A DNA stretch of 53,232 bases from Promethearchaeota archaeon (GTDB lineage: Archaea; Asgardarchaeota; Thorarchaeia; Thorarchaeales; Thorarchaeaceae), in contig JBHLPF010000021.1 of the NCBI GenBank assembly GCA_048939765.1, positions 1 to 53,232 of the forward strand. The letters are read 5' to 3'. How positions within the stretch are numbered: position 1 is the first letter of the stretch; each line of letters begins with the position of its first letter. The position numbers were made by a program, and so were the translations under genes. Shown here piece after piece: positions 1-53,232 of the stretch. The notes beneath the pieces were generated by a model. The model had not been told where the DNA came from. It did no database searches and was given only the letters and a program-made list of their open reading frames with translations.

Positions 1-1
1 G

Positions 2-136
2 TTCAATATGAAGAAGCAAGAGCTTGGTGTAATCGAGTGGAACATAGACCTTGAGCCCAAAGAGAAGAGGAATATCGAGTATGATTATGAGGTAGAATGG
101 GAACGCAACGTTACGATACGCCCACCGCTACCCTGA
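2..136 (+). CDS. 3' end of a DUF4139-family (MuiA-like) protein, truncated by the window edge
   Basis: My translation of frame 2 reads FNMKKQELGVIEWNIDLEPKEKRNIEYDYEVEWERNVTIRPPLP*. This closely matches the C-terminus of the next gene (LGVLEWKVDIEAQKELRIKYAFEVEWERDLTIRPPLP). Absent from the ORF track. Confidence 0.85.
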   Translation, partial: FNMKKQELGVIEWNIDLEPKEKRNIEYDYEVEWERNVTIRPPLP

Positions 137-145
137 GGAGGTGTA

Positions 146-1738
146 ATGATGACAGTAGAGATGAAGACTAATATAACCAGTGTGATGGTGTTTCGTGACG
201 GTGCCAGAGTAACACGGTCTGGTAAGGAACAAATTGTACCGGGCGAACAAGAGGTCATCATTGCCGGTTTATCCTATCTCGCGCAGGATGACAGTTTCCG
301 AGTCAAAGGTAGAGGTGCAGCATTACTCAAAGGGATTGATGTGAAGCAGAAGACTCAGACTTTTGAGCCTGAAGGAAATCTGGGAGCCCTACTAGAGGAA
401 TTGGAAACGCTTCAGAAAGAACGACAGATTATCACCGACAAGATAGAACAGCAGAAATCACGATTGGGATTTCTTTCCTCCATATCTCAGCAGTTTTCCA
501 CGGAGTTTGGCAAATGGTATGCGGCTGGAGAATCCGGGATGGAGCAGCTGGACGCCATGGATAAGACAAGTATGAAGCTTGTGAGCGATGCTAAGAAGAA
601 GATTCGGGAACTGCACGACGCCCTAGAGGAGATAGATGCGAAGGTACAGGTGGTTCAAACAAATATACAACGGATGCGGGGGCACAGACGCACTGAGACC
701 ACCAAAGAGGTGAAGGTACTACTGGATGTCAAGGAGAACACGGAAATCGAGCTGGAGATGACATACCAGCTAGGTGCCTCTGGTTGGACGCCCACTTATG
801 ATGTGGACATAGGAGATGAAACTGCCAGCGTGAAAAGAATCGCTATGGTACAAAATGGAACGTTGGAAGACTGGGTCGATGTAGAGCTAGTCGTTTCAAC
901 TGCGAGTGCCAGGCGAGTTGAAGCTGTGGAGGCTACACCATTCTATGTAGATGTACATTCACACGCAATTGGCCGCGGCCTATCCGGTGTTGCCTCGAAA
1001 GGCTATGCAGAAGGAGCCGCGGACATGGATGAAGAATTGGATCTATATGCGATGGAAGAAGCGCCAATGCCCGAGCCAATCCCGGAAATCATTGAAACCT
1101 ATGCAACTGCCAGTGAAACTCTTGGGGGGACAATAATATACGATGTTCCCGGAAAGGTTACACTAACTGCAGGTGAGGAACCACAGCCGATAACACTGAC
1201 TGAGGAGTCCTTTGAAGCGAAACGCTTGTACTTCTGGAATGCCTATGCAATGCCGGAAGTCGTGGCTCAGGATGAAATAACTAACGGCGACTCTGTAATG
1301 CTTCCGGGCAATGTCAGAGTCTATGCGAAAGGAGATTTCCTTGGTGAGACTAACATTGGTCTCAAGGCACCTCGCGAGACCTTCAGGCTGGGGACCAGAA
1401 CTGCGTATGATGTGAAAGCTGAGAAGAAGCTCGTAGAGAAGGATACCGAGAAGGCAGGATTGACCAGAGGAAAACGCAGACGAGGATACCAATATCAACT
1501 TGAGATCAAGTCCTTCTCAAAGGAACCACTAGATATCCGCATTGTTGACCGCATTCCTCATAGCAATTCTGAGAAGATACAAGTTGAGTTTAGGCCACTG
1601 GATTTGGAACCCAAGAAGAACATATTGGGTGTCCTCGAGTGGAAAGTCGATATCGAAGCCCAAAAGGAGCTAAGAATCAAATACGCCTTTGAAGTGGAAT
1701 GGGAAAGAGACCTGACGATAAGACCTCCATTGCCGTAG
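146..1738 (+). CDS. DUF4140/DUF4139 protein (mucoidy inhibitor MuiA family)
   Basis: N-terminal ITSVMVFRDGARVTR, central coiled coil, ASGWTPTYD, QNGTLEDW..VELVVST, and C-terminal VDRIPHS...LEW motifs. GAGGAGG Shine-Dalgarno upstream. Confidence 0.85.
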   Translation: MMTVEMKTNITSVMVFRDGARVTRSGKEQIVPGEQEVIIAGLSYLAQDDSFRVKGRGAALLKGIDVKQKTQTFEPEGNLGALLEELETLQKERQIITDKIEQQKSRLGFLSSISQQFSTEFGKWYAAGESGMEQLDAMDKTSMKLVSDAKKKIRELHDALEEIDAKVQVVQTNIQRMRGHRRTETTKEVKVLLDVKENTEIELEMTYQLGASGWTPTYDVDIGDETASVKRIAMVQNGTLEDWVDVELVVSTASARRVEAVEATPFYVDVHSHAIGRGLSGVASKGYAEGAADMDEELDLYAMEEAPMPEPIPEIIETYATASETLGGTIIYDVPGKVTLTAGEEPQPITLTEESFEAKRLYFWNAYAMPEVVAQDEITNGDSVMLPGNVRVYAKGDFLGETNIGLKAPRETFRLGTRTAYDVKAEKKLVEKDTEKAGLTRGKRRRGYQYQLEIKSFSKEPLDIRIVDRIPHSNSEKIQVEFRPLDLEPKKNILGVLEWKVDIEAQKELRIKYAFEVEWERDLTIRPPLP

Positions 1739-1781
1739 CGAGATTCGGCATTTGCAGATGTCCTTACGGAGAGCCGACAGC

Positions 1782-1788
1782 TTAAATA
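1782..1788 (+). promoter_or_regulatory. Candidate archaeal TATA box for the ABC transporter operon
   Basis: TTAAATA in the intergenic gap about 70 nt upstream of the likely TTG start at 1860. Motif match only. Confidence 0.35.
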
Positions 1789-1859
1789 CGGATGAATACA
1801 GAATCTTAGGCACAACTCGCGAAAGACTTGTTTCGCTTGTTGGTAAAGGAGGAAACCTC

Positions 1860-3524
1860 TTGTCAAGAAACCAACAAATTGCGATAGTAGTCATTATTGT
1901 AATTGCTATCGGTGGAATTGCAGGCTATATGCTGCTATTCCCGCCGGCTGCACCGGAGGATGTCATTATCGTTGGAACGACTGATACCGTTGAAGCCAGC
2001 TTAGATCCGGCGCAATCTTATGACTACTTCGGTTGGCAAATTATCTCAGCTCTGAGCTCCAAGCTCGTAGAAATAGATCCGGGTTCGGAGGGGACGGCTG
2101 AAGATATTGTGCCTGCTCTCGCCACTAGCTGGACGAGAAGTACCGATGGAAAAACATGGGACTTCACATTGCGACAAGGCGTGTCATTCTTCGATGGAGT
2201 GGCATTCAACTCTACGGTTGTGAAGTACAGCTTCGATAGGAATTGCAATCTCACTGGTACTGGTCTGCAAGAGCCTGATGGCCCGCAATACAACATGGGT
2301 TATGCTGACATCATTCATGATGTTGAGGTAACAGGCACTTACACGGTCCGGTTCAACCTGAATATTGCATTCGCACCATTCCTGCAACTCATGGCGTGTG
2401 CAGCGTCCACAATGGTGCATCCAGACTATGCACCACTTGCTGATGGCGATCCTGCCACCATCGATTACGTGCAGTACACTGCTGGTGATCCCCGTGCTAG
2501 CCATCCAAACGGACTAGGTTCCTATATCCTCACTGAGTGGGTACGTACTGGTGGTGAAGATGAGTCAATGACTCTCGAAGCCAACGAGGCCTACTGGGAC
2601 TATCCAAATCTTCCAAAGACTGATAAAATCATCATCCAATTCTTCGAAGATGAGGCTAGCCTTGCAGCAGCCATGACTGCTGGTGACATTGATGTCGCAT
2701 ACAGACATCTCACCCCGCAGCAAGTGGACGGCTTCCGAGACAATGCCGCCTACCACGTGTGGGAAGGCATCGGCGCTGCTATCCAGTACATGTTGTTCCA
2801 GCAGGAGATCGCTCCATACAATGAAACGATAATTCGACAGGGAATAGCTGCTGCTCTTAACAGGAGCAATGTGGCTGAAACTGTATTCGTCGGAACGGTT
2901 GATCCATTGTATAGTATTATTCCTGCAGGCATGGCATTCCACAGGCCTAGCTTTGAGGTCTACGGTGATGCAAACTACACTTTCACTCAAACTGCTCTAG
3001 CTACCAAAGGCTATAATTCCACAAATAAGCTCGTGATCGAACTATACTATGAGTCTTCAGGACATTATCCATCGAGTGCTGAGCAGGCTGCAGTGTATAA
3101 GAGCGATCTTGAGGCAAGTGGAGTCATAACGGTGAATCTCCACAACTATGACTGGCCTACCTACAGAGAACACAGGAATGCTGGAGATATGGATGTCTTC
3201 ATCTACGGATGGTATCCTGACTTCATTGACCCTGATAACTATGGCTTCCTGCCATTTGCGTCTTGGCTCAATCTAGGATACAACAGCACATATCCACAGG
3301 GTGGTATTGACCAGAATGCTCTATGGGTGGAAGGACGCAGTGCTGAGAATGATGCTGGTAGGCAAGCAGCTTACTACGATCTTCAGGATCTGCAGGCACA
3401 GGAAGTTTCATGCATTCCACTCTGGCAGGGTCAGAGCAACGCGATCTCAGTCAGTAGTGTCATTGGTATTGTCCTAGATATTACTGTGGACTTCCGTTAC
3501 TGGCTACTTGATTGGAGTACGTAG
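1860..3524 (+). CDS. dppA: ABC transporter substrate-binding protein, family 5 (DppA/OppA-like), N-terminally membrane anchored
   Basis: SLDPAQSYD, IVPALATSW, FTLRQGVSFFDG, IRQGIAAALNR and GWYPDFIDPD motifs. The start is probably TTG at 1860 (AAGGAGG just upstream, followed by a hydrophobic anchor) rather than 1752. Confidence 0.9.
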   Translation: MSRNQQIAIVVIIVIAIGGIAGYMLLFPPAAPEDVIIVGTTDTVEASLDPAQSYDYFGWQIISALSSKLVEIDPGSEGTAEDIVPALATSWTRSTDGKTWDFTLRQGVSFFDGVAFNSTVVKYSFDRNCNLTGTGLQEPDGPQYNMGYADIIHDVEVTGTYTVRFNLNIAFAPFLQLMACAASTMVHPDYAPLADGDPATIDYVQYTAGDPRASHPNGLGSYILTEWVRTGGEDESMTLEANEAYWDYPNLPKTDKIIIQFFEDEASLAAAMTAGDIDVAYRHLTPQQVDGFRDNAAYHVWEGIGAAIQYMLFQQEIAPYNETIIRQGIAAALNRSNVAETVFVGTVDPLYSIIPAGMAFHRPSFEVYGDANYTFTQTALATKGYNSTNKLVIELYYESSGHYPSSAEQAAVYKSDLEASGVITVNLHNYDWPTYREHRNAGDMDVFIYGWYPDFIDPDNYGFLPFASWLNLGYNSTYPQGGIDQNALWVEGRSAENDAGRQAAYYDLQDLQAQEVSCIPLWQGQSNAISVSSVIGIVLDITVDFRYWLLDWST

Positions 3525-3551
3525 TGTCCACGCTGGAACTAATCAATAATC

Positions 3552-3592
3552 GGTGCTACTGACTCAGTAGCACCAACCTATCTTTTTGCTTT
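3552..3592 (+). terminator. Perfect 10-bp hairpin followed by a T-rich tract after dppA
   Basis: GGTGCTACTG-ACT-CAGTAGCACC (3552-3574), then AACCTATCTTTTTGCTTT. Confidence 0.55.
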
Positions 3593-3706
3593 ATTATCTC
3601 CTAGAGGGGACGAGATATATATGACATCATCAGTGGCTCACTCCGCATTCCTTAAAACACCGTTTCACGCGTGTCAGAGATAGATTATAGAATAGAGGTC
3701 TGTAAG

Positions 3707-4723
3707 ATGTCATTAAGGTCCTACATCGTGAGTCGAGTGCTGCTCACAATTCCTATGATAATGCTTCTACTTACGCTGGTGTTCATCATACTCAGGATTG
3801 TCCCAGGTGATCCCGCATTATTACACTTTGAGAAGAACGTTGACCCTGAAGTTCTTGCGCAGTTCAGAGCTACCTTGGGACTCGATAAACCTATTCTCGA
3901 CCAATATTGGGATTATCTGAGCGGGATATTTAGAGGGGACTTTGGACTATCGATGCAGGACTTTGCTCCCATCACAGATCATCTTGTTAGCAGATTTCCA
4001 GCTACAGTAGAACTAACAATCTACGCCATGCTCATTACAGTAGGTCTAGGTGTATTCTTGGGAGTGAAGTCCTCAAAGAACTATGATACCAAAACAGACC
4101 AAGGAATAAGGCTATTCGGAATTGTCACCTATGCTATTCCAGTGTTCTTTCTCGGAATGATATTCCAATTCATCTTTTCAATATGGCTTGGTTGGCTGCC
4201 TACTGGTCAGCGTTTTGACCCTCGACTACGCGCATATCAACCTGCGCCTATCACCGGGCTTTACACAATCGATAGCCTCCTTACAGGTAACATCATAGGC
4301 TTTGTTACTTCAATCAGGTTTCTCATACTTCCATCTATTACTCTTGGCCTGATTCTATGCGGTGTTTTCATTCGACTCACCAGAACTAATATGCTTGAAA
4401 CTCTTCGCCAGGATTTTGTGGTGGCGGCTGAGGCTAGGGGTCTATCAGAACGCACCGTCACATACGGCTATGCGCTGAAGAATGCATTTCTTCCAATCTT
4501 GACAATGATTGGATTGCAATTCGCGATTCTTCTAGCCGGAGCAATTTTGACTGAAACCACATTCAATTGGCCAGGACTAGGGACATATCTCGTTACCCGC
4601 ATTGGCTATCGAGACTACACAGCAATTCAGGGTACTGTTGTATTCTTTGGAATTCTAGTCAGCTTGGTGAGTCTCTTTATCGACATTCTATATGCCTACT
4701 TAGATCCAAGGATACGGCTGTGA
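3707..4723 (+). CDS. dppB: ABC peptide transporter permease (DppB/OppB)
   Basis: PGDPA, LGLDKP...QYW, RFPATVEL, EAA-loop AEARGLSE and YAYLDPRIR motifs. Likely start is ATG 3707 (the track gives 3671). Confidence 0.92.
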   Translation: MSLRSYIVSRVLLTIPMIMLLLTLVFIILRIVPGDPALLHFEKNVDPEVLAQFRATLGLDKPILDQYWDYLSGIFRGDFGLSMQDFAPITDHLVSRFPATVELTIYAMLITVGLGVFLGVKSSKNYDTKTDQGIRLFGIVTYAIPVFFLGMIFQFIFSIWLGWLPTGQRFDPRLRAYQPAPITGLYTIDSLLTGNIIGFVTSIRFLILPSITLGLILCGVFIRLTRTNMLETLRQDFVVAAEARGLSERTVTYGYALKNAFLPILTMIGLQFAILLAGAILTETTFNWPGLGTYLVTRIGYRDYTAIQGTVVFFGILVSLVSLFIDILYAYLDPRIRL

Positions 4724-4735
4724 GGTGAGAGAGTC

Positions 4736-6010
4736 GTGGGAAATAGGCAAGATACAAAGATTATCAGCGGGATTTTCTACCAACTCAGTCCTAAGAGGGA
4801 AACATTCGAGAAGCAGTCGCGGATGTGGTGGGCGATCTTCATCATCGTCGTGGGAGGGTCACTCGTCCTCCTCGCCGGGTTGTTCATTCTCGCAGCTAGG
4901 TCAATAAGCCAGATTGGAATTCAAGTTGTGCTAACCACTTTCCTAATCATGATTGGCATGGCTATTGTTCTAGCGATTAAGGATCTGAAGGTGGTCGACC
5001 AGACTTTCACAGTTGCACAGGGCTATGCATTATTCCTGGTGATGTGTCTAGTTGTTGCATTGGCAGCATTCCCCCTCAGTATGATTTTCCTCCCAGAGGA
5101 TGGCTTCCTTCTTTGGGTAGCTATTACCGGTGGAGGACTCACATTGTCCTTCGCCTTGCTCGTAATACGCGATTTCTATCCAGAATTGATGCAGCGAGGT
5201 ACAGCAGGCATTTTGACAATCTCAGGGATTTTGATTGTGTTTGCAATTGTATACATGACTTCCCTTGCCCCCTTCATAGTTCCTTATGATCCATTCACAA
5301 TTAATGCAGGACCAGTACTAGCTCCACCATCCAACAGATTTCCTCTTGGTACTACCAACCTTGGACAGGATATGCTGAGCAGAGTAATTGCAGGTGGTGC
5401 CACAATGCTACAAGTTGCGGCAATCTCGGTGGCTGTATGTTTCACAATCGGGGTGCCTGTTGGTCTGCTAGCCTCATATAGAGGTGGACTCACAGACCGT
5501 TTTCTTTCACTAGTGATGGACAGCATTTTCGCTTTTCCTGGTCTTGTCCTTGCAATTGCCATTGCGGCAATGCTAGGTCCGGGAGCTATTAACATGGCGA
5601 TTTCCATTGCTGTTGTATACATTCCTTCATATTTCAGAGTGGTCAGAAGTCAGGTGCTAACAATCAGAGAACTGCCCTATGTTGAAGCAGCTGTTGTCAT
5701 GGGGGCTAGAGACCGCGATATCATGTTTCGTTATATCCTTCCCAATGCATTGCCCTCAGCAATGGTTGTGATGTCGATTAATTTTGCGGATGCAGTTCTA
5801 ACGGCGGCGGGATTGACCTTCGTGGGTTTGGGCCTTCCAGTTGACATTGCTGATTGGGGTTGGGACTTGACAGCAGGCAGAAATCAAATGATTGTTGGAG
5901 CTTGGTGGATGAGCAGCTTCCCAGGATTGATGATTGTCATTCTAGCGCTTGGATTCACACTTGCGGGAGATGGCTTGAATGAGATACTGACCCCCAAGCT
6001 TCAGGAGTGA
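4736..6010 (+). CDS. dppC: ABC peptide transporter permease (DppC/OppC) with an extra N-terminal membrane segment
   Basis: PLGTTNLGQDMLSRV, YVEAAVVMGA and GDGLNEIL motifs. About 150 extra hydrophobic residues at the N-terminus. Confidence 0.9.
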   Translation: MGNRQDTKIISGIFYQLSPKRETFEKQSRMWWAIFIIVVGGSLVLLAGLFILAARSISQIGIQVVLTTFLIMIGMAIVLAIKDLKVVDQTFTVAQGYALFLVMCLVVALAAFPLSMIFLPEDGFLLWVAITGGGLTLSFALLVIRDFYPELMQRGTAGILTISGILIVFAIVYMTSLAPFIVPYDPFTINAGPVLAPPSNRFPLGTTNLGQDMLSRVIAGGATMLQVAAISVAVCFTIGVPVGLLASYRGGLTDRFLSLVMDSIFAFPGLVLAIAIAAMLGPGAINMAISIAVVYIPSYFRVVRSQVLTIRELPYVEAAVVMGARDRDIMFRYILPNALPSAMVVMSINFADAVLTAAGLTFVGLGLPVDIADWGWDLTAGRNQMIVGAWWMSSFPGLMIVILALGFTLAGDGLNEILTPKLQE

Positions 6011-7017
6011 TGGATTTGACTGACCTTCTTAGAATCGAGAATCTTGTAGTGGAATACACTACAAGGCGCGGGACAGCTCGCGCTTTGGATAGAGCATCTA
6101 TAACTCTTGAAGAGAACAAGACTCTTGGCTTGGCTGGAGAGTCCGGATGCGGAAAGAGTACACTTGGGAGAGCTATTATGAGACTAGTGCCATATCCAGG
6201 TAAGATCATCGAGGGTGATATTTACCTGAATCTGGACAGACCGGTTTCAACTGAAACGGAGGATATTCCTGCGGGCGAAATCAATCTGATGGATCTAGAT
6301 GAGCACCAAATGCGGGCCCTGCGCGGACGCATGATTGCCTACATCTTCCAAGATCCGATGACATCCTTGAATCCTATGCTAAAAATCGGAGACCACTTCA
6401 TCCAGATTATGAAAGCCCATGACCCGACAATTGAGGATGAAGCTGCACTGGATAGGGCAAAGGAGATTCTAGATGGCTTAGGCATCCTACCTGAGCGAGT
6501 CACGGATTATCCTCATCAGTTCAGTGGAGGTATGCGTCAGCGTGTGATGATTGGACTGGGTCTTGCTCTTCGACCAAGGCTACTGATATCTGATGAGCCA
6601 ACGACCTCATTGGACGTCATCGTGGAGGCCCAAATCCTTGAGCAAATGGCGGAATTAAAGGAGAAGTTCAATCTGACAATGATTCTAATCACCCACAATC
6701 TGGGAGTGTTGGCACAGACTGCAGATGACATAGCAGTCATCTATGCAGGTCGAATTATGGAGCATGCGAGCACTGATGCGCTTTTTGGAGACCCACAGCA
6801 TCCCTACACCAAAGCTCTGCTTGACGCGGTTCCTGATGTGTCAAAGCCCGAAAAGCAACTCACATGGATTCCAGGAGCGCCTCCCGATTTGATTGACTTC
6901 ATACCAGGATGCATGTATAACCCTAGATGCCCTCATGCGATGGATGTCTGTAGAGAGAAAGAGCCACCTCTGATTCCAAGCAAGAATGGAGGAAAAGTTG
7001 CCTGCTGGCTGTACTAG
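6007..7017 (+). CDS. dppD: ABC peptide transporter ATP-binding subunit (DppD)
   Basis: Walker A GESGCGKS, FQDPMTSLNP, signature FSGGMRQR, DEPTT, HPYT and C-terminal Cys cluster. Confidence 0.95.
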   Translation: MMDLTDLLRIENLVVEYTTRRGTARALDRASITLEENKTLGLAGESGCGKSTLGRAIMRLVPYPGKIIEGDIYLNLDRPVSTETEDIPAGEINLMDLDEHQMRALRGRMIAYIFQDPMTSLNPMLKIGDHFIQIMKAHDPTIEDEAALDRAKEILDGLGILPERVTDYPHQFSGGMRQRVMIGLGLALRPRLLISDEPTTSLDVIVEAQILEQMAELKEKFNLTMILITHNLGVLAQTADDIAVIYAGRIMEHASTDALFGDPQHPYTKALLDAVPDVSKPEKQLTWIPGAPPDLIDFIPGCMYNPRCPHAMDVCREKEPPLIPSKNGGKVACWLY

Positions 7018-7029
7018 GAGGAATAATGT

Positions 7030-8007
7030 TTGAAGCTAGTCGAAGTGAGAAATGTCAAGAAGTATTTCCCAGTACAGAAAGGTTTCATCGATCAGATCAT
7101 TTCCGGGAAACAGACCTTTGTAAAAGCAGTGGATGATGTATCCTTCTATGTGAAGAAAGGAGAAGTCCTTGGCTTGGCAGGGGAGAGCGGCTCCGGCAAG
7201 ACCACCATGGGTCGACTATGCGTTAGGCTCATTGAGCCAACAGAGGGTCAGATATTGTTTGATGGGCAGGACATTGCACCCCTGAAAGGCAAGCAGCTCC
7301 GACTAATGAAAAGGAGAATTCAATTCACCTTTCAAGACCCCACATCCTCGCTCAACCCGCGGCTTACGATTGGCGAGGCCATTGCGGATGCTCTCAAGCT
7401 GCAAGGGATTGGAGAGAAGGACGAACAGGAGGGAAGGGCTCGAGAGGTTCTTGAACGAGTAGGCCTTGCTCCTGCAGCCTCATTCTATAACCGGTTGCCT
7501 CACCAACTGAGCGGTGGTCAGAAACAAAGAGTCGTATTTGGAAGAGCCATAGTTCTCAATCCGGAGTTCATCGTAACAGATGAGCCAGTAGCTATGGTAG
7601 ATGTTTCAATCAAAGCCCAGATTCTTGAGCTCATGATGGACCTGAAGAGAGATCTGAATCTAACATACCTCTTCATCTCGCATGACCTGTCCACTGCACG
7701 ACATGTCTGTGATTACATTGCAATCATGTATCTCGGCAAATTGATTGAGATTGCAGATAAAGACCAGATCTATGAGGACCCACTTCATCCATACAGCCAA
7801 GGATTAATGAGTGCAATACCCATTCCAGATCCGAAGGCTCAGAAGGCAGCTCCAATTCCAAAAGGTGAGATTCCAAGTCCAATTGATCCCCCTTCAGGAT
7901 GCCGCTTTCATCCTAGGTGCCCCAAGGCCTTTGACAAGTGTTCCAAAGAAGAGCCGGAGCTAATATCTGTTGGAAATGGAAGGGTTGTAGCCTGTCATCT
8001 GTATTGA
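7030..8007 (+). CDS. dppF: ABC peptide transporter ATP-binding subunit (DppF)
   Basis: GESGSGKT, LSGGQKQR, DEPV, SHDL, GCRFHPRC and VACHLY motifs. Confidence 0.95.
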   Translation: MKLVEVRNVKKYFPVQKGFIDQIISGKQTFVKAVDDVSFYVKKGEVLGLAGESGSGKTTMGRLCVRLIEPTEGQILFDGQDIAPLKGKQLRLMKRRIQFTFQDPTSSLNPRLTIGEAIADALKLQGIGEKDEQEGRAREVLERVGLAPAASFYNRLPHQLSGGQKQRVVFGRAIVLNPEFIVTDEPVAMVDVSIKAQILELMMDLKRDLNLTYLFISHDLSTARHVCDYIAIMYLGKLIEIADKDQIYEDPLHPYSQGLMSAIPIPDPKAQKAAPIPKGEIPSPIDPPSGCRFHPRCPKAFDKCSKEEPELISVGNGRVVACHLY

Positions 8008-8029
8008 ATGGATTCCGTCCAAAATCCAA

Positions 8030-10747
8030 TTAGAGCTCTCCGCGGCTCTTCTTAATGGCGGCTTGCGCCGCAGCAAGTCTTGCTAGCGGCAATCTGTAGG
8101 GTGAACAAGACACGTAGTTCAATCCAATCTTATAGAAGAACTCGACCGAGCGTGGGTCTCCACCATGTTCACCACAGACGCCAATCTTCATTCCCGGCCT
8201 TGTCTTTCTTCCTCTGTCAATGGCAATCTCCATCAGCTGACCAATACCTCGCTTGTCGATGCTCTGAAATGGGTCATTTCGCAGAATATGATCTTGGAGA
8301 TATGTGGGCAGAAACGTGCCTATATCGTCGCGACTGAAACCAAAGCCCATCTGAGACAGGTCGTTTGTACCAAATGAGAAGAACTCAGCGCTCTCGGCCA
8401 TATCACCAGCTCTCATGCATGCACGAGGAATCTCAATCATAGTGCCATAGAGGAAGTCTATCTCGAGACCTGTCTCGTCTTTGAACTTCTCATAGAGGCT
8501 ATCGACTCGCATCTTCATGAACTTGAGCTCTGCTGCACCAATAGTTACCGGTATCATGATCTCCAGTTTGACAGTCTTGCCTTCATTTGTTAGTTCGGCC
8601 GCTGCGTCGAATATTGCTCTGACTTGCATTTCGTATACTTCTGGGTATGTAATCCCCAACCTCACTCCTCGGTGTCCCATCATCGGATTCGATTCATGTA
8701 GTGATTCGCCTCGTGATCTCACCTCATCTAATCCAATACCCAAAGCATGAGCTAGCCTCTCCTGCCCAATTCGGCTCTGTGGCACAAACTCGTGAAGCGG
8801 TGGGTCAAGTAGACGGATTGTCACTGGGAGCCCGTCCATGACTTCGAGAGTTGCTTTGATGTCTCGCTTGACATATGGTGCGAGTTCTGCAAGGGCCGCT
8901 TTTCTCTCAGCATTGGTCTTACTGATGATCATCTTTCGGAGCAGAAAGAGCGGTTCGTCTGAACCTTCTCCATAGAACATATGCTCGCTTCTCAAGAGGC
9001 CAATTCCTTCGGCTCCAAAATCCAGTGCTATCTTTGCGTCCTCTGGCGTGTCTGCGTTGGCTCTAACCCCCATCTGCCTGAACTCATCGACCATCTCCAT
9101 GAACTCTTGTAGACGCGGATTCTTGCTTGAGTCCATCATGGGAAGTTCGCCTTCGTAGATTAGTCCCCGTGTGCCATTCAATGTCATGACATCTCCTTGT
9201 CGGTAGATTTTGCCATTCACAGACATGCTCTTGTCAAAGGGGTCAATCTCAAGAGTGGAAGCTCCCACTATGCAAGTCTTCCCCCAACCCCGGGTGACTA
9301 GCGCAGCGTGGCTAGTCATTCCTCCTCGGGCAGTAAGGACTCCAATCGCTGCACGCATGCCTTCAATATCTTCAGGGCTTGTTTCTTCTCTGACAAGGAT
9401 GACGCTTTTCCCTTGATTGGCCCATTCTACAGCGTCTTCTTGGGTAAAGACAATTTGGCCAACTGCGCCTCCTGGGCCAGCGGGAAGTCCTTGTGCAATT
9501 GGGATCTTCTTCTTCTCCTCCTCTGGATCAAGAATTGGATAGAGAAGCTGGCCGAGCTGTTCGGGACCAATCCGCATCACAGCAGTTGGCTTGTTAATCA
9601 TTCCATCTTCGAGCATGTCCATCGCAATATTCAATGCCGCAGTTGCAGTTCTTTTCCCAACTCTATGCTGTACTAGGAACAAGCGACCCTGCTCAATCGT
9701 GAATTCGAGGTCTAGCATGTCTCTTGAATCATCTTCAAGGGTCTTTCTGATGCCAACAAGTTCTTCATATAACTCAGGCATTTCTGCCTGCAGCGTCGGC
9801 AGGTCCTTGTTCTGGTCATTCTTGCTTTCATCGTTCATTGGATTTGGAGTTCGAATTCCCGCTACAACATCCTCTCCCTGTGCGTTGAAAAGACACTCTC
9901 CATAGAACTTGTCTTCACCTGTAGCAGGGTCTCTAGTGAATGCTACACCAGTTGCTGAATCATCCCCAAGGTTCCCAAACACCATGCTCTGTACGGTACA
10001 TGCCGTACCCCACTCATCAGGAATCCCTTCGATTCGCCTGTACGCAACGGCACGGTTTCCCCACCAGCTCTTGAATACGCCTCCAATCGCCCCCCAGAGC
10101 TGCTGGTAGGGATCATCAGGAAACTCCCTTCCGAGGGCATGGTTCACTCTCTCCTTGAAATCATCAATCAGATCCTTTAGATCTTCAACAGTAAGATCGG
10201 TGTCATCGATTCGGCCCGCCTCTCGTTTCTTTTTATTCATAATCCACTCAAGCTGTTGTCTTATTCCTCGTCCTTCCTCAGGCTCAAGTCCTTCAGCTTT
10301 CTCCATTACCACATCAGCATACATCATAATTAAGCGACGATATGAGTCATATGCAAACCTCTCATCGCCAGAGGCTTTGATCAGACCTGGAAGTGTTGAT
10401 GTGGTAAGACCCACATTCAGGACTGTATCCATCATCCCCGGCATCGATTGCCTCGCGCCCGAGCGGCATGAGACCAATAGGGGATTCTCTGGGTCACCGA
10501 ACTTCTTGCCGAGTATCTCTTCGACCCAAGCAAGGGCTTCTCTTGATTCTTCTCTCACTGAATCAGATAAGCCACCGGTCGAAAAGTACTCATTACAGAC
10601 ATCAGTAGAAATTGTGAACCCAGGTGGTACTGGCAAACCCAGCAATGTGGCTCCAGCCAGGGACGCACCCTTGCCTCCGAGCAAATTCTTCATGTCACCT
10701 TTGCCATCAGCCTTTCCAGCACCGAATTTGTAAACTCGATTACCCAC
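8030..10747 (-). CDS. ppdK: Pyruvate, phosphate dikinase
   Basis: GGKG..LPVPPGF, SMPGMMDTVLN, AQGEDVVAGIRTP, phospho-His motif GGMTSHAA, NPMMGHRGVR, GTNDL and GVCGEHGG. Length 905 aa. Confidence 0.97.
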   Translation of the reverse strand: MGNRVYKFGAGKADGKGDMKNLLGGKGASLAGATLLGLPVPPGFTISTDVCNEYFSTGGLSDSVREESREALAWVEEILGKKFGDPENPLLVSCRSGARQSMPGMMDTVLNVGLTTSTLPGLIKASGDERFAYDSYRRLIMMYADVVMEKAEGLEPEEGRGIRQQLEWIMNKKKREAGRIDDTDLTVEDLKDLIDDFKERVNHALGREFPDDPYQQLWGAIGGVFKSWWGNRAVAYRRIEGIPDEWGTACTVQSMVFGNLGDDSATGVAFTRDPATGEDKFYGECLFNAQGEDVVAGIRTPNPMNDESKNDQNKDLPTLQAEMPELYEELVGIRKTLEDDSRDMLDLEFTIEQGRLFLVQHRVGKRTATAALNIAMDMLEDGMINKPTAVMRIGPEQLGQLLYPILDPEEEKKKIPIAQGLPAGPGGAVGQIVFTQEDAVEWANQGKSVILVREETSPEDIEGMRAAIGVLTARGGMTSHAALVTRGWGKTCIVGASTLEIDPFDKSMSVNGKIYRQGDVMTLNGTRGLIYEGELPMMDSSKNPRLQEFMEMVDEFRQMGVRANADTPEDAKIALDFGAEGIGLLRSEHMFYGEGSDEPLFLLRKMIISKTNAERKAALAELAPYVKRDIKATLEVMDGLPVTIRLLDPPLHEFVPQSRIGQERLAHALGIGLDEVRSRGESLHESNPMMGHRGVRLGITYPEVYEMQVRAIFDAAAELTNEGKTVKLEIMIPVTIGAAELKFMKMRVDSLYEKFKDETGLEIDFLYGTMIEIPRACMRAGDMAESAEFFSFGTNDLSQMGFGFSRDDIGTFLPTYLQDHILRNDPFQSIDKRGIGQLMEIAIDRGRKTRPGMKIGVCGEHGGDPRSVEFFYKIGLNYVSCSPYRLPLARLAAAQAAIKKSRGEL

Positions 10748-10989
10748 TGTTTATACCTTCTCTCACTTCAATGTCAATACTCAATCATTAGCGCCCCAGA
10801 TGTTGCTCATTGTAAGAGGGGCATCATTATGAAACTCAGATGATTCCCATTCATCCTGTTTGAGTTATCGATAGTCTGGTGCGTCAGCTGTTTTTAATGT
10901 GTCCCTCTGGCAAACGAAATTCGTTCAGTTCCGAAAGGCTTTTGCATAAATGCGGGTCGCAATGTGACCGTTAAGATGAGGCCAATGCT

Positions 10990-12456
10990 ATGATCGATCT
11001 CACTAAGAATGAAGAGCAACTGATACGTACGGTCGAACGCTGCAGGGAGAGGAATATCGTCATTCCCACCTTTGAGCAGATGAAAGACCCGTCTAGAACC
11101 CCTGAGCAAATTAAAAAGGAGTTAGAGGAGATTGAACTCTGGGATGTGGTTCCTCAGAATCTGTTTAGAATAACATGGAAGAACGAGCCTAAGGAGAAGG
11201 GGGGTCTCTTCCAGCCGATCGCAAATTACATGGAGCTCCCTCCTGAACTGACTGGTGTCGAGGCAAGAATAATCGCCCTTGTTGGTAAATGGTTTCCAAC
11301 GGGTGCCCACAAGGTAGGAGCTACGTTTGGATGTTTGGTCCCCCCTCTAGTGACTGGTCAGTTCGATCCAACCAGACATAAAGCTGTTTGGCCATCAACT
11401 GGAAACTATTGCCGAGGCGGAGCCTATGATGCATCATTGCTGGCCTGTGAGAGCATCGCTATCCTTCCTGAAGAGATGTCCCAAGAGCGTTTCGACTGGC
11501 TGGCAACAGTAGCTGGTGAGATTATCAAGACTCCGGGATCAGAGAGCAATGTGAAGGAGATCTATGACAAGGTCTGGGAGCTTCGCAGAACCCGGGATGA
11601 TGTCTTCATCTTCAATCAATTCTCCGAGTTTGGCAATTATCTCTTCCACTATGATGTCACTGGTAATGCATTGACAGAAGTTCTCGACAAGGAACTGGGC
11701 AATGATGAGTACAGTGGAGTCTGTCTGACTACTGGTTCTGCAGGGACAATTGCATGTGGTGACTTCATGAAGCAGAAATATCCTCTCTCAAGGATTGCAG
11801 CTGGAGAGGCTGTACAATGTCCCACACTTTGGCTCAATGGCTATGGAGCCCACAGGATTGAAGGAATAGGGGATAAGCATGTGCCATGGATTCATAATGT
11901 CCGTAACACGGATATGATCATCGCCATTGATGATAATGACCCGATGAATCTAATACGCCTTTTCTGTGAACCTGCTGGTCGCAAGTATCTCATCAATGAT
12001 ATTGGAGTTTCCGCGGAACTGGTTAACAATCTTGACCTCCTAGGAATCTCAAGCGTAGCAAATGTATTGATGTCTATAAAATACGCGAGATTCTATGAGC
12101 TCACACGAAATGATGTGGTTCTGACAATATTCACGGATTCAATGGACATGTACCAATCACGTCTGGAAGAAGCTCGTGCAGTCCACGGCAAATATACACG
12201 GGACGATGCAATAAAGGACTATCACCGACATCTCATGGCGCAAAAGACTGACGCAATGATCGAGCTTGGGCATTACGACAAGAAGCGTATTCATCATCTC
12301 AAGTATTTCACTTGGATCGAGCAACAGCAGTTTGAGCTAGACGAGCTAAATGCCCAATGGTACAACTATCCCGAGTACTGGGAGCATGTTCAACAGATGA
12401 CTCCAAGAATAGATGAACTCATCGTAGAATTCAATGAAAAGGTGGGGCTAATTTAG
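10990..12456 (+). CDS. Fold-type II PLP-dependent enzyme (tryptophan synthase beta/cysteine synthase superfamily), substrate unknown
   Basis: PLP lysine in TGAHKVG, PSTGNY, phosphate loop TTGSAGT, and HRIEGIG. Confidence 0.85.
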   Translation: MIDLTKNEEQLIRTVERCRERNIVIPTFEQMKDPSRTPEQIKKELEEIELWDVVPQNLFRITWKNEPKEKGGLFQPIANYMELPPELTGVEARIIALVGKWFPTGAHKVGATFGCLVPPLVTGQFDPTRHKAVWPSTGNYCRGGAYDASLLACESIAILPEEMSQERFDWLATVAGEIIKTPGSESNVKEIYDKVWELRRTRDDVFIFNQFSEFGNYLFHYDVTGNALTEVLDKELGNDEYSGVCLTTGSAGTIACGDFMKQKYPLSRIAAGEAVQCPTLWLNGYGAHRIEGIGDKHVPWIHNVRNTDMIIAIDDNDPMNLIRLFCEPAGRKYLINDIGVSAELVNNLDLLGISSVANVLMSIKYARFYELTRNDVVLTIFTDSMDMYQSRLEEARAVHGKYTRDDAIKDYHRHLMAQKTDAMIELGHYDKKRIHHLKYFTWIEQQQFELDELNAQWYNYPEYWEHVQQMTPRIDELIVEFNEKVGLI

Positions 12457-12467
12457 CTTCAGGTACA

Positions 12468-12986
12468 TCAGATGATATAGAGGTAGGTTAAGGCCTCCTC
12501 GTTTGTCTTGGCGGGAGTCCATCCTTTGAATCTAAACCGATATGAGACTACTCGAGTGCCCGGTTTGAGCTCTCTCGAGAATTTCTCTTCCAGCTTCTTA
12601 TTTACTCCAACTCCCTGGTAGACAGTGACCACAGTAGCATCTTCAATATTCGATTTGAAGAAATTCTCTCTGAGAACTTTGGACATCGGTGTAAGACCTT
12701 GCCGCCTAATAGCCAAACGGGACCACAGCACTCTCAACGGATCCATCTCAATTCCTACTGATTTGGCACCAAACTCCCTTGCAGCCATCGTGACGATGCG
12801 TCCATCTCCGGAGCCAATGTCATAGACTATGTCCTGGGGACCAACTTCTGCTAGCTCGAGCATTGTCCGTGCCTTCTTCCTTGGTGTTGGAACCCATGGG
12901 GCCCCGATAGTTGAGGACCACGCGATCCAAACCATGAAGCTCGCAAAGATGAACTCCAGAATGATTAGTAGCACCCAAATCTCCAT
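12468..12986 (-). CDS. Class I SAM-dependent methyltransferase with an N-terminal TM helix (FAM173/aKMT-like)
   Basis: GAPWVPTP, motif I YDIGSGDGRIV, GIEMD and LKPGTRVVS. Confidence 0.85.
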   Translation of the reverse strand: MEIWVLLIILEFIFASFMVWIAWSSTIGAPWVPTPRKKARTMLELAEVGPQDIVYDIGSGDGRIVTMAAREFGAKSVGIEMDPLRVLWSRLAIRRQGLTPMSKVLRENFFKSNIEDATVVTVYQGVGVNKKLEEKFSRELKPGTRVVSYRFRFKGWTPAKTNEEALTYLYII

Positions 12987-13207
12987 CAGTCACTCATGAA
13001 GGCTTGAATTGAGTGGAGATAAAAATGAACCGGGCGCTAGAACCACTGGCCACTGATAACTGGTAAAACCAACCGCGAACGGTCCACTGCTTCAAACACC
13101 ATTTGCTGAAATACCTAAGAAGGGAAGTATGTAGGCCGAAAGATACGCCGTCTCTAGCCAGGGTGCCACTAATTGAGGAGCTCCAAAGGTAATCCTGTCA
13201 GAGTACA

Positions 13208-16200
13208 GTGTATGTTAGTCGATTCGGAGGCGAAAGGGTGCCTCAATGCAGTAGAGTAGCTATTCCCGTAGTGGTATTCACGCTAGTCTGTATACTATTC
13301 TTGAGTCCACCCTACCATCTGTCATTGTCATACGGCAATTATGAATCGAATCTCAGTTCGAATTATGGACTGGAAGAAACGAATCTTCCCGCTGACATGG
13401 CTTCACAATCAGGAGTTCTAAATCCCGTTTCCATTCATCATACAGGAACCACTCATGGCTACACGCAGGCACAGTCACTCAGAACAGATGTTGACGCAAA
13501 TCCTCATTCAGAAATCCTGCTCCCTGCAGGCGCTCCCGAGAACTATTACTCGGCAGATTGCTATGACGGAGGTTTCTTTTTGGTTGGTTCAGGAGGATAT
13601 GCAGATTTCGGGTCCAGCGCTGGGACGCTCTCATGGTGGAGCAAATGGGATAGGTCAGCTCCGCATGGACGATTCTGGGGTCAAGACAACAACTTTGAAT
13701 CACGCTGGTCAGGTGGAAGCCTAGTGCTTGATTGGGGAAGTGATAATACATTCTTTGGCGTCAAATCGGACTGGCTGGAAAATCACTGGTATTTCTTTGC
13801 AATAGCATGGGATGAATCGGCGGATTTCATTGGATTCTACTGGGGTGACGAGTCAACGATTCCCCAGGAGGATGCATCAACCTATGCTTGGACGGGATCA
13901 ATAGCTGGCCTGCATACTCGAAACGCCGTAATGAACTCAGAGATGAAAACTGATAGTGTAGATGGGCATATCGATGACTTCAGATATTTCACAATTGCTC
14001 GGTCTATTGATGACATTAGAGGCGACTATATGCAAAGGCTGTCGGGAGAAGAGCCCGGCCTTTCGAATTATTACACATTTGAGAACGACTTGTCTGACTC
14101 CGCAGGAGCAATCGATCTAGAGGCCTCCGGCAGCTATTCGTTTAGTCATGACACCTTTTCTGTACCGGATGGATGGAGAGCTGAACAACTGTCGATTAAT
14201 GTAATGAATCTAAGAAGACTGTATGTTTTGAATGGGAGCCTAGATTCTGGACTGCCTGGAGTGAATGAGGATTGGCCTCAGGGAACAGATGGAACATACT
14301 ATGCATCGGGATGGCTAGCTCGCCGCGAGGCAGTTTACTTTCCTGGAAGACAGCGGGCTACGTATGATGCTTCAGGGCATATAGCACTTGAGAATGAGGG
14401 CTACTATGTCTCAGCTTCTACAGCCTACAGGCATTATGATGAAACCCGAATTTTCTGGTATCAGAATGTGAATAACAGCATGCTGAATGAGCAATTTGAG
14501 TTCGAGTTCAATTATCTCTACCAGAGTGGTCCAATTGGAGATCATTTCGAAGGCATATTTGAGCTTCGCTTTGAGATTAGGAATGGACCACTTGTTCTGT
14601 GGAATTGGTCACAAGATCTCGTGAATATATCCCAGAGGCAGACTTGGTATAGTACTGGGATAATTCCGGTGAACCTGACTGGTGCGCCGTCCTCATTTGA
14701 AGCACGCCTAGTCATGGAAGTCACAACTGCGGGTCCATATGTGGAGATTCAGGAAACTGACAGCGACTTGGATGGTGATTCCACAAATGGCATGTTTGTA
14801 ACAGTGCTAGCTGATGATATCTCCTTTATTGGAGCAACGCGGCCCTCATGCGAAAGCGTGGACTTGTCCGTAAGTACTCCTCAAACTGGAGGTGTAAGTA
14901 TAACCGGAGCTTTGGGCACGGGCTCTGCATTGCTTGATTACCAGTCGTGGAATGAATCTGCTATTCCTATTGCTTTCTCTTCCAATTCCTCTGTGTCTTT
15001 TGATATATCTGCCAAAGTCAGTGAAATGAAGAGGTATCTGCTCTCATTAGCATCTCCTAGCTTAGGTTCTGAGGGTGTATCATACTCGGTTGAGCATGAT
15101 GCAAGTCCGAATATCACGATGTTCACTTTTGTAGGATCATATCCTGAAGCTGAGGATCTTGGACTTTTTGTCTATCATCCTGATTCATGGGAGAATATTA
15201 CGATTATAGATCCATTTGGCGATGATGATTCTGATACAATAAATGTAGGAGCTGGATACTTCGAAGTGCCAGCAGGAGCTATTGATTCTGTTGGCTGGTG
15301 GATAATCCAGATGCAAGCGCCAAACTACGCGAGAGAGATTAGAACTCAGAAATTCATTTCTCCCGGATCTGGATGGGCGGATGATACAGTCTTTCGAACT
15401 GGTGACAGAATCCGATGTCAAGTAGTAATTGGCACGGCTTCAGATAATCCACCTTTTGTCATGAATCTCGAATCTGAGCTATTACTTCCAACCAACGAGT
15501 TTTGGGCAAACGCATTCATGAATAATGCAACTGGATATGTCCTTACTGGCGAAAGCTTCACGTTCGGTTCATATAACGCTTCAATTGGCGAATGGATGGC
15601 AACTGCCTTCTGGGAAAATGATAGTGCAATTGCATTTGGGCACGTTCATTTCGAGGTCTATCATGGATTGACCATGTTTGCTCACACTCCAAATATCGAA
15701 CGCAACCTAGGTGAGAGCTTTACTGCTGCAGTCTACATTCACGACCAGCAGACTGGAGAGCCGATATTGAATGGAGAATCTGTGGTTGTTGGAAATTGGT
15801 CTGCGGGTCCAGCATTCTTTAGTCCCAACCTTGCAAAAGGATGGTGGGAGGCGGATTTCAATACATCAGAAATCGGAGTCGGACTTTGGGTCATAGCGAT
15901 TAATGCGACAATCCCCTACTACGAGGATGTAAACTGTACAATCGATATTCAGGTCATGACATTGACAGTCATGACGACTCTTGGTAGCTACTATGTTGAG
16001 ATAAGTCCAAGCAGCACATATGAGGCCAAGTTTAGATACATGTTTCTCGATGGCACAGGAATTGAGGACGCAGATGTCTTTGTTGCCACCTGGAGTGGAC
16101 CAGCATCAGGAATAGAATACAATGATACAGTTGAGGTGCCAGGTGAACCCGGCAATTATACGATTGAATTCACTGGTAACCTCGGTGGAACATATTTCAT

Positions 16201-17968
16201 AACTGTGACGGGTCTCAAAGAAGATCATGCTACTGCAGCAACATCATTCTATCTCATTGTTGGAGCTATATCGACAGATCTAGATGTTTCTGGTGACGAA
16301 CTTCCTAATGAGCTGTACTACAATCAGACTTACAGTTGCATGCTCTTCTATTCAGACTGGGAGTCAAATGGAATTGAGGGAGCTTCTATCAATATCACAT
16401 ACAATCCAGTTGCTTCCATAGAATGGATCGATAACGGTGGTGGATTCTACCAATTCTCTATAAGAGTGCCATCACTCGGCTCTTTTGCAATCTACGCAAG
16501 AATCCAGCAATTCGGCTATGCTTTTGCCGACATATCATTCATCTTTGATGTCGTTGAAGTCCCCACTTCCATCTTGAGTTATGGCATTGTATCATCCTAC
16601 TACGATACTAGAACCCATGAATTTGCTTTCTATTATAACTCAACTCGAGAAAATGGAGTCTCGGGAGCTATTCTCACTCCTTCAGTTTCGATTCGTTCTT
16701 TTTACAAGTTGACAGCAGCTAGAAATGGATGGTACAACTTCACTTTGACTCCGGCATTTGGCAATTACAGCGCAACTTTTTGGCTGACAAAGCTTGGTTA
16801 CCAGGAGCAGGAATTTAGCTTCGACTTAATAGTTGTAAAGATTCCAATTGTCCTCTCTTCACTTTACCCATTGGAATCAACCTACTCCAGAGAGGCGAGT
16901 TCAAACCTTACGATTCGGATTAGGCCAATTGCAGCGGATACGGGTGAAGCACTCATAGGTGCAACGGTGGACTATGTAATTGAGAACGTAGATGGAAATG
17001 GATATTACTCTGGGGACTCTGGTCTGTTTGAGGAGGCATCCGGTGTCTACACCGTGAACATTATAGTGCCCGATCCTGGATTGTATGTACTTCGCATTAC
17101 GATTCTCAAGGACAGTTACGAAACCGTTCGAAATGAAATCGTACTTAGCTCTTATGCAAATCCTCAAACGATTCTGGTTTATTACCTTGGAGCTGGCTTC
17201 TTGGGCGCGCTGGCATTGCTGGGAGTGATTTCTGTAACGATGCTGGGTCGTAGATACTATCATTCAATTAGCACTCGGAAGAACCTAGAACTCCTAGCAC
17301 TCAAGGGACGCCTTGAGGATGCTAGGAACCTGATTGGGCTTCTAATCATCCACCGCAAGGTGGGCTTGCCAGTCTATTCTCGGATACTCAAGGGTGGATT
17401 CGAGGAGTCAATGCTTAGTTCATTCATAGCCGCGATTTCGCAATTCAGAGCTGAGTTCTCTTGGGATGAGCCAATCTGGGCGGCAATACCCATCACAGAG
17501 GTAATCACTGCTGTTCAGACTGAGGTGCTAATTTGTGCAATCATAACACTTGAGGGGTCCTCGGTCAAACAGAAAGAGCAATTGGAGGCATTTGGGCGCG
17601 AGGTAGGAGGTTTCTATGATCACGAGGACGATACTTTGAGGGCGATGTTCCATACTCCGGAGCTTTCTGAATCCTTTGCTAGAACATTTGACCCCATCTT
17701 CGAGGGCTACTTCGATGGGGCTCTCATGCTTCGCTATGTGGGGGTGAAGAAGAGTCTTCCCGCTCATCTAAAACCAGTTTCTGAGGCAATGGCCTCCCTA
17801 AGCATTGATTATGGTGTGACACCTGAAGCAATAGTCAAAGCACTAATCATGCTCGGGTACGGCGAACATGATGCCTATTGTCTGACGCTAGAAGCAATTG
17901 ATAGTGGGTACTTGATTGCAGGAGAAAGGAAACTACCTACACCGGCTCCTGGTGAACTCTTCGAATGA
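13208..17968 (+). CDS. Large single-pass surface protein: signal peptide, LamG-like domain, Ig-like repeats, TM helix, cytoplasmic longin-like and winged-helix-like region
   Basis: LamG motifs NHWYFFAIAWD and DGHIDDFRYFTIARS. Repeats with GEPGNYTIEF and NGGGFYQFSI. TM helix at about 17171-17245, then GLLIIHRKVGLPVY...MLSSFIAAISQF. Likely start is GTG 13238 after GGAGG. Confidence 0.75.
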   Translation: MYVSRFGGERVPQCSRVAIPVVVFTLVCILFLSPPYHLSLSYGNYESNLSSNYGLEETNLPADMASQSGVLNPVSIHHTGTTHGYTQAQSLRTDVDANPHSEILLPAGAPENYYSADCYDGGFFLVGSGGYADFGSSAGTLSWWSKWDRSAPHGRFWGQDNNFESRWSGGSLVLDWGSDNTFFGVKSDWLENHWYFFAIAWDESADFIGFYWGDESTIPQEDASTYAWTGSIAGLHTRNAVMNSEMKTDSVDGHIDDFRYFTIARSIDDIRGDYMQRLSGEEPGLSNYYTFENDLSDSAGAIDLEASGSYSFSHDTFSVPDGWRAEQLSINVMNLRRLYVLNGSLDSGLPGVNEDWPQGTDGTYYASGWLARREAVYFPGRQRATYDASGHIALENEGYYVSASTAYRHYDETRIFWYQNVNNSMLNEQFEFEFNYLYQSGPIGDHFEGIFELRFEIRNGPLVLWNWSQDLVNISQRQTWYSTGIIPVNLTGAPSSFEARLVMEVTTAGPYVEIQETDSDLDGDSTNGMFVTVLADDISFIGATRPSCESVDLSVSTPQTGGVSITGALGTGSALLDYQSWNESAIPIAFSSNSSVSFDISAKVSEMKRYLLSLASPSLGSEGVSYSVEHDASPNITMFTFVGSYPEAEDLGLFVYHPDSWENITIIDPFGDDDSDTINVGAGYFEVPAGAIDSVGWWIIQMQAPNYAREIRTQKFISPGSGWADDTVFRTGDRIRCQVVIGTASDNPPFVMNLESELLLPTNEFWANAFMNNATGYVLTGESFTFGSYNASIGEWMATAFWENDSAIAFGHVHFEVYHGLTMFAHTPNIERNLGESFTAAVYIHDQQTGEPILNGESVVVGNWSAGPAFFSPNLAKGWWEADFNTSEIGVGLWVIAINATIPYYEDVNCTIDIQVMTLTVMTTLGSYYVEISPSSTYEAKFRYMFLDGTGIEDADVFVATWSGPASGIEYNDTVEVPGEPGNYTIEFTGNLGGTYFITVTGLKEDHATAATSFYLIVGAISTDLDVSGDELPNELYYNQTYSCMLFYSDWESNGIEGASINITYNPVASIEWIDNGGGFYQFSIRVPSLGSFAIYARIQQFGYAFADISFIFDVVEVPTSILSYGIVSSYYDTRTHEFAFYYNSTRENGVSGAILTPSVSIRSFYKLTAARNGWYNFTLTPAFGNYSATFWLTKLGYQEQEFSFDLIVVKIPIVLSSLYPLESTYSREASSNLTIRIRPIAADTGEALIGATVDYVIENVDGNGYYSGDSGLFEEASGVYTVNIIVPDPGLYVLRITILKDSYETVRNEIVLSSYANPQTILVYYLGAGFLGALALLGVISVTMLGRRYYHSISTRKNLELLALKGRLEDARNLIGLLIIHRKVGLPVYSRILKGGFEESMLSSFIAAISQFRAEFSWDEPIWAAIPITEVITAVQTEVLICAIITLEGSSVKQKEQLEAFGREVGGFYDHEDDTLRAMFHTPELSESFARTFDPIFEGYFDGALMLRYVGVKKSLPAHLKPVSEAMASLSIDYGVTPEAIVKALIMLGYGEHDAYCLTLEAIDSGYLIAGERKLPTPAPGELFE

Positions 17969-19081
17969 TCAACCAATTCCGAATTCATCAAGGAGAATTT
18001 CGCTTCCGGTATCAGCTGAGTGGTGTGCAGCCGCCGCGAATTTCTGAACCTTCAATCCCTGTATGCCAGTCAGTACTGGTTCTGTATCTTTTGTTATTGC
18101 TTCAATGAAATGATTGACCGAACCCACGAAGCTCGAAAGCCAATCAGTTTCAATATCTCGACACTCGGATAGCTCTCCTTCAATGAATGTAATTAGCGGA
18201 GCTTCATTACGAAGCGTATTTGCAGTGCACTGGTTTACCCAGATGTAACCCTTATCACCGGTTATCTCAACTCTCTCATCGGCTGAATAATACTTCGAAG
18301 GAAAATTCCCGTCCCGACTCCATGTCACTTCCATCGAGCCGTACGTTCTAGGCTTACGATATTTCCACATCACAACTGCCGGAGCATCTACAACCATTGG
18401 TGCTTCATCCTCATCTTCAAACATACCTGTTGTGTCTATCCACGCCTTGACTTTCTCAACGTCCCCCAGAAAGAACTCGGCTATTGAGAACTTGTGATAA
18501 CCGTCATCCCAGCATATTGGGCCTCCTCCACATTTTTCCCGACTCACGCGCCACATCCAGGCGTCGAGAGGTACATCCCATCCACCCATATGGCTTACTC
18601 CTAGCTTAATATGAATCGAGGATGGCCTGCCAATTGCTCCACTTTCGATGAGTTCCTTTGCTTTCAGGTAAGGTGGATAGAACCGAAAATTCTCAAAGAC
18701 GCGTAGCTTAACACCGTTCTTTTTTGCAGCATCAATCATTTGCCTGCATTCTTCCAGACTATTTGCCATGGGCTTTTGAATAGAGATGTGCTTTCCGGCC
18801 TCAGCAGCCTTTATTGCCATGTCCGCATGGAGATGATGGGGCACAAGAATCTCCACAGCATCTATGGACTCAGTTTTGAGGAGATCGTCATAGTCAGTGA
18901 AAATCATTTCCTGCGAAACCCCCCATTCATTTCCTTTTCTATTGGCACGCTCTGAATCAGCATCGCAGACAGCAGCAATTTCGGCGTTAGGATTCTGCAA
19001 ATATCCGGGTGCGTGAAGATCTGAGATTCTTCCGCATCCTATTATCGCGAAGTTCACTTTCACTGGCATGTCCTTCATCAT
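17969..19081 (-). CDS. Gfo/Idh/MocA family NAD(P)-dependent oxidoreductase
   Basis: FAIIGCGRIS, PHHLH, AGKHISIQKPMA, ENFRF and DDGYH motifs. Confidence 0.92.
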   Translation of the reverse strand: MMKDMPVKVNFAIIGCGRISDLHAPGYLQNPNAEIAAVCDADSERANRKGNEWGVSQEMIFTDYDDLLKTESIDAVEILVPHHLHADMAIKAAEAGKHISIQKPMANSLEECRQMIDAAKKNGVKLRVFENFRFYPPYLKAKELIESGAIGRPSSIHIKLGVSHMGGWDVPLDAWMWRVSREKCGGGPICWDDGYHKFSIAEFFLGDVEKVKAWIDTTGMFEDEDEAPMVVDAPAVVMWKYRKPRTYGSMEVTWSRDGNFPSKYYSADERVEITGDKGYIWVNQCTANTLRNEAPLITFIEGELSECRDIETDWLSSFVGSVNHFIEAITKDTEPVLTGIQGLKVQKFAAAAHHSADTGSEILLDEFGIG

Positions 19082-19130
19082 CCTGACAGACTTTTAGGGC
19101 AGACTGTATTCCGATACTTAATTCCTAGGA

Positions 19131-20909
19131 TTGATGGAGCTGGTCAATTTGCCGAAAGAGAAGATGACTGGTGGAGAGGCGGTCGCGAAATACATGAGGT
19201 CGCAAGGTGTTCCCTATGCTGTAGGGATACCTGGTCATGGCTGTCTTGGATTGACAGATGCATTTCTGAAACATGATATACCTGTCATTCAGGTCCGTCA
19301 TGAGCAGAGTGCTGCTCATCTTGCTGATGGATACTTTCGTGCCACGGGAAAGCCCCTGGTCGTTTTCACGAGCATTGGACCAGGTGGATGCAATACTGTG
19401 ATTGGTGTTGCTACTGCATTTGTAGATTCAAAGGCAATGATAGTGATCACAGGTTCAGTACATGTCCGTTGGCAAGGGCATGGAGTTCTTCAGGAGATTG
19501 AAAGGAGTCAATGGGCGGACTTCGCATCTATTCTCAAACCAATCGTCAAACGAAGCTTCCAAGTCACAAGTCTTGACCAGCTCCCCTGGGTGTTGCATAA
19601 TGCTTTCAAACATGCGGTGTCTGGCAGACCTGGACCCGTTCACATTGATCTTCCCATGGACATCCAAGCGGATGCAAAGGAACTCGAACTCTACGAAGAT
19701 GCTCCCTTCGAAATAAACCAGCATCGGCCCATGCCTGACCCTAAATTGGTGGAGAAAGGGATTGAGCTTCTTACATCTGCAAGGAATGGAGTTATTCTGG
19801 CTGGCGGAGGCGTCCTGTTATCAGGAGCTACAGAAGAATTACGGTTAATCTCAGAACGCCTTGGATTGCCAGTGGTATGCACCATGTCAGGGAAGGGTGC
19901 TTTTCCTGAGGACCATCCACTCTTTGGTTTCTTCACAGGCACGAAGGGCTCTCCAATTGGCAACGAACTCACACGAAATGCTGATGTCATACTTGCTCTT
20001 GGCTGTAGATTCGCGGATGAAACAACAAGCAGCTACAAGCAAGGTGTTTCATTTGATATTCTAAAATCCAGCATCATCCAGGTTGATATCGATCCCGGGG
20101 AGTTGGGGAAGAACTACTTCACACCAGTCCCAATTCATGCAGATGTGAAATCAACAATTGACGCGTTTCTAAAGAAGTTGGATGTTATTGGACACACATT
20201 AGACTACACGCAGCTAGAGGTTACTAATTGGTTAAGGGCTGAGCGTCAGAAATGGACTAAGCAGCTCGAAACACAGCGGCAAGGCGAGCCCATGACCATT
20301 TCAAAACTACTTGAAGATTTGCGAGCTTCTTTGCCTCGAGATGCCTATATCGTGACAAGTGCAGGCCACACACAAGCAGCACTGTTCCAAGAGTATCCTA
20401 TCCTTGAAGCAAACACCCACATCACTTCGGGGGGCTTCAGTACTATGGGCTTTGGGCTTCCTGCAGCATTGGGTGTGAAGCTTGCCCATCCTGATAGAAT
20501 AGTGGTTTCTGTTGAAGGAGATGGAAGCTTCCTCATGACCTGTCAGGAATTGGCCACGGCTATTCAATACGGACTTCCAATAATCGTAGTGATAGCGGAT
20601 AACCAGGGCTGGATCAGTATAAGGGACCTTCAGATAGATGCCTACGGGAAAGATAGAATCTATGCTACTGAGTTTCTAAGAAAGGATGATGAAGCTCCAT
20701 ACTCACCTGACTTCGTCCAGCTTGCTCGGTCATTCGGATGCTGGACACGAAGGGCTGACACTCCCGCTGAAGTCCGCGGCGCGATGGCTGAAGCATTGAA
20801 ACAGGATGCACCTGCTGTTATTGTAACCCAGGTTGACCGAGTACATCCAAGGAGTGAATCGCCAGTCTATGGCTGGTGGGATGTGCCTAGACCGGATTAC
20901 TTGGATTAG
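19131..20909 (+). CDS. ThDP-dependent enzyme of the acetolactate synthase superfamily, IolD-like
   Basis: RHEQSAAH, TSIGPG, GRPGPVHIDLPMD and ThDP motif GDGSF...DN. IolD-like GIPGHG and C-terminal WWDVP. Confidence 0.85.
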   Translation: MMELVNLPKEKMTGGEAVAKYMRSQGVPYAVGIPGHGCLGLTDAFLKHDIPVIQVRHEQSAAHLADGYFRATGKPLVVFTSIGPGGCNTVIGVATAFVDSKAMIVITGSVHVRWQGHGVLQEIERSQWADFASILKPIVKRSFQVTSLDQLPWVLHNAFKHAVSGRPGPVHIDLPMDIQADAKELELYEDAPFEINQHRPMPDPKLVEKGIELLTSARNGVILAGGGVLLSGATEELRLISERLGLPVVCTMSGKGAFPEDHPLFGFFTGTKGSPIGNELTRNADVILALGCRFADETTSSYKQGVSFDILKSSIIQVDIDPGELGKNYFTPVPIHADVKSTIDAFLKKLDVIGHTLDYTQLEVTNWLRAERQKWTKQLETQRQGEPMTISKLLEDLRASLPRDAYIVTSAGHTQAALFQEYPILEANTHITSGGFSTMGFGLPAALGVKLAHPDRIVVSVEGDGSFLMTCQELATAIQYGLPIIVVIADNQGWISIRDLQIDAYGKDRIYATEFLRKDDEAPYSPDFVQLARSFGCWTRRADTPAEVRGAMAEALKQDAPAVIVTQVDRVHPRSESPVYGWWDVPRPDYLD

Positions 20910-20960
20910 ATAGATTTGGAAGGGCACAGCCGAGCATAGCCCTTCCATCAATTAGCAACC

Positions 20961-22361
20961 CTATTCAGCCATTCCTGAAACTTTCTTCCTATGGAGCTGA
21001 TCTCTTTGATTCTTGACAGATCTCCATTCTTCTCCAGTCAGTCGAAATCTGGATATGGCTAGAACGCCGATCACCATTGCAACCGCTGGAAATACACCCA
21101 ATAGCATCCTCAGCCCAAGTATGGTCTCAGCACCGGGCAATGGGTCGAAAACAGCCCAACCTACATTATCGAAAACCATTGCAATTGAAACAAACATGAA
21201 GATGACTGACAGCCGCATGACAAGCGCATTGACACCGAAGAAAGCTCCTTCACGTCTAACTCCAGTCTTCACCTCATCCTCATCTATTATATAGGCGATC
21301 ACAAGGTCTCTCAGTTGGAGATTCCCAGCAAGTCCGATTCCGTTGATTGCAAACATGACTAAGGCAAGCGTAACGTCTGAGATCAATACAAAGGCTAGAA
21401 GTGTCACAGCCCAAAAGCCCATGGCCACCATCCAGGTCTTTCTAAGATCATCCCATCTGTTAATTAGATATTTCCAGAGATTTACGAATATTCCAGCAGA
21501 GATGAAAGCAGCAGCGAGAAGGAGCCCAAGCATAATTGTTTCGCCAGCGCCGATGTTCAGAACAAATTGGCCGAAGAGTGGCACTATTGTTGGAATCAAT
21601 CCAAACACATACCAGACACAGAGGTTGGTCACCAAGTACCATTGAAATGTCTTGTTGCCAAGGGTATGCGTGAACGCTTCACTCCAGCTTGGCACAGACT
21701 GACTGTCTTCGCTGAATTCTTCTCTTTCCCGAACGCCCCACTTCAGTGCTATACCGTAGCAGAGTGCAGCTGCGATTGCAAGAAGCAGGCCAGAGAACTG
21801 ATACTCGGAAAGGACTTGTGCGGCCGGGACCGTGGCTGCTGATAGATCTGAAATGAATATAGTGGGAATGATGAAAGCAATGATTAATCCAACCACCGTA
21901 AACATTGAGCGGATGTTGTTTGCCGAGTTTCTCTCCTTATCCTCAAGCCACATCTCAGGAAAGAGTGAGGTCAAGTTCAAACTAGTCATGGTGAATAGGC
22001 CATCAAAGAGCATGATCATTATCAAGAAGTAGATGAAAGACATCTCTAGATTTCCAAACGGTGGTGTCCAGAGGAATATCATCATTAGGCTCAAAGGAAT
22101 GAACCCTGCTGCAATGAAAGGAATTCGTCGTCCCCATTTCGTCTTAGTACGATCTGATATGAGACCTAACAGAGGGTCATTAACTGCATTCCAAAGACTC
22201 CAGAGCACGAATCCTATTGTGACGAGATTCACATTCACGCCAATGACCGCATAATAAAATGTGAATATGAGAAATGTGAATGCAAAGTATGTTATCTGGT
22301 CGCCCGCAGATCCGATTCCGAATGCTACCTTATTTCCGGGTTTGTATTCTTCGTTGGCCAT
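20961..22361 (-). CDS. MFS transporter, glycoside-pentoside-hexuronide (GPH/MelB-like) family
   Basis: NAVNDPLLGLISDRTKTKWGRRIPF and IDEDEVKTGVRREG motifs, about 12 TM helices. Likely start is ATG 22361 (the track gives 22394). Confidence 0.92.
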   Translation of the reverse strand: MANEEYKPGNKVAFGIGSAGDQITYFAFTFLIFTFYYAVIGVNVNLVTIGFVLWSLWNAVNDPLLGLISDRTKTKWGRRIPFIAAGFIPLSLMMIFLWTPPFGNLEMSFIYFLIMIMLFDGLFTMTSLNLTSLFPEMWLEDKERNSANNIRSMFTVVGLIIAFIIPTIFISDLSAATVPAAQVLSEYQFSGLLLAIAAALCYGIALKWGVREREEFSEDSQSVPSWSEAFTHTLGNKTFQWYLVTNLCVWYVFGLIPTIVPLFGQFVLNIGAGETIMLGLLLAAAFISAGIFVNLWKYLINRWDDLRKTWMVAMGFWAVTLLAFVLISDVTLALVMFAINGIGLAGNLQLRDLVIAYIIDEDEVKTGVRREGAFFGVNALVMRLSVIFMFVSIAMVFDNVGWAVFDPLPGAETILGLRMLLGVFPAVAMVIGVLAISRFRLTGEEWRSVKNQRDQLHRKKVSGMAE

Positions 22362-22471
22362 GCAAATCACCCCAAGGAGAGCCAGAGGTGGCATTTATCG
22401 AGACATAAATCTCTTTGGGGGAATCGCATATATCGGACAACTCATCAGCTTAGTTGTAGGTCCGGATATGA

Positions 22472-23605
22472 ATGAGTGAGTTCGTAATTCGTTACTTCAG
22501 CCCTCATGGACGGCAAGAGGAAAGGAAATTCAAGAATGATGCCTCACGAATAGAGCTTTCAATGAGGGCAGCAAGTGAAATCGACCTTACTCCATTGCAG
22601 GATTGTCACAAGCTAGAGAGATTGGATTTATCTCACAATTTCTTGGAAACATTGGATCTGGTTCCCTTGATGGACAATGAATCTCTTAACGTACTCCGTT
22701 TAGAGGACAATAGGCTCTCAGCCTTGGATCTGTGGCCCTTGCATAATTGCCCAAATCTTGCAGAGATTGAGCTAACCGAGAATAGACTGAGAACATTAGA
22801 CGTGACTCCTGTCTTCACATGTAATCTCTTACGCTCAGATTCCAGTGTTGTCTTGACTGCAGACAGTATTCTCAAACACATTCTTACACCTCAACGGATT
22901 ATGGCTCAGTTCAAATCAGTGCGCACAGACCGGACAGCATGGACTGCAACACCCGTGGTCATTTGGAATGATTATGACAAGCTAGTGGAAACAAAAGGGT
23001 GGCCTCTTGTATTTCAGCGCATGAAATCAGTCCTGACAAAGATATCAAAGGTTGATTGGTTTGACGCACAGAAAGGTCTACTAGAGTCCCTCGGCATGCT
23101 TGAACTCTCAGGCTTGGATGCTGATCCTATGAAGATTCTAGTGGATGTGTCTGAGGATGAGGACTATGAGTCTTCGAAGGAACGCATCTATGATCGCGTA
23201 GTTGACCTTCTAGCTGATCAAATAGAAAGAGGAGGCCCTACTCTATTCCTCGATGTATCCAAGATGAAAGACACTAGAGCATCGCGACTAATCCCTTCAA
23301 TTGTACGACAGAGAGAGTCAGAACTTGAAAACTTGGAGGTGCAGACACTTCGTGGTATTGCTTTTCTTCATCCAATATGGATGACGTCCTATGGCTTTGA
23401 TGTTCTTAGTGCTTTAGACTGCGGTCTGACCGCAAACTCCATTGGCATGAATCAAATCAAGAGTGCTTTTGCCGATGCTGGCTTTGAGCTAGACATCAGG
23501 CGGGTGGATTCCGTTGTTCATCGGAATTGGGGTGATACATCTCGCAGCTTCAGGCGGTTCATATTCAGACTTGCCCGATCCCATACTGGAAGAAAGCGGA
23601 TTTGA
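22472..23605 (+). CDS. Leucine-rich repeat protein with an uncharacterised C-terminal domain
   Basis: 22-aa LRRs: LERLDLSHNFLETLDLVPL, LNVLRLEDNRLSALDLWPL and LAEIELTENRLRTLDVTPV. Confidence 0.88.
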   Translation: MSEFVIRYFSPHGRQEERKFKNDASRIELSMRAASEIDLTPLQDCHKLERLDLSHNFLETLDLVPLMDNESLNVLRLEDNRLSALDLWPLHNCPNLAEIELTENRLRTLDVTPVFTCNLLRSDSSVVLTADSILKHILTPQRIMAQFKSVRTDRTAWTATPVVIWNDYDKLVETKGWPLVFQRMKSVLTKISKVDWFDAQKGLLESLGMLELSGLDADPMKILVDVSEDEDYESSKERIYDRVVDLLADQIERGGPTLFLDVSKMKDTRASRLIPSIVRQRESELENLEVQTLRGIAFLHPIWMTSYGFDVLSALDCGLTANSIGMNQIKSAFADAGFELDIRRVDSVVHRNWGDTSRSFRRFIFRLARSHTGRKRI

Positions 23606-23665
23606 TGTGTTCAGATTACCCCCGCGCTCGTTTTTTGGATTGCGCGACGCAGACCTTAGAAGTAG

Positions 23666-25105
23666 CTATGCCGTGCTTCTCCTATCTTTCGTTTCATGGT
23701 ACTGGCATACCCTTGATAATGCTCCCACCGCCTCGCTCATATTTCTGAAAACAGGGAGTCCCTCTTCAACAAAGACATTCCAACACCGCATGCGCGCGTC
23801 AGCATAGGCTACTTCTGGTATTGCCACAAGCACAGGTTTGTTTTCATTATCCACAATATGTCGACCCGCTTCGGACATGATCTTCCAGAAGAACTCGGTC
23901 GCATCCAGCAATCCCAATATCGAACCTACTTGATGAACGTGGTGAGGATCGGCCTCAAGAATTATTGAATCAAACCTCTTCTCTTCACCAACAGTCTTTA
24001 TGACTTCACCAATATTCTCCATCTCATAATAATCAGCAGCAAGATCGATTGGATTGCCCAAAGAAGTCCCTACATCCTTTATCATTGGGTCGAGTTTCTC
24101 AAGGATTTCATTGGAAGTCTTTGGGACCGTCAATCCATTTTCAATAGAGAGGTCTGTGTATACGACGCTGGTTCCTCCACTAATTGCGATGATGCCGACA
24201 TTGTGCGATTTCGGTTTTGGACTTAGTGAAAACAGACTAAGGGTTGCTATCAGGTCTTCTAGAGTCTTAACCGTGGCCACATTTGCTTGGCGAAAGGCTG
24301 CATCCCACACGTGTTGGCTTCCAGCCAAAGCTCCAGTGTGCGAGGACACTACTCTGGACCCCTCTTGAGATCTTCCTCCCTTTAGCACGACAACTGGTTT
24401 CTTAGCAGCGAGGTTTCTTAGGGCTCTCAGTAACTCTTTCCCCTGCGTTGTCCCCTCAATATACCCACCTACGACATTCGTTTCCTCATCTGTCAGGAAA
24501 TACTCGAGCAATTCAGTTGGAGCGATATCAACTGCGTTGCCAAATGAGAATACCTTACTAAAGCCCACGCCAGATTCAACTCCTGCGGTGTATGTGCTGA
24601 TAGCGACACCTCCCGATTGAGAGATGAATCCTACATCTCCAATCCTCTGCATGACTGTGGGCATGAAGCTAAATCCGATCTTTGGATACATCAAACCCAT
24701 ACAATTAGGTCCAAAGACTCGTGTTGGCAATTCGTCAATTATCTGTTTGAGATTCTGTTCTCGACGCAGCCCCTCTTCAGTTCCAAGCTCAGAGAAGCCG
24801 CTTGTGAATATCGTTGCGCCCTTCGCCCCTTTCTTTGACGCTTGTTTCAATACATCCGGCACTGCTTGGAAGGGGACCCTAATTATGGCATAATCGATCT
24901 TCTCTGGTATCTCCTCCATACTCTGATACAACTTTTGTCCCAGAACAGTCCCTTCTCTTCTTGAAACCAGCCAAACTCTGAGATTATGCTGCCACTGCAG
25001 CATTGAATGCGCCCAGTAGTATCCCATTGAAGGAGAAACACCAATTATCGCCACTGACTCAATTTCCAGCATTTCTTTGATCGATGGTCTGCCTTTCAAT
25101 GTCAT
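23666..25105 (-). CDS. NDP-forming acyl-CoA synthetase alpha-subunit-like (CoA-binding) protein
   Basis: SVAIIGVS, FTSGFSE, GPNCMG, SQSGG, phospho-His SSHTGALAG and NPIDL. Likely start is ATG 25105 (the track gives 25168). No ATP-grasp beta domain. Confidence 0.88.
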   Translation of the reverse strand: MTLKGRPSIKEMLEIESVAIIGVSPSMGYYWAHSMLQWQHNLRVWLVSRREGTVLGQKLYQSMEEIPEKIDYAIIRVPFQAVPDVLKQASKKGAKGATIFTSGFSELGTEEGLRREQNLKQIIDELPTRVFGPNCMGLMYPKIGFSFMPTVMQRIGDVGFISQSGGVAISTYTAGVESGVGFSKVFSFGNAVDIAPTELLEYFLTDEETNVVGGYIEGTTQGKELLRALRNLAAKKPVVVLKGGRSQEGSRVVSSHTGALAGSQHVWDAAFRQANVATVKTLEDLIATLSLFSLSPKPKSHNVGIIAISGGTSVVYTDLSIENGLTVPKTSNEILEKLDPMIKDVGTSLGNPIDLAADYYEMENIGEVIKTVGEEKRFDSIILEADPHHVHQVGSILGLLDATEFFWKIMSEAGRHIVDNENKPVLVAIPEVAYADARMRCWNVFVEEGLPVFRNMSEAVGALSRVCQYHETKDRRSTA

Positions 25106-25681
25106 CAGAAGCTCTCCGGGCTCGCGAAGGGGAATCTGACGGTGATTTAAGAGTAGCGAAGGAACCAATCTATGAATCGAACTCTTTTGTCATCTAGAGA
25201 AAGCAACTTGCTCCCCCCACAAAAGGCTCTGAAATCTATATTGTAGGCGTCGGCCGGAGTTTTTGCAATTTGGGTCGTGTGTGTGGAGTCAGTATGCCAA
25301 TAGGCATGGAAGTCATTGAACTCTTTTCGGAGCATAGAAGGCCGACGCTCTGATCTCCATATATCATCTCTATAATATATATGAAATTGTCATATACTAT
25401 ATGATGTGCTACGAGGATACAAATGGCGCCATTCATGAGAGAGGCCGGTGCGATGTTCTGAATATGGAGCCCATTGGGTTAAAGTGATATCAAACCACGA
25501 ACGAAGAGCATCTGGCATCTCCTAATAGCGCCATTCGAAAAATCGCATAGGTTTTGATTTTTTGGAATCAATATTCACCCAGTTGTTTAATATGTGGGAG
25601 AGACGATTCTCTCACATCCTCAGCTGAGTTCAATTCAGGAGCAGTATGGGTCACACTGCATCTATTGGAGGAGACATTAGA

Positions 25682-28600
25682 ATGCACAGTCGTCGGACTC
25701 TTTCATTCACAATCTTGCTATTGCCGATTCTTCTTCTGTCGACCTTTGGAGGTCATAATATCATAGGACAAGATGCTGAAAGCTCTCGCCTTGTAGATAT
25801 TGGAGGAGGACAGACTATCGAAGTTCAATCGGACGAAGTTCTGCGGTCATACAGCCTTTCTGACTCGCCGCTTGCTCGTGAGGGTGTGGGTTCTCCTCTC
25901 AACGGTTCAGAATACGGTACTCGTACTGACAGCTTCACTGACATCGAACTCACTTATGAAACCTCTAACACGACGACTTCCGACACAACCTCTGTGCCAT
26001 TGGGTCCCCTGTGGGAAGGCACAACAATATCAACTTCTATTAGTGACCTTCAAGAGAATCGAACCTGGTTGACAAATCCAGGTTTTGATTCTGATACTGA
26101 TTGGACACTTGGAACTGATGATGTAGGCATATACATCAATACACTCGATACCTCAATCACTGGAGGTGTTGTCAGCTTCACGCAATCTGGATATGATACT
26201 GGAACATGGTTCCGACATGACTTGGGAGATCGCTGCTATGCTGAACAGGGCATTTCAACAAATAGTGGTGAAGTTACATGGGTTGGAGTGTCTCTAGATT
26301 ACTGGGTGGATGATAATTGGGGTGGAGCACCTGTTGGATTCTGGGAACTCTATGTTCAAGTTGGAAGTGCGGATGTTGTTGCCAATCACTTGTGGGATAT
26401 GCAGTTCAGCGACGTTCTTGCTCAGACAACTTGGTACTCAACAGGTCTTGTTGAGGCAAATGCGTCACTAATTGCATCCTCAGATTTCACATTGCAGGTT
26501 GGAATGAGAACAACTCGGTCATTTGGCTGCAGGCCTCAACTGAATCCTGAAGTGCAAATGGATAATGTGAGGGTGTTTGTTAAGTCACGTGTATATCCAT
26601 CTCAAGTTAATCTGCAGATGAATGGATTGGGTGTTGGCAATGTGAGCGATGGTCTTGGGGGATGGTTATGGAGTATAGGAACTGCAACTGAAGTTCCGCA
26701 GACTCCATTGATTGGTAATTATGTCAACTCAACTTTCACATGGACACCCACACCAGTCAATCCTGATCCAAATGAAGTCATTCGTGTAAGTTTTTCAGTT
26801 GAAATGACGGTATACGCTCGGAAACTGAATGCCTCGTCACTGTATCAGGCAGAAGTGTCAAGCTATGGAGACCACTTTTCAGTTACAAATGGCTCTCAGG
26901 TACAATGGGAGAGTTACTACTTTGTCGCAGTTCCCAATGGATATTCAAATCTGTACTTCTTCAATCTCACAAAAGAGACGACCCGAACATTCGATATGGT
27001 GTCCGAACCTCGATATCCTGGTTCTGACTTTGTCTATTGGACTCAAGATTCAGCAAGTGTGAATGTGTCTGTGTATGAAGGAATCACTGACACATATCAA
27101 AATGGATTCTGGAAACTAAAAGGCCATTCAAGCAACATGATCCAAGATCTCCGGATGTGGACAGGCTCGTCTTGGGATACAACCTTCACATACCGAGCCA
27201 ACGCCAATGTTCGATTCCAGGCTCAACTCGGCTCTGCCTTCAATGGGGCAGTGGTAAGCTTCTCAATCTATGATACTTCTGGTGCACTGTGGGACAGCCT
27301 TGAAGCCACAGTTGTTGGAGGATTCGCTGAAACCGCAGATGTGAATCTTGATGCTTTGACAGCTGAGGTCGGACAATGGACTGTTGAAGCCTTTACGAAC
27401 GACTCTATCTCTGGCGGCCCGATTCATGATGTGGGTCTTTACGGCAGAGAGTTTACGATTCAACATGCCACAGATATGTATGTGACATACCCGCGGCAGT
27501 CTCAGATCAATTGGATGAGGAATCTCACATATGGCCAGGACATGTTGCTTCAGTTGAGAGTCAATGACTCTGATAATGGTGACCTTCTTCCTGGCGGTGC
27601 CGCCACCTACAATTGGACTAGTGGATTAAATCCATTAAATGACATGGGGACAGGAGAGTACAGCATTGTACTGAACACCGCTGATTTGGGCACCCCCGGT
27701 CGATATGCCATCACTCTGACATGGAGCCATGCCTACTATGACTCAATCCTAGAAACATTCGTCATCAATGTCATCGAAGAAACAAGTCTAAGCTCCCCTG
27801 ATGCGCCAGGGCTGACAGTTCCTCGAAGTTGGGATGCATCCTTCGAGCTCATCTTTGCTGACTCTCGTGATGCAGGTATTAGTGGCGCCACTATACTCTG
27901 TAATTGGACCGACTCATCATACAGCGTTGTCCCAGCTCCTGGGGAACCTGGGAACTACACATTGACAATAACAACTCCGAATACGAATCTAGGAACATAT
28001 GCAGTGATAGTCACTGCGCAGAAGGACTTCTACGTCACAGCCAGCATCACATTGTTCGTTGAAGTTAGGCAATTGTTCACATCTGTGTCGACATCCCGGA
28101 GTGTTGTCTATCTTCCAATCGGATTCCAGGAGTCAGTTTCACTGACAGTATGGGACACAGATCATGATCTGCCCATTACTGGGGCTGAGAGCTCGATAGT
28201 ATGCAATTGGTCGGAAAGCCATGTTTTAGGTGAACAGAACTATACTGTGACCATGACATCTCCAGGAGTATACGACGTTGTATTCTTCTCCACTGAAACA
28301 GATTTTCTACAGAGCTACGATGTCGTCTTTGATGTGAGTAGGTTTGGCTACCAGAATCATACTCTCTCAATTACTGTTATCGTGACCAGCCATCTTACGC
28401 TCTTGTCTCTTGATAACCCCGTTGCGCCTACACCTTATACCGGGACGATTCTCATCAATGTGACGTATTTCGATGGGTCAACACTCTCAGGCATAATTGG
28501 GTCTGAAGTCCTAATCTATGTGACCTCTCCAGTCGTCGAGCCCCTGAGCTATTCGGTATACAATGGGTCAATCGCTGGACAATACATTATTGCTGTCCCG

Positions 28601-31600
28601 GCAGGCCAATGGGGTGATATTGGTTGGAAACAACTATCAGTATATGCGAATTGGACTGGCCAACGCGCAAAGTACGCCAACAAAGTGCTGACCTTCTCAG
28701 TAAGACTCTCTGGAGCCCCGACCGATCTGTTTCTAGGGACCAGTCCCACATCAACGCCTTATGGCGAGAATGTCACATTCACAATAATCTACTGGGATGT
28801 TGGCGCCGACAGCGGAATTGTAAATGGCACTGGCCCATTCGCAAATAACGTCCTCATCTATATCGAAGTAATCACACCCGGCCAGGTATTAACACAGAGC
28901 CTCATGGTGATTACAGAAATCAATTCCATTGGCAGTCCTGGCGAGTATGGGATAGAGTTCAATTCATCCTATCTGTCCGGACTGATTGAATGTCAGCTGC
29001 GGATACATGTCAACTGGACAAAGGGAGCCCTTCCGTTATATGAGAACAGAACCTTACTACTCAGCGTCTTTTCCACCTACAGGCAGACAGTTGTCAACTG
29101 GAATCCATTACCAGTCACCCCTTACGATGAGAAGGTCAACCTCACACTGACCTTCAAGGATGTACTGTCGGACAGCAATATCCGTAATAGCTCAAGTCTT
29201 CTGATTACGACACCCGGCTATGCTTTCACAGTCTATTATGACGGTGATGCCACTGGCATATTCTTCATAGAGGTTGATACATCGCTCTTCTTATCAACGG
29301 GACCGCATTCGTTTCAAGTGAGTCTTGTATGGTCAGGTAGTCCATTCTATCAGAATCGTACGGTTGACATTCTCATCAATGTGCGTGAACGATATACATC
29401 GCTAACGCATGGCGTGTACTCACCGGTTGAATTCGGCAACAATTTGACCTTGGTATTCACATACACTGATCAGGATGATCTCACATCACTCGGAATGGAT
29501 GGAGGGACTCTCACAGTCACGGGAATGGCTGGGCTCTACGATGTCACAGACAATGGCGATGGAACTTACACTCTTGAGTTAAGGACCAATGGCTTCCCAT
29601 CGACTGGAACTTTCATTGTCAACGTTTCAATTGCCTACGGGGGAGCCAGGTTCTGTGCTGATGCTATTGATTTCTTCTACTTGACCATTCAGGCTAGACG
29701 TACCCAGATGACTAGTGAGCTTCCAAATCTTGCACCATTCCTGACTCAAGCTAACATAACTGTTCAGTACATCGATGACAGCACTGATACGGGAATTGAA
29801 GGAGCTCAGGTATTCGCGTACTGTGCAACGTCTTCACAGCCTCTTATGCAAAACACCAACTACCGGGTCGATGACCTCGGCTCTGGCTACTACAGAGTCC
29901 GCATATCAACTGTTGCCCTTGGCAATTTCGGTCGATATACAATTGAAATCACGGCAAATTGGACTGGCAGTCCCTTTTACCTGGAACGAGTCCGACTTGT
30001 GGATATTGAGGTTTCAAGAAGACCTGTCAGCCTGAGTGTTTCAAAATCACCACTCAACACACCCTTCCTTGAGAATGTGGAGTTCGAATTGACAATAGCC
30101 GATTCTCTTGATGGCTCTCCATTATCACTCAACAAGAGTGTGCTCATACTCACACATAATGGAGGCACGCTGATTCTGGATTCAGAATATAGTATCAGTG
30201 GTGCCAATGGTGTCTATGTAATATCAATCAACTCAACGGTGCTTACGTCTGTTCTGGTTTCAGGTCATCCGTTATTTGTGAAGTTCTTCTGGGGCGATTT
30301 GACTCCATATTATGCGAACGCAACAACATCGACTGCAGTCGACATCAATGCTCGCTTCACACAAGGTCGTGTGCTTACAACCCCTGGTGCCTTCTATTAC
30401 TTCAACTTGAGTGCCATCATCGAGTTCAGTGACTACCTATCTGGCAATCCCATCCCTGGTGCCGTGGTGACTTTCACATGTGTCAATGATTCGGTATTCT
30501 CAAGTTGGATTGTTGACATGGGCGATGGACGTTACAAAATAATCGTCGATACAAACGATCTTGAAGATGGCATAGGTCGTTACTATTTCAGTGCCGATAT
30601 CACATGGTCTGGGTCTCCATATTATGAAGACGTCATTGGAGTGGAGTTCAGTGTGCTAGTCAATCCGGTTTCAACTAGTCTGAATTTCGTCCTACCTCAA
30701 GGAGTCACATACTATCTTGGTGACCTAGTAGTTGGTAACATCACCTTCACCAACATCAACGAAGGTCAAGGCATTGATGGAGCCACTGTTGTTAGTGATT
30801 GGACAACCCTCTGGGGAACCGTGCACACAATCACTCCACTTGGAAACGGCATCTACAGGATGGAGATTGACACATCAGGACTCAATGCGCAAATCTACAC
30901 TTTCAGCATTAATGCTTCAAAATTCCTGCACCTAAGCAGGTCAGTCACAGCTGACATTCTCTTGGCAGCTATCCCTGTTGAAATTGATTTAGTCTTCTCA
31001 CCTACTGACCCTGTTTGGGGTGATGTGCTTGAGTTTAGTGCTGATGTCACTGATGCTCGAAGCGGAGCCCCAGTCTTGGGGGCAAGTGTAAACCTCACCC
31101 TTTATGGACAAACACATACTATGCCCGAGATCGGTGGAGGAATCTACAATGTCACTGTTTCTACAATGGGCCTTGTTAGTGGAGAATACACCATCAGGGT
31201 CGAATCTTTCCTATTGAACTACGAAACTAGACAGAGGGATTTCCAAATTCGGATAGACAAAGTCGCAGCGAAAATTCTGGCCTCCCTGGACCCACAAGTT
31301 GCAGTGAATGGGGAAACGGTGACTATTGAGGCTGAGTATTTGATCCTATCAAACAGTACGGTAATAGACATCGGAGTAGTGCAATATAGCTGGATCGGAG
31401 GTACAGGTATCCTGACATGGGTACCTGCGCAGCAGAAGTATATAGGCGAGATGATTGTTGCCAATGCGGCTGTAGGAAATCACCAGATTCTGATTCAAGC
31501 AAGCTCTTCAATCTACAAGAGTGTAAGCACCCCAATTACCATTGAGATTACTGAGATAACTACCGCACTCTCTGCATATCAAGATGTAACAGTTTTGTCA

Positions 31601-33406
31601 GCAGTTTCTGGTGACACTGTAAATGTAACCGTGTATTTGGAGAATGTAGATCTCACAGGGCCTGTACTTGGGGCATCGCTTACCTACGGAATATCGACAA
31701 TCAATGGTTCCCTTACTGAGCTGGGGAACGGTTTCTATACAGCTCAAGTTCCAACTGGAGCACCCCTTCAGATAGGTGACTGGATTCTTACTGTATCCAG
31801 CTTCATTGATGGCTATACTCCAGCGTCGATGCAGTTCACCATTACAATTCTCAAAGTGTCTACGGCTGTCATTCCGATTAGTGATGTACTGCAGAATGGA
31901 TACTACGGAAACAACTTGACGTTCCTATTGAGCTTCAATGACACCTTCAAGAATATTGGAATAACTGGTGCACTGGCAACATATGTGCTAGAAGGTAGGG
32001 GTGGCACACTTGCGGAAGTCGGTGGTGGAGTCTACTCTTTAACCATCAATACCACCTGGGTTACAGCTGGGCTAATCTCCCATGATATCTCTGTAACCTT
32101 CCAAAAGAATCTCTATGACTACGCCTACAGTGTTGTTAAGTTTGTATCAGTACCAATCTCCACTGAGGTTATAGGGTCTGATTCCGCGACTTTTCCGGTT
32201 GGTGACGACTTCACTCAGATGTTCCAGTTTAATGATACTCTAAACAATGAGTTTCTGGTGGATGCATCTGTTACAGCCTTCTGGGAGTTTGGTTCTGCTC
32301 CACTCCTTGCGTTGGGCAATGGATCGTATAGATTCGGTCCCACAGAGGCTGGCTTTAGCAGGCTGGAAGTGAGAAGCGAACCCTATGCACTTAGGATTTT
32401 ATTCAGCAAAGCTAACTACTCAACACAGCAGCTGAACTTCGAACTCACGATTCGCGAGATTGCGACTTCAATGATATTTGAACCTCTACCTCCAAGCATC
32501 TATGTCGGAGATCCATTCTATGTCCGCATCACATACATGGATGACGATCATGGTGTTCCAATCATCGACGCAATCAACACAACTATTCCCCTAGAGAATG
32601 AAGCCAGTCTTGCCATGGTTTATCCCAATGGTACGTATGTATTTGCTTTCGTTCCAAGTGCGGTTCGCTACTATGAGTTAGTCATCACACTTGAAAAAGA
32701 GGACTACCGGAAGGGTGTCTTAACTTTGGATATTTACTCTGTGTTCTCTCCTGAAACCCAGGCCATGTTTCAGACATTCAGCTATGCAGGCTTCTTGTTG
32801 ATTTTGGTTGCAGGTCTGGCGGCTGCATATGTGAGAGTCTGGTCTGTTCCGAAGCTTCTCAGAATCATTAGACGTATGGTTTCATTGCTCGGCAAGGGGC
32901 AAATTCCACCGGCTGCAAAGGTCCGTAATAGAAGAACATACCTCCTAGGTGTGATGAATGAGGATTTGGAGCCTGTTGGCATCAAGAAGACTATGCAGGA
33001 TGTTGCTGTTTCTACAGTCGAGGTAGAAGCCCTAGATGTTGAACAGCTACTAGAAGAGCTGCAGGTTGTCGTCGGCCTGAGCAATGACGACATAGCCGTT
33101 CTCAGGAGTGACCTTGAAAAGATGCGACCCAGCGAGCGTGCAGGGTTCATTGGAGAGGTCATCCGACAGGAGAGAGCAAGGAGAGCTCGCGAATTGGCCG
33201 AGGTTGAGGTGCCAGCTGAGGCACCTGGCGAGGTTTCAGAGGCTGAACGTAAGCTCACGGAGGAAGAGCTTGAGCATTTGAAACAGGAGCTCATCAAGAT
33301 GGGAATAGAACCATCCGAAGCGGATCTCATGGTGGAGCAAGCAAGATCGCTGACTAAAGCGGAAATAGACGCACTGCTTGATCAAATAGGAGGTCTGAAA
33401 GAATGA
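25682..33406 (+). CDS. Giant single-pass surface protein A (signal peptide, beta-rich head, many Ig-like repeats, TM helix, ~185-aa helical cytoplasmic tail)
   Basis: Open frame of 7.7 kb. Likely start is ATG 25682 after GGAGGAG. Repeated D/N-x-G-x-G-x-Y-x-hydrophobic motifs roughly every 100-115 aa, abundant N-x-S/T sequons, TM helix at about 32770-32840. Confidence 0.85.
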   Translation: MHSRRTLSFTILLLPILLLSTFGGHNIIGQDAESSRLVDIGGGQTIEVQSDEVLRSYSLSDSPLAREGVGSPLNGSEYGTRTDSFTDIELTYETSNTTTSDTTSVPLGPLWEGTTISTSISDLQENRTWLTNPGFDSDTDWTLGTDDVGIYINTLDTSITGGVVSFTQSGYDTGTWFRHDLGDRCYAEQGISTNSGEVTWVGVSLDYWVDDNWGGAPVGFWELYVQVGSADVVANHLWDMQFSDVLAQTTWYSTGLVEANASLIASSDFTLQVGMRTTRSFGCRPQLNPEVQMDNVRVFVKSRVYPSQVNLQMNGLGVGNVSDGLGGWLWSIGTATEVPQTPLIGNYVNSTFTWTPTPVNPDPNEVIRVSFSVEMTVYARKLNASSLYQAEVSSYGDHFSVTNGSQVQWESYYFVAVPNGYSNLYFFNLTKETTRTFDMVSEPRYPGSDFVYWTQDSASVNVSVYEGITDTYQNGFWKLKGHSSNMIQDLRMWTGSSWDTTFTYRANANVRFQAQLGSAFNGAVVSFSIYDTSGALWDSLEATVVGGFAETADVNLDALTAEVGQWTVEAFTNDSISGGPIHDVGLYGREFTIQHATDMYVTYPRQSQINWMRNLTYGQDMLLQLRVNDSDNGDLLPGGAATYNWTSGLNPLNDMGTGEYSIVLNTADLGTPGRYAITLTWSHAYYDSILETFVINVIEETSLSSPDAPGLTVPRSWDASFELIFADSRDAGISGATILCNWTDSSYSVVPAPGEPGNYTLTITTPNTNLGTYAVIVTAQKDFYVTASITLFVEVRQLFTSVSTSRSVVYLPIGFQESVSLTVWDTDHDLPITGAESSIVCNWSESHVLGEQNYTVTMTSPGVYDVVFFSTETDFLQSYDVVFDVSRFGYQNHTLSITVIVTSHLTLLSLDNPVAPTPYTGTILINVTYFDGSTLSGIIGSEVLIYVTSPVVEPLSYSVYNGSIAGQYIIAVPAGQWGDIGWKQLSVYANWTGQRAKYANKVLTFSVRLSGAPTDLFLGTSPTSTPYGENVTFTIIYWDVGADSGIVNGTGPFANNVLIYIEVITPGQVLTQSLMVITEINSIGSPGEYGIEFNSSYLSGLIECQLRIHVNWTKGALPLYENRTLLLSVFSTYRQTVVNWNPLPVTPYDEKVNLTLTFKDVLSDSNIRNSSSLLITTPGYAFTVYYDGDATGIFFIEVDTSLFLSTGPHSFQVSLVWSGSPFYQNRTVDILINVRERYTSLTHGVYSPVEFGNNLTLVFTYTDQDDLTSLGMDGGTLTVTGMAGLYDVTDNGDGTYTLELRTNGFPSTGTFIVNVSIAYGGARFCADAIDFFYLTIQARRTQMTSELPNLAPFLTQANITVQYIDDSTDTGIEGAQVFAYCATSSQPLMQNTNYRVDDLGSGYYRVRISTVALGNFGRYTIEITANWTGSPFYLERVRLVDIEVSRRPVSLSVSKSPLNTPFLENVEFELTIADSLDGSPLSLNKSVLILTHNGGTLILDSEYSISGANGVYVISINSTVLTSVLVSGHPLFVKFFWGDLTPYYANATTSTAVDINARFTQGRVLTTPGAFYYFNLSAIIEFSDYLSGNPIPGAVVTFTCVNDSVFSSWIVDMGDGRYKIIVDTNDLEDGIGRYYFSADITWSGSPYYEDVIGVEFSVLVNPVSTSLNFVLPQGVTYYLGDLVVGNITFTNINEGQGIDGATVVSDWTTLWGTVHTITPLGNGIYRMEIDTSGLNAQIYTFSINASKFLHLSRSVTADILLAAIPVEIDLVFSPTDPVWGDVLEFSADVTDARSGAPVLGASVNLTLYGQTHTMPEIGGGIYNVTVSTMGLVSGEYTIRVESFLLNYETRQRDFQIRIDKVAAKILASLDPQVAVNGETVTIEAEYLILSNSTVIDIGVVQYSWIGGTGILTWVPAQQKYIGEMIVANAAVGNHQILIQASSSIYKSVSTPITIEITEITTALSAYQDVTVLSAVSGDTVNVTVYLENVDLTGPVLGASLTYGISTINGSLTELGNGFYTAQVPTGAPLQIGDWILTVSSFIDGYTPASMQFTITILKVSTAVIPISDVLQNGYYGNNLTFLLSFNDTFKNIGITGALATYVLEGRGGTLAEVGGGVYSLTINTTWVTAGLISHDISVTFQKNLYDYAYSVVKFVSVPISTEVIGSDSATFPVGDDFTQMFQFNDTLNNEFLVDASVTAFWEFGSAPLLALGNGSYRFGPTEAGFSRLEVRSEPYALRILFSKANYSTQQLNFELTIREIATSMIFEPLPPSIYVGDPFYVRITYMDDDHGVPIIDAINTTIPLENEASLAMVYPNGTYVFAFVPSAVRYYELVITLEKEDYRKGVLTLDIYSVFSPETQAMFQTFSYAGFLLILVAGLAAAYVRVWSVPKLLRIIRRMVSLLGKGQIPPAAKVRNRRTYLLGVMNEDLEPVGIKKTMQDVAVSTVEVEALDVEQLLEELQVVVGLSNDDIAVLRSDLEKMRPSERAGFIGEVIRQERARRARELAEVEVPAEAPGEVSEAERKLTEEELEHLKQELIKMGIEPSEADLMVEQARSLTKAEIDALLDQIGGLKE

Positions 33407-36400
33407 AGCCATCAATGAGATTGACCCTGGTTCTGGTATTGGCATTCATGCTTGCCTTTGGAGCGTCAGGCCCAACTGCTTTCAACCTCAACTCGTTCAG
33501 CAGAAACGGCCAGAATACGAATCCTACTGCAGATTCCATGCAAAGCCCATTAGGCATCGAAGATAGAGCGTTCGCACTGTCTGAGCAGGGAATGGTGACT
33601 TGGCAAGGTACTTCATCAGGAATTCCTGCTATGGCATATGGCAATCGAACAGATATCCATCTAGACAACCAGATGCTCTATTCTCCAGGTACTGGTACAA
33701 CTACCGAAACCTCCGTTTCCATTCCAATGGGGGATGATTGGGAAGGTCATGAGTTATTTGTTGAGGTATATGATTTAACGGAGAATCGTACCTGGATACA
33801 AGACCCTGATATGGAGAGTAGTCCTTCAACATGGACACTTGGGACAGTACCAGTTGGAGGTGGTGCACAGCCTTATGCAAATTGGTTGACTGACGGACAT
33901 GGTGCCGGTGACGATTGTGCACAATTCGAAATGTATGACCCGACGCCTCCTGGAGATCCATCAGTAGGAGAAAGAGCCTACGCTAGGCAGAATGTGGCTG
34001 TGAATCGCGGAGATGTGGTATGGGCTGGTCTTCGTCTGGATTATTGGATAGACTCAGCGTGGGGAGCTGATGGCTTTGTTGCAGTATATGTTGCTGTGGA
34101 AACGAACGACTACACACAAAGGGTATGGCAGAAGTCCTTTGCTGATGTAGATTTAGCTCAAACATGGTACGATAGTGGCCTTGTGGTTTTGCAGGACCTC
34201 TCGACCTTTGACCTTTCTGATGGACTCGATATAGAAGTTGGCCTCTATAGTCAACAAACCGTAGACTACCAACCAGATCTCGAACCGGAGGCAAGAGTCG
34301 ATAATATCCAGCTCTACATTATGACTCTAACAGATCCGAGTGACCTAAATCTACAGGTCAATGGGCAAGATGTGGAGGATTTCATGACTGGAGGTTCTTC
34401 AACGCCAGGTTTGGGAAATATGACTCAGATACCTGTTCCTTCGTGGACAGCATCTCCTGTTGAAATAAATGTAACCTGGACACCGATACCTTCCACACCT
34501 GACCCAGATAGGGAAATTCGAGTGGACTTCAACATCATGACAAACCTCTATGCAAGACATGTGGAAACAACAGTTACTACACAAAATCCAACTGCATTTG
34601 GTGATATCTTCACAGTTGAAAATGCCACTGACGTGGATTACCTGACTTGGTTCAACGCTGATATTCCACCCGGATACGACAACAGATACTTCTTCAACAT
34701 GACACTTCCAGAAGGGCGCGACGTCTTCTACGTAGGATCGCCTCTCCTGACCTCAGAAAACATAACTGATTGGGATGAAGGTCATGGTCCAACCTGGTTC
34801 GCGAATATATCCGCATTTAACTATCCTGACAGATGGGGCTATTGGTTGATTAAGAGTACTGGGCCGAATATGATATCCGATGTCTTAATGTTCGATCCAT
34901 CCACCCGCTCGAACTCAAGGTTCCTTGACCTGCGTGCTGGAGATACTGCGAAGCTAGTCACGCATTTGGACCCAGGCTTCGCTGGTGTCGATGTGAATCT
35001 AACAGTCTATTCACCATCAGGGGCAATTTGGTACACAACTCTGGCAACGGTGAACAGCACCGGATATGCAGAAACCCCTGTATTGACCTTCGGACAGAAC
35101 GCCACCGCTGGTAGCTATGTCCTTGAGGCCTTCTGTGGTAATTCAATAGGTGTGACCGCATGGAATGAAACTGGCTTCTTCAGACGTGCATTCAAGGTTG
35201 TTCATGCTTCAAATTCAGAGCTTCTCAACCCCGTTGATGCACAGGTTACATGGATAACAAATGTGACATATCCCGATCTATTCCTTGTCAGAATACGTAT
35301 CAATGACAGCGATATACTTGGAGTGACTGTACCAGGAGGGCAGATGTCATGCAACTGGACAACTGGTCCTCAGGCTTTTGGAGATGCTGGAAACGGGGAG
35401 TACATTATAACACTTGATTCCGGTGACCTACCATCGAACGGCATCTGGATTATAGAAATCACATGGACTCACCCGCACTTTGATTCCATAGTTGATTACT
35501 TGACAATCAATCTGAACTACGATGCAACGTTCGTACTTGAGAACCCTGAATCACCTGGAATTTCAGTGCCCAAGAATTACAACTCTAGCTTCCAAGTTAG
35601 ATTCGAGGATTCGACGGGGAATCCAATTGACTATGGACGTGTGGACTGCAACTGGACAAGCTATTACACTGTCAATCCTGTCCTAGGTTCGCCGGGGAGT
35701 TACCTCGTCTGGCTGAATACGACATTTGTGGACATGGGTGAATATGTCGTGGAAGTCACCGGCAAAGCCAATTTTGTACTTCCACAGCGATATCTCATCT
35801 ATGTGACCGTGAGAGAACTGAATACTAGAGCCACTTATGTCCAGAATGTGCTTGAGATTCCAGTTGGCGAAGCTAGTTCATTCACAGTAGATTGGATGGA
35901 CGCAGATCATGACATTCCTCTGACAGGACTAAATGATTCAATTACAACTACTTGGACAGGAGCTTATGCAGTGAATGAGGTCTCACCTGGCCTTTACAAC
36001 ATCACAGTTTACACATCGGATAGCGATGCTCCAGGCAATTATTCGGTATCAGTCAGTCTCTCCGGATACCTAATGAGAAATCAGACGTTCACAATATCTG
36101 TTGTCATTAGGTCTCATAGTACACTATTCACTCTAGACGAACCACTCCAGCAGACTCAATTCAATGAACAGGTGATGTTGCTGGTCTTCTTCCAAGATAC
36201 TGACTTGCAGGTCGGTATCACAAACATCACTGGAAACGTGCGGATTACCATCACTTCGCCAGAGATTGGAAATGTCCAATTCACATTAGTGGGCTCTTCA
36301 CTTGGTGATGGGCATTACAACATGACTATTCCCAGCACTCAATGGGGCAGCGCGGGATGGAAGAATCTGACAATATCAGTTTCATGGAACGGAGCCAAAT

Positions 36401-39400
36401 ACACAGGTCAATCCTTCAGCACTCAAGTGCGTTTGACTGGGACGGCGACAGACATTTTCCTAGACCAAGCTCCTACTGCGGTCTATTTCCTGAATGAATT
36501 CAGCTTCTCTGTTATCTACTATGACGTGACAAATACAACGAACATATCAAACGACACACTCAATGTCATGCTGAAAATTGATTCACTTACAGCAGGACAC
36601 CCTGTTACTCAGAGTGATTTCATTGTGACGGAAACAGGAGTTGGAACGGGGATATATGAATTCAGATTGGACAGCGCGCAACTGGACTCCACTGGTTCAT
36701 TCATATTCCGCATCGGATTCATGTGGCCAAAGGGAGTATCACCTCTATATGAAAACCAGACCATGACTGTTACCCTCGTGGTGCTTCAGAGACCCACATA
36801 CATCGACTATATTCCAGTGCCATCGACACCCTATGGTGAGCTCGCTGATCTGGAATTCAGCTACATAGACTTCCTGACAACTACGCGCATTGGTGACTCT
36901 CCTCAGATGTCAATATCTCTAATCAATGGAAGTGTAGGCTATTCCTATTCATATGACTCAGGTGAGATGTCCTTCCTTCTTCGAGTTGATACATCAACAT
37001 TGGCCGGAATTGGGAGTCACGTTCTAGTCTTGAATGTCACTTGGATCGGTTCACCGTATTACACAACCACTGTGACGTTGGTGTACACAGTTACAGTAAT
37101 CCAGAGAGCTACCCAATTGACGCATGATTCATTCGCTCCTGGTCAATGGGGCAACAACGTGACTATCCAATTCACATATACAGACCTAGTGGCTGAATCT
37201 TCTGCAGGAATGACTGGAACTCTCACATTGAACGCATCCCTAGCTGGATGGTACACGGTCGTCTATGCAGGAAATGGACATTATCTTGTAACTGTGAACA
37301 CATCTGGAGTTGGAGCCGATGGCCTCTATACGATTGTAGCCAGTATTGATCACACCCAGCCAACATTTGCCAGTGCTATTGACACATTCGGCTTTTCGGT
37401 GCTTCAGCGGTCTACGCAGTTCGGATATGAGAGTCCAGACCCAGCCCCATATTTGGAGAATGTTTCTTTTGTAGTCACATACATTGATGACAGCACAGCA
37501 AGAGGTGTCAGCGGAGCATCAGTCATTGTAGATTGCAGCAACTCCACGTTTGTACTCGCGTTGAATACAAATTACTGGGTAACATACCTCGGATTAGGGC
37601 AATATCTCATAGAAGTAGAAAGCACTGCTCTAGGGAATCTAGGAACATATGTCCTGAGTGTATCTGTATCTTATTCTGGCGCGCCCTACTACCTTCCTGC
37701 GAATAATGATGTCACCTCTAGAGTGGTTGAGAGAACAACGCAGATTCTCATTATTCAGACTCCGGGTGAAACGCCATTCCTCGAGAATGTGACATTCCAA
37801 TTCAAGTTTGAAGACTACATCACTGGAATGATTATTCCTATCGACAAGTCGCACATCACCTTGTCACACGGAGTGGCAGAAACTCCTATCACAATGGGTG
37901 AGTACTCCTTGTACGACTTTGGAACACATTATGAGATTAGCTTCAATTCTACCGTTCTCAATCCTACAGACCTTGTTGTCGGTGAAGCGATTCAACTTGA
38001 GATTGACATAACTGGTGCTCCTCCCTATTATGCACTAAGAAGCACTAATACCATAGCCACTACAACTGAAAGGTCCACGCAGATACTCTTCCCACTGATT
38101 GAAGAAGTACCTTATACTGACAACTTTACGATTGAGCTCGACTATATTGACTTTTTGACTGGTCAAGGTATCGAGAATGCACAGATAGAGTTGACAAGTG
38201 GGAATTGGACTGGCTCACCATATCAAGTCGTAGAATTGGGCAGCGGCTCATATGAAGTCTACATCAATTCAACCGTCTTCGGTGGCATTGGCACTGTCTT
38301 CTTTGATATCCTAGCCAGCAGGGAAGGAGTCCCATTCTACTCCTCTAGGCTCGCTACTGGTGTACCTGCAAGCATACGAGCAATCATCACTTCTCTCGTT
38401 GCAGAGGCGCCTCCGCCTGGTTCGACAGCGGTTGGTGTTCCAATCAATGTCACACTGATTCTCATGGACTTCGATCATGATATACCTCTATCTGGCGCTG
38501 TTATCACAACTGATTGGACTTCTCTGTATGGAACAAGTTATACACTCGTTGAGGAAGGCAGTGGCGTCTACACCCTAACGCTCAACATGATTGGGTTAAT
38601 AGCACAAGATTACTCGTTCACAGTCACAGCCCAGAAGACACTATATCAAGACTCAAACGTCGTTGTTTCAGTTACTCCCGGAGCTTCAACTTTCGCACTC
38701 GTTCTTCATAAGACTGCAATCTATGCGCTCTGGGGTGAGGTTCATGACATCCGCATTGACGTGAGAGAGAGCTACTACTACAGTCTTATTCCCGGGGCGA
38801 ATGTGACTCTCCTCTGGAATAGCACCTTATACTACTTCACCGACTTGGCAAATGGTACATATTCGCTAATGCTTGACACATCAAATGAGAACTTTGGCGT
38901 TTACAATCCGCAGATATCCGTATCAAGGCAATACTACCAGACACGTCAGACTAGTCTTGCTCTCGTGGTATCAAAAGCACCAGGTCAAATTCTTAGCGAG
39001 CAAACAGTGTTTGATGTGGTTGTTAACACAACGCGCGTCTTCATCATCTACCTCAATGACACTATCACGGATTCTCCTGTTGTTGCCTCATCAATTACTA
39101 TGGAGTGGAATAATACCGCCTATCCTCTTGTTTCAAATGGAACCCCTGGTTTCTATATTGCAAGCATTGATGCCACAGGGTTTGCATTGGGTCCGTATGA
39201 AGCGGTGATCAGTGCGGCTTCCTTGAACCATGTATTCCTTGATGCAATTGTAGATATCAACGTAGTTCCTATTCCAACGAATATAGGGTTAGTGAGCGGT
39301 GCAGCAGCATTGTTTGTGGTGCGAGGTGCAATGCTCTCAATTCTTGTTGAATACAATGATACGTACTATGGTGGATATGTTCCTGGCGCAAATGTCACAT

Positions 39401-41097
39401 ATGTTCTTGGTGGCCTAAAAGGCACTCTTACAGAGAATATCAATGGTACTTACAATGCCACAATTGATACCAGTGGTCTGCCTGCTCAAACGATATTCCT
39501 TAGAATCATAGGCATTCGAACTGGAATGGCTACAGCTACGAGGACTCTGGTTGTTACAATACAACCTGTGCCTACTGAAGTGACTGTAGATACATTGCTG
39601 CACGAAGGATACCATAACGACGTTGTGGAGTTCACTTTCCACTACAATGACACATACAATCTCCAGCCCATTGCGGGAGCCTTTGTGGACATTAGTTGGG
39701 AAGGCGGGACAGGGGATGTAACTGACCTTGGTAATGGATATTATCTTGTTGAGATCACTCTGACTCCAACCTCACCTAGGCTCTATGATATAGTGGCAAG
39801 CTTCAGTCTACAGAACTATTCCTTATCATCACTTACTGTGAGAGTTCTCATAACTGCTACTCCAGCACATATTGAAGGACCAATGGCGTACGACGTTCCT
39901 GTCAATCACACTGGCTCTGTCGTATTCAATGTAATCAATGATTTAACAAATGAAACCATTGAGGGTCTTCAGGGATTGGCATATTGGGAAAGTGGACTGA
40001 TAATGGAGCTCTTCCAGATGGGCAATGGTAGCTATGAATTGAGAGTGCCAGACTATCTCATCATGACGAGCTATCGGATTGAGATTGGATTCTCCACGTC
40101 GATTTACAGCCTCTCCTCGCAGTTCCTCGACCTGACTGTTCGTCCAGTTCTCACCTTCATTGATACACTCGGACTAAATACGACAATAGTTACAAACCCA
40201 GGAGCTCAGGATTCTATAGTAATACTTCTTCGAGACCTAGACCATGATGTGGGAATCAGCGATGCCAATGCATCCGTTAGTTTTGATCCCGCACTAATCT
40301 CATTTCCAGAGGAAAGGAGGACCGTCGATTTGGATGGCGTCTACACCTTCCCATATGTAGTACGCGAGGGTGGCACAATCACTGTGACTATCACCTTCAC
40401 AAAGGACTTGTACTTCTCCCAGCAAATCACCTTCACTCTGAAATCAGACTACTCAGAAGAACAGCTACTGACTCAGAGACTGGCAGTGGGCGGAGGCTTC
40501 CTCTTTATCCTTCTGGCTATTGGGATTGTCGCATACGTCAAGCACTTTGCCATCCCATGGATCATTCGACAGCTGAATAAGATGATAGCTGCATTAGCCA
40601 AAGGAAAAGTTCCACGTGCGCCGAAGGTGCGTGCCAGAGAAGATCTGGTCCTTGAGATTGTCAATGAGGAACTGAAGCCATCTGGACTTGCTAAGGAGCT
40701 TGAGGATGTTCCAGGTCCAAGTATTGAAGCAGTGGTTCCTGAGGTTGAAGACCTTCTGGAGCACCTGGCGCAGATTACCGGTCTTGGAGAGGTTGAGCTA
40801 GAGGCATTCAGACAGGACCTTGCCCGGATGCGTGCAAGTGAGCGACCTGGATTCATTCGTGAGGTAATTGAGCAGGAGGAGGCTCGACGAGCAGAAGCAT
40901 TGGCTGAGGCTGAACCTGTCCCCGCTGAGGCCAAGGAGATTCTAGAAGACAAACCTGAGGAGCTTGAAGAGCTTCGCTTGAAGTTGAAGCGAAAAGGCAT
41001 GTCTGATGATGAGATTGAGATCATCATTGAACAGGCAAAGAGCCTATCAAAGGCTGACCTTGAAGCTCTCCTTGACAGTCTTGGAATTAAGCTCTGA
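33403..41097 (+). CDS. Giant single-pass surface protein B, paralog of protein A
   Basis: ATGA overlap with gene A. Colinear similarity, e.g. DLQENRTW/DLTENRTW, TWTPTPVNPDP/TWTPIPSTPDP, PLYENRT/PLYENQT and TPFLENV. TM helix at about 40480-40545. Confidence 0.85.
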   Translation: MKPSMRLTLVLVLAFMLAFGASGPTAFNLNSFSRNGQNTNPTADSMQSPLGIEDRAFALSEQGMVTWQGTSSGIPAMAYGNRTDIHLDNQMLYSPGTGTTTETSVSIPMGDDWEGHELFVEVYDLTENRTWIQDPDMESSPSTWTLGTVPVGGGAQPYANWLTDGHGAGDDCAQFEMYDPTPPGDPSVGERAYARQNVAVNRGDVVWAGLRLDYWIDSAWGADGFVAVYVAVETNDYTQRVWQKSFADVDLAQTWYDSGLVVLQDLSTFDLSDGLDIEVGLYSQQTVDYQPDLEPEARVDNIQLYIMTLTDPSDLNLQVNGQDVEDFMTGGSSTPGLGNMTQIPVPSWTASPVEINVTWTPIPSTPDPDREIRVDFNIMTNLYARHVETTVTTQNPTAFGDIFTVENATDVDYLTWFNADIPPGYDNRYFFNMTLPEGRDVFYVGSPLLTSENITDWDEGHGPTWFANISAFNYPDRWGYWLIKSTGPNMISDVLMFDPSTRSNSRFLDLRAGDTAKLVTHLDPGFAGVDVNLTVYSPSGAIWYTTLATVNSTGYAETPVLTFGQNATAGSYVLEAFCGNSIGVTAWNETGFFRRAFKVVHASNSELLNPVDAQVTWITNVTYPDLFLVRIRINDSDILGVTVPGGQMSCNWTTGPQAFGDAGNGEYIITLDSGDLPSNGIWIIEITWTHPHFDSIVDYLTINLNYDATFVLENPESPGISVPKNYNSSFQVRFEDSTGNPIDYGRVDCNWTSYYTVNPVLGSPGSYLVWLNTTFVDMGEYVVEVTGKANFVLPQRYLIYVTVRELNTRATYVQNVLEIPVGEASSFTVDWMDADHDIPLTGLNDSITTTWTGAYAVNEVSPGLYNITVYTSDSDAPGNYSVSVSLSGYLMRNQTFTISVVIRSHSTLFTLDEPLQQTQFNEQVMLLVFFQDTDLQVGITNITGNVRITITSPEIGNVQFTLVGSSLGDGHYNMTIPSTQWGSAGWKNLTISVSWNGAKYTGQSFSTQVRLTGTATDIFLDQAPTAVYFLNEFSFSVIYYDVTNTTNISNDTLNVMLKIDSLTAGHPVTQSDFIVTETGVGTGIYEFRLDSAQLDSTGSFIFRIGFMWPKGVSPLYENQTMTVTLVVLQRPTYIDYIPVPSTPYGELADLEFSYIDFLTTTRIGDSPQMSISLINGSVGYSYSYDSGEMSFLLRVDTSTLAGIGSHVLVLNVTWIGSPYYTTTVTLVYTVTVIQRATQLTHDSFAPGQWGNNVTIQFTYTDLVAESSAGMTGTLTLNASLAGWYTVVYAGNGHYLVTVNTSGVGADGLYTIVASIDHTQPTFASAIDTFGFSVLQRSTQFGYESPDPAPYLENVSFVVTYIDDSTARGVSGASVIVDCSNSTFVLALNTNYWVTYLGLGQYLIEVESTALGNLGTYVLSVSVSYSGAPYYLPANNDVTSRVVERTTQILIIQTPGETPFLENVTFQFKFEDYITGMIIPIDKSHITLSHGVAETPITMGEYSLYDFGTHYEISFNSTVLNPTDLVVGEAIQLEIDITGAPPYYALRSTNTIATTTERSTQILFPLIEEVPYTDNFTIELDYIDFLTGQGIENAQIELTSGNWTGSPYQVVELGSGSYEVYINSTVFGGIGTVFFDILASREGVPFYSSRLATGVPASIRAIITSLVAEAPPPGSTAVGVPINVTLILMDFDHDIPLSGAVITTDWTSLYGTSYTLVEEGSGVYTLTLNMIGLIAQDYSFTVTAQKTLYQDSNVVVSVTPGASTFALVLHKTAIYALWGEVHDIRIDVRESYYYSLIPGANVTLLWNSTLYYFTDLANGTYSLMLDTSNENFGVYNPQISVSRQYYQTRQTSLALVVSKAPGQILSEQTVFDVVVNTTRVFIIYLNDTITDSPVVASSITMEWNNTAYPLVSNGTPGFYIASIDATGFALGPYEAVISAASLNHVFLDAIVDINVVPIPTNIGLVSGAAALFVVRGAMLSILVEYNDTYYGGYVPGANVTYVLGGLKGTLTENINGTYNATIDTSGLPAQTIFLRIIGIRTGMATATRTLVVTIQPVPTEVTVDTLLHEGYHNDVVEFTFHYNDTYNLQPIAGAFVDISWEGGTGDVTDLGNGYYLVEITLTPTSPRLYDIVASFSLQNYSLSSLTVRVLITATPAHIEGPMAYDVPVNHTGSVVFNVINDLTNETIEGLQGLAYWESGLIMELFQMGNGSYELRVPDYLIMTSYRIEIGFSTSIYSLSSQFLDLTVRPVLTFIDTLGLNTTIVTNPGAQDSIVILLRDLDHDVGISDANASVSFDPALISFPEERRTVDLDGVYTFPYVVREGGTITVTITFTKDLYFSQQITFTLKSDYSEEQLLTQRLAVGGGFLFILLAIGIVAYVKHFAIPWIIRQLNKMIAALAKGKVPRAPKVRAREDLVLEIVNEELKPSGLAKELEDVPGPSIEAVVPEVEDLLEHLAQITGLGEVELEAFRQDLARMRASERPGFIREVIEQEEARRAEALAEAEPVPAEAKEILEDKPEELEELRLKLKRKGMSDDEIEIIIEQAKSLSKADLEALLDSLGIKL

Positions 41098-41133
41098 TCT
41101 GTAGTGACTGAGTGAGAGGAGCAACTTCTTCTC

Positions 41134-42156
41134 TCACCTCGCCCTCTTTCGTCTTCTAGTGACAATGCCAAGGGCAATAAATCCAACAACAACACTAAAC
41201 CACAGGGTGACGAATCGAATGATGATAGTAGCTGCGCCCGCTATTGCATAAGATGTACTTAGGAGCAAGATAATCAAAGCCGTGCTTGACACCTCATATG
41301 TTCCAAGCCCTCCAGGGAGAAAAGATAGCGCTCCAATCACTGAAGCAGTTGTGTGAATGAATGTGGCAATCATTAAGAGAGTGATTGAGGTTGAAGTGAG
41401 GTTTGGAATTCCCGCACCAGTCATCAGTGATAGGAGTAGCCAAAGCTCAAGACACTCCATGAACCAGCCTGGTATGCTTATGGCAGTACTAAGAGTCATA
41501 GGCTGAGGCGAGAGAGTCTTCTTCATCGTATCTTGAATCAAGTCTACACTGTCCTGAAACCTCTTCAGAGGTCCAAAAGATGTCATCTTTCTCAGGAAGA
41601 CATTGTAGAATCTCGGCTGACCCAGAAATATTGCCCCAATTAGGACAATTCCGCCGAGCAGCAAAACGGTCGTAAGCTGATCAACTCCTGATAGGCCTAA
41701 TACTAATCCTATCATTGCAAGCAAGACCATTGCCAAAAGGTCTGTGACTCGTTCTGACACCACAATAGGCACGGTCTTTGCAATCGGAGTATCATCCATA
41801 TCGTTGATGAAGTACGCCTTTACCGCTTCCCCAATCTTGCCGGGAGATGTTGTTAGTGTAAAGCCTGCCAGGAAAATGCTAAAGCTATCAGCGTGTGAGA
41901 GATTTACATTTATTCTATGGAGGAAATATTGCCACTTGATGTATCGTAGGATATAGTTCAGAAATGACAGGCCCATCATTACTGGAAGAACCCACCACCA
42001 CTCAATAGCTGCCAATGCTGCAAGGATTTCATCGAATTCCCGGAAGAGGAGAATCGCAAGGTAGAGAATGACGCCAGCAAATACAAAAATCAAGACTTTG
42101 CGGAGACTAACAAAGGACTCCTGAGCTACATTGTCTGATTCCGACTCATTGCTCAT
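41134..42156 (-). CDS. Lysylphosphatidylglycerol synthase TM-domain / flippase-like protein (AglD2/UPF0104 family)
   Basis: LRYIKWQYFL, PGKIGEAVK, ERVTDL, PGGLGTYE and IIRFVTLW motifs. Multi-TM protein. Confidence 0.88.
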   Translation of the reverse strand: MSNESESDNVAQESFVSLRKVLIFVFAGVILYLAILLFREFDEILAALAAIEWWWVLPVMMGLSFLNYILRYIKWQYFLHRINVNLSHADSFSIFLAGFTLTTSPGKIGEAVKAYFINDMDDTPIAKTVPIVVSERVTDLLAMVLLAMIGLVLGLSGVDQLTTVLLLGGIVLIGAIFLGQPRFYNVFLRKMTSFGPLKRFQDSVDLIQDTMKKTLSPQPMTLSTAISIPGWFMECLELWLLLSLMTGAGIPNLTSTSITLLMIATFIHTTASVIGALSFLPGGLGTYEVSSTALIILLLSTSYAIAGAATIIIRFVTLWFSVVVGFIALGIVTRRRKRAR

Positions 42157-42823
42157 AGGGCCACTTCCTCAGTCGTTGCCAGATGAAGCCTGGTATGTGG
42201 ACATAGAAGAAAGAGACATGGCCAGTGATCTGGGTTCTGCCCTTCCGCAGTTCCTCGTAGATATCATCAGCAGTTTCTATGTCCTGCAGCCAAGTTTTGC
42301 CATGACCCACCTCTCTGCCAAAATGCCCGTCACTTCCTGCTGTCATCGGCTTGCCAAGACGTTTGGCCAATCGCTGAGCTTTGGTGTTGTGTATCGGGAG
42401 CAAACATCGGGAGTTTATGCCTTCTATAAGATCTACATGTTTGCTCATTAGCTTCTCAGGGAGTCTTCTTCTGGTTGCAGTATGTTTCCTAAAAGGGTCC
42501 TTCGGATGGGGGAGTATTGTCAGGGCGTTTTGTTCGTGGATGTCCTCAGATATTTCCGCGAACGTGCGATTCTTGATGGCTTCAGTGACGAACAGACCAA
42601 TCAGCTCGCCGTGGTCAGAGGATTTGTATTCACAGCCGTTGATGAGAAACCTATCATTCTTAACAATAGGCTTGAAGATTGACGGCTGCCAGTGTTCAGT
42701 AAGCGCCATGCCTCTAAGTCCCTTCCTCTTCAACAGCTTGAACAGATTCCTTGGTCTATTCAATCCATCCTTGGAATAGAGGGTATGTGTATGCAGGTCG
42801 AAGGCTGAGAGGTGCGGGCTCAT
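42146..42823 (-). CDS. PHP-family metal-dependent phosphoesterase
   Basis: DLHTHTLYSKDG, ALTEH, GCE, PHP and AGSDGH motifs. Likely start is ATG 42823. Confidence 0.88.
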   Translation of the reverse strand: MSPHLSAFDLHTHTLYSKDGLNRPRNLFKLLKRKGLRGMALTEHWQPSIFKPIVKNDRFLINGCEYKSSDHGELIGLFVTEAIKNRTFAEISEDIHEQNALTILPHPKDPFRKHTATRRRLPEKLMSKHVDLIEGINSRCLLPIHNTKAQRLAKRLGKPMTAGSDGHFGREVGHGKTWLQDIETADDIYEELRKGRTQITGHVSFFYVHIPGFIWQRLRKWPYEQ

Positions 42824-42832
42824 CTGCAACAC

Positions 42833-43828
42833 CTACGGAAGCGCTTCAGGGGGTGGGAATATGACCTGAATGAATTCGAATACAGGTTGCCAGAAGAACA
42901 TCGTGAATAGCAATGCGACAACGAAGATTACACTTCCAATAAGAATGCCTAGGTCTTTAAAGGCTAGATGTGGCTTTCGCCCTACTGGGCTTCCTGATTG
43001 GATGAGGTACACGTATCTCAGGATAAGTCCTGCAGCTATCGGTACTGTCATCATGACAGGCTGAGTGACTGGATTTGGAAAGTTGTTGTACACATAGAGT
43101 GCGTAGAAGAGCACAAACCAAGTGGCTGACATAGTGATTCCCTGGTCCAGAATGCTATCCGTGTACTGATCAAACACCTCTTTGTGTGCTTCAGCTTCCT
43201 CACCTAGGAGTTGCAGCTCATTCTTTCGCTTTCCGAATCCCAGTATCAATGCGAAGAAGAAGATGCCCACTACCAGCCAAGATGTGAATGGAACGCCGAT
43301 GAGAAAAGTGCCTCCAATTGCTCTGAGGATGAATCCCACGGCGAGGATGACCACATCAACAACAGCCCATTTGCGAAGGAAGTAGTTGTACAGTTGAGCA
43401 TTAACGATATACAGGATGACAATGAGTAGAAACAGCCCTCCCAAGGCTCCCACTCTATAATACCCTCCTAGGATTCCTACACCATAGTATGACAAGAAAA
43501 GCCCCACGACCATGAGGATCGCAGCCAGAATATAGGCGGTGCTCTTCGACGCTCCACCAGACGGAAGCGGGCGATTCCTTTTCTCAGGATGGGCTGAGTC
43601 TTTTTCCATATCTGAAATATCGTTTATGATGTATCCTGCACTTGATACAAAGCAAAGCGCAACGAATCCAAGAATAAGTAGGGGATAGTTCGTCCAGTCG
43701 AATATTGCAGGTAATTTCTCCCAGGGCCATTGCTGTGGGATCTCCACAAAAATGACTGCAATGAAGACAAGCAAGTTCTTGTACCATTGCCATGGGCGCA
43801 TTAATTTAATGTAGTCCTTAGCCGCCAT
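42833..43828 (-). CDS. UbiA-family polyprenyl-phosphate phosphoribosyltransferase (DPPR synthase type)
   Basis: RPWQWYKNLLVF, YIINDISD...D.AHPEKRNRPLPSG, GFILRAIGG and GKRKNEL, which are characteristic of the Rv3806c-like subfamily. Confidence 0.85.
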   Translation of the reverse strand: MAAKDYIKLMRPWQWYKNLLVFIAVIFVEIPQQWPWEKLPAIFDWTNYPLLILGFVALCFVSSAGYIINDISDMEKDSAHPEKRNRPLPSGGASKSTAYILAAILMVVGLFLSYYGVGILGGYYRVGALGGLFLLIVILYIVNAQLYNYFLRKWAVVDVVILAVGFILRAIGGTFLIGVPFTSWLVVGIFFFALILGFGKRKNELQLLGEEAEAHKEVFDQYTDSILDQGITMSATWFVLFYALYVYNNFPNPVTQPVMMTVPIAAGLILRYVYLIQSGSPVGRKPHLAFKDLGILIGSVIFVVALLFTMFFWQPVFEFIQVIFPPPEALP

Positions 43829-43843
43829 TTCTGATTCTCCATC

Positions 43844-44923
43844 TTATTCTGAGTATGATTTCCAAAGTTTTCCCCATTCGGTTTCCTCAAGGAACCAGTT
43901 TACCCATTTCTTGCCCTTGAGCGGAAGCCAGATCCCATCATGATACAATCCAGAGAGCTGTGTAGGTAGCCACATGAGGGGCGAGCGGAAAAGGAATTGC
44001 TCCATGCCAGGAAATCGTAGAAATCCCCTGTTCCAAGCGACTACAGGAGATTTGCCGGGACTCATATGGAAATTGGGCAAATCCTTCCAGGATTCGAAGT
44101 CACCAACAATCTCAATGTTCTCGGGATCTGCGCTGCCCAGTCCTAGGCTTTCAGCAATCTGAAGCTTGTGGACACAATTCAGATCCAATCCCATGATTCT
44201 AGATTGTACTGTGTCAGCAGCTACCATGTCGTTTGTAGCAATCAGCAGATTTCCAATCTTAGGAATCATTGTTCGTGGTCCTGCCCCATCCCCCATGACA
44301 GTCCCATCAGTAAGAACAAACTCAGAGTGGGAAATTGTCTGCTGAAGCAGTAGCAGGTCAACAAGAACCTCATGAATCTTGAGATGCGCGAGGTGCCTTT
44401 TCTTGGTTAGATAGAGTCCAAATGAGTCCTTGAGCGCCCCTGTCATCTGAGTATGACCGTGAGTCTTCACAGTGGGAAGGTGAATAATGTTGGTACCAAA
44501 GATTTCCTTCGGGGCAATGATCTCTCCAAACACATCCTCAAGGACCAGAGTCTTCCGAGGGAGCTTTACATCAACATATGTTGCCTTGATGAGTGGGAGG
44601 AATTTGATCCGATGTTTCTTTATCACAGGATACCAATTGTTCCCCCTAGTGCCAGCATAGATGTTCGTGACAACGGTCTCATTCTCGACCGCTTGAATAT
44701 TGCGTGGTGAATAGCCATCTGCTATCATTTTTCTTAAAAGGCCGTCAAACACATAGGGATTAGTTGAACATGCAGGATAGAACTTTGACCAGGATAGATT
44801 GAGCTTGATGGTAGTTGCAACATCCTTCGAGACATGCTTCTGATATTCAGCCTCATCGAGGAGACGACTGATGTCGTCAAAGATTGTCTTTGGGGTGGTG
44901 TTTACAACAGCTACCTTGGGCAT
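43844..44923 (-). CDS. DUF362 domain protein
   Basis: IKLNLSW, STNP, LPTVKTHGHTQMTGALKD.FG, DGTVMGDGAGP and DMVAAD motifs. Confidence 0.85.
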   Translation of the reverse strand: MPKVAVVNTTPKTIFDDISRLLDEAEYQKHVSKDVATTIKLNLSWSKFYPACSTNPYVFDGLLRKMIADGYSPRNIQAVENETVVTNIYAGTRGNNWYPVIKKHRIKFLPLIKATYVDVKLPRKTLVLEDVFGEIIAPKEIFGTNIIHLPTVKTHGHTQMTGALKDSFGLYLTKKRHLAHLKIHEVLVDLLLLQQTISHSEFVLTDGTVMGDGAGPRTMIPKIGNLLIATNDMVAADTVQSRIMGLDLNCVHKLQIAESLGLGSADPENIEIVGDFESWKDLPNFHMSPGKSPVVAWNRGFLRFPGMEQFLFRSPLMWLPTQLSGLYHDGIWLPLKGKKWVNWFLEETEWGKLWKSYSE

Positions 44924-45043
44924 GTGATACTCCCTCGAGGCGATTTAATCTCCCGCTATTGAGTCTTTTCGAGTTGATAGTGGTCGCATTTGGTGCCCTT
45001 AAGAACTTCGCCCTAATTGCAGTTTTGTACCAAAAGCCTTGCT

Positions 45044-45883
45044 CTAAATCTGAATCAGCTCTATCTTCAATCCATCCCTGAGGCGTGCAATCTTCGGCTC
45101 CACTCGGTTGTTGTACGACGCACTGAATATGCTGATCAATCTCTCATCAAAGAACGTCTGGATGCCATCTGGAAACACCTGATGTGCTCTGAAAATTAAG
45201 GCGATGCCCAAGGATTCAGTAAATTCGTTGAAGGCCAACCGCCCATAAATCATTGAGCCGCCTCCCCTCCAATTGGGACTGAATCTGAAATCTCCCTCTG
45301 CAGGGTCATTCCATGTCAATTGGAATGCTATTTGGTCCCGAAAATCCTCATGGAATCTGTCTACTTGCTGAATCTGTTCGAGTGTTTCCACTCCTTCGGG
45401 TATTCCGCCATGACAGGAGAACACGCCGTTAGAACTCAAGCCTCCTAGTGGTAGCACCTTGAATCCTGAGCAATAGATATCGAATACTTCCGGTGAGTAC
45501 CTGGCTGTCACAGCGTTGTAAAATCCATATGCCCTAGCGATACTGTCGGACTCATGGTTGCCCCTCAATGTCATCACTCTATCTGGATATTCAATTGCCA
45601 GTGAAAACACAAGATTGACAGTTTCGACCTGTTGTGGTCCTCTATCAGCATAGTCACCAAGAAATACCATGGATGCATCTCTGTGATTCTGAATTAGTTC
45701 TTGAGCAACGAGAGCACTATGAAGCTCCCCATGCAGATCACCAACGTAGTAAGTGTTTCTTCGCGATGTTTCGACAACATTGGGGAGCGCCTTATACTGA
45801 TCACTCAAGGTTCCAACCAACTGCTCTATTTCCTCTGCAGTGAGGTCAACCTTGCCCTCTAGGATTTGTTTCGCAAGATGCAT
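45044..45883 (-). CDS. PPP-family serine/threonine protein phosphatase
   Basis: GDLHG, GDYADRG, RGNHE, HGG, WNDP, RAHQ and FSA motifs. Likely start is ATG 45883 (the track gives 45940). Confidence 0.92.
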   Translation of the reverse strand: MHLAKQILEGKVDLTAEEIEQLVGTLSDQYKALPNVVETSRRNTYYVGDLHGELHSALVAQELIQNHRDASMVFLGDYADRGPQQVETVNLVFSLAIEYPDRVMTLRGNHESDSIARAYGFYNAVTARYSPEVFDIYCSGFKVLPLGGLSSNGVFSCHGGIPEGVETLEQIQQVDRFHEDFRDQIAFQLTWNDPAEGDFRFSPNWRGGGSMIYGRLAFNEFTESLGIALIFRAHQVFPDGIQTFFDERLISIFSASYNNRVEPKIARLRDGLKIELIQI

Positions 45884-45930
45884 CTCAAATACATACTCTT
45901 GAGTGGCCCTAAAGAACTTGGCTCTTGGTG

Positions 45931-46431
45931 CTAATCCCACCCTAGAGCCTTGAATGCCTTTTCAACGGCATCCTGTGGAGTGAGAGCAGGGAGCACTACA
46001 TCATCTCTTCTCTCATCTATCTTGGTTCCAGCCAAACGTTCTGCCCATCCGCCTGAAGACACTAGTGCAATGACCGGCTTATCAGAAAACCAGGCTATTG
46101 CCATCTCGCTCAGTGTTCCGGCTGAGCCAGCGATTGCTATCACCGCGTCCCCTGTCTTTGCAACCAAGAAGTTCCTTGCATAGCCCATTCCCGTAGGAAC
46201 TGCAATGTCCACATACTTGTTTGCATGTTCCTTGAAGTCAGTGGGAAGAATTCCGATTGTAGTGCCTCTATGCCTTTTCGCTCCTCTGCATGCCGCTTCC
46301 ATCACACCACCTAACCCACCGCAGACAACAGCAGCACCGCGTTTTGCAATCTCTTCCCCAACTGCCTCGGCCAATTGGAGGACACTCTCATCACTGTCGG
46401 ACCCGCCTATAACGGAAATGCTCCTCATCAT
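45931..46431 (-). CDS. TIGR00725-family protein (LOG/Smf-like Rossmann fold)
   Basis: ISVIGG, CGGLGGVMEAACRGAK, GILP, TGMGYARN and GTLSE motifs. Likely start is ATG 46431 or 46428. Confidence 0.9.
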   Translation of the reverse strand: MMRSISVIGGSDSDESVLQLAEAVGEEIAKRGAAVVCGGLGGVMEAACRGAKRHRGTTIGILPTDFKEHANKYVDIAVPTGMGYARNFLVAKTGDAVIAIAGSAGTLSEMAIAWFSDKPVIALVSSGGWAERLAGTKIDERRDDVVLPALTPQDAVEKAFKALGWD

Positions 46432-46456
46432 CGGATTCACACTACTGATCTGTTCC

Positions 46457-47563
46457 TTAAGATTGAATTCTTCTAGCAATGAACTCGTAATCATTCTCGG
46501 AAAGCCTGCCGTCTTGTACCCTACGGTTGGCTTCATCCAGTAGTGTCCAGGATACTCCCTTCTTGATATATCCTAGCCTCGTGAGTTTCTCCTCGAGAAG
46601 TGGTTTGCTGCTCAAGTCATGAGGCAGCTCAATCTTTGAACATCTTGAGGCTTGGTAAAGTTGTTTCTCAACATGGTCGGGAATCTCTCGGGTCGCTAAT
46701 GCATAGATCTTGGCCAAAGTCAATAATGCTCTTGCACCAAGGTCTTCTGATGACCAGCCCGCATCAGTCCCTACGATGCAGATTTTCGACCTTCGGACGC
46801 ATTTCTTCAGGCAATACTGGCATATCACGGGTTCAAGAATGGCATCTCCCATCGAAAGATCAATCTTCAAGGTTCCTTCGTCAAGTTCTATGATACAATG
46901 GGCGCTTGTTGAGCTGATGCCAAATGCCTCTGCATTTATCCTGATTATCCCCATCTCTTCCTTCGAATTCGGTCGCAATTGATTGGGGCTCACAATTGGT
47001 TGTTGTGCTGGACATGCGTTTTCGGTCAGCAATACGATAGATGGGAGGTTTGGATTGCAGTCGTTACCGCACAACGTTGAAACAAGGCATCTTATTGTTT
47101 CTTCAACGCTTTCTAAATGGTGAACTGAGGGCTGGAATCCCAAGACCTTTTCGATGTGCCTAATAGCTTCTTCTGTTCCTCGTCCATTTCCTACAATGGC
47201 TACAATGAGGAATGCTTTGGACTTGTCGTTTAGATTTCTATAGAGATCTACAAATGAGTCAGCTTCTTCAGGTCTGAGCACTATTATCGCTGCCCTGTGC
47301 CCTCGCATGAATGTTTGAGTGAGGCCTGGAAACCTTTCCGTCGTGGGCAATGCCCACAACTGAAGCACAGCTTCTCTGCCATCGCCTAGTCTAGTCCTGG
47401 ATACTCCGATGCCTACTCCAACTGTTGAATGCAGTTGATAAGCTACCGTACCATCCGCAGCAATATTGAGAAATCCTGTTTGAAGAGCCGAATTCACACC
47501 AAGAACTAACGCCTTGTACATGACTCTGGCACTGTCAGGGATTCTGTTTGAACGGCGATTCAC
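46457..47563 (-). CDS. Degenerate Rab/Ras-like small GTPase domain fused to a Cys-rich (putative Zn-binding) domain
   Basis: YKALVLG, STVGVGI, LQLWALPTTERFPGLTQTFMRG..AAIIV and IVGN follow Rab motif order, but the G1/G3/G4 catalytic residues are lost. CQYCLKKC...C downstream. An alternative start is ATG 47521. Confidence 0.65.
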   Translation of the reverse strand: MNRRSNRIPDSARVMYKALVLGVNSALQTGFLNIAADGTVAYQLHSTVGVGIGVSRTRLGDGREAVLQLWALPTTERFPGLTQTFMRGHRAAIIVLRPEEADSFVDLYRNLNDKSKAFLIVAIVGNGRGTEEAIRHIEKVLGFQPSVHHLESVEETIRCLVSTLCGNDCNPNLPSIVLLTENACPAQQPIVSPNQLRPNSKEEMGIIRINAEAFGISSTSAHCIIELDEGTLKIDLSMGDAILEPVICQYCLKKCVRRSKICIVGTDAGWSSEDLGARALLTLAKIYALATREIPDHVEKQLYQASRCSKIELPHDLSSKPLLEEKLTRLGYIKKGVSWTLLDEANRRVQDGRLSENDYEFIARRIQS

Positions 47564-47854
47564 AGACTCACATTCTCAAAGACGAAAAAATAGATATGGG
47601 TCATGGATGCCTTGTCTTAAGATGACGAAGTATGATCAAATGGGACAAGAAGGCGAGTCCCAAGGTTAGGGAGAAATTTGCGAAGCTCACGATTCAACAG
47701 ATGTTATCTAAGGAAATCAAGCCAGATGACTGCTCAGGAATATACGGATTTTCCAAGAGTCATACGGCAGGCGATGATACACAGGAAGATTTCTGAGTTC
47801 GACATGATGAGATAACTTTAATCAGCCGTAGTCTTTCGTTTCTCCTTGATTAAG

Positions 47855-48214
47855 ATGGTCAAGGTATACAGGGCATCTGATGTAGATTTGAAGGGTCGGG
47901 CAGGCTACGGCGTCAAATACGTTGCAGATATCGCCCTCACAAACCCAATAGATAGTGCCGGCTTCATTCTTGTCAGGATTCCACCAGAGATGAAGACTAC
48001 TCCCCATGCCCATGCGAAGCTCGATGAAGCCTTCATGATTATGAATCCCACAAGAATGGGTGTTGACGAGACTCTTTTTGACCTCGATGAGGGGGATGTT
48101 GTTTTGGTTAAGCCCGGTGAACGGCATTGGTTTGAAACGCCTGACGGTCGAGATGTTATTATTCTGGCAGTGAAATTGCCAAACCTGAAAGATGACAAGA
48201 TTGAAACTGCTTGA
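47855..48214 (+). CDS. Cupin-domain protein
   Basis: PHAH...EAF and GDVVLVKPGERHWF cupin metal motifs. Likely start is ATG 47855. Confidence 0.88.
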   Translation: MVKVYRASDVDLKGRAGYGVKYVADIALTNPIDSAGFILVRIPPEMKTTPHAHAKLDEAFMIMNPTRMGVDETLFDLDEGDVVLVKPGERHWFETPDGRDVIILAVKLPNLKDDKIETA

Positions 48215-48222
48215 ATCTCACC

Positions 48223-48630
48223 CTAGTCGTCTTCTTCATAATCCCTGAACATCATGTCTAGGCGATCCCTTCCTAATGGATTGCGTGATTCAGGAACAGA
48301 CCTCTCAAGAATGCCATCAAGCTGCCTCCAGTCCTCATGTCGCTTCTTCCTCCCATACACTCCAGCCAGAGTTATGACAATATATGACAAAATTCCTACA
48401 ATGTAGAGTTCTGTCCTTGAAGCAAAGAAGGACGACATTAATGCCATCGCGAGCACAGCAATACCCCCCACTATCATCGTATTGATGAAGCAGTCACATC
48501 GTATCTCAAGTGCTGGAGGTCCAATAAGGAAATCATCTGGGTCCGATCCGGGAGCGCGATTTAGAATGTAGTTGAACCAGGAAGCAAGAAGCACTCCACC
48601 AAGAACGCCTAGAGCTACTATTGGGTCCAC
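48223..48630 (-). CDS. Hypothetical membrane protein (about 3 TM helices)
   Basis: Three hydrophobic stretches and an acidic C-terminus. Lies 25 nt downstream of the PIN gene on the same strand. Confidence 0.7.
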   Translation of the reverse strand: MDPIVALGVLGGVLLASWFNYILNRAPGSDPDDFLIGPPALEIRCDCFINTMIVGGIAVLAMALMSSFFASRTELYIVGILSYIVITLAGVYGRKKRHEDWRQLDGILERSVPESRNPLGRDRLDMMFRDYEEDD

Positions 48631-48655
48631 TTTTCACACATCCAATATGCACAGA

Positions 48656-50470
48656 TTACACTTCAGGTTCAGGTTCTGCGATTTTGAGCCAGCTGAAACC
48701 ATACTCTCCTTCATAGGAGACCTCTGAATCCTCGCCAGGAGTTATGATGAGCATGACCGCGTATTGGTCCATGACTTCTGGATCTGCATTCGCCAGGCTG
48801 AATTTACCTCCAGTTAGCGCTACCTTATGTCCTGTCTTTAAGCTTCCAAGCTCAGGTTGTTTCATGATGTCTATCCCGATTCTGACCTGAAGCTGTTCAT
48901 TTCTAACGACAAGCATTGCATCTCCGCCTATCGTTTCGACTGATAGGACATCCATCCAACTGCAAATCTCATCGGGCAGCTCCTCCAATTCAATGGGCTC
49001 CTTGGTAGTCATGTCTTCTATTGGCGACAAATTGCCTTGAATCTCGTTTAGGATTGGAGTTATCTTTGATGTGTCCCAGCCTTTCTTTACAAACATCTTG
49101 AGAGCATGTTCGGCTATCTTCTCCAAAGCAGGCTTGAATCTGTCATGCGATGATGATGAGATCTTGTAAAGCATGAGGAAGGATGCAAGAGCCCCTTCTT
49201 CCTTGCCATAAGCAACGCCGATTTTATATGAAGTCACAACTAGCTGCCATGCGTTATCATGTTCATCGAATTGAATTGCATGCTTTGCGATGTCGCTTAA
49301 TAATCTAAGAGTTGCAGATGGGTATTGGAGCTTGCTTTTTGTGAGAGAGAAGCCGCCCATGAATTCTCTCAAGACTTGCATGATGACGTATAGACCTTCA
49401 GAGGTTTCAATCATATCTTCGAGGCCTACTCTCCGAATCATCGAGTCGTAAAGGGAGTAATAGTAATCTATCTCGTCGTAATCCTCGCGAATCATAGCCA
49501 GAACAATTCTCACGAAGAACACACTTGCCTTGAGTTCATCGTTGGAAACTCCAGCGAACATGAGGAGCCTGAACGCCTCATCAGAGATTGTCAGTGCCTC
49601 CTCAATACCCTTCCTGGTTCCTCGGTAAAGGTGACAAATCATCTCCAAGTAGTAGAGAAACAGTGTTAGGTCTGATGCATGGTGAACAAGCTTCGAATGG
49701 GTGTCCGAATCGTTCGTGAGAGTTGAAACTATAAGGAGTCGTTCGATCTCATTTTGAATTGCTTCAATCTCTTTAGCCAAGGTGTCGTACTTTCCATTCC
49801 TGAAGTCATCAAACATGGTAGGAATTCCAGCTTTTATATCCTCAAGGAAGTCAAGAATGAAAAGTGGCTGTCCCCTGGAAAGCTGTCTGTCGAGTCCCTC
49901 AGCTGGTGCCTTGACTGTTCTCAACACGCGCATTGCATGTTCTTCTATGAGCCTAATTCTTGTCACCGGGTCATATGCTTCCTGACGAGCAATGCTGTAT
50001 CTCACTTCCTCTCCATAGATTCTCTCACGAAGTACCGACAGCTTCTGCTTTAGCTCCTCGTCGTCGATTGATTCCATCAACTCCAAGACAAAAGCCGAAC
50101 CGACTAATCCTTCCACATCGACTTTGATGTCCTGAATTGTGTTGAGCAGCTTCAAGTCACTCGTGACTATCTTTGACTTCTTGACTCTCATCGCCCCAAG
50201 AATGAGTGACATATCATTGTGTTGCGGAAGGGAGCTCTCAGGCTTATTGATGCTTTCAATAAGCTCCTTGATGTCCTTTGTGAGAGTTTCGTCAATCTGC
50301 ACGATTTGCTCTGCCTCTCTCCTTAGGTACCATCTGAGCTCCTGAAAGACCTGACGGGTGACCCAGAGTTCCATTCCTGCTTTATCAGCCGCCTCCTTCA
50401 CAATGAAGACATCTTTTGGTCGATTGCTGAAACCGCTGATGAAGAAGTTTGCATCAAGATATACGCGCAT
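48656..50470 (-). CDS. Large PIN-domain protein (N-terminal PIN, helical middle, beta-rich C-terminus)
   Basis: MRVYLDANFFI, VFQEL, NDMSLI and IVTSDLKL supply the four PIN acidic positions. Confidence 0.78.
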   Translation of the reverse strand: MRVYLDANFFISGFSNRPKDVFIVKEAADKAGMELWVTRQVFQELRWYLRREAEQIVQIDETLTKDIKELIESINKPESSLPQHNDMSLILGAMRVKKSKIVTSDLKLLNTIQDIKVDVEGLVGSAFVLELMESIDDEELKQKLSVLRERIYGEEVRYSIARQEAYDPVTRIRLIEEHAMRVLRTVKAPAEGLDRQLSRGQPLFILDFLEDIKAGIPTMFDDFRNGKYDTLAKEIEAIQNEIERLLIVSTLTNDSDTHSKLVHHASDLTLFLYYLEMICHLYRGTRKGIEEALTISDEAFRLLMFAGVSNDELKASVFFVRIVLAMIREDYDEIDYYYSLYDSMIRRVGLEDMIETSEGLYVIMQVLREFMGGFSLTKSKLQYPSATLRLLSDIAKHAIQFDEHDNAWQLVVTSYKIGVAYGKEEGALASFLMLYKISSSSHDRFKPALEKIAEHALKMFVKKGWDTSKITPILNEIQGNLSPIEDMTTKEPIELEELPDEICSWMDVLSVETIGGDAMLVVRNEQLQVRIGIDIMKQPELGSLKTGHKVALTGGKFSLANADPEVMDQYAVMLIITPGEDSEVSYEGEYGFSWLKIAEPEPEV

Positions 50471-50742
50471 CTAATCTGACTCCATGACTTGCCATCCCAA
50501 GTGGGGGTGGGGACTCCCTCGACTGCGAATGCTTGTCGTCTGGTCTGAATTTCGACTTGCATTAAGGTCTTTCGCTGGGGATGTAACTTGGATAGGCATG
50601 AGGGAGCACGGAAAAACATTTTGCTCTATTCAGGCTCTCTGTCTGGCTTTATTACGTACTTTCTTAGGGAATTCGTACCTCTTTTCCTGTATTCTGGGTA
50701 ACTGATTCCTAACTGATGAGAGGAAAAACGTGATTATACACC

Positions 50743-51036
50743 CTAGATTTCAATGTCTTCGATTCCATTATCTATTGCATATTTTATTGCTTCAGCTTCG
50801 GTTTCAAATCTTCTGACGACATCAAATTCGTAATATGATGTATCTCCATCTCTTTCCAGTTCCATTATTGGTCTAGCAAATTGTCCTGGATCGAAATATA
50901 CTCTGACCAAACAGATGACCTTGGTTTTAGCAGCCTCAGCGCATGCTTCACATTTGAGGGGCCCTTTTGCACAATGCGGCGGCGAGATGACTCTAATCAT
51001 CTCCTCATATGACCTGTCGTTCTCTGAAAAGTCCAT
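50743..51036 (-). CDS. Small Cys-rich hypothetical protein
   Basis: 97-aa ATG-started ORF containing HCAKGPLKCEAC...IC. Protein-like composition and no overlap with other genes. Confidence 0.65.
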   Translation of the reverse strand: MDFSENDRSYEEMIRVISPPHCAKGPLKCEACAEAAKTKVICLVRVYFDPGQFARPIMELERDGDTSYYEFDVVRRFETEAEAIKYAIDNGIEDIEI

Positions 51037-51487
51037 GCTATAAGCAATACACTTTGTGCTTTGAGTCTATCTTGCTCGGACCAAGTCATCCTTTTACAAG
51101 TTCAAACACTTTGCTTCTTAGTCCCAAAGAAACTCTCGACGCATAGATGTCACATTGCCCACTTCTCGCGTGTTTGACTTTTAGGTGGTAGCCTGAACGA
51201 AGATGTATTGGTGCAGGTCGTTGTTCGTCAGATAAGCACATAATGATGGCGCCAAATCGAATTGGCGTCTTGTTTAGACTCAATTTGCTAACAAAAAATA
51301 GGGAAGTATTATATCTGCGATAAACCTGTTTTTGCATGTTCGCTGGGCGGCCGAGAAGGGAGAGAGAGGTCGCGCGCACCCGCCAGCGTTAATTGGATCT
51401 AGGATTCGCTGGGGATGCCACCACGGCCTATGCGTGCTAGACCCTTATTCCTCATGTCGGGCGTCTTGAGAGGAGGCATACGCACAC

Positions 51488-53232
51488 ATGAGCCGGAGAC
51501 TAATGAGAGTCCGACTACTATCTCTTGTTTTTATGACGATGATGCTTGTTGGGTATATCCCGCAGGCTGTTTGGGCTGGACAGGTTTTGCAGCGGGAAGA
51601 GCCCCTGTTTAGGGACCCGTTGGCCAAGTATGATATCGAACCCGTGTATATCATCTATGACCCTTCACACGATTTAATGAAGGCCATAGCAGAAGATGTG
51701 CATGAAGTTCTCGATTTTAGGCTTGAGCAAATTCGAATGATACCAATCACGGACTGGAGAGGCCTTGAGACCGCTCTGATGGACGAACCTTGGATAGCCA
51801 TCTACGCTTTACAGTCACATCTTGAGGGCGTTCAATTCGCTGAAATGAATGTGACTTGGGATCAATTCTATGAGCTGTTATCGAAGCATGGAATGACACA
51901 GCATATTGTGGGTATGGGGAATACGCGGTCATTGGAACCGTTCATCCCTGAGTCTAACACAAATATCCGAACCAGCGAAGCGGAGCAAATTGATGGTTTG
52001 CTCTTAGCTTTCTTTGACATGTGGACATTGCATGAAGCTGTATCCACTAAATCTCAAGTTAGCAGCGATTATGAGAATGCAGCTGGAGACCTTCGAACCA
52101 TAGCACTGAAAATCTATGGCGACAACTTCAATGCGTTCTTCAAGCGGAGCATAGAGCCAATAAATCCTGTTGGCGAGATAGATACCAACGATTTAAACCG
52201 GCGAACAGAAGAGATGTGGGCCAGGCACGCACCAACGATTGAGCCCGCATTCTACCACATGGCTGAGGACGGGGAGCTAATTGAGCTGCCTGAGGATGAG
52301 CTTCCCGAAGACTTCTCCCCTGCGATTAAGCTTAGTGCCGCTGAGGAAGTCGCATCTAGTGATTACATTCTGGGTGAGATTCCGCTTCTATCTGCCCTCA
52401 GAGGACCTATTGGAGAGATTATTGATGTTCTGCTGAGCGTGCTTGGAGATTCTGGTTCAACAGTCATCTCCATCCCAACAGATCTCATCGAGACCATAAA
52501 GGAGCTCTTTCAGGTTCTGGAACCAATTATCGGGATTGTGAAGGACTTTGACCTAGAGTCTCCTCTGAAATCAATTGTACAGGCCATCGCAAATGAGTTC
52601 CCATTTCTAGCAGAGTTCAAGGATTATCTGAACATCATCTTGAAGGCTCTGTTCAATTTCAGAGGCGATATAGAGAGTATCCTCGGTATTGTCGGAGAGC
52701 TGGTAACAGCGCTTCTGCCAGACTCGGTTCCTGACATCGTAAAGGGCTTCATTGGACAGATTCTTGGCACCGAGAATGGTCTATGGGACTTGATCAGCAA
52801 TGTTGTTTCGGAGGGCAAGGGTGTATTTGATACAATCTTCAGCTTCTTCACAAAGAACACCCTTCAAGCATTCCTCAATAAGACCCTTGCCGCCACGCTA
52901 GGAATGACCTCTGGACAGGTTTCCACACTACTTCCGCGAATCATCAGCTTCGTGGAAGGGACGATTGACTTTTTGACTTCCAAGGACTTTGTGAAATTCA
53001 TCGAAACTATAGGCACAGACCTGCTGGGCTCAATCCTCTCAGTGACTGGCTTGGATGATGCCGTGGATAAGGTGATGTCCATTGTCAAAATGGGCATGTC
53101 CGCTTTCGACCTATTGGATGAGTTCGACACGACCTCATTCCTGCAATTTGGTATGGATATGTTGAATGAGATAATAGGGCCTTCCAACATCCCTGGTGGG
53201 GCTGAAGACCTTGCTCAACAGATAATGGGTGT
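51488..53232 (+). CDS. Large secreted protein, 5' part only (runs off the window)
   Basis: My translation is open from ATG 51488 to the end (about 581 codons): MSRRLMRVRLLSLVFMTMMLVGYIPQAVWA signal peptide, a globular region, then an amphipathic helical region. AGGAGG at 51471-51476. Missing from the ORF track because it has no stop codon in the window. Confidence 0.85.
   Translation, partial: MSRRLMRVRLLSLVFMTMMLVGYIPQAVWAGQVLQREEPLFRDPLAKYDIEPVYIIYDPSHDLMKAIAEDVHEVLDFRLEQIRMIPITDWRGLETALMDEPWIAIYALQSHLEGVQFAEMNVTWDQFYELLSKHGMTQHIVGMGNTRSLEPFIPESNTNIRTSEAEQIDGLLLAFFDMWTLHEAVSTKSQVSSDYENAAGDLRTIALKIYGDNFNAFFKRSIEPINPVGEIDTNDLNRRTEEMWARHAPTIEPAFYHMAEDGELIELPEDELPEDFSPAIKLSAAEEVASSDYILGEIPLLSALRGPIGEIIDVLLSVLGDSGSTVISIPTDLIETIKELFQVLEPIIGIVKDFDLESPLKSIVQAIANEFPFLAEFKDYLNIILKALFNFRGDIESILGIVGELVTALLPDSVPDIVKGFIGQILGTENGLWDLISNVVSEGKGVFDTIFSFFTKNTLQAFLNKTLAATLGMTSGQVSTLLPRIISFVEGTIDFLTSKDFVKFIETIGTDLLGSILSVTGLDDAVDKVMSIVKMGMSAFDLLDEFDTTSFLQFGMDMLNEIIGPSNIPGGAEDLAQQIMG

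Follow-up and report, generated by a model that had tools for sequence, protein, structure and literature searches.

A conserved tandem pair of giant predicted surface proteins with helical cytoplasmic tails in Thorarchaeota

Cultured Asgard archaea have no S-layer; their cells bear long surface structures and a protein coat that is amorphous (PMC9834061; 10.1101/2025.11.06.686947), and they crawl on surfaces via actin-filled protrusions, using adhesion molecules (PMC13716822). The giant Ig-repeat adhesins of bacteria (SiiE, MpIBP/LapA-type RTX proteins, Embp, invasin/intimin) consist of a variable number of Ig-like (E-set) domains strung in tandem into a very long rod, with a ligand-binding region at the far end, and they are held at the cell by LPXTG anchors, a type I secretion retention module or an outer-membrane barrel. 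Archaeal S-layer proteins, such as Nitrosopumilus maritimus SLP (8c8o) and Haloferax volcanii csg (7ptp), have a signal peptide, dense sequons and beta-sandwich domains arranged in strings, and are anchored at the C terminus without a long folded inner domain; S-layer proteins self-assemble into a two-dimensional lattice over the cell. SlaA/SlaB of the Sulfolobales form a two-gene system, the products of which are unrelated, and only SlaB is anchored. Integrins and classical cadherins are single-pass type I proteins in which the ectodomain is large and the cytoplasmic tail conserved. In integrins two such chains act together as an obligate non-covalent heterodimer, of which the beta chain bears a vWA-like domain with a MIDAS; cadherins have EC repeats joined by calcium-binding linkers.

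Here we analyse two adjacent genes, A and B, of a Promethearchaeota archaeon (Thorarchaeaceae). They lie in a window of 53,232 bp, the whole stretch of DNA studied (contig JBHLPF010000021.1 of assembly GCA_048939765.1), with the following features:

25667..25671, + strand: Shine-Dalgarno-like GGAGG, 10 nt 5' of the preferred A start (sequence reading)
25682..33406, + strand: gene A, a predicted 2574-aa type I membrane glycoprotein (open ORF; intact orthologues)
25682..25753, + strand: signal peptide of A, with a basic start, Leu-rich core and small-residue end (..STFGG; translation reading)
25754..27466, + strand: all-beta head of A, made up of a jelly roll, another beta domain and a macroglobulin-like domain after an N-terminal stretch of low confidence (AlphaFold2 model, fold searches)
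26051..26587, + strand: jelly roll of A, carbohydrate-binding-module-like, the fastest-evolving segment (fold search, segment rates)
27467..32770, + strand: 17 Ig-like repeats of A, about 97-121 aa each (iterated HMM)
32792..32848, + strand: transmembrane (TM) helix of A (hydropathy peak 2.03)
32849..33403, + strand: tail of A, 185 aa (alignment, model)
33389..33406, + strand: A-B coupling site, GGAGG at 33389-33393 plus the ATGA stop/start at 33403-33406 (sequence reading)
33403..41097, + strand: gene B, encoding a 2564-aa paralog that shares A's architecture (open ORF)
33403..33468, + strand: signal peptide of B (translation reading)
33469..35205, + strand: all-beta head of B, colinear with A's head, 32% identity (A/B comparison)
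35206..40467, + strand: 17 Ig-like repeats of B, 16 above cut-off and a weak 17th backed by length and alignment (iterated HMM)
40483..40539, + strand: TM helix of B (hydropathy peak 2.4)
40540..41094, + strand: tail of B, 185 aa, 43-44% identical to A's tail (alignment)

An earlier note, made from the sequence, had described the genes as ~2570-aa colinear paralogs overlapping by ATGA, well diverged but matched in length and architecture, each with a signal peptide, a ~600-aa beta-rich head, an estimated 15-18 Ig-like repeats rich in N-glycosylation sequons, one TM helix and a ~185-aa tail. The description held up throughout. The two proteins align colinearly over about 2560 aa with 31% identity and 4% gaps, signal peptides can be read from both translations, and exactly 185 residues follow the TM helix in each. 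An upstream ATG at 25646 is an alternative start for A and would yield 2586 aa, the form that residue numbers of A follow here; we prefer the start at 25682, given the GGAGG at 25667-25671 and the 2574-aa length of a database orthologue (P0003) that is 100% identical to A across the tail searched. The ATGA overlap is made of B's ATG (33403-33405) and A's TGA (33404-33406), and the second GGAGG lies inside A's last codons, 9 nt ahead of B's ATG. Translational coupling, also proposed in the note, is conserved: the ATGA is retained at 8 of the 11 A/B-type junctions examined, with a gap of -1 to +5 nt at two further ones. Dozens of genomes carry both genes intact, and every segment longer than 100 codons has a dN/dS of 0.06-0.19 (0.06-0.1 over most of both), so the open reading frames are not chance.

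The A-B pair is present in 15 of the 16 genera of its family, and another family of the order has it too. B follows A in all 32 genomes with both tails on one contig, at a spacing of 7.6-7.8 kb, and no other arrangement was seen among genomes with A and B on one contig. NCBI locus tags of A/B orthologues are consecutive in nine pairs from eight MAGs, and in one genome (G011) the unit is duplicated en bloc, in the order A-B-A-B. In one genus (g3; four genomes, 87-96% complete) family members are present and A/B orthologues were not found. A and B form two separate clades in the tree, with support of 100 and 98-100. Synteny and clade separation, two of the checks put forward in the earlier note, both come out as it anticipated, and together they rule out recent lineage-specific duplication as the origin of the pair. 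Lengths vary little: B proteins have 2457-2600 aa (n=72), and A proteins 2473-2631 aa, or 2870-2923 aa where an N-terminal propeller is added. All 24 of the A/B-type rows examined show 17 repeats with an identical per-repeat spacing pattern; in A and B of this genome the count, with repeats of about 100-110 aa, takes in one sub-cut-off unit in each protein.

Because nearly every genus of the family keeps the two genes together and in this order, A and B almost certainly work together, with physical pairing as a candidate form of this relationship. A heterodimer would fit the synteny, the coupling and the two clades, but these do not prove one. Adjacent paralogs are the default outcome of tandem duplication, and an operon is no proof of a complex.

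Within A and B, the heads have diverged most and evolve fastest. The AlphaFold2 model of the A head is all-beta (mean pLDDT 84.6) and includes a jelly roll (residues about 136-314) that VIA-align matched to the hyaluronan-binding module 4d0q of family CBM70 (Z 12.7, rmsd 3.0, 140 residues). Fold searches with the model also found carbohydrate-binding modules (CBMs) of families CBM4, 16, 36 and 61 and MAM (Z 10-11.6), and the matches as a whole have an rmsd of about 3 Å over 120-160 residues. CBMs of the jelly-roll type have a glycan-binding cleft or platform. The likeness (Z 10-12.7) is one of fold, not of sequence family, and Pfam gave the jelly roll no sequence match to any CBM family. As modelled, then, the head carries a domain that is like a lectin, a jelly roll of carbohydrate-binding-module type. 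Among same-genus genomes the A jelly roll is 79% identical, compared with 91-93% elsewhere in the protein, and its dS is 2.2-2.6, compared with about 0.55 elsewhere; the raised dS in heads suggests allele swapping. The A tip is modular, with a six-bladed NHL/SGL-type propeller in some genera that is missing in others.

The first A repeats resemble the MG domains of alpha2-macroglobulin/C3 (Z about 11.7), and the last forms an Ig-like sandwich of filamin/macroglobulin type (Z 7.1-7.5 to filamin domains). Other fold matches of the repeats include invasin, intimin and the repeat region of a large adhesion protein, and the Pfam families Filamin and CarboxypepD_reg give only sub-cut-off scores on A/B. 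Where 24 sequons are expected, the ectodomain of A has 54, and that of B has 60 where 23 are expected, 2.3-2.6 times the expectation; the tails contain none. The ectodomains are probably heavily N-glycosylated. Lys makes up 1% of the ectodomain, and E, K and R abound in the tail. None of the conserved cysteines surveyed is a candidate for an A/B interchain disulfide. In the model of A, the TM and juxtamembrane segments form a single continuous helix.

The conserved intracellular domain emphasized in the earlier note proved to be the most conserved region of both A and B. The tail consists of a basic juxtamembrane motif, a helical domain (core SER.GF..EV..QE..RRA), an acidic linker and a C-terminal three-helix module. 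Of 1.84 billion protein clusters, just 187 contain it, from Thor-, Hermod- and probably Odin-archaea. Against Pfam (E up to 10) it yields sub-threshold noise only, for example RecX_HTH1 and the Bap31 C-terminal domain; a tail profile found nothing significant among PDB sequences, and the ESM Atlas gave no usable tail match. Fold searches with the C-terminal model (Ig domain plus tail) were filled by Ig-domain matches and barely probed the helical tail. A literature search did not find a description of the tail-bearing giant family. Set apart by these sequence searches, the tail is an undescribed, conserved and apparently folded helical inner domain. Its three-helix module is present in one to four copies across the tail-bearing family, as would be expected of a docking module; a duplication of the module inside the tail is weakly supported (hhalign P = 6e-4, probability 29%). 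A likeness of the C-terminal module to a UBA domain and a MIM-like peptide within it were considered, found unsupported and dropped. Only five columns across the whole A/B protein are charge-reversed. One tail position (2515) is R/K in 90 of 95 A sequences and D/E in 84 of 84 B sequences, and a second is R/K in 95 of 95 A sequences and mostly acidic or neutral in B. From ten B sequences, reversal had been suggested at three positions along one face of a helix; among 84, one is robust, one mostly holds and position 2510 fails, and charge complementarity of the tails is a weak hint of A/B pairing.

A and B share with the giant Ig-repeat adhesins a very long tandem rod, and the jelly roll, by its fold, is a candidate counterpart of the ligand-binding region at the far end. 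They differ in having a repeat number fixed at 17, an anchor of one TM helix plus a 185-aa cytoplasmic domain, an archaeal host and a sequon-rich ectodomain, and in forming an ancient, translationally coupled paralog pair. With archaeal S-layer proteins they have in common the signal peptide, dense sequons, beta-sandwich strings and C-terminal anchoring. However, the long inner tail sets them apart, and, unlike SlaA and SlaB, A and B are paralogs that are both membrane-anchored. No Pfam family reaches cut-off on A or B, S-layer families included, and the tail profile search of the PDB was likewise negative, in line with the earlier expectation of no match to a characterised S-layer family. We therefore rejected a plain S-layer protein, for lack of a sequence match to any characterised S-layer family and in view of the conserved inner tail. 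The analogy drawn in the earlier note with integrins or cadherins survives as one of layout and does not extend to domains: Pfam found on A and B no FG-GAP propeller, no vWA/MIDAS domain and no Cadherin match even at E up to 1. There is no homology to these receptors, and A and B are each other's paralogs. The integrin alpha propeller is seven-bladed and of FG-GAP type, whereas that of some A orthologues is six-bladed, and the helical, 185-aa A/B tails are without an NPxY-type motif.

We give about an even chance to the proposal that A and B make up, as its two subunits, a single conserved surface structure of Thorarchaeota. By sequence and models, a signal peptide exports each protein and a single C-terminal helix holds it in the membrane, with a lectin-like head atop a rod of 17 individualised Ig-like domains in a sequon-rich ectodomain, and with the folded, 185-residue helical tail inside the cell. 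Function, for A and B, we infer throughout. The two are likely made together in a fixed ratio, given the ATGA overlap and the ribosome-binding site in A's last codons. Assuming about 4 nm per domain, the rods would be roughly 70-85 nm long, and A and B would most likely stand next to each other in a hetero-oligomer of matched lengths. Judging by fold likeness, the variable tips may bind glycans on particles or other cells, and the tails may dock the structure to a putative cytoplasmic partner, or to each other.

It is somewhat doubtful that A and B are instead independent adhesins, sharing one operon and making no mutual contact, each with its own tip specificity that widens the ligand range. 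Such adhesins would be in keeping with the rapid divergence and raised dS of the heads, with the presence or absence of the NHL-type propeller by genus, and with a family that grows by tandem duplication and in whose other tandem pairs the partners differ in length (about 4100/3180 and 6560/3995 aa). But independent adhesins usually differ in repeat number, whereas the 17 repeats and their individual lengths are alike in both paralogs in all rows examined; moreover, gene order and stop/start coupling are retained in nearly all genera, with no other same-contig A/B arrangement among the genomes examined. We consider it unlikely that the pair forms a protective coat, structural and not adhesive, as an S-layer-like canopy or a mucin-like glycocalyx of set thickness. 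A fixed length suits a spacer, and the sequon density, one per 39-43 ectodomain residues, is near that of thermoacidophile S-layer proteins (one per 30-40; PMC11284389). The top Foldseek rows for the A head model are the archaeal S-layer Ig-like chains 8c8o and 7ptp, though with a TM-score of only about 0.12, and the protein coat of cultured Asgard cells is amorphous and not a lattice (PMC9834061; 10.1101/2025.11.06.686947). A passive layer, however, needs neither a lectin-like, fast-evolving tip nor a conserved 185-aa inner tail; Pfam and the tail profile against the PDB found no sequence relationship to characterised S-layer proteins, and this one genome carries at least eight such tail-bearing giant genes of differing length.

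The conserved, folded tail with its docking-like module in one to four copies could also be that of a signalling receptor, in which ligand binding at the tip is relayed across the membrane to an effector recruited by the tail. This is very improbable: Pfam found no enzymatic or known signalling domain in A/B, a 17-domain rod is poorly suited to transmit conformational change, and there are no conserved signalling neighbours, the flanks in the window being unrelated metabolic genes on the opposite strand. A further, rather improbable elaboration of the paired structure is a length-matched heterodimeric adhesion receptor whose tail links the surface to cytoplasmic machinery of Asgard archaea, for example the actin cytoskeleton or the ubiquitin/ESCRT system. 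Should it be true, prokaryotes would have evolved, independently, their own counterpart of the link from outside to inside that adhesion receptors provide in eukaryotes.

The A/B family offers concrete, conserved candidates for the surface structures of Thorarchaeota and their relatives. It is strongly found only in Thor, Hermod and probably Odin lineages, and not in the cultured Loki or Heimdall lineages. A folded, strongly conserved cytoplasmic domain is unusual among prokaryotic surface proteins and invites a search for an inner partner. The tail-bearing giants of this genome are tandem pairs from separate duplications. The idea that all pairs divide globally into an upstream type and a downstream type was considered and set aside in favour of separate duplications or tail homogenisation. 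Given the unequal lengths of the other pairs, the matched length is special to A/B and not a family rule; another tandem pair, C75, likewise overlaps by ATGA.

Genes A and B adjoin each other on the window's contig (C106, from a 3.37-Mb genome that is 88.5% complete), and the database orthologues of both carry the name Candidatus Thorarchaeota. The pair, its flanks and its membrane anchors are laid out as follows.

25646/25682–33406, + strand: open reading frame of gene A, head to tail with B
33389–33393, + strand: GGAGG within the last codons of A, 9 nt 5′ of the B start
33403–33406, + strand: stop/start overlap ATGA in the sequence (B ATG 33403–33405, A TGA 33404–33406)
33403–41097, + strand: open reading frame of gene B
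Upstream flank, opposite strand: gene of the ADP-forming CoA ligase type
Downstream flank, opposite strand: gene for an LPG-synthase-TM protein
A residues 2383–2401: single hydrophobic helix, with exactly 185 residues after it
B residues 2361–2379: single hydrophobic helix, with exactly 185 residues after it

Residues of A are numbered on the 2586-aa translation from 25646. The start we prefer is 25682, because a separate GGAGG precedes it by 10 nt and it fits the 2574-aa length of P0003, a database orthologue 100% identical to A across the searched tail. As the flanking genes, metabolic or membrane in function, are unrelated and lie on the opposite strand, A and B constitute a self-contained two-gene unit. 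The ATGA overlap and internal GGAGG are conserved at 8 of 11 A/B-type junctions, and gaps of −1 to +5 nt occur at two more. An LRR protein (LRR_4, LRR_8; 377 aa; 22472–23605, + strand) is encoded 2 kb upstream of A on the same strand, with the oppositely oriented CoA-ligase gene between. Antisense open reading frames of 182 and 240 aa (32782–33330 and 40473–41195, − strand) lie mostly within the two tail-coding regions; no sign that they are genuine genes was found, and they are most likely by-products of Glu/Leu-rich codon content.

The earlier note had described ATGA-overlapping, colinear paralogs, each with a signal peptide, a beta-rich head, an estimated 15–18 Ig-like repeats rich in N-glycosylation sequons, one TM helix and a conserved intracellular domain of ~185 aa, and this anatomy stands. 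The proteins are 31% identical and colinear across ~2560 residues with 4% gaps, and a Pfam scan of both at full length found no family at its cut-off in either. Their translations begin with typical signal peptides, and an iterated HMM delimits 17 repeat units of ~97–121 aa in each, from residue ~620 to 2360. The ectodomains hold 54 N-x-S/T sequons in A (versus 24 expected) and 60 in B (versus 23), with a Lys content of ~1%. In the tails, E, K, R and L abound and sequons are absent. From this composition, the predicted topology is clear.

An AlphaFold2 model of the A head (residues 37–730, from an alignment of 23 orthologous heads; mean pLDDT 84.6) is all-beta. In a VIA-align search of 48,161 PDB representatives, model residues 100–278 match jelly-roll carbohydrate-binding modules, best the hyaluronan-binding module 4d0q (Z 12.7, rmsd 3.0 Å, 140 residues) and next CBM4, 16, 36, 61 and MAM domains (Z 10–11.6). 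Model residues 460–675 match two macroglobulin-type Ig-like domains, as in alpha2-macroglobulin and C3/C5 (Z ~11.7). Foldseek matched the whole head model to beta-sandwich strings, among them S-layer chains of archaea and Eph ectodomains, at TM-scores of 0.12–0.19, so these matches reflect general build only. In a second model (A 2283–2586; pLDDT 83.1), the last repeat is a filamin-type sandwich (Z 7.1–7.5), the TM and juxtamembrane segments form one long helix, and the rest of the tail has five more helices and, past a disordered acidic linker, a terminal three-helix module. The helical tail part had no PDB match in a search that barely tested it, the Ig domain having filled the hit lists.

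Judged from sequence, the A/B pair is an ancient conserved unit. Of the 58 family genomes with a completeness of 85% or more, 44 hold an A-type tail with 49–93% identity to that of A together with a B-type tail with 36–48% identity to that of A. The B tail lies 7.6–7.8 kb downstream of the A tail on the same strand in all 32 genomes with both on one contig; where they are on separate contigs, one of the two is at a contig end. Both genes occur in 15 of the family's 16 genera, and genus g3 yielded no A or B orthologue, though other family members are present. Nine pairs of orthologues from eight MAGs carry consecutive NCBI locus tags. Trees built from the C-terminal 900 aa and from the final 300 aa resolve A and B as separate clades (support 100 and 98–100); a sister-family pair is basal, and its downstream gene stands beside B in one tree. 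One same-genus genome (G011) carries an A1-B1-A2-B2 en-bloc duplication (loci L013/L014, C22:1–31500), with ATGA at both A-to-B junctions and copies that nest, with matching topology, in the respective clades. Each of the 24 A/B-type rows examined has 17 repeats in an identical spacing pattern. Full-length B measures 2457–2600 aa (n = 72), and A falls into two length classes, 2473–2631 and 2870–2923 aa; in three aligned long forms, a six-bladed NHL-type propeller region takes the place of the first ~150 residues.

No other region of either protein is as conserved as the tail, which by its sequence is a new, restricted domain. Its hallmarks are a basic juxtamembrane P-K-x-x-R stretch ending K-G-x-I-P, a helical core carrying SER.GF..EV..QE..RRA, a variable acidic linker and a ~45-aa C-terminal module, of which A and B have one copy each and two longer-tailed paralogs four. 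Searches of Pfam, PDB sequences and the ESM Atlas gave nothing that resembles the tail. The tail profile retrieved 187 proteins from 1.84 billion cluster representatives; nearly all listed matches reach within a few residues of the C-terminus, and a few long-tailed ones run further. A survey of 300 genomes of the phylum places the tail in 72 of 76 from the window's family, the single genome of a sister family, 19 of 19 from a Hermodarchaeota family and 4 of 4 from a family with 1.3–1.4-Mb genomes, which by this size are probably Odinarchaeia; elsewhere it is weak or absent. In the window's own genome, the module is confined to nine giant open reading frames. Paralogs of ~3600–4000 aa have 405-aa tails with the 45-aa three-helix module in four copies (L025:11506–12723 on C75 and L026:1701–2915 on C30, both in G000; L030:594–1814 in G005), and in G005 the gene beside the four-module paralog encodes a 6560-aa family member.

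Comparison of genomes within a genus gives dN/dS of 0.06–0.1 over most of A and B, indicating purifying selection along their whole length. In rate, the jelly-roll domain stands apart as a fast-evolving tip: its identity is only 63–79%, versus 91–93% in rods and tails, and its dS is raised several-fold or saturated. Together these values suggest that head alleles are exchanged by recombination, as would be expected of an exposed binding or recognition tip.

The window's genome encodes at least eight tail-bearing giants, complete or truncated (A, B, two each on C57 and C75, and a single one on each of two short contigs, C30 and C58), with an additional fragment on C28. The C75 pair also overlaps by ATGA, and relatives carry the same further pairs, of ~4100/3180 aa and 6560/3995 aa. 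On the tree, these pairs either arose by separate duplications or had their tails homogenised; a universal split of pairs into upstream and downstream types is ruled out by the tree. In Hermodarchaeota, two much shorter family members (1424 and 1515 aa) stand in tandem 186 nt apart, with the TM-plus-tail layout (L031, G035:C24:85000–96000), and the two are mutual closest relatives on the tail tree.

So, do A and B work together? Sequence and models show the export signal, topology, folds, coupling signals, synteny, both clades, the constant repeat number, the conserved tail and the fast tip. Beyond these, A and B would be N-glycosylated rods of roughly 70–85 nm, produced in a fixed ratio and standing side by side as a hetero-oligomer, with tips that may bind glycans and tails that would dock either to one another or to a partner inside the cell. 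Of the indirect arguments for a defined joint structure, the fixed repeat count is the strongest, since free-standing adhesins usually vary in repeat number. At one tail position, 90 of 95 A sequences have R/K and all 84 B sequences D/E; these opposite charges are a hint, and the sole molecular pointer, to A:B contact. At a second position every A sequence is basic and B is mostly acidic or neutral; a third reversed-charge candidate failed on wider sampling. We put the chance that A and B are physically associated at about even. The putative heterodimer of the earlier note is a plausible reading and survived the refutation tests set there, those of synteny and of two clades.

Closest among known kinds are the giant Ig-repeat adhesins of bacteria and those archaeal S-layer glycoproteins that consist of Ig-like strings. 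Unlike either, A and B combine a TM-plus-folded-tail anchor, fixed architecture and an ancient coupled paralog pair. The analogy with integrins and cadherins holds for layout only, and Pfam finds the defining domains of neither in A or B. We found no description of the family in the literature searched; the observation is real, and this undescribed family belongs among giant repeat surface proteins. Published work on cultured Asgard archaea describes an amorphous coat together with surface structures whose composition is unknown (PMC9834061; 10.1101/2025.11.06.686947), and crawling that depends on adhesion (PMC13716822).

The window holds a third surface giant, of 1586 aa (13208–17968, + strand), with an N-terminal hydrophobic segment, a few A/B-like repeats, a TM helix at residue 1321 and, in place of the A/B tail, a different cytoplasmic domain of ~250 aa; its head is distantly related to A's (22% identity over 835 aa, E 2e-17). 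Two further giant open reading frames follow in tandem on the + strand. The first, of 2094 aa, occupies 51488–53230 of the window and continues along C106 to 57769; the assembly has a run of N within it, and the protein carries a signal peptide and, behind a C-terminal TM helix, a short and very basic tail. The second (57579–63248; at least 1889 aa) runs past the contig end; BLASTP found no similarity of either to A or B. A 172-aa methyltransferase (12468–12986, − strand) has as its best Pfam match the DOT1 histone-methyltransferase (E 2.6e-8, above cut-off), a eukaryote-type family name here in an Asgard genome.

Follow-up and report, generated by a model that had tools for sequence, protein, structure and literature searches.

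A folded, repeat-built cytoplasmic tail as a putative docking platform of giant single-pass Asgard surface proteins

Introduction

What does a giant archaeal surface protein present to the inside of the cell? To our knowledge, the archaeal surface-layer anchors described to date end inside the cell in a few basic residues. The window analyzed here, the whole 53,232-nucleotide stretch of Thorarchaeota DNA, encodes two neighboring giants, A and B, whose single membrane helix is followed by a long cytoplasmic tail. A sequence-only reading had proposed that these tails are more conserved than the ectodomain, that each contains a duplicated three-helix module, and that the module is an unnamed, UBA-like or similar interaction domain, which might connect the receptor with the cytoskeleton or with trafficking machinery. 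Here, we ask how this tail is built, whether its modules are copies of each other, whether it belongs to a known fold family, who carries it, and what it may do.

Results

Two overlapping genes encode giant surface proteins

The translation of gene A comprises a signal peptide, a beta-rich ectodomain with Ig-like parts, one transmembrane (TM) helix and a cytoplasmic tail (Table 1). A Pfam scan of gene A gave only weak matches, to Ig-like or beta-sandwich families, and 82 orthologues of A were available for comparison. The boundaries of the TM helix were set by eye on the hydrophobic stretch that directly precedes the basic tail in the translation. The start codon of gene B overlaps the stop codon of gene A in the sequence ATGA. 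A tandem arrangement of tail-bearing giants recurs elsewhere in the same genome, and in a scan of 400 Asgard genomes many relatives have such giants at a distance of about 10 kb from each other. None of the public sequencing runs listed for the locus is an RNA data set. All strings that had been quoted from the two tails were found in the translations of A and B. The tail of A also lies where it had been placed, although its start had been given as 32845, one base out of frame with the exact tail listed in Table 1.

Table 1. Coordinates of genes A and B and of their tail segments in the window (AF2, AlphaFold2).
Feature	Position	Strand	Description
Gene A	25646..33406	+	2586-aa giant type-I surface protein; from ORF list and translation
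TM helix of A	32777..32839	+	about residues 2378-2398
Tail of A	32846-33403	+	186 aa, cytoplasmic
Juxtamembrane segment of A	32846..32929	+	A tail residues 1-28; basic amphipathic helix, then Gly/Pro turn
A tail residues 29-64	32930..33037	+	second helix (29-44), then extended segment into M1; AF2
Module M1 of A	33038..33208	+	A tail residues 65-121; three helices, 65-77, 80-91 and 95-121; AF2
Linker of A	33209..33259	+	A tail residues 122-138; acidic, Pro/Ala; between M1 and M2
Module M2 of A	33260..33403	+	A tail residues 139-186; three helices, 139-151, 156-166 and 171-182; AF2
Gene B	33403..41097	+	2564-aa single-pass paralogue of A
Tail of B	40552..41094	+	181 aa; begins with juxtamembrane helix
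Module M1 of B	40744-40914	+
Linker of B	40915-40953	+
Module M2 of B	40954-41094	+

The tail is predicted to fold into two three-helix modules

A disordered tail had been named beforehand as an outcome that would speak against a domain; AF2 instead predicts a folded one, with a mean pLDDT of 91 over the whole A tail and with six module helices, which fall into the two helix-Gly-helix-helix units proposed from the sequence. The juxtamembrane segment has the motif VPK..R....M...L.KG.IP, and its helix spans tail residues 3-16 in the model. Tail residues 1-30 carry a net charge of +9 and have a hydrophobic moment of 2.06, and the remainder of the tail carries -19. The region between the juxtamembrane segment and M1 has a pLDDT of 87-98, so that even its extended segment is modeled confidently, and its conservation among the A-orthologues is 0.69.

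Conservation in M1 is 0.82, and the module has an invariant core, KM(R/K).SE...F..EVI.Q; over the nine paralogues of this genome, the invariant columns include L72, M93, S96, F101, E104, V105, I106 and Q108. M2 has the motif LS..E.E.LR..L...G.P..EI..I.EQA..LP..L..L, with E141, L149, G153, E158, Q165, L169 and L177 invariant in the nine-tail alignment. All of these residues are present in both the A and the B tail. When modeled alone, M2 again forms a three-helix bundle (pLDDT 87). The acidic Pro/Ala linker that had been noticed between the units is indeed there: it has the lowest pLDDT of the A tail (block means 59 and 79) and the lowest conservation (mean 0.48 vs 0.81-0.82 in the modules), and paralogues differ in its length, the shortest having 13 residues and the longest about 70. 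The A tail ends in ...GGLKE and the B tail in ...GIKL.

The tail is more conserved than the ectodomain

In the MAFFT alignment, A and B are 32% identical overall. In 100-aa windows, identity is 18-40% throughout the ectodomain and rises to 41% and 50% in the two windows at the C-terminal end, where most of the tail lies. Overall, the two tails share 43-50% of their residues; they are thus more alike between the paralogues than the ectodomain, as the sequence-only reading had it. Global alignment gives 45% identity for the tail, compared with 27-36% in three 700-aa ectodomain blocks, and a genome search with tail A recovered tail B at E 1e-36 with 46% identity. Among the 82 A-orthologues, tail identity is 55-92%, mostly 61-69%, and the ectodomain blocks show about 40-65% with the three closest relatives left out. 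Many exposed polar or charged residues of M1, namely R87, D89, K92, R94, S96, E97, R98, E104 and Q108-R113, are at least 95% conserved in these orthologues, and this conservation of exposed residues exceeds what folding alone requires.

M1 and M2 are probably diverged copies of one unit

Single-sequence comparison leaves the internal repeat of A and of B at chance level: Smith-Waterman scores of M1 against M2 are 30-31, with shuffles at 27 +/- 5. An ungapped profile scan gave negative sums at every offset, with offsets 59 and 76 both in the top five, and therefore did not discriminate. Direct comparison of the M1 and M2 profiles gave E 3.3e-4 and a probability of 38%, in a register shifted by one helix from the one originally proposed, but with only about 22 aligned columns it is too short to fix the register. 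Taken by themselves, these results, with two different registers scoring alike in the direct comparison, would fit M1 and M2 being unrelated small bundles whose likeness comes from amphipathic-helix composition and periodicity.

The repeat becomes visible at the profile level and through intermediates. In 11 proteins with Hermodarchaeia-type tails there are 26 gapless units of 46 aa, with 2-3 copies each, and unit 1 matches units 2/3 with a probability of 94% (E 8.4e-8; z 14 relative to shuffled columns). These unambiguous repeats in turn align with both Thor modules by hhalign: unit 1 with M1 (E 5.7e-5, 43 columns, z 7.2), units 2/3 with M2 (E 1.1e-4, z 6.2) and units 2/3 with M1 (E 5.2e-4, z 5.7), where the column-shuffle z may overstate significance, as both modules consist of E/L/R-rich amphipathic helices. 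All hhalign probabilities that tie in the Thor modules are below 70%, a point on the side of unrelated bundles. Negative controls, with reversed or juxtamembrane profiles, scored about 7.9-11, compared with 20-35 in the unit comparisons. All of the alignments with Hermodarchaeia units are colinear with the register first proposed, in which the core residue pairs are L72/L149, M93/L169 and F101/L177; that register is thus backed by the intermediates and disfavored by the direct comparison. In the diverged member P0215, an ungapped internal repeat scores 89, with shuffles at 34 +/- 6 and 0/2000 reaching 89. M1 and M2 also share helix count and helix lengths in the AF2 model, and the family includes both single-unit and multi-unit tails. 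Taking these comparisons together, we consider that M1 and M2 are probably diverged copies of one helix-turn-helix-turn-helix unit of about 45 residues, and that two unrelated bundles are a rather unlikely explanation.

The modules match no catalogued family or fold

We searched ten tails: A, B, two others from Thor, three from Hermodarchaeia and three from the small-genome families. None of the ten had a match above cutoff in Pfam-A or NCBIfam. Profiles of the Thor tails, the M2 units and the Hermodarchaeia tails found nothing below E 0.009 among PDB sequence profiles, the best match being a de novo design. Foldseek against the PDB gave no match at E <= 0.001 for the whole tail or for M2 alone; sigma factors and protein A repeats headed its lists, with E >= 0.7. 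A VIA-align search of 48,161 chains reached a best Z of 6.7 for the whole tail and 5.1 for M2 alone, in both cases to generic three-helix bundles at background level. A search of the ESM Atlas with the homologue P0093 gave no usable match. A BET ET domain (PF17035) was considered and rejected: its best score, 19.9 bits (E 8e-4) against a cutoff of 24.5, was reached on Hermodarchaeia units only, and tails A and B had no match to it. A full-text literature search found no paper describing the tail, and it is not mentioned in the ESCRT survey PMC11188069.

In size, M2 is like a UBA domain, with about 45 aa in three short helices, and the loop joining its first two helices contains an invariant Gly and reads "MG" in A and B. 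If it were a UBA- or CUE-like module, it would bind ubiquitin or a ubiquitin-like protein and link these receptors to Asgard ubiquitin or ESCRT sorting. The Pfam models for UBA and CUE, as well as those for TS-N, SAM and death domains, gave no match at E <= 1 in the ten tails. The lone UBA structure, 2dak, came at Foldseek rank 26 for the M2-alone model (E 8.6, TMq 0.43, rmsd 5.3), and none of the best 50 VIA-align rows for M2 alone (all Z <= 5.1) is a UBA, CUE or SAM chain, nor is any of the rows listed for the whole tail. Gly153 is invariant, but the Met-Gly-Phe/Tyr loop of UBA domains is not found around it: Met precedes it only in the A and B types, with R, K, A or E in the other tails, and it is followed by I, V, L, M, T or A and in no case by an aromatic residue. 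The "UBA-like" label is therefore not upheld, and we regard ubiquitin binding by such a module as highly improbable. The suggestion of a SAM or death fold likewise gained no support. A PYRIN (death-fold) row on the tail of C57a is faint (E 0.034, 14.8 bits against a cutoff of 22.9), the death-domain chain 2of5_A stands at rank 49 with Z 3.8 in VIA-align for M2 alone, and structural matches stay at the three-helix-bundle background; SAM and death folds have five or six helices, and each module has three.

Taken together, these results support the part of the sequence-only reading that saw an unnamed, conserved cytoplasmic domain of two three-helix modules and an acidic linker, and none of the three results named beforehand as refuting it was obtained. 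On the strength of the models and the database searches, the tail is very probably a folded domain family that has no catalogued name.

The tail defines a family of C-terminally anchored giants

Nine giants of the A/B genome carry the tail, and among all its ORFs of at least 60 aa the module HMMs and tail A match these nine only. Among 1.84 billion proteins, the family forms 133 clusters at 50% identity. Among members of at least 1000 aa, counted as full-length, the tail is always C-terminal, and it directly follows a single C-terminal TM helix in A, B, the seven other giants and all full-length representatives. It is also found on relatives of about 2890 aa with NHL/beta-propeller domains in their heads. 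Strong matches in the 400 Asgard genomes are confined to the Thorarchaeota order, where they occur in 81 of 85 genomes of the same family and in the one genome of its sister family. Weak, diverged matches occur in three other Asgard families (11/19, 1/3 and 2/4 genomes), and the remaining families of this set have none.

The juxtamembrane motif is shared with the Hermodarchaeia-type giants and two small-genome Asgard families, and in its family form reads (V/I)P(K/W)..R....M...L.KG.(I/V)P. The family forms of the core motifs, M.xSE...F..EVI.Q for M1 and G....E......Q...L.......L for M2, are both present in A and B. Unit copy number varies from 1 to 5 across the family. Full-length representatives have M1 and one M2 in 42 cases, M1 and four M2 in 4, and M1 only in 2; the unit of about 45 residues occurs once in the two small-genome families and 2-3 times in the Hermodarchaeia-type giants. 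As a separate observation, P0187 is a small protein without a TM helix that carries M1; its N-terminal domain, searched as a single query, has no match in the 400 Asgard genomes.

Discussion

Based on these findings, we consider it probable that the folded, repeat-built tail is a membrane-apposed, multivalent docking platform of a giant single-pass Asgard surface protein. In this scheme, the basic amphipathic juxtamembrane helix would lie on the inner face of the membrane and act as a membrane clamp, and the acidic three-helix bundles would be the beads for binding. Surface giants, whose genes form tandem pairs, could thereby be tied to some partner in the cytoplasm. That the docking is to a separate, putative partner is possible, if a little doubtful.

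Another possibility is that the tails bind one another, through hetero-pairing of A with B or lateral clustering, instead of a separate partner. The acidic bundles of one giant may contact the basic juxtamembrane helix of its neighbor, giving a lattice of giants organized from the inside. This idea agrees with the charge dipole of the tail (+9 and -19), with the encoding of tail-bearing giants as adjacent, often overlapping pairs, and with the varying M2 copy number, which would tune valency; moreover, no soluble protein of the A/B genome carries M1 or M2. Tandem partners also usually have the most similar tails, as in A and B (identity 0.43) or C57a and C57b (0.71), but the tail of C75a is closest to that of C58 rather than to that of its tandem partner C75b. 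Small three-helix bundles are, in general, commoner as ligand binders than as lattice formers, which counts against self-association. We judge it somewhat unlikely.

The colossal S-layer protein PySLP of Pyrobaculum arsenaticum, which has homologues in Thermoproteota, provides a useful comparison: it has about 2,660 aa and many Ig-like domains, starts with a signal peptide and has one TM helix, at its C-terminal end, followed just past the inner membrane face by a basic segment that is conserved, and its tail is a short basic stretch ending in lysine (bioRxiv 10.64898/2026.08.21.746120). A and B resemble PySLP as giant archaeal surface proteins with Ig-like domains, a signal peptide, one C-terminal TM helix and a basic segment. 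They differ from it in adding about 150 folded residues, namely M1, the linker and M2, after the basic segment, and we found no sequence relationship between the PySLP tail and the tails of A and B. An anchor of the PySLP type was rejected for A and B, whose tails of 186 and 181 aa are folded and net acidic beyond residue 30.

This comparison bears on whether the tail could be a biogenesis or retention element. Its task would then be neither signaling nor anchoring but the membrane insertion, positive-inside topology, quality control or turnover of secreted chains of great length. The basic juxtamembrane motif after the TM helix is the most widely shared part of the tail across Asgard families, and all carriers seen are large, secreted and anchored C-terminally; both points favor such a role. 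A positive-inside signal, however, needs neither motif-level conservation nor 150 extra folded residues, and PySLP manages with its short basic tail (bioRxiv 10.64898/2026.08.21.746120). In addition, the ectodomain is translocated before the C-terminal tail emerges. A role in biogenesis is, on these grounds, very unlikely.

Returning to the docking platform, an analogy is found in eukaryotes. The tails of integrin beta subunits and classical cadherins dock adaptors; they are short and largely unstructured, and use linear motifs such as NPxY. Like A and B, these proteins combine a large repeat-built ectodomain with one TM helix and a basic segment close to the membrane, and their conserved tail is under tighter constraint than the ectodomain. 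The A/B tail differs in being a predicted folded pair of helical bundles, and NPxY-type linear motifs are absent from the A and B translations. As to the modules themselves, they share the predicted three-helix bundle of about 45-60 residues with staphylococcal protein A domains, KIX, the paramyxovirus phosphoprotein XD, BET ET and UBA domains, and with protein A also the tandem copies joined by flexible linkers. The best structural matches are of this general kind and stay at Z 4-6.7, the helical-bundle background, and no sequence model reaches its cutoff. We know of no archaeal surface protein with a member of these families in its cytoplasmic part.

In a bolder version of the docking platform, Asgard cells would have an "outside-in" system for adhesion or reception, with the tail as its inner half, and the units might recruit a cytoskeletal, ESCRT/ubiquitin-like or small-GTPase component. 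We regard this as decidedly unlikely. If it were true, giant surface pillars would have a mechanical or informational link to the cell interior, a prokaryotic forerunner, by analogy and not by homology, of the way in which integrins and cadherins are coupled to adaptors through their tails.

The tail defines a new domain family, in a region that annotation pipelines currently leave blank. M1, M2 or both provide a short, soluble and well-defined bait for pull-downs in scarce enrichment cultures. If a partner exists, it would give a concrete handle on how the Asgard cell surface is connected to the cell interior.

Position and predicted fold of the tail

Genes A and B, neighbours on the same strand that encode giant single-pass surface proteins, abut so closely that the stop codon of A is overlapped by the start codon of B. 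Each protein starts with a signal-peptide-like hydrophobic stretch, followed by ~2,370 residues in which N-x-S/T sequons are abundant and for which Pfam gives weak matches only, of Ig-like or beta-sandwich type. After this ectodomain come one hydrophobic helix and a C-terminal cytoplasmic tail of ~185 residues; every sequence string that the sequence-only reading had quoted was found in the A and B translations. Two long antisense open reading frames sit exactly over the two tails; they are probably not genes but a side effect of a coding strand rich in Glu, Ala, Leu and Arg codons. Among the public sequencing runs that contain the locus, no RNA data set is listed.

Coordinates of genes A and B, their tails and the tandem pairs of tail-bearing giants in this genome
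Feature	Coordinates	Strand	Description
Gene A	25646-33406	+	long ORF, 2586 aa
Tail of A	32846-33403	+	exact in-frame range, 186 aa; the region flagged as 32845-33406
Gene B	33403-41097	+	long ORF, 2564 aa
Tail of B	40552-41094	+	in-frame translation
A-B pair	25646-41097 (window)	+	tail-bearing giants
C57 pair (other contig genes C57a, C57b)	1-7974, 8032-17565	same strand	tail-bearing giants
C75 pair (other contig genes C75a, C75b)	1-9750, 9744-21722	same strand	tail-bearing giants
Antisense ORF over tail of A	32782-33330	-	182 aa
Antisense ORF over tail of B	40473-41195	-	240 aa

AlphaFold2 modelled the tail of A with a mean pLDDT of 91 (60-sequence alignment) and placed helices at residues 3-16, 29-44, 65-77, 80-91, 95-121, 139-151, 156-166 and 171-182; pLDDT falls only in the acidic Pro/Ala-rich segment 122-138. 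In the predicted order, the transmembrane helix is followed by a basic helix, a second helix with an extended segment, a three-helix module (M1, residues 65-121), the linker and another three-helix module (M2, residues 139-186). This modelled anatomy agrees with the proposal from sequence of two helix-G-helix-helix units separated by an acidic linker. The low pTM of the whole tail (0.49) would fit two bodies joined by a flexible tether, and a separate model of M2 by itself also gives a three-helix bundle (pLDDT 87, pTM 0.66). The net charge is +9 over residues 1-30 and -19 over the remainder of the tail. Helix 3-16 is also strongly amphipathic, and the basic juxtamembrane helix likely rests on the membrane.

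Searches for known families and folds

The tail had been suggested to be UBA-like, with CUE, SAM and death folds also named, and our searches lend these labels no support. In Pfam and NCBIfam scans of ten tails no model reached its cutoff, with BET (19.9 versus 24.5 bits), DUF3106, RecX_HTH1 and Pex14_N coming closest; PDB sequence-profile searches of the tails gave no match, and Foldseek found no structure at E <= 0.001. The best VIA-align Z scores against 48,161 chains, 6.7 for M1 and 5.1-5.3 for M2, are background for helical proteins by the tool's own notes, and all belong to generic three-helix bundles (protein A, KIX, a paramyxovirus phosphoprotein domain and de novo designs). The sole UBA domain among the Foldseek matches stands at rank 26 (E 8.6), and the "MG" loop that had suggested UBA is conserved as Gly only. 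A UBA-type reading is kept as a minor alternative, and a three-helix-bundle ligand binder of a generally similar kind is plausible.

Conservation and distribution

The tail had been described as more similar between paralogs than most of the ectodomain, and alignments bear this out. In a global MAFFT alignment, A and B are 32% identical overall and 18-40% identical in 100-aa windows of the ectodomain, versus 41% and 50% in the two final windows, where most of the tail lies; aligned separately, the tails are 45% identical versus 27-36% for three 700-aa ectodomain blocks. A tail query against 5.8 billion protein clusters retrieved 82 tail-bearing giants, nearly all labelled Thorarchaeota, whose tails are 55-92% (mostly 61-69%) identical to that of A and whose ectodomain blocks are about 40-65% identical, three closest relatives excepted. 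Among orthologues, the commonest residue at a position has a mean frequency of 0.82 in M1, 0.81 in M2, 0.73 in the juxtamembrane part and 0.48 in the linker, and many exposed polar residues of M1 are strongly conserved. The A-type tail also occurs at orthologue grade (61-77% identity) on relatives of ~2,890 aa (2,880-2,920 aa; P0008, P0019, P0044, P0051 and others), whose N-terminal heads carry NHL/six-bladed beta-propeller Pfam domains absent from A; the head of the giants thus appears exchangeable, with stalk and tail kept.

Nine giants of 2,500-4,000 aa in this genome end in the tail, with linkers of 13 to about 70 residues, and two of them have four consecutive M2 copies. A profile of these nine tails matched only 133 clusters among 1.84 billion representative proteins, and the tail is C-terminal in every full-length member (>=1000 aa). 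Full-length representatives carry M1 with one M2 (n = 42), M1 with four M2 (n = 4) or M1 only (n = 2); M2 copy number differs between paralogues (1 or 4) and is constant within each orthologue group. A survey of 400 Asgard genomes gave strong matches in 81 of the 85 that belong to this family and in the sole representative of its sister family, and weak matches in 11/19, 1/3 and 2/4 genomes of three other families; the remaining families have none (e.g., 0/135 in the largest). Because "Odinarchaeota" and "Hodarchaeota" submitter labels on a few close matches clash with this genome-based distribution, we did not rely on them.

Neither module was found on any soluble protein of this genome. Only two database carriers lack a transmembrane helix, P0187 (185 aa) and P0205 (191 aa). 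Both are encoded on contigs of 0.9-1.6 kb, and in each protein a ~100-aa unknown domain precedes a clear M1; the 400 Asgard genomes yielded no match to the N-terminal domain of P0187. The two proteins may be soluble relatives of the tail or else artefacts. Five short proteins (P0174, P0196, P0203, P0206 and P0207) join a tail piece to an unrelated N-terminal fragment (response-regulator receiver, isoprenyl transferase, MoaB-like or OPT-transporter-like) and look like assembly or gene-call chimeras, not new architectures. Two further soluble proteins, P0213 (457 aa) and P0214 (161 aa), have two to five repeats weakly resembling M2 (E 1.5e-5 and 3.3e-5 in a library-wide search); an annotation of P0214 as OHCU decarboxylase in one source is not explained by the repeats.

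A probable repeated unit in the tail

Within A or B alone, the proposed duplication is not apparent, M1 and M2 aligning at chance level (Smith-Waterman 30-31 versus 27 +/- 5 shuffled), but it is supported by profiles. Thorarchaeota-type (Thor) M1 and M2 profiles match with an hhalign score of 22.2 (P 3.3e-4, probability 38%), versus 10.2 +/- 2.3 (maximum 17.9) for 150 column shuffles and 10.1 for a reversed profile, although this direct alignment spans one helix (~22 columns) and is shifted by one helix from the register first proposed. The weakly matching family, labelled Hermodarchaeia by the sources (Hermod), comprises giants of 1,900-2,100 aa in which a closely similar juxtamembrane motif precedes a 46-residue unit present two or three times; no gap is needed to align the 26 such units of 11 proteins, and in P0215, a protein of this type, the ungapped internal repeat scores 89 versus 34 +/- 6 shuffled (0/2000 reach 89).

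Profile comparisons of Hermod units and Thor modules (hhalign; z against column shuffles)
Comparison	Probability	E	z	Columns
Hermod unit 1 vs units 2/3	94%	8.4e-8	14	40
Hermod unit 1 vs Thor M1	66%	5.7e-5	7.2	43
Hermod units 2/3 vs Thor M2	57%	1.1e-4	6.2	29
Hermod units 2/3 vs Thor M1	31%	5.2e-4	5.7	36

All four alignments are colinear and follow the register of the sequence-only reading, as does a merged profile of Thor M1 and all Hermod units against M2 (E 8.4e-4); invariant core residues pair in it as well (L72/L149, M93/L169, F101/L177). The juxtamembrane profile, a real-sequence negative control, scores 7.9-11 against every unit profile. In two small-genome Asgard families, surface proteins of 600-870 aa share the juxtamembrane motif; three of the four examined end in a single unit, and the fourth ends Lys-rich instead. 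In this family, we conclude, a ~45-residue helix-turn-helix-turn-helix unit has undergone repeated duplication, and it is present in 1-5 copies. That M1 and M2 themselves are two diverged copies of it seems the better reading, held with some reserve, as hhalign probabilities involving Thor modules are all below 70% and both modules consist of E/L/R-rich amphipathic helices.

Proposed function

Tail-bearing giants in this genome form same-strand tandem pairs, and in many related genomes they lie ~10 kb apart. For two of these three pairs, tail similarity is highest between the partners (A-B 0.43, C57a-C57b 0.71). Self-association between paired or neighbouring tails is the reading that we rank next after docking of a partner, and we regard it as rather doubtful; a role in biogenesis or retention is a minor alternative. 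Separately, several frames of 4,000-5,600 aa that end in the tail and contain exactly one in-frame TAG or TGA were seen in related genomes (G385:C25, G386:C5, G317:C3, G340:C19 and G363:C1, among others); readthrough of two tandem genes in the same frame, a sequencing error and recoding are candidate explanations.

Among described proteins, the nearest counterparts are the colossal S-layer proteins of Thermoproteota, which are built of Ig repeats and whose tail consists of no more than a short basic segment with a terminal lysine (bioRxiv 10.64898/2026.08.21.746120). A full-text literature search found no paper describing the present tail. Its arrangement recalls, by analogy, the tails of eukaryotic adhesion receptors, although it lacks their linear motifs and shows no homology to them. 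A basic helix, conserved at the motif level, would sit directly under the membrane; M1 would present its strongly conserved exposed polar residues; and a flexible acidic tether would lead to a terminal bundle of variable copy number, the whole being strictly tied to very large surface proteins encoded as tandem pairs. Together, these features suggest the design of a scaffold. We favour, tentatively, the idea that the tail may dock a putative cytoplasmic partner beneath these giant surface proteins.

Follow-up and report, generated by a model that had tools for sequence, protein, structure and literature searches.

What would a Rab-like protein without recognizable nucleotide-binding motifs, joined to a cysteine-rich domain, be doing in an archaeon? 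The small GTPases and ubiquitin systems of Asgard archaea are studied as foreshadowing eukaryotic cell biology, and the question is raised here by a minus-strand gene (46457..47563) in the window, i.e., the whole 53,232-nucleotide stretch of Thorarchaeaceae DNA that was analyzed. In the ORF list, the gene has a GTG start and encodes 368 aa, which can be read as a Rab-like pseudo-GTPase, a linker, a UBC-like domain with a putative zinc knuckle, and a helical tail. All other window coordinates given below are likewise on the minus strand.

The Gene and Its Relatives

A protein identical to the 368-aa product (P0001) is present in public data, together with 37 further homologue clusters of 350–377 aa from Thorarchaeota MAGs. 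Most of these clusters are annotated as "hypothetical protein", just as the first-pass annotation of this DNA had expected, and an NCBIfam search with the 368-aa protein gave no match. The sequence strings quoted in that annotation (YKALVLGVNSALQT, STVGVGI, LQLWALPTTERF, TQTFMRG..AAIIV, IVGNGR, and CQYCLKKC-x6-C) all occur in the translation. The DNA sequencing runs that carry the gene are sediment, mangrove, and marsh metagenomes; among the public sequencing runs, no RNA runs carrying it are listed. The gene product is built of two modules and is confined to Asgard archaea. No description of this architecture, a Rab-like pseudo-GTPase followed by the C-terminal domain treated below (C-domain), was found in PMC10933270, PMC12962969, bioRxiv 10.1101/2020.10.19.343400, or the literature that was searched for archaeal pseudoGTPases.

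The Rab-Like Module

The N-terminal module (residues 13–165; 47069..47527) was proposed at first sight to resemble a Rab, and the resemblance goes beyond chance. A phmmer search of the PDB returned Rab35 at E=4e-8 over residues 15–127, followed by dozens of Rab1/3/8/18 chains. In the AF2 model, the module has the complete β1-α1-β2-β3-α2-β4-α3-β5-α4-β6-α5 order, matching Rab GTPases such as human Rab35, Rab1, Rab3, and Rab8 and the Thorarchaeota Thor-Rab (PDB 7EZB) in fold and in strand and helix order. Foldseek comparison of the same model with the PDB gave Rab3/8/1/35 with a probability of 1.0 and target TM of 0.60–0.67, so that the best matches in both sequence and structure are all Rabs. 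In Pfam, the module falls just below the gathering scores of both Roc (PF08477; 24.6 bits, cut-off 27) and Ras (PF00071; 21.3 bits, cut-off 21.6).

What sets the module apart from Rab GTPases is the state of its G motifs, as seen in the HMMER alignment to Rab35. The G1 remnant (residues 22–29; 47477..47500) reads GVNSALQT in place of GDSGVGKS, with the second Gly changed to Leu, the Lys changed to Gln, and no GK[ST]; the family consensus here is G-x-D-x-A-L-Q-T. At G3/switch II (residues 70–76; 47336..47356), WDTAGQE has become WALPTTE with loss of the Asp and Gly, and at G4 GNKxD has become GNGRG, with the remnant GNGR (residues 125–128; 47180..47191) replacing NKxD. A further difference from Rabs is the 200-aa extension at the C-terminus. 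Thor-Rab itself was found to bind GDP and to hydrolyze GTP (PMC10933270).

The G1, G3, and G4 motifs are lost in all of the approximately 40 orthologue clusters, down to about 34–35% identity. In an alignment of 18 orthologues (down to 34% identity), 29 columns are invariant, including the RabF1/F2/F4-like residues G49, G53, V54, Q68-L69-W70, R77, and G88 that lie in or beside the RabF1-like TVGVGI, RabF2-like LQLW, and RabF4-like FMRG segments. Since the motif losses are common to all orthologues while the RabF-like residues are invariant, the module is a conserved pseudo-GTPase and not a product of recent decay: the G fold is kept, and the G motifs are consistently absent from orthologues under purifying selection. 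The first-pass annotation had claimed both the loss of G1, G3, and G4 and the retention of switch residues; both claims held, and decay restricted to one lineage is refuted.

Across the wider superfamily, GxxxxGK[ST] was found in only one of about 90 C-domain-bearing representatives. This protein, the distant Helarchaeota relative P0082, has an intact P-loop and keeps both G1 and G3. The tree is compatible with a stepwise decay of the G motifs.

It is conceivable that non-canonical binding of a nucleotide, or of some other phosphorylated ligand, persists in the G domain, which would make the protein an atypical switch rather than a pseudo-GTPase. Such a switch could draw on Thr29 and Thr47, which take the places of the Ser/Thr that bind Mg in G1 and G2, and on the strong conservation of the replacement P-loop, A-L-Q-T-G-F; the G1 and G3 of P0082 would also fit. 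Nonetheless, we consider it very improbable, as every Thor-clade member lacks the Lys and the second Gly of the P-loop, the Asp and Gly of G3, and all of NKxD, and we know of no Ras-superfamily protein that binds GTP without the P-loop Lys.

With the P-loop Lys and NKxD missing, the Rab-fold module would no longer bind guanine nucleotide and may instead have a scaffold role. With its switch/interswitch-like face conserved, the module is most likely not a switch but a surface for docking that is permanently "locked". Among eukaryotes, CENP-M and the pG1/pG2 domains of p190RhoGAP are pseudo-GTPases with no nucleotide binding, in which the G fold is likewise kept for protein interaction and motif loss is likewise conserved across orthologues. 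Unlike these, the present protein is archaeal, has a Rab-like ancestor, and is fused to a UBC-like domain with a putative zinc site; homology between them is no closer than the shared superfamily, and a nucleotide-free state is deduced here from sequence. If this reading is right, a conserved prokaryotic pseudo-GTPase would mean that "dead" Ras-superfamily domains were already fixed interaction modules outside the eukaryotes.

The C-Terminal Domain

A linker of 35 residues (166–200; 46964..47068; pLDDT 68–88) follows the Rab-like module and contributes one extra predicted strand and a Cys184-Pro motif, C184 being invariant within the Thor clade. Beyond it lies a conserved domain confined to Asgard archaea (residues 201–309; 46637..46963), with a predicted topology of α-β-β-β-(knuckle)-β-loop-α-α. 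The protein ends in a three-helix tail (residues 310–368; 46460..46636), where L341, A345, R348, and G352-R-L-S355 are invariant; a tail motif, W[DE]GRIPP, is shared by P0092 and P0098, two standalone forms from Helarchaeota. The C-terminal half had been described at first as a Cys-rich domain. The cysteines are indeed there, but the domain is no mere appendage: no other part of the protein is as widely conserved, and it is also found by itself in proteins that lack a G domain. Within a sample of 121 Asgard genomes, it was found in 31, in one copy each.

Five cysteines of the C-domain deserve attention. Cys248, Cys251, and Cys255 lie in CQYCLKKC (46799..46822), a putative metal knuckle in the β3-β4 loop, and Cys308 (46640-46642) is the probable completing ligand. 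C248, C251, and C308 are invariant across the superfamily and C255 is near-invariant, being missing from the g28 lineage. The fifth, Cys262, opens the conserved loop CIVGTDAGWS after β4 (46751..46780; Cys262-x7-Trp270-Ser) and is replaced by Ser in one representative, P0112. In the minimal homologues of family f12, the first four cysteines are missing together and the Cys-x7-Trp loop is kept; conservation of the C262 equivalent in these forms is weak evidence because they all come from one genus. The combination of a CxxC knuckle with two further conserved cysteines suggests that C248, C251, C255, and C308 make up a Cys4 metal knuckle, probably for zinc.

A different use of these residues would be the binding of an iron-sulfur cluster by CX2CX3CX6C...C, so that the protein would sense oxygen or redox state. 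Such a role would suit a set of five conserved cysteines of which three are closely spaced, and it would suit hosts that are anaerobic sediment archaea known from sediment, mangrove, and marsh metagenomes. To our knowledge, though, no classical 4Fe-4S or radical-SAM motif has this spacing, and no Fe-S family was matched in Pfam or NCBIfam. Considering also that homologues function with four of the cysteines missing, and that the link to a ubiquitin-like gene described below would be left unexplained, a cluster-binding sensor seems a most improbable answer.

The predicted structure of the C-domain (pLDDT 92; α-β4-α-α topology) was compared by VIA-align with 48,161 PDB cluster representatives. 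At least 31 of the top 50 matches are E2, UEV, Atg3/Atg10, bacterial E2 (Cap2, 8tyz), or RWD structures, with UEV and RWD as frequent as true E2s. An ESM Atlas feature search gave AbiEii-type clusters at 0.83–0.85, which is below the useful range, and a fold search there gave assorted DUFs at TM ≤0.42. The C-domain belongs to no catalogued family, and its nearest fold, judged from the model, is that of the ubiquitin-conjugating enzymes (UBC/UEV/RWD). If this is borne out, an uncatalogued domain whose nearest fold is E2 has been joined to a pseudo-GTPase.

Is the C-Domain an E2?

The possible likeness to the E2/UBC superfamily, which includes non-canonical E2s (Atg3, Atg10), bacterial E2s (Cap2, Bil-type), and inactive members (UEV, RWD), lies in the same predicted topology of a helix, a four-strand meander, a loop, and two helices, and in a conserved Cys that the model places after strand 4. 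In 26 Asgard E2s this cysteine is followed as C-x7-W-[TS]-P (e.g., VCVGILGKDWTP), and C262-x7-W270-S in the C-domain has equal spacing, with the strand register taken from the predicted model. As in E2 systems, the gene is also linked to a gene for a ubiquitin-like protein (Ubl).

Sequence comparison tells another story. No match in Pfam or NCBIfam ties the C-domain to E2s, and a PDB profile search with an alignment of the C-domain alone gave one chance match at E=1.1. The HPN motif is absent before C262, where the sequence reads KCVRRSKI. Comparison by hhalign with 26 and 43 Asgard E2s gave P=0.05 and 0.039 (probability about 1%) and placed C262 on the E2 catalytic Cys, with a score that is not significant. 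In controls, block-shuffled E2 alignments scored as high as or higher than the real ones in 53 of 60 trials, and an alignment of an unrelated PPP phosphatase scored 16.2 vs. 17.5. Since shuffled and unrelated controls score alike, the hhalign match was rejected and dropped as support.

These results bear on a reading in which the C-domain is non-catalytic, either UEV/RWD-like or a new zinc-stabilized interaction domain. All five cysteines would then have structural roles, Cys262 either as a ligand or as a buried residue, and any real link to a Ubl would be non-covalent. The frequency of UEV and RWD among the structural matches agrees with this, as do the missing HPN motif and the want of a significant E2 profile match; in the g28 lineage, which lacks C255, C262 may even serve as the fourth ligand. 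UEV and RWD domains, however, characteristically lack the catalytic cysteine, and the near-invariant Cys at the E2-equivalent site of the C-domain speaks against membership in either without excluding it. In addition, the predicted strand register sets C262 at the end of β4, far from the CxxC loop, and the Cys-x7-Trp loop persists in the minimal forms, from which the other four cysteines are gone. On this evidence, a purely non-catalytic domain appears unlikely. It overlaps the explanation preferred below, minus the E2-like chemistry.

At the other extreme, the C-domain could be a genuine if highly divergent E2, loaded on Cys262 with a SAMP2-type modifier and aimed at its targets by the fused, permanently "on" Rab-like pseudo-GTPase. 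This is a tentative proposal, and we regard it as somewhat doubtful. Canonical E2 (PF00179) is above threshold in 88 of 121 Asgard genomes and was not found above threshold in the host genome or in 17 sampled members of its family. If the proposal were true, the ThiS/SAMP branch of ubiquitin-like proteins in archaea would have its first dedicated conjugating enzyme, present in Asgard lineages that include Thorarchaeota where no canonical E2 was found. Rab-type and ubiquitin-type machineries would also have been coupled in archaea, independently of their coupling in eukaryotes.

The Downstream SLOG and Phosphatase Genes

Gene neighbors offer another means of approaching function. Immediately downstream lies a SLOG gene of the LDcluster4/TIGR00725 type (45931..46431; Pfam PF18306, 8e-44), whose start is probably M36 at 46431, since its orthologues are 167 aa. 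It is followed by a PPP-family phosphatase gene (45044..45940; Pfam Metallophos, 9e-25). The protein could conceivably be a pure scaffold for these two products, forming a nucleotide-sensing/phosphatase signaling unit with no ubiquitin-like role; the MRAS-SHOC2-PP1C complex of eukaryotes would be a loose analogue. In favor of such a unit, the order pseudo-GTPase, SLOG, PPP is kept in each of the 10 Thorarchaeota loci that were compared, with identity as low as 35% and with gaps of 15–25 nt or overlaps, and the phosphatase has all of its catalytic motifs intact (GDLHG, GDYADRG, GNHE, and HGG).

The distribution of the genes argues otherwise. SLOG occurs in 34 of 41 genomes of the host's own family, and in all 20 of the high-quality ones, whereas the pseudo-GTPase occurs in 21 of 41. 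In four genomes that lack the pseudo-GTPase gene, the PIN-TM-cupin-SLOG-PPP locus, with the PIN, TM, and cupin genes upstream, is intact and has only a gap of ~110–400 nt in its place, and the relatives outside Thorarchaeota are not beside SLOG or PPP. A co-varying set of SLOG, PPP, and pseudo-GTPase was accordingly rejected, and the two downstream genes, being retained where the pseudo-GTPase gene is absent, are context rather than obligate partners. Such a scaffold would also leave the co-occurrence with a SAMP2-like gene, described next, unexplained, and we hold it to be quite unlikely. A predicted complex of the PPP phosphatase, SLOG, and pseudo-GTPase scored 0.00, which is evidence neither way.

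A SAMP2-Like Partner Candidate

The candidate partner is a 62–68 aa beta-grasp protein of the SAMP2/ThiS type that ends in GG. In three lineages outside Thorarchaeota, a gene of this kind adjoins the C-domain gene. Six Loki/Freya-type loci have a SAMP2-like gene (..RIAGG end) 20–30 nt upstream on the same strand; the example at L058:732-929 scores 29 bits against PF21965 (cut-off 27) and ends in AGG. In Helarchaeota, 455 nt separate a standalone C-domain gene from a related gene (..KIKGGGT end) upstream of it, and the Promethearchaeota locus L006 has a divergently oriented ThiS-family gene (ThiS, 44.7 bits) ending in GGG.

In Thorarchaeota, the SAMP2-like gene is not adjacent to the pseudo-GTPase gene. 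The host genome has its copy on another contig (G000:C80:61194-61379); at 24.4 bits it is below the cut-off of 27, and its product ends in AGG and is 68% identical to that of L058 over 44 aa. The same genome has a single ThiF-type E1 (G000:C94:4367-5071).

Among the 41 family genomes, 19 have both the pseudo-GTPase and the unlinked SAMP2-like gene, 18 have neither, and 4 have only one. A naive Fisher test, which ignores kinship, gives p = 1.7e-7 and overstates the support, since related genomes from a single family are not independent observations. The presence/absence splits inside genera g6 and g9 are concordant for both genes. All four discordant genomes also lack a near-universal neighbor of the "missing" gene, and in two of them (G016 and G141) the next gene along sits at a contig end; with such neighbors missing too, the four look like assembly gaps. 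Control genes flanking the two loci are near-universal, namely SLOG, an Asn-synthase-like PP-loop gene (37/41), and a gene for a 139-aa protein (40/41). With these counts, the neighbors of the SAMP2-like gene were themselves rejected as a co-varying set. Across the 121-genome Asgard sample, a SAMP2-like match was found in 29 of the 31 C-domain genomes; SAMP2-like genes also occur without a C-domain, mostly in families f9 and f24. The C-domain is thus tied to a SAMP2-like ubiquitin-like protein by both gene neighborhood and co-occurrence.

Taking these lines together, we favor, with slightly better than even confidence, a nucleotide-free Rab-like docking module joined to an E2-like or Ubl-binding domain that partners a SAMP2-like modifier. 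Residues 13–165 would present the permanently "locked" Rab-fold docking surface. Residues 201–309 would form a UBC-like α/β domain, stabilized by the knuckle, with the Cys262-x7-Trp-Ser loop placed where E2s have their active-site cysteine, and would handle the SAMP2-type protein ending in Gly-Gly. One way of doing so would be to bind the SAMP2-like protein non-covalently. Another, which within this reading has a modest edge, would be to accept it as a thioester on Cys262 following activation by the ThiF-type E1. In either case, the pseudo-GTPase module might then direct the SAMP2-like protein to a target or site.

The closest archaeal system is the sampylation of Haloferax volcanii, with SAMP1/2/3 and the E1-like UbaA. 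The partner candidate is alike in being of the SAMP2/ThiS type and ending in GG, and there is again one ThiF-type E1. Sampylation as described in that haloarchaeon needs no E2, whereas in the Asgard archaea that host the pseudo-GTPase the Ubl co-varies with an accessory protein dedicated to it. Among eukaryotic proteins, Rab40, an active Rab GTPase whose SOCS box recruits a Cullin-5 ubiquitin ligase, likewise unites a Rab-type domain with ubiquitin-system machinery in one polypeptide. Rab40 differs in its active GTPase, in its E3 connection through the SOCS box, and in having no UBC-like domain; the two fusions are evolutionarily unrelated.

If the preferred reading is correct, the SAMP2-like modifier is a concrete candidate for the partner, and the old question of an E2-like factor for archaeal SAMP/ThiS-type modifiers becomes testable at the bench. 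Because the pseudo-GTPase gene has been gained and lost together with an unlinked gene for a small ubiquitin-like protein, a new component of a ubiquitin-like pathway can be put to the test. The presence/absence of the two loci among Thorarchaeota also provides natural "knock-outs" for comparative work.

The Open Reading Frame and Its Homologues

The ORF at 46457..47563 on the minus strand starts with GTG and encodes a protein of 368 aa; the first-pass annotation had its coordinates exactly, and every motif string quoted there is present in the translation. The source is a Thorarchaeota-type Asgard genome of 3.37 Mb in 108 contigs, 88.5% complete. An identical protein is in public data along with 37 other clusters of 350–377 aa, almost all from Thorarchaeota MAGs and bearing the name "hypothetical protein", the label foreseen for it. 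No description of this architecture, a Rab-like pseudo-GTPase joined to the conserved C-terminal domain (C-domain) treated below, was found in the papers searched.

A Rab Fold without G Motifs

Among PDB sequences, phmmer ranked Rab35 first (E=4e-8, residues 15–127), followed by Rab18, Rab1, Ypt1, Rab3 and Rab8, and matches of the ORF to Pfam Roc and Ras fell just under their cut-offs. In an AlphaFold2 model made from 18 orthologues, residues 13–165 have all six strands and five helices in the Ras-like order, and Foldseek matched this model to Rab structures with a probability of 1.0 and target TM of 0.60–0.67. HMMER alignment placed GVNSALQT at G1 in place of GDSGVGKS, WALPTTE at G3 in place of WDTAGQE, and GNGRG at G4 in place of GNKxD. 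In the alignment of 18 orthologues, which reach down to 34% identity, the P-loop Lys, the G3 DxxG and the NKxD occur in 0/18. The same alignment holds L44, G49, G53, V54, Q68-L69-W70, R77 and G88 invariant, at RabF1/F2/switch II/RabF4-like positions, and the substitute "P-loop" A-L-Q-T-G-F is conserved too. The proposed pseudo-GTPase with lost G motifs was thus upheld on every available test, conservation across orthologues being decisive. Judging from the absent residues, the domain would bind no nucleotide, and a conserved, nucleotide-dead Rab-fold domain is very probable.

A pattern scan of all 155 collected proteins found GxxxxGK[ST] kept in 1 of about 90 that bear the C-domain, the Helarchaeota protein P0082, named "Rab family GTPase" in its sources. 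A maximum-likelihood tree was computed for the C-domain, with midpoint rooting used solely to draw it. P0082 lies near its base; G1 is gone from the Promethearchaeota-, Loki-, Freya- and Hel-type relatives, which retain the W-D, and in the Thorarchaeota clade (41 rows, support 100/96) the G3 Asp is missing as well as G1. This pattern fits stepwise decay of a once-active Rab-like domain already fused to the C-domain, an order unprovable without a root. P0082 itself (L004:1282-2355), alone in the superfamily in keeping its P-loop intact (GAVGTGKT), also has WDIAAQE, with CGAKAE at the expected NKxD position, and two VapB/VapC (PIN) pairs come after its gene. A separate observation concerns G134, a single-contig Thorarchaeota genome, where the pseudo-GTPase match (C1:2156449-2157114) is limited to model positions 4–225 in an ORF of 293 aa and SLOG was not found; this copy could be truncated or frameshifted.

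An Asgard-Specific C-Terminal Domain

The C-terminal half is a conserved core outside any catalogued family: Pfam and NCBIfam gave no match on this half of the protein, Pfam gave none on the C-domain region of the relatives scanned, and a C-domain profile found none among PDB sequences. An exhaustive HMMER search returned 121 matches which, beyond the Thorarchaeota orthologues, comprise two-domain relatives of 300–390 aa and C-domain-only proteins of 120–280 aa; every member that carries a label is Asgard (Thor, Loki, Freya, Hel, Hod and Promethearchaeota). The domain occurs as a single copy in 31/121 sampled Asgard genomes from five families: f1, the family studied here (7/17, plus the ORF's own genome), f12 (15/17), f19 (5/6), f9 (2/15) and f18 (1/1).

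Across 75 diverse sequences, C248, C251, C262, G269 and C308 are invariant, and C255, I263, W270, K285, P295 and Q301 nearly so. Minimal homologues of 120–160 aa lack C248, C251, C255 and C308 together and keep "..LVLC-VTLESTP-W-AN". Because these forms retain the C262 loop without any of the four, the cysteines would seem to make up one dispensable metal site, with C262 something else, an argument drawn from a single genus (g21 of f12). There are counter-cases, however: C255 is missing in g28, and C262 in one sequence. C248/C251/C255/C308 are favoured as the site since C262, from the predicted strand register, would sit at the end of strand 4 opposite the CxxC loop. A structural metal site is, on balance, probable.

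Predicted Fold and the E2 Question

With the 75-sequence alignment as input, AlphaFold2 modelled the C-domain at pLDDT 92 and pTM 0.75. The model runs from a helix (201–213) through three strands (222–226, 230–235 and 241–245), a short turn with C248-x2-C251, a strand (259–261), the loop C262-IVGTDAG-W270-S and two helices (277–291 and 296–305), with C308 just beyond and three further helices after it. At least 31 of its top 50 structural matches come from one superfamily: E2s (UbcH5, Ubc9, Ubc13, UBE2E1, UBE2F, UBE2S, UBE2W, UBE2O and Ubc8), E2-like Atg3 and Atg10, bacterial E2s (Cap2 and 8tyz_C), UEV domains (Tsg101, Vps23, VPS37A, BRE and FTS) as well as FANCL, and RWD domains (Ctf19/Mcm21, CENP-O/P, Knl1 and Ltn1). 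We therefore lean slightly towards a UBC-superfamily fold for the modelled domain.

Asgard E2s, compared in sets of 26 and then 43 sequences, carry ..HPN-x5-7-C-x7-W-[TS]-P, beside C262-x7-W270-S in the C-domain, where the HPN motif is absent. Although hhalign pairs C262 with the E2 catalytic Cys and W270 with the E2 Trp, the score is not significant (P=0.039–0.05, probability ~1%); block-shuffled E2 alignments scored as high or higher in 53/60 trials, and an unrelated phosphatase alignment scored nearly as high. With controls scoring alike, this match was dropped as evidence of E2 kinship. On sequence grounds E2 family membership fails, and true E2-type thioester chemistry looks doubtful.

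Canonical E2 (PF00179) is present in 88/121 Asgard genomes; above cut-off it was found in 0/17 sampled genomes of the family studied here and not in the ORF's own genome, where a single ThiF-type E1 and eight genes of the ThiS family occur. The only PF00179 match there (C46:94575-94721) reaches 17 bits and contains an internal stop.

A Probable SAMP2-Like Partner

At six Loki/Freya-type loci (L005, L056 and L058–L061), a same-strand gene 20–30 nt upstream encodes 65 aa ending in ..LPRIAGG, at 29 bits against the Pfam SAMP2 cut-off of 27. On a Helarchaeota contig, a standalone C-domain gene has a related gene of 68 aa (..LPKIKGGGT) 455 nt upstream, and the divergent neighbour on a Promethearchaeota contig is a ThiS-family gene ending in GGG; no ubiquitin-like gene was found nearby in seven other non-Thorarchaeota contexts. 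The ORF's own genome encodes a 62-aa orthologue (..LPLIAGG; 68% identity over 44 aa to that of L058) on another contig, at C80:61194-61379, with an HMG-CoA-synthase/thiolase cluster on one side and an Asn-synthase-like gene on the other. This gene (L100:5995-6183) escaped detection when the genome was scanned with Pfam ThiS; it stands as a single inserted gene between the conserved HMG-CoA synthase/thiolase/OB cluster and the convergent Asn-synthase-like PP-loop gene, and its synteny is retained in five other Thorarchaeota genomes.

Within the family, the pseudo-GTPase and the SAMP2-like gene each occur in 21/41 genomes: 19 have both, 18 neither, two only the former and two only the latter (naive Fisher p of 1.7e-7, its support overstated by kinship among genomes). 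Restricted to genomes of at least 90% completeness, the counts become 14/1/0/13, and presence/absence splits within genera g6 and g9 are concordant. The discordant genomes look like assembly gaps, because all four also lack a near-universal neighbour of the "missing" gene: the Asn-synthase-like gene in G016 and G141, where the next gene along is at a contig end, and SLOG in G142 and G133. Control flanking genes do not co-vary (SLOG 34/41, Asn-synthase-like 37/41, a 139-aa gene 40/41). The pseudo-GTPase locus is a clean single-gene presence/absence, four genomes without it running PIN-TM-cupin, a gap of ~110–400 nt, then SLOG-PPP. Two unlinked single-gene polymorphisms that vary in step at otherwise conserved loci are good evidence of shared function. 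Across the phylum sample, 29/31 C-domain genomes have a SAMP2-like match, and SAMP2-like genes without the C-domain are also seen, mainly in f9 and f24. The C-domain protein probably functions together with the SAMP2-like modifier. The region earlier described as a Cys-rich domain is better termed a UBC-like domain specific to Asgard archaea, probably stabilised by zinc and linked to a SAMP2-type modifier.

Neighbouring Genes

The conserved Thorarchaeota order is pseudo-GTPase, SLOG (LDcluster4), PPP phosphatase (with a full set of PPP motifs), DUF362, UbiA, PHP and LPG-synthase, with PIN-604, a small membrane protein and a divergent cupin upstream. Since SLOG-PPP persist without the pseudo-GTPase, they are treated as context genes; a functional tie, such as co-transcription, is still conceivable. 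As listed, the SLOG ORF (45931-46536, minus strand, 201 aa) shares 80 nt with the pseudo-GTPase gene, but aligned orthologues are mostly ~167 aa and align from Met36, so that translation probably begins at 46431, 25 nt clear of that gene.

The upstream block (47846-50470) encodes a PIN_12-type 604-aa protein with no adjoining antitoxin-like gene, a 135-aa membrane protein and the cupin (identities 69–72%, 38–59% and 43–62%); it is conserved even in genomes without the pseudo-GTPase, the membrane protein being unmatched in one of four. Elsewhere, the minimal standalone C-domain genes of g21 (L068–L078, such as L078:1498-1857 and L078:2005-2376; ~120–160 aa, without zinc-knuckle cysteines) stand, at every locus examined, directly beside a GAPDH-like gene and one for profilin (PF00235 at 26.6 bits, cut-off 25), a possible cytoskeleton link. 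At a Promethearchaeota and an f9 locus, the pseudo-GTPase/C-domain gene has a YjbQ/UPF0047 gene (L006:6068-6493 and L065:1177-1599, respectively) immediately downstream.
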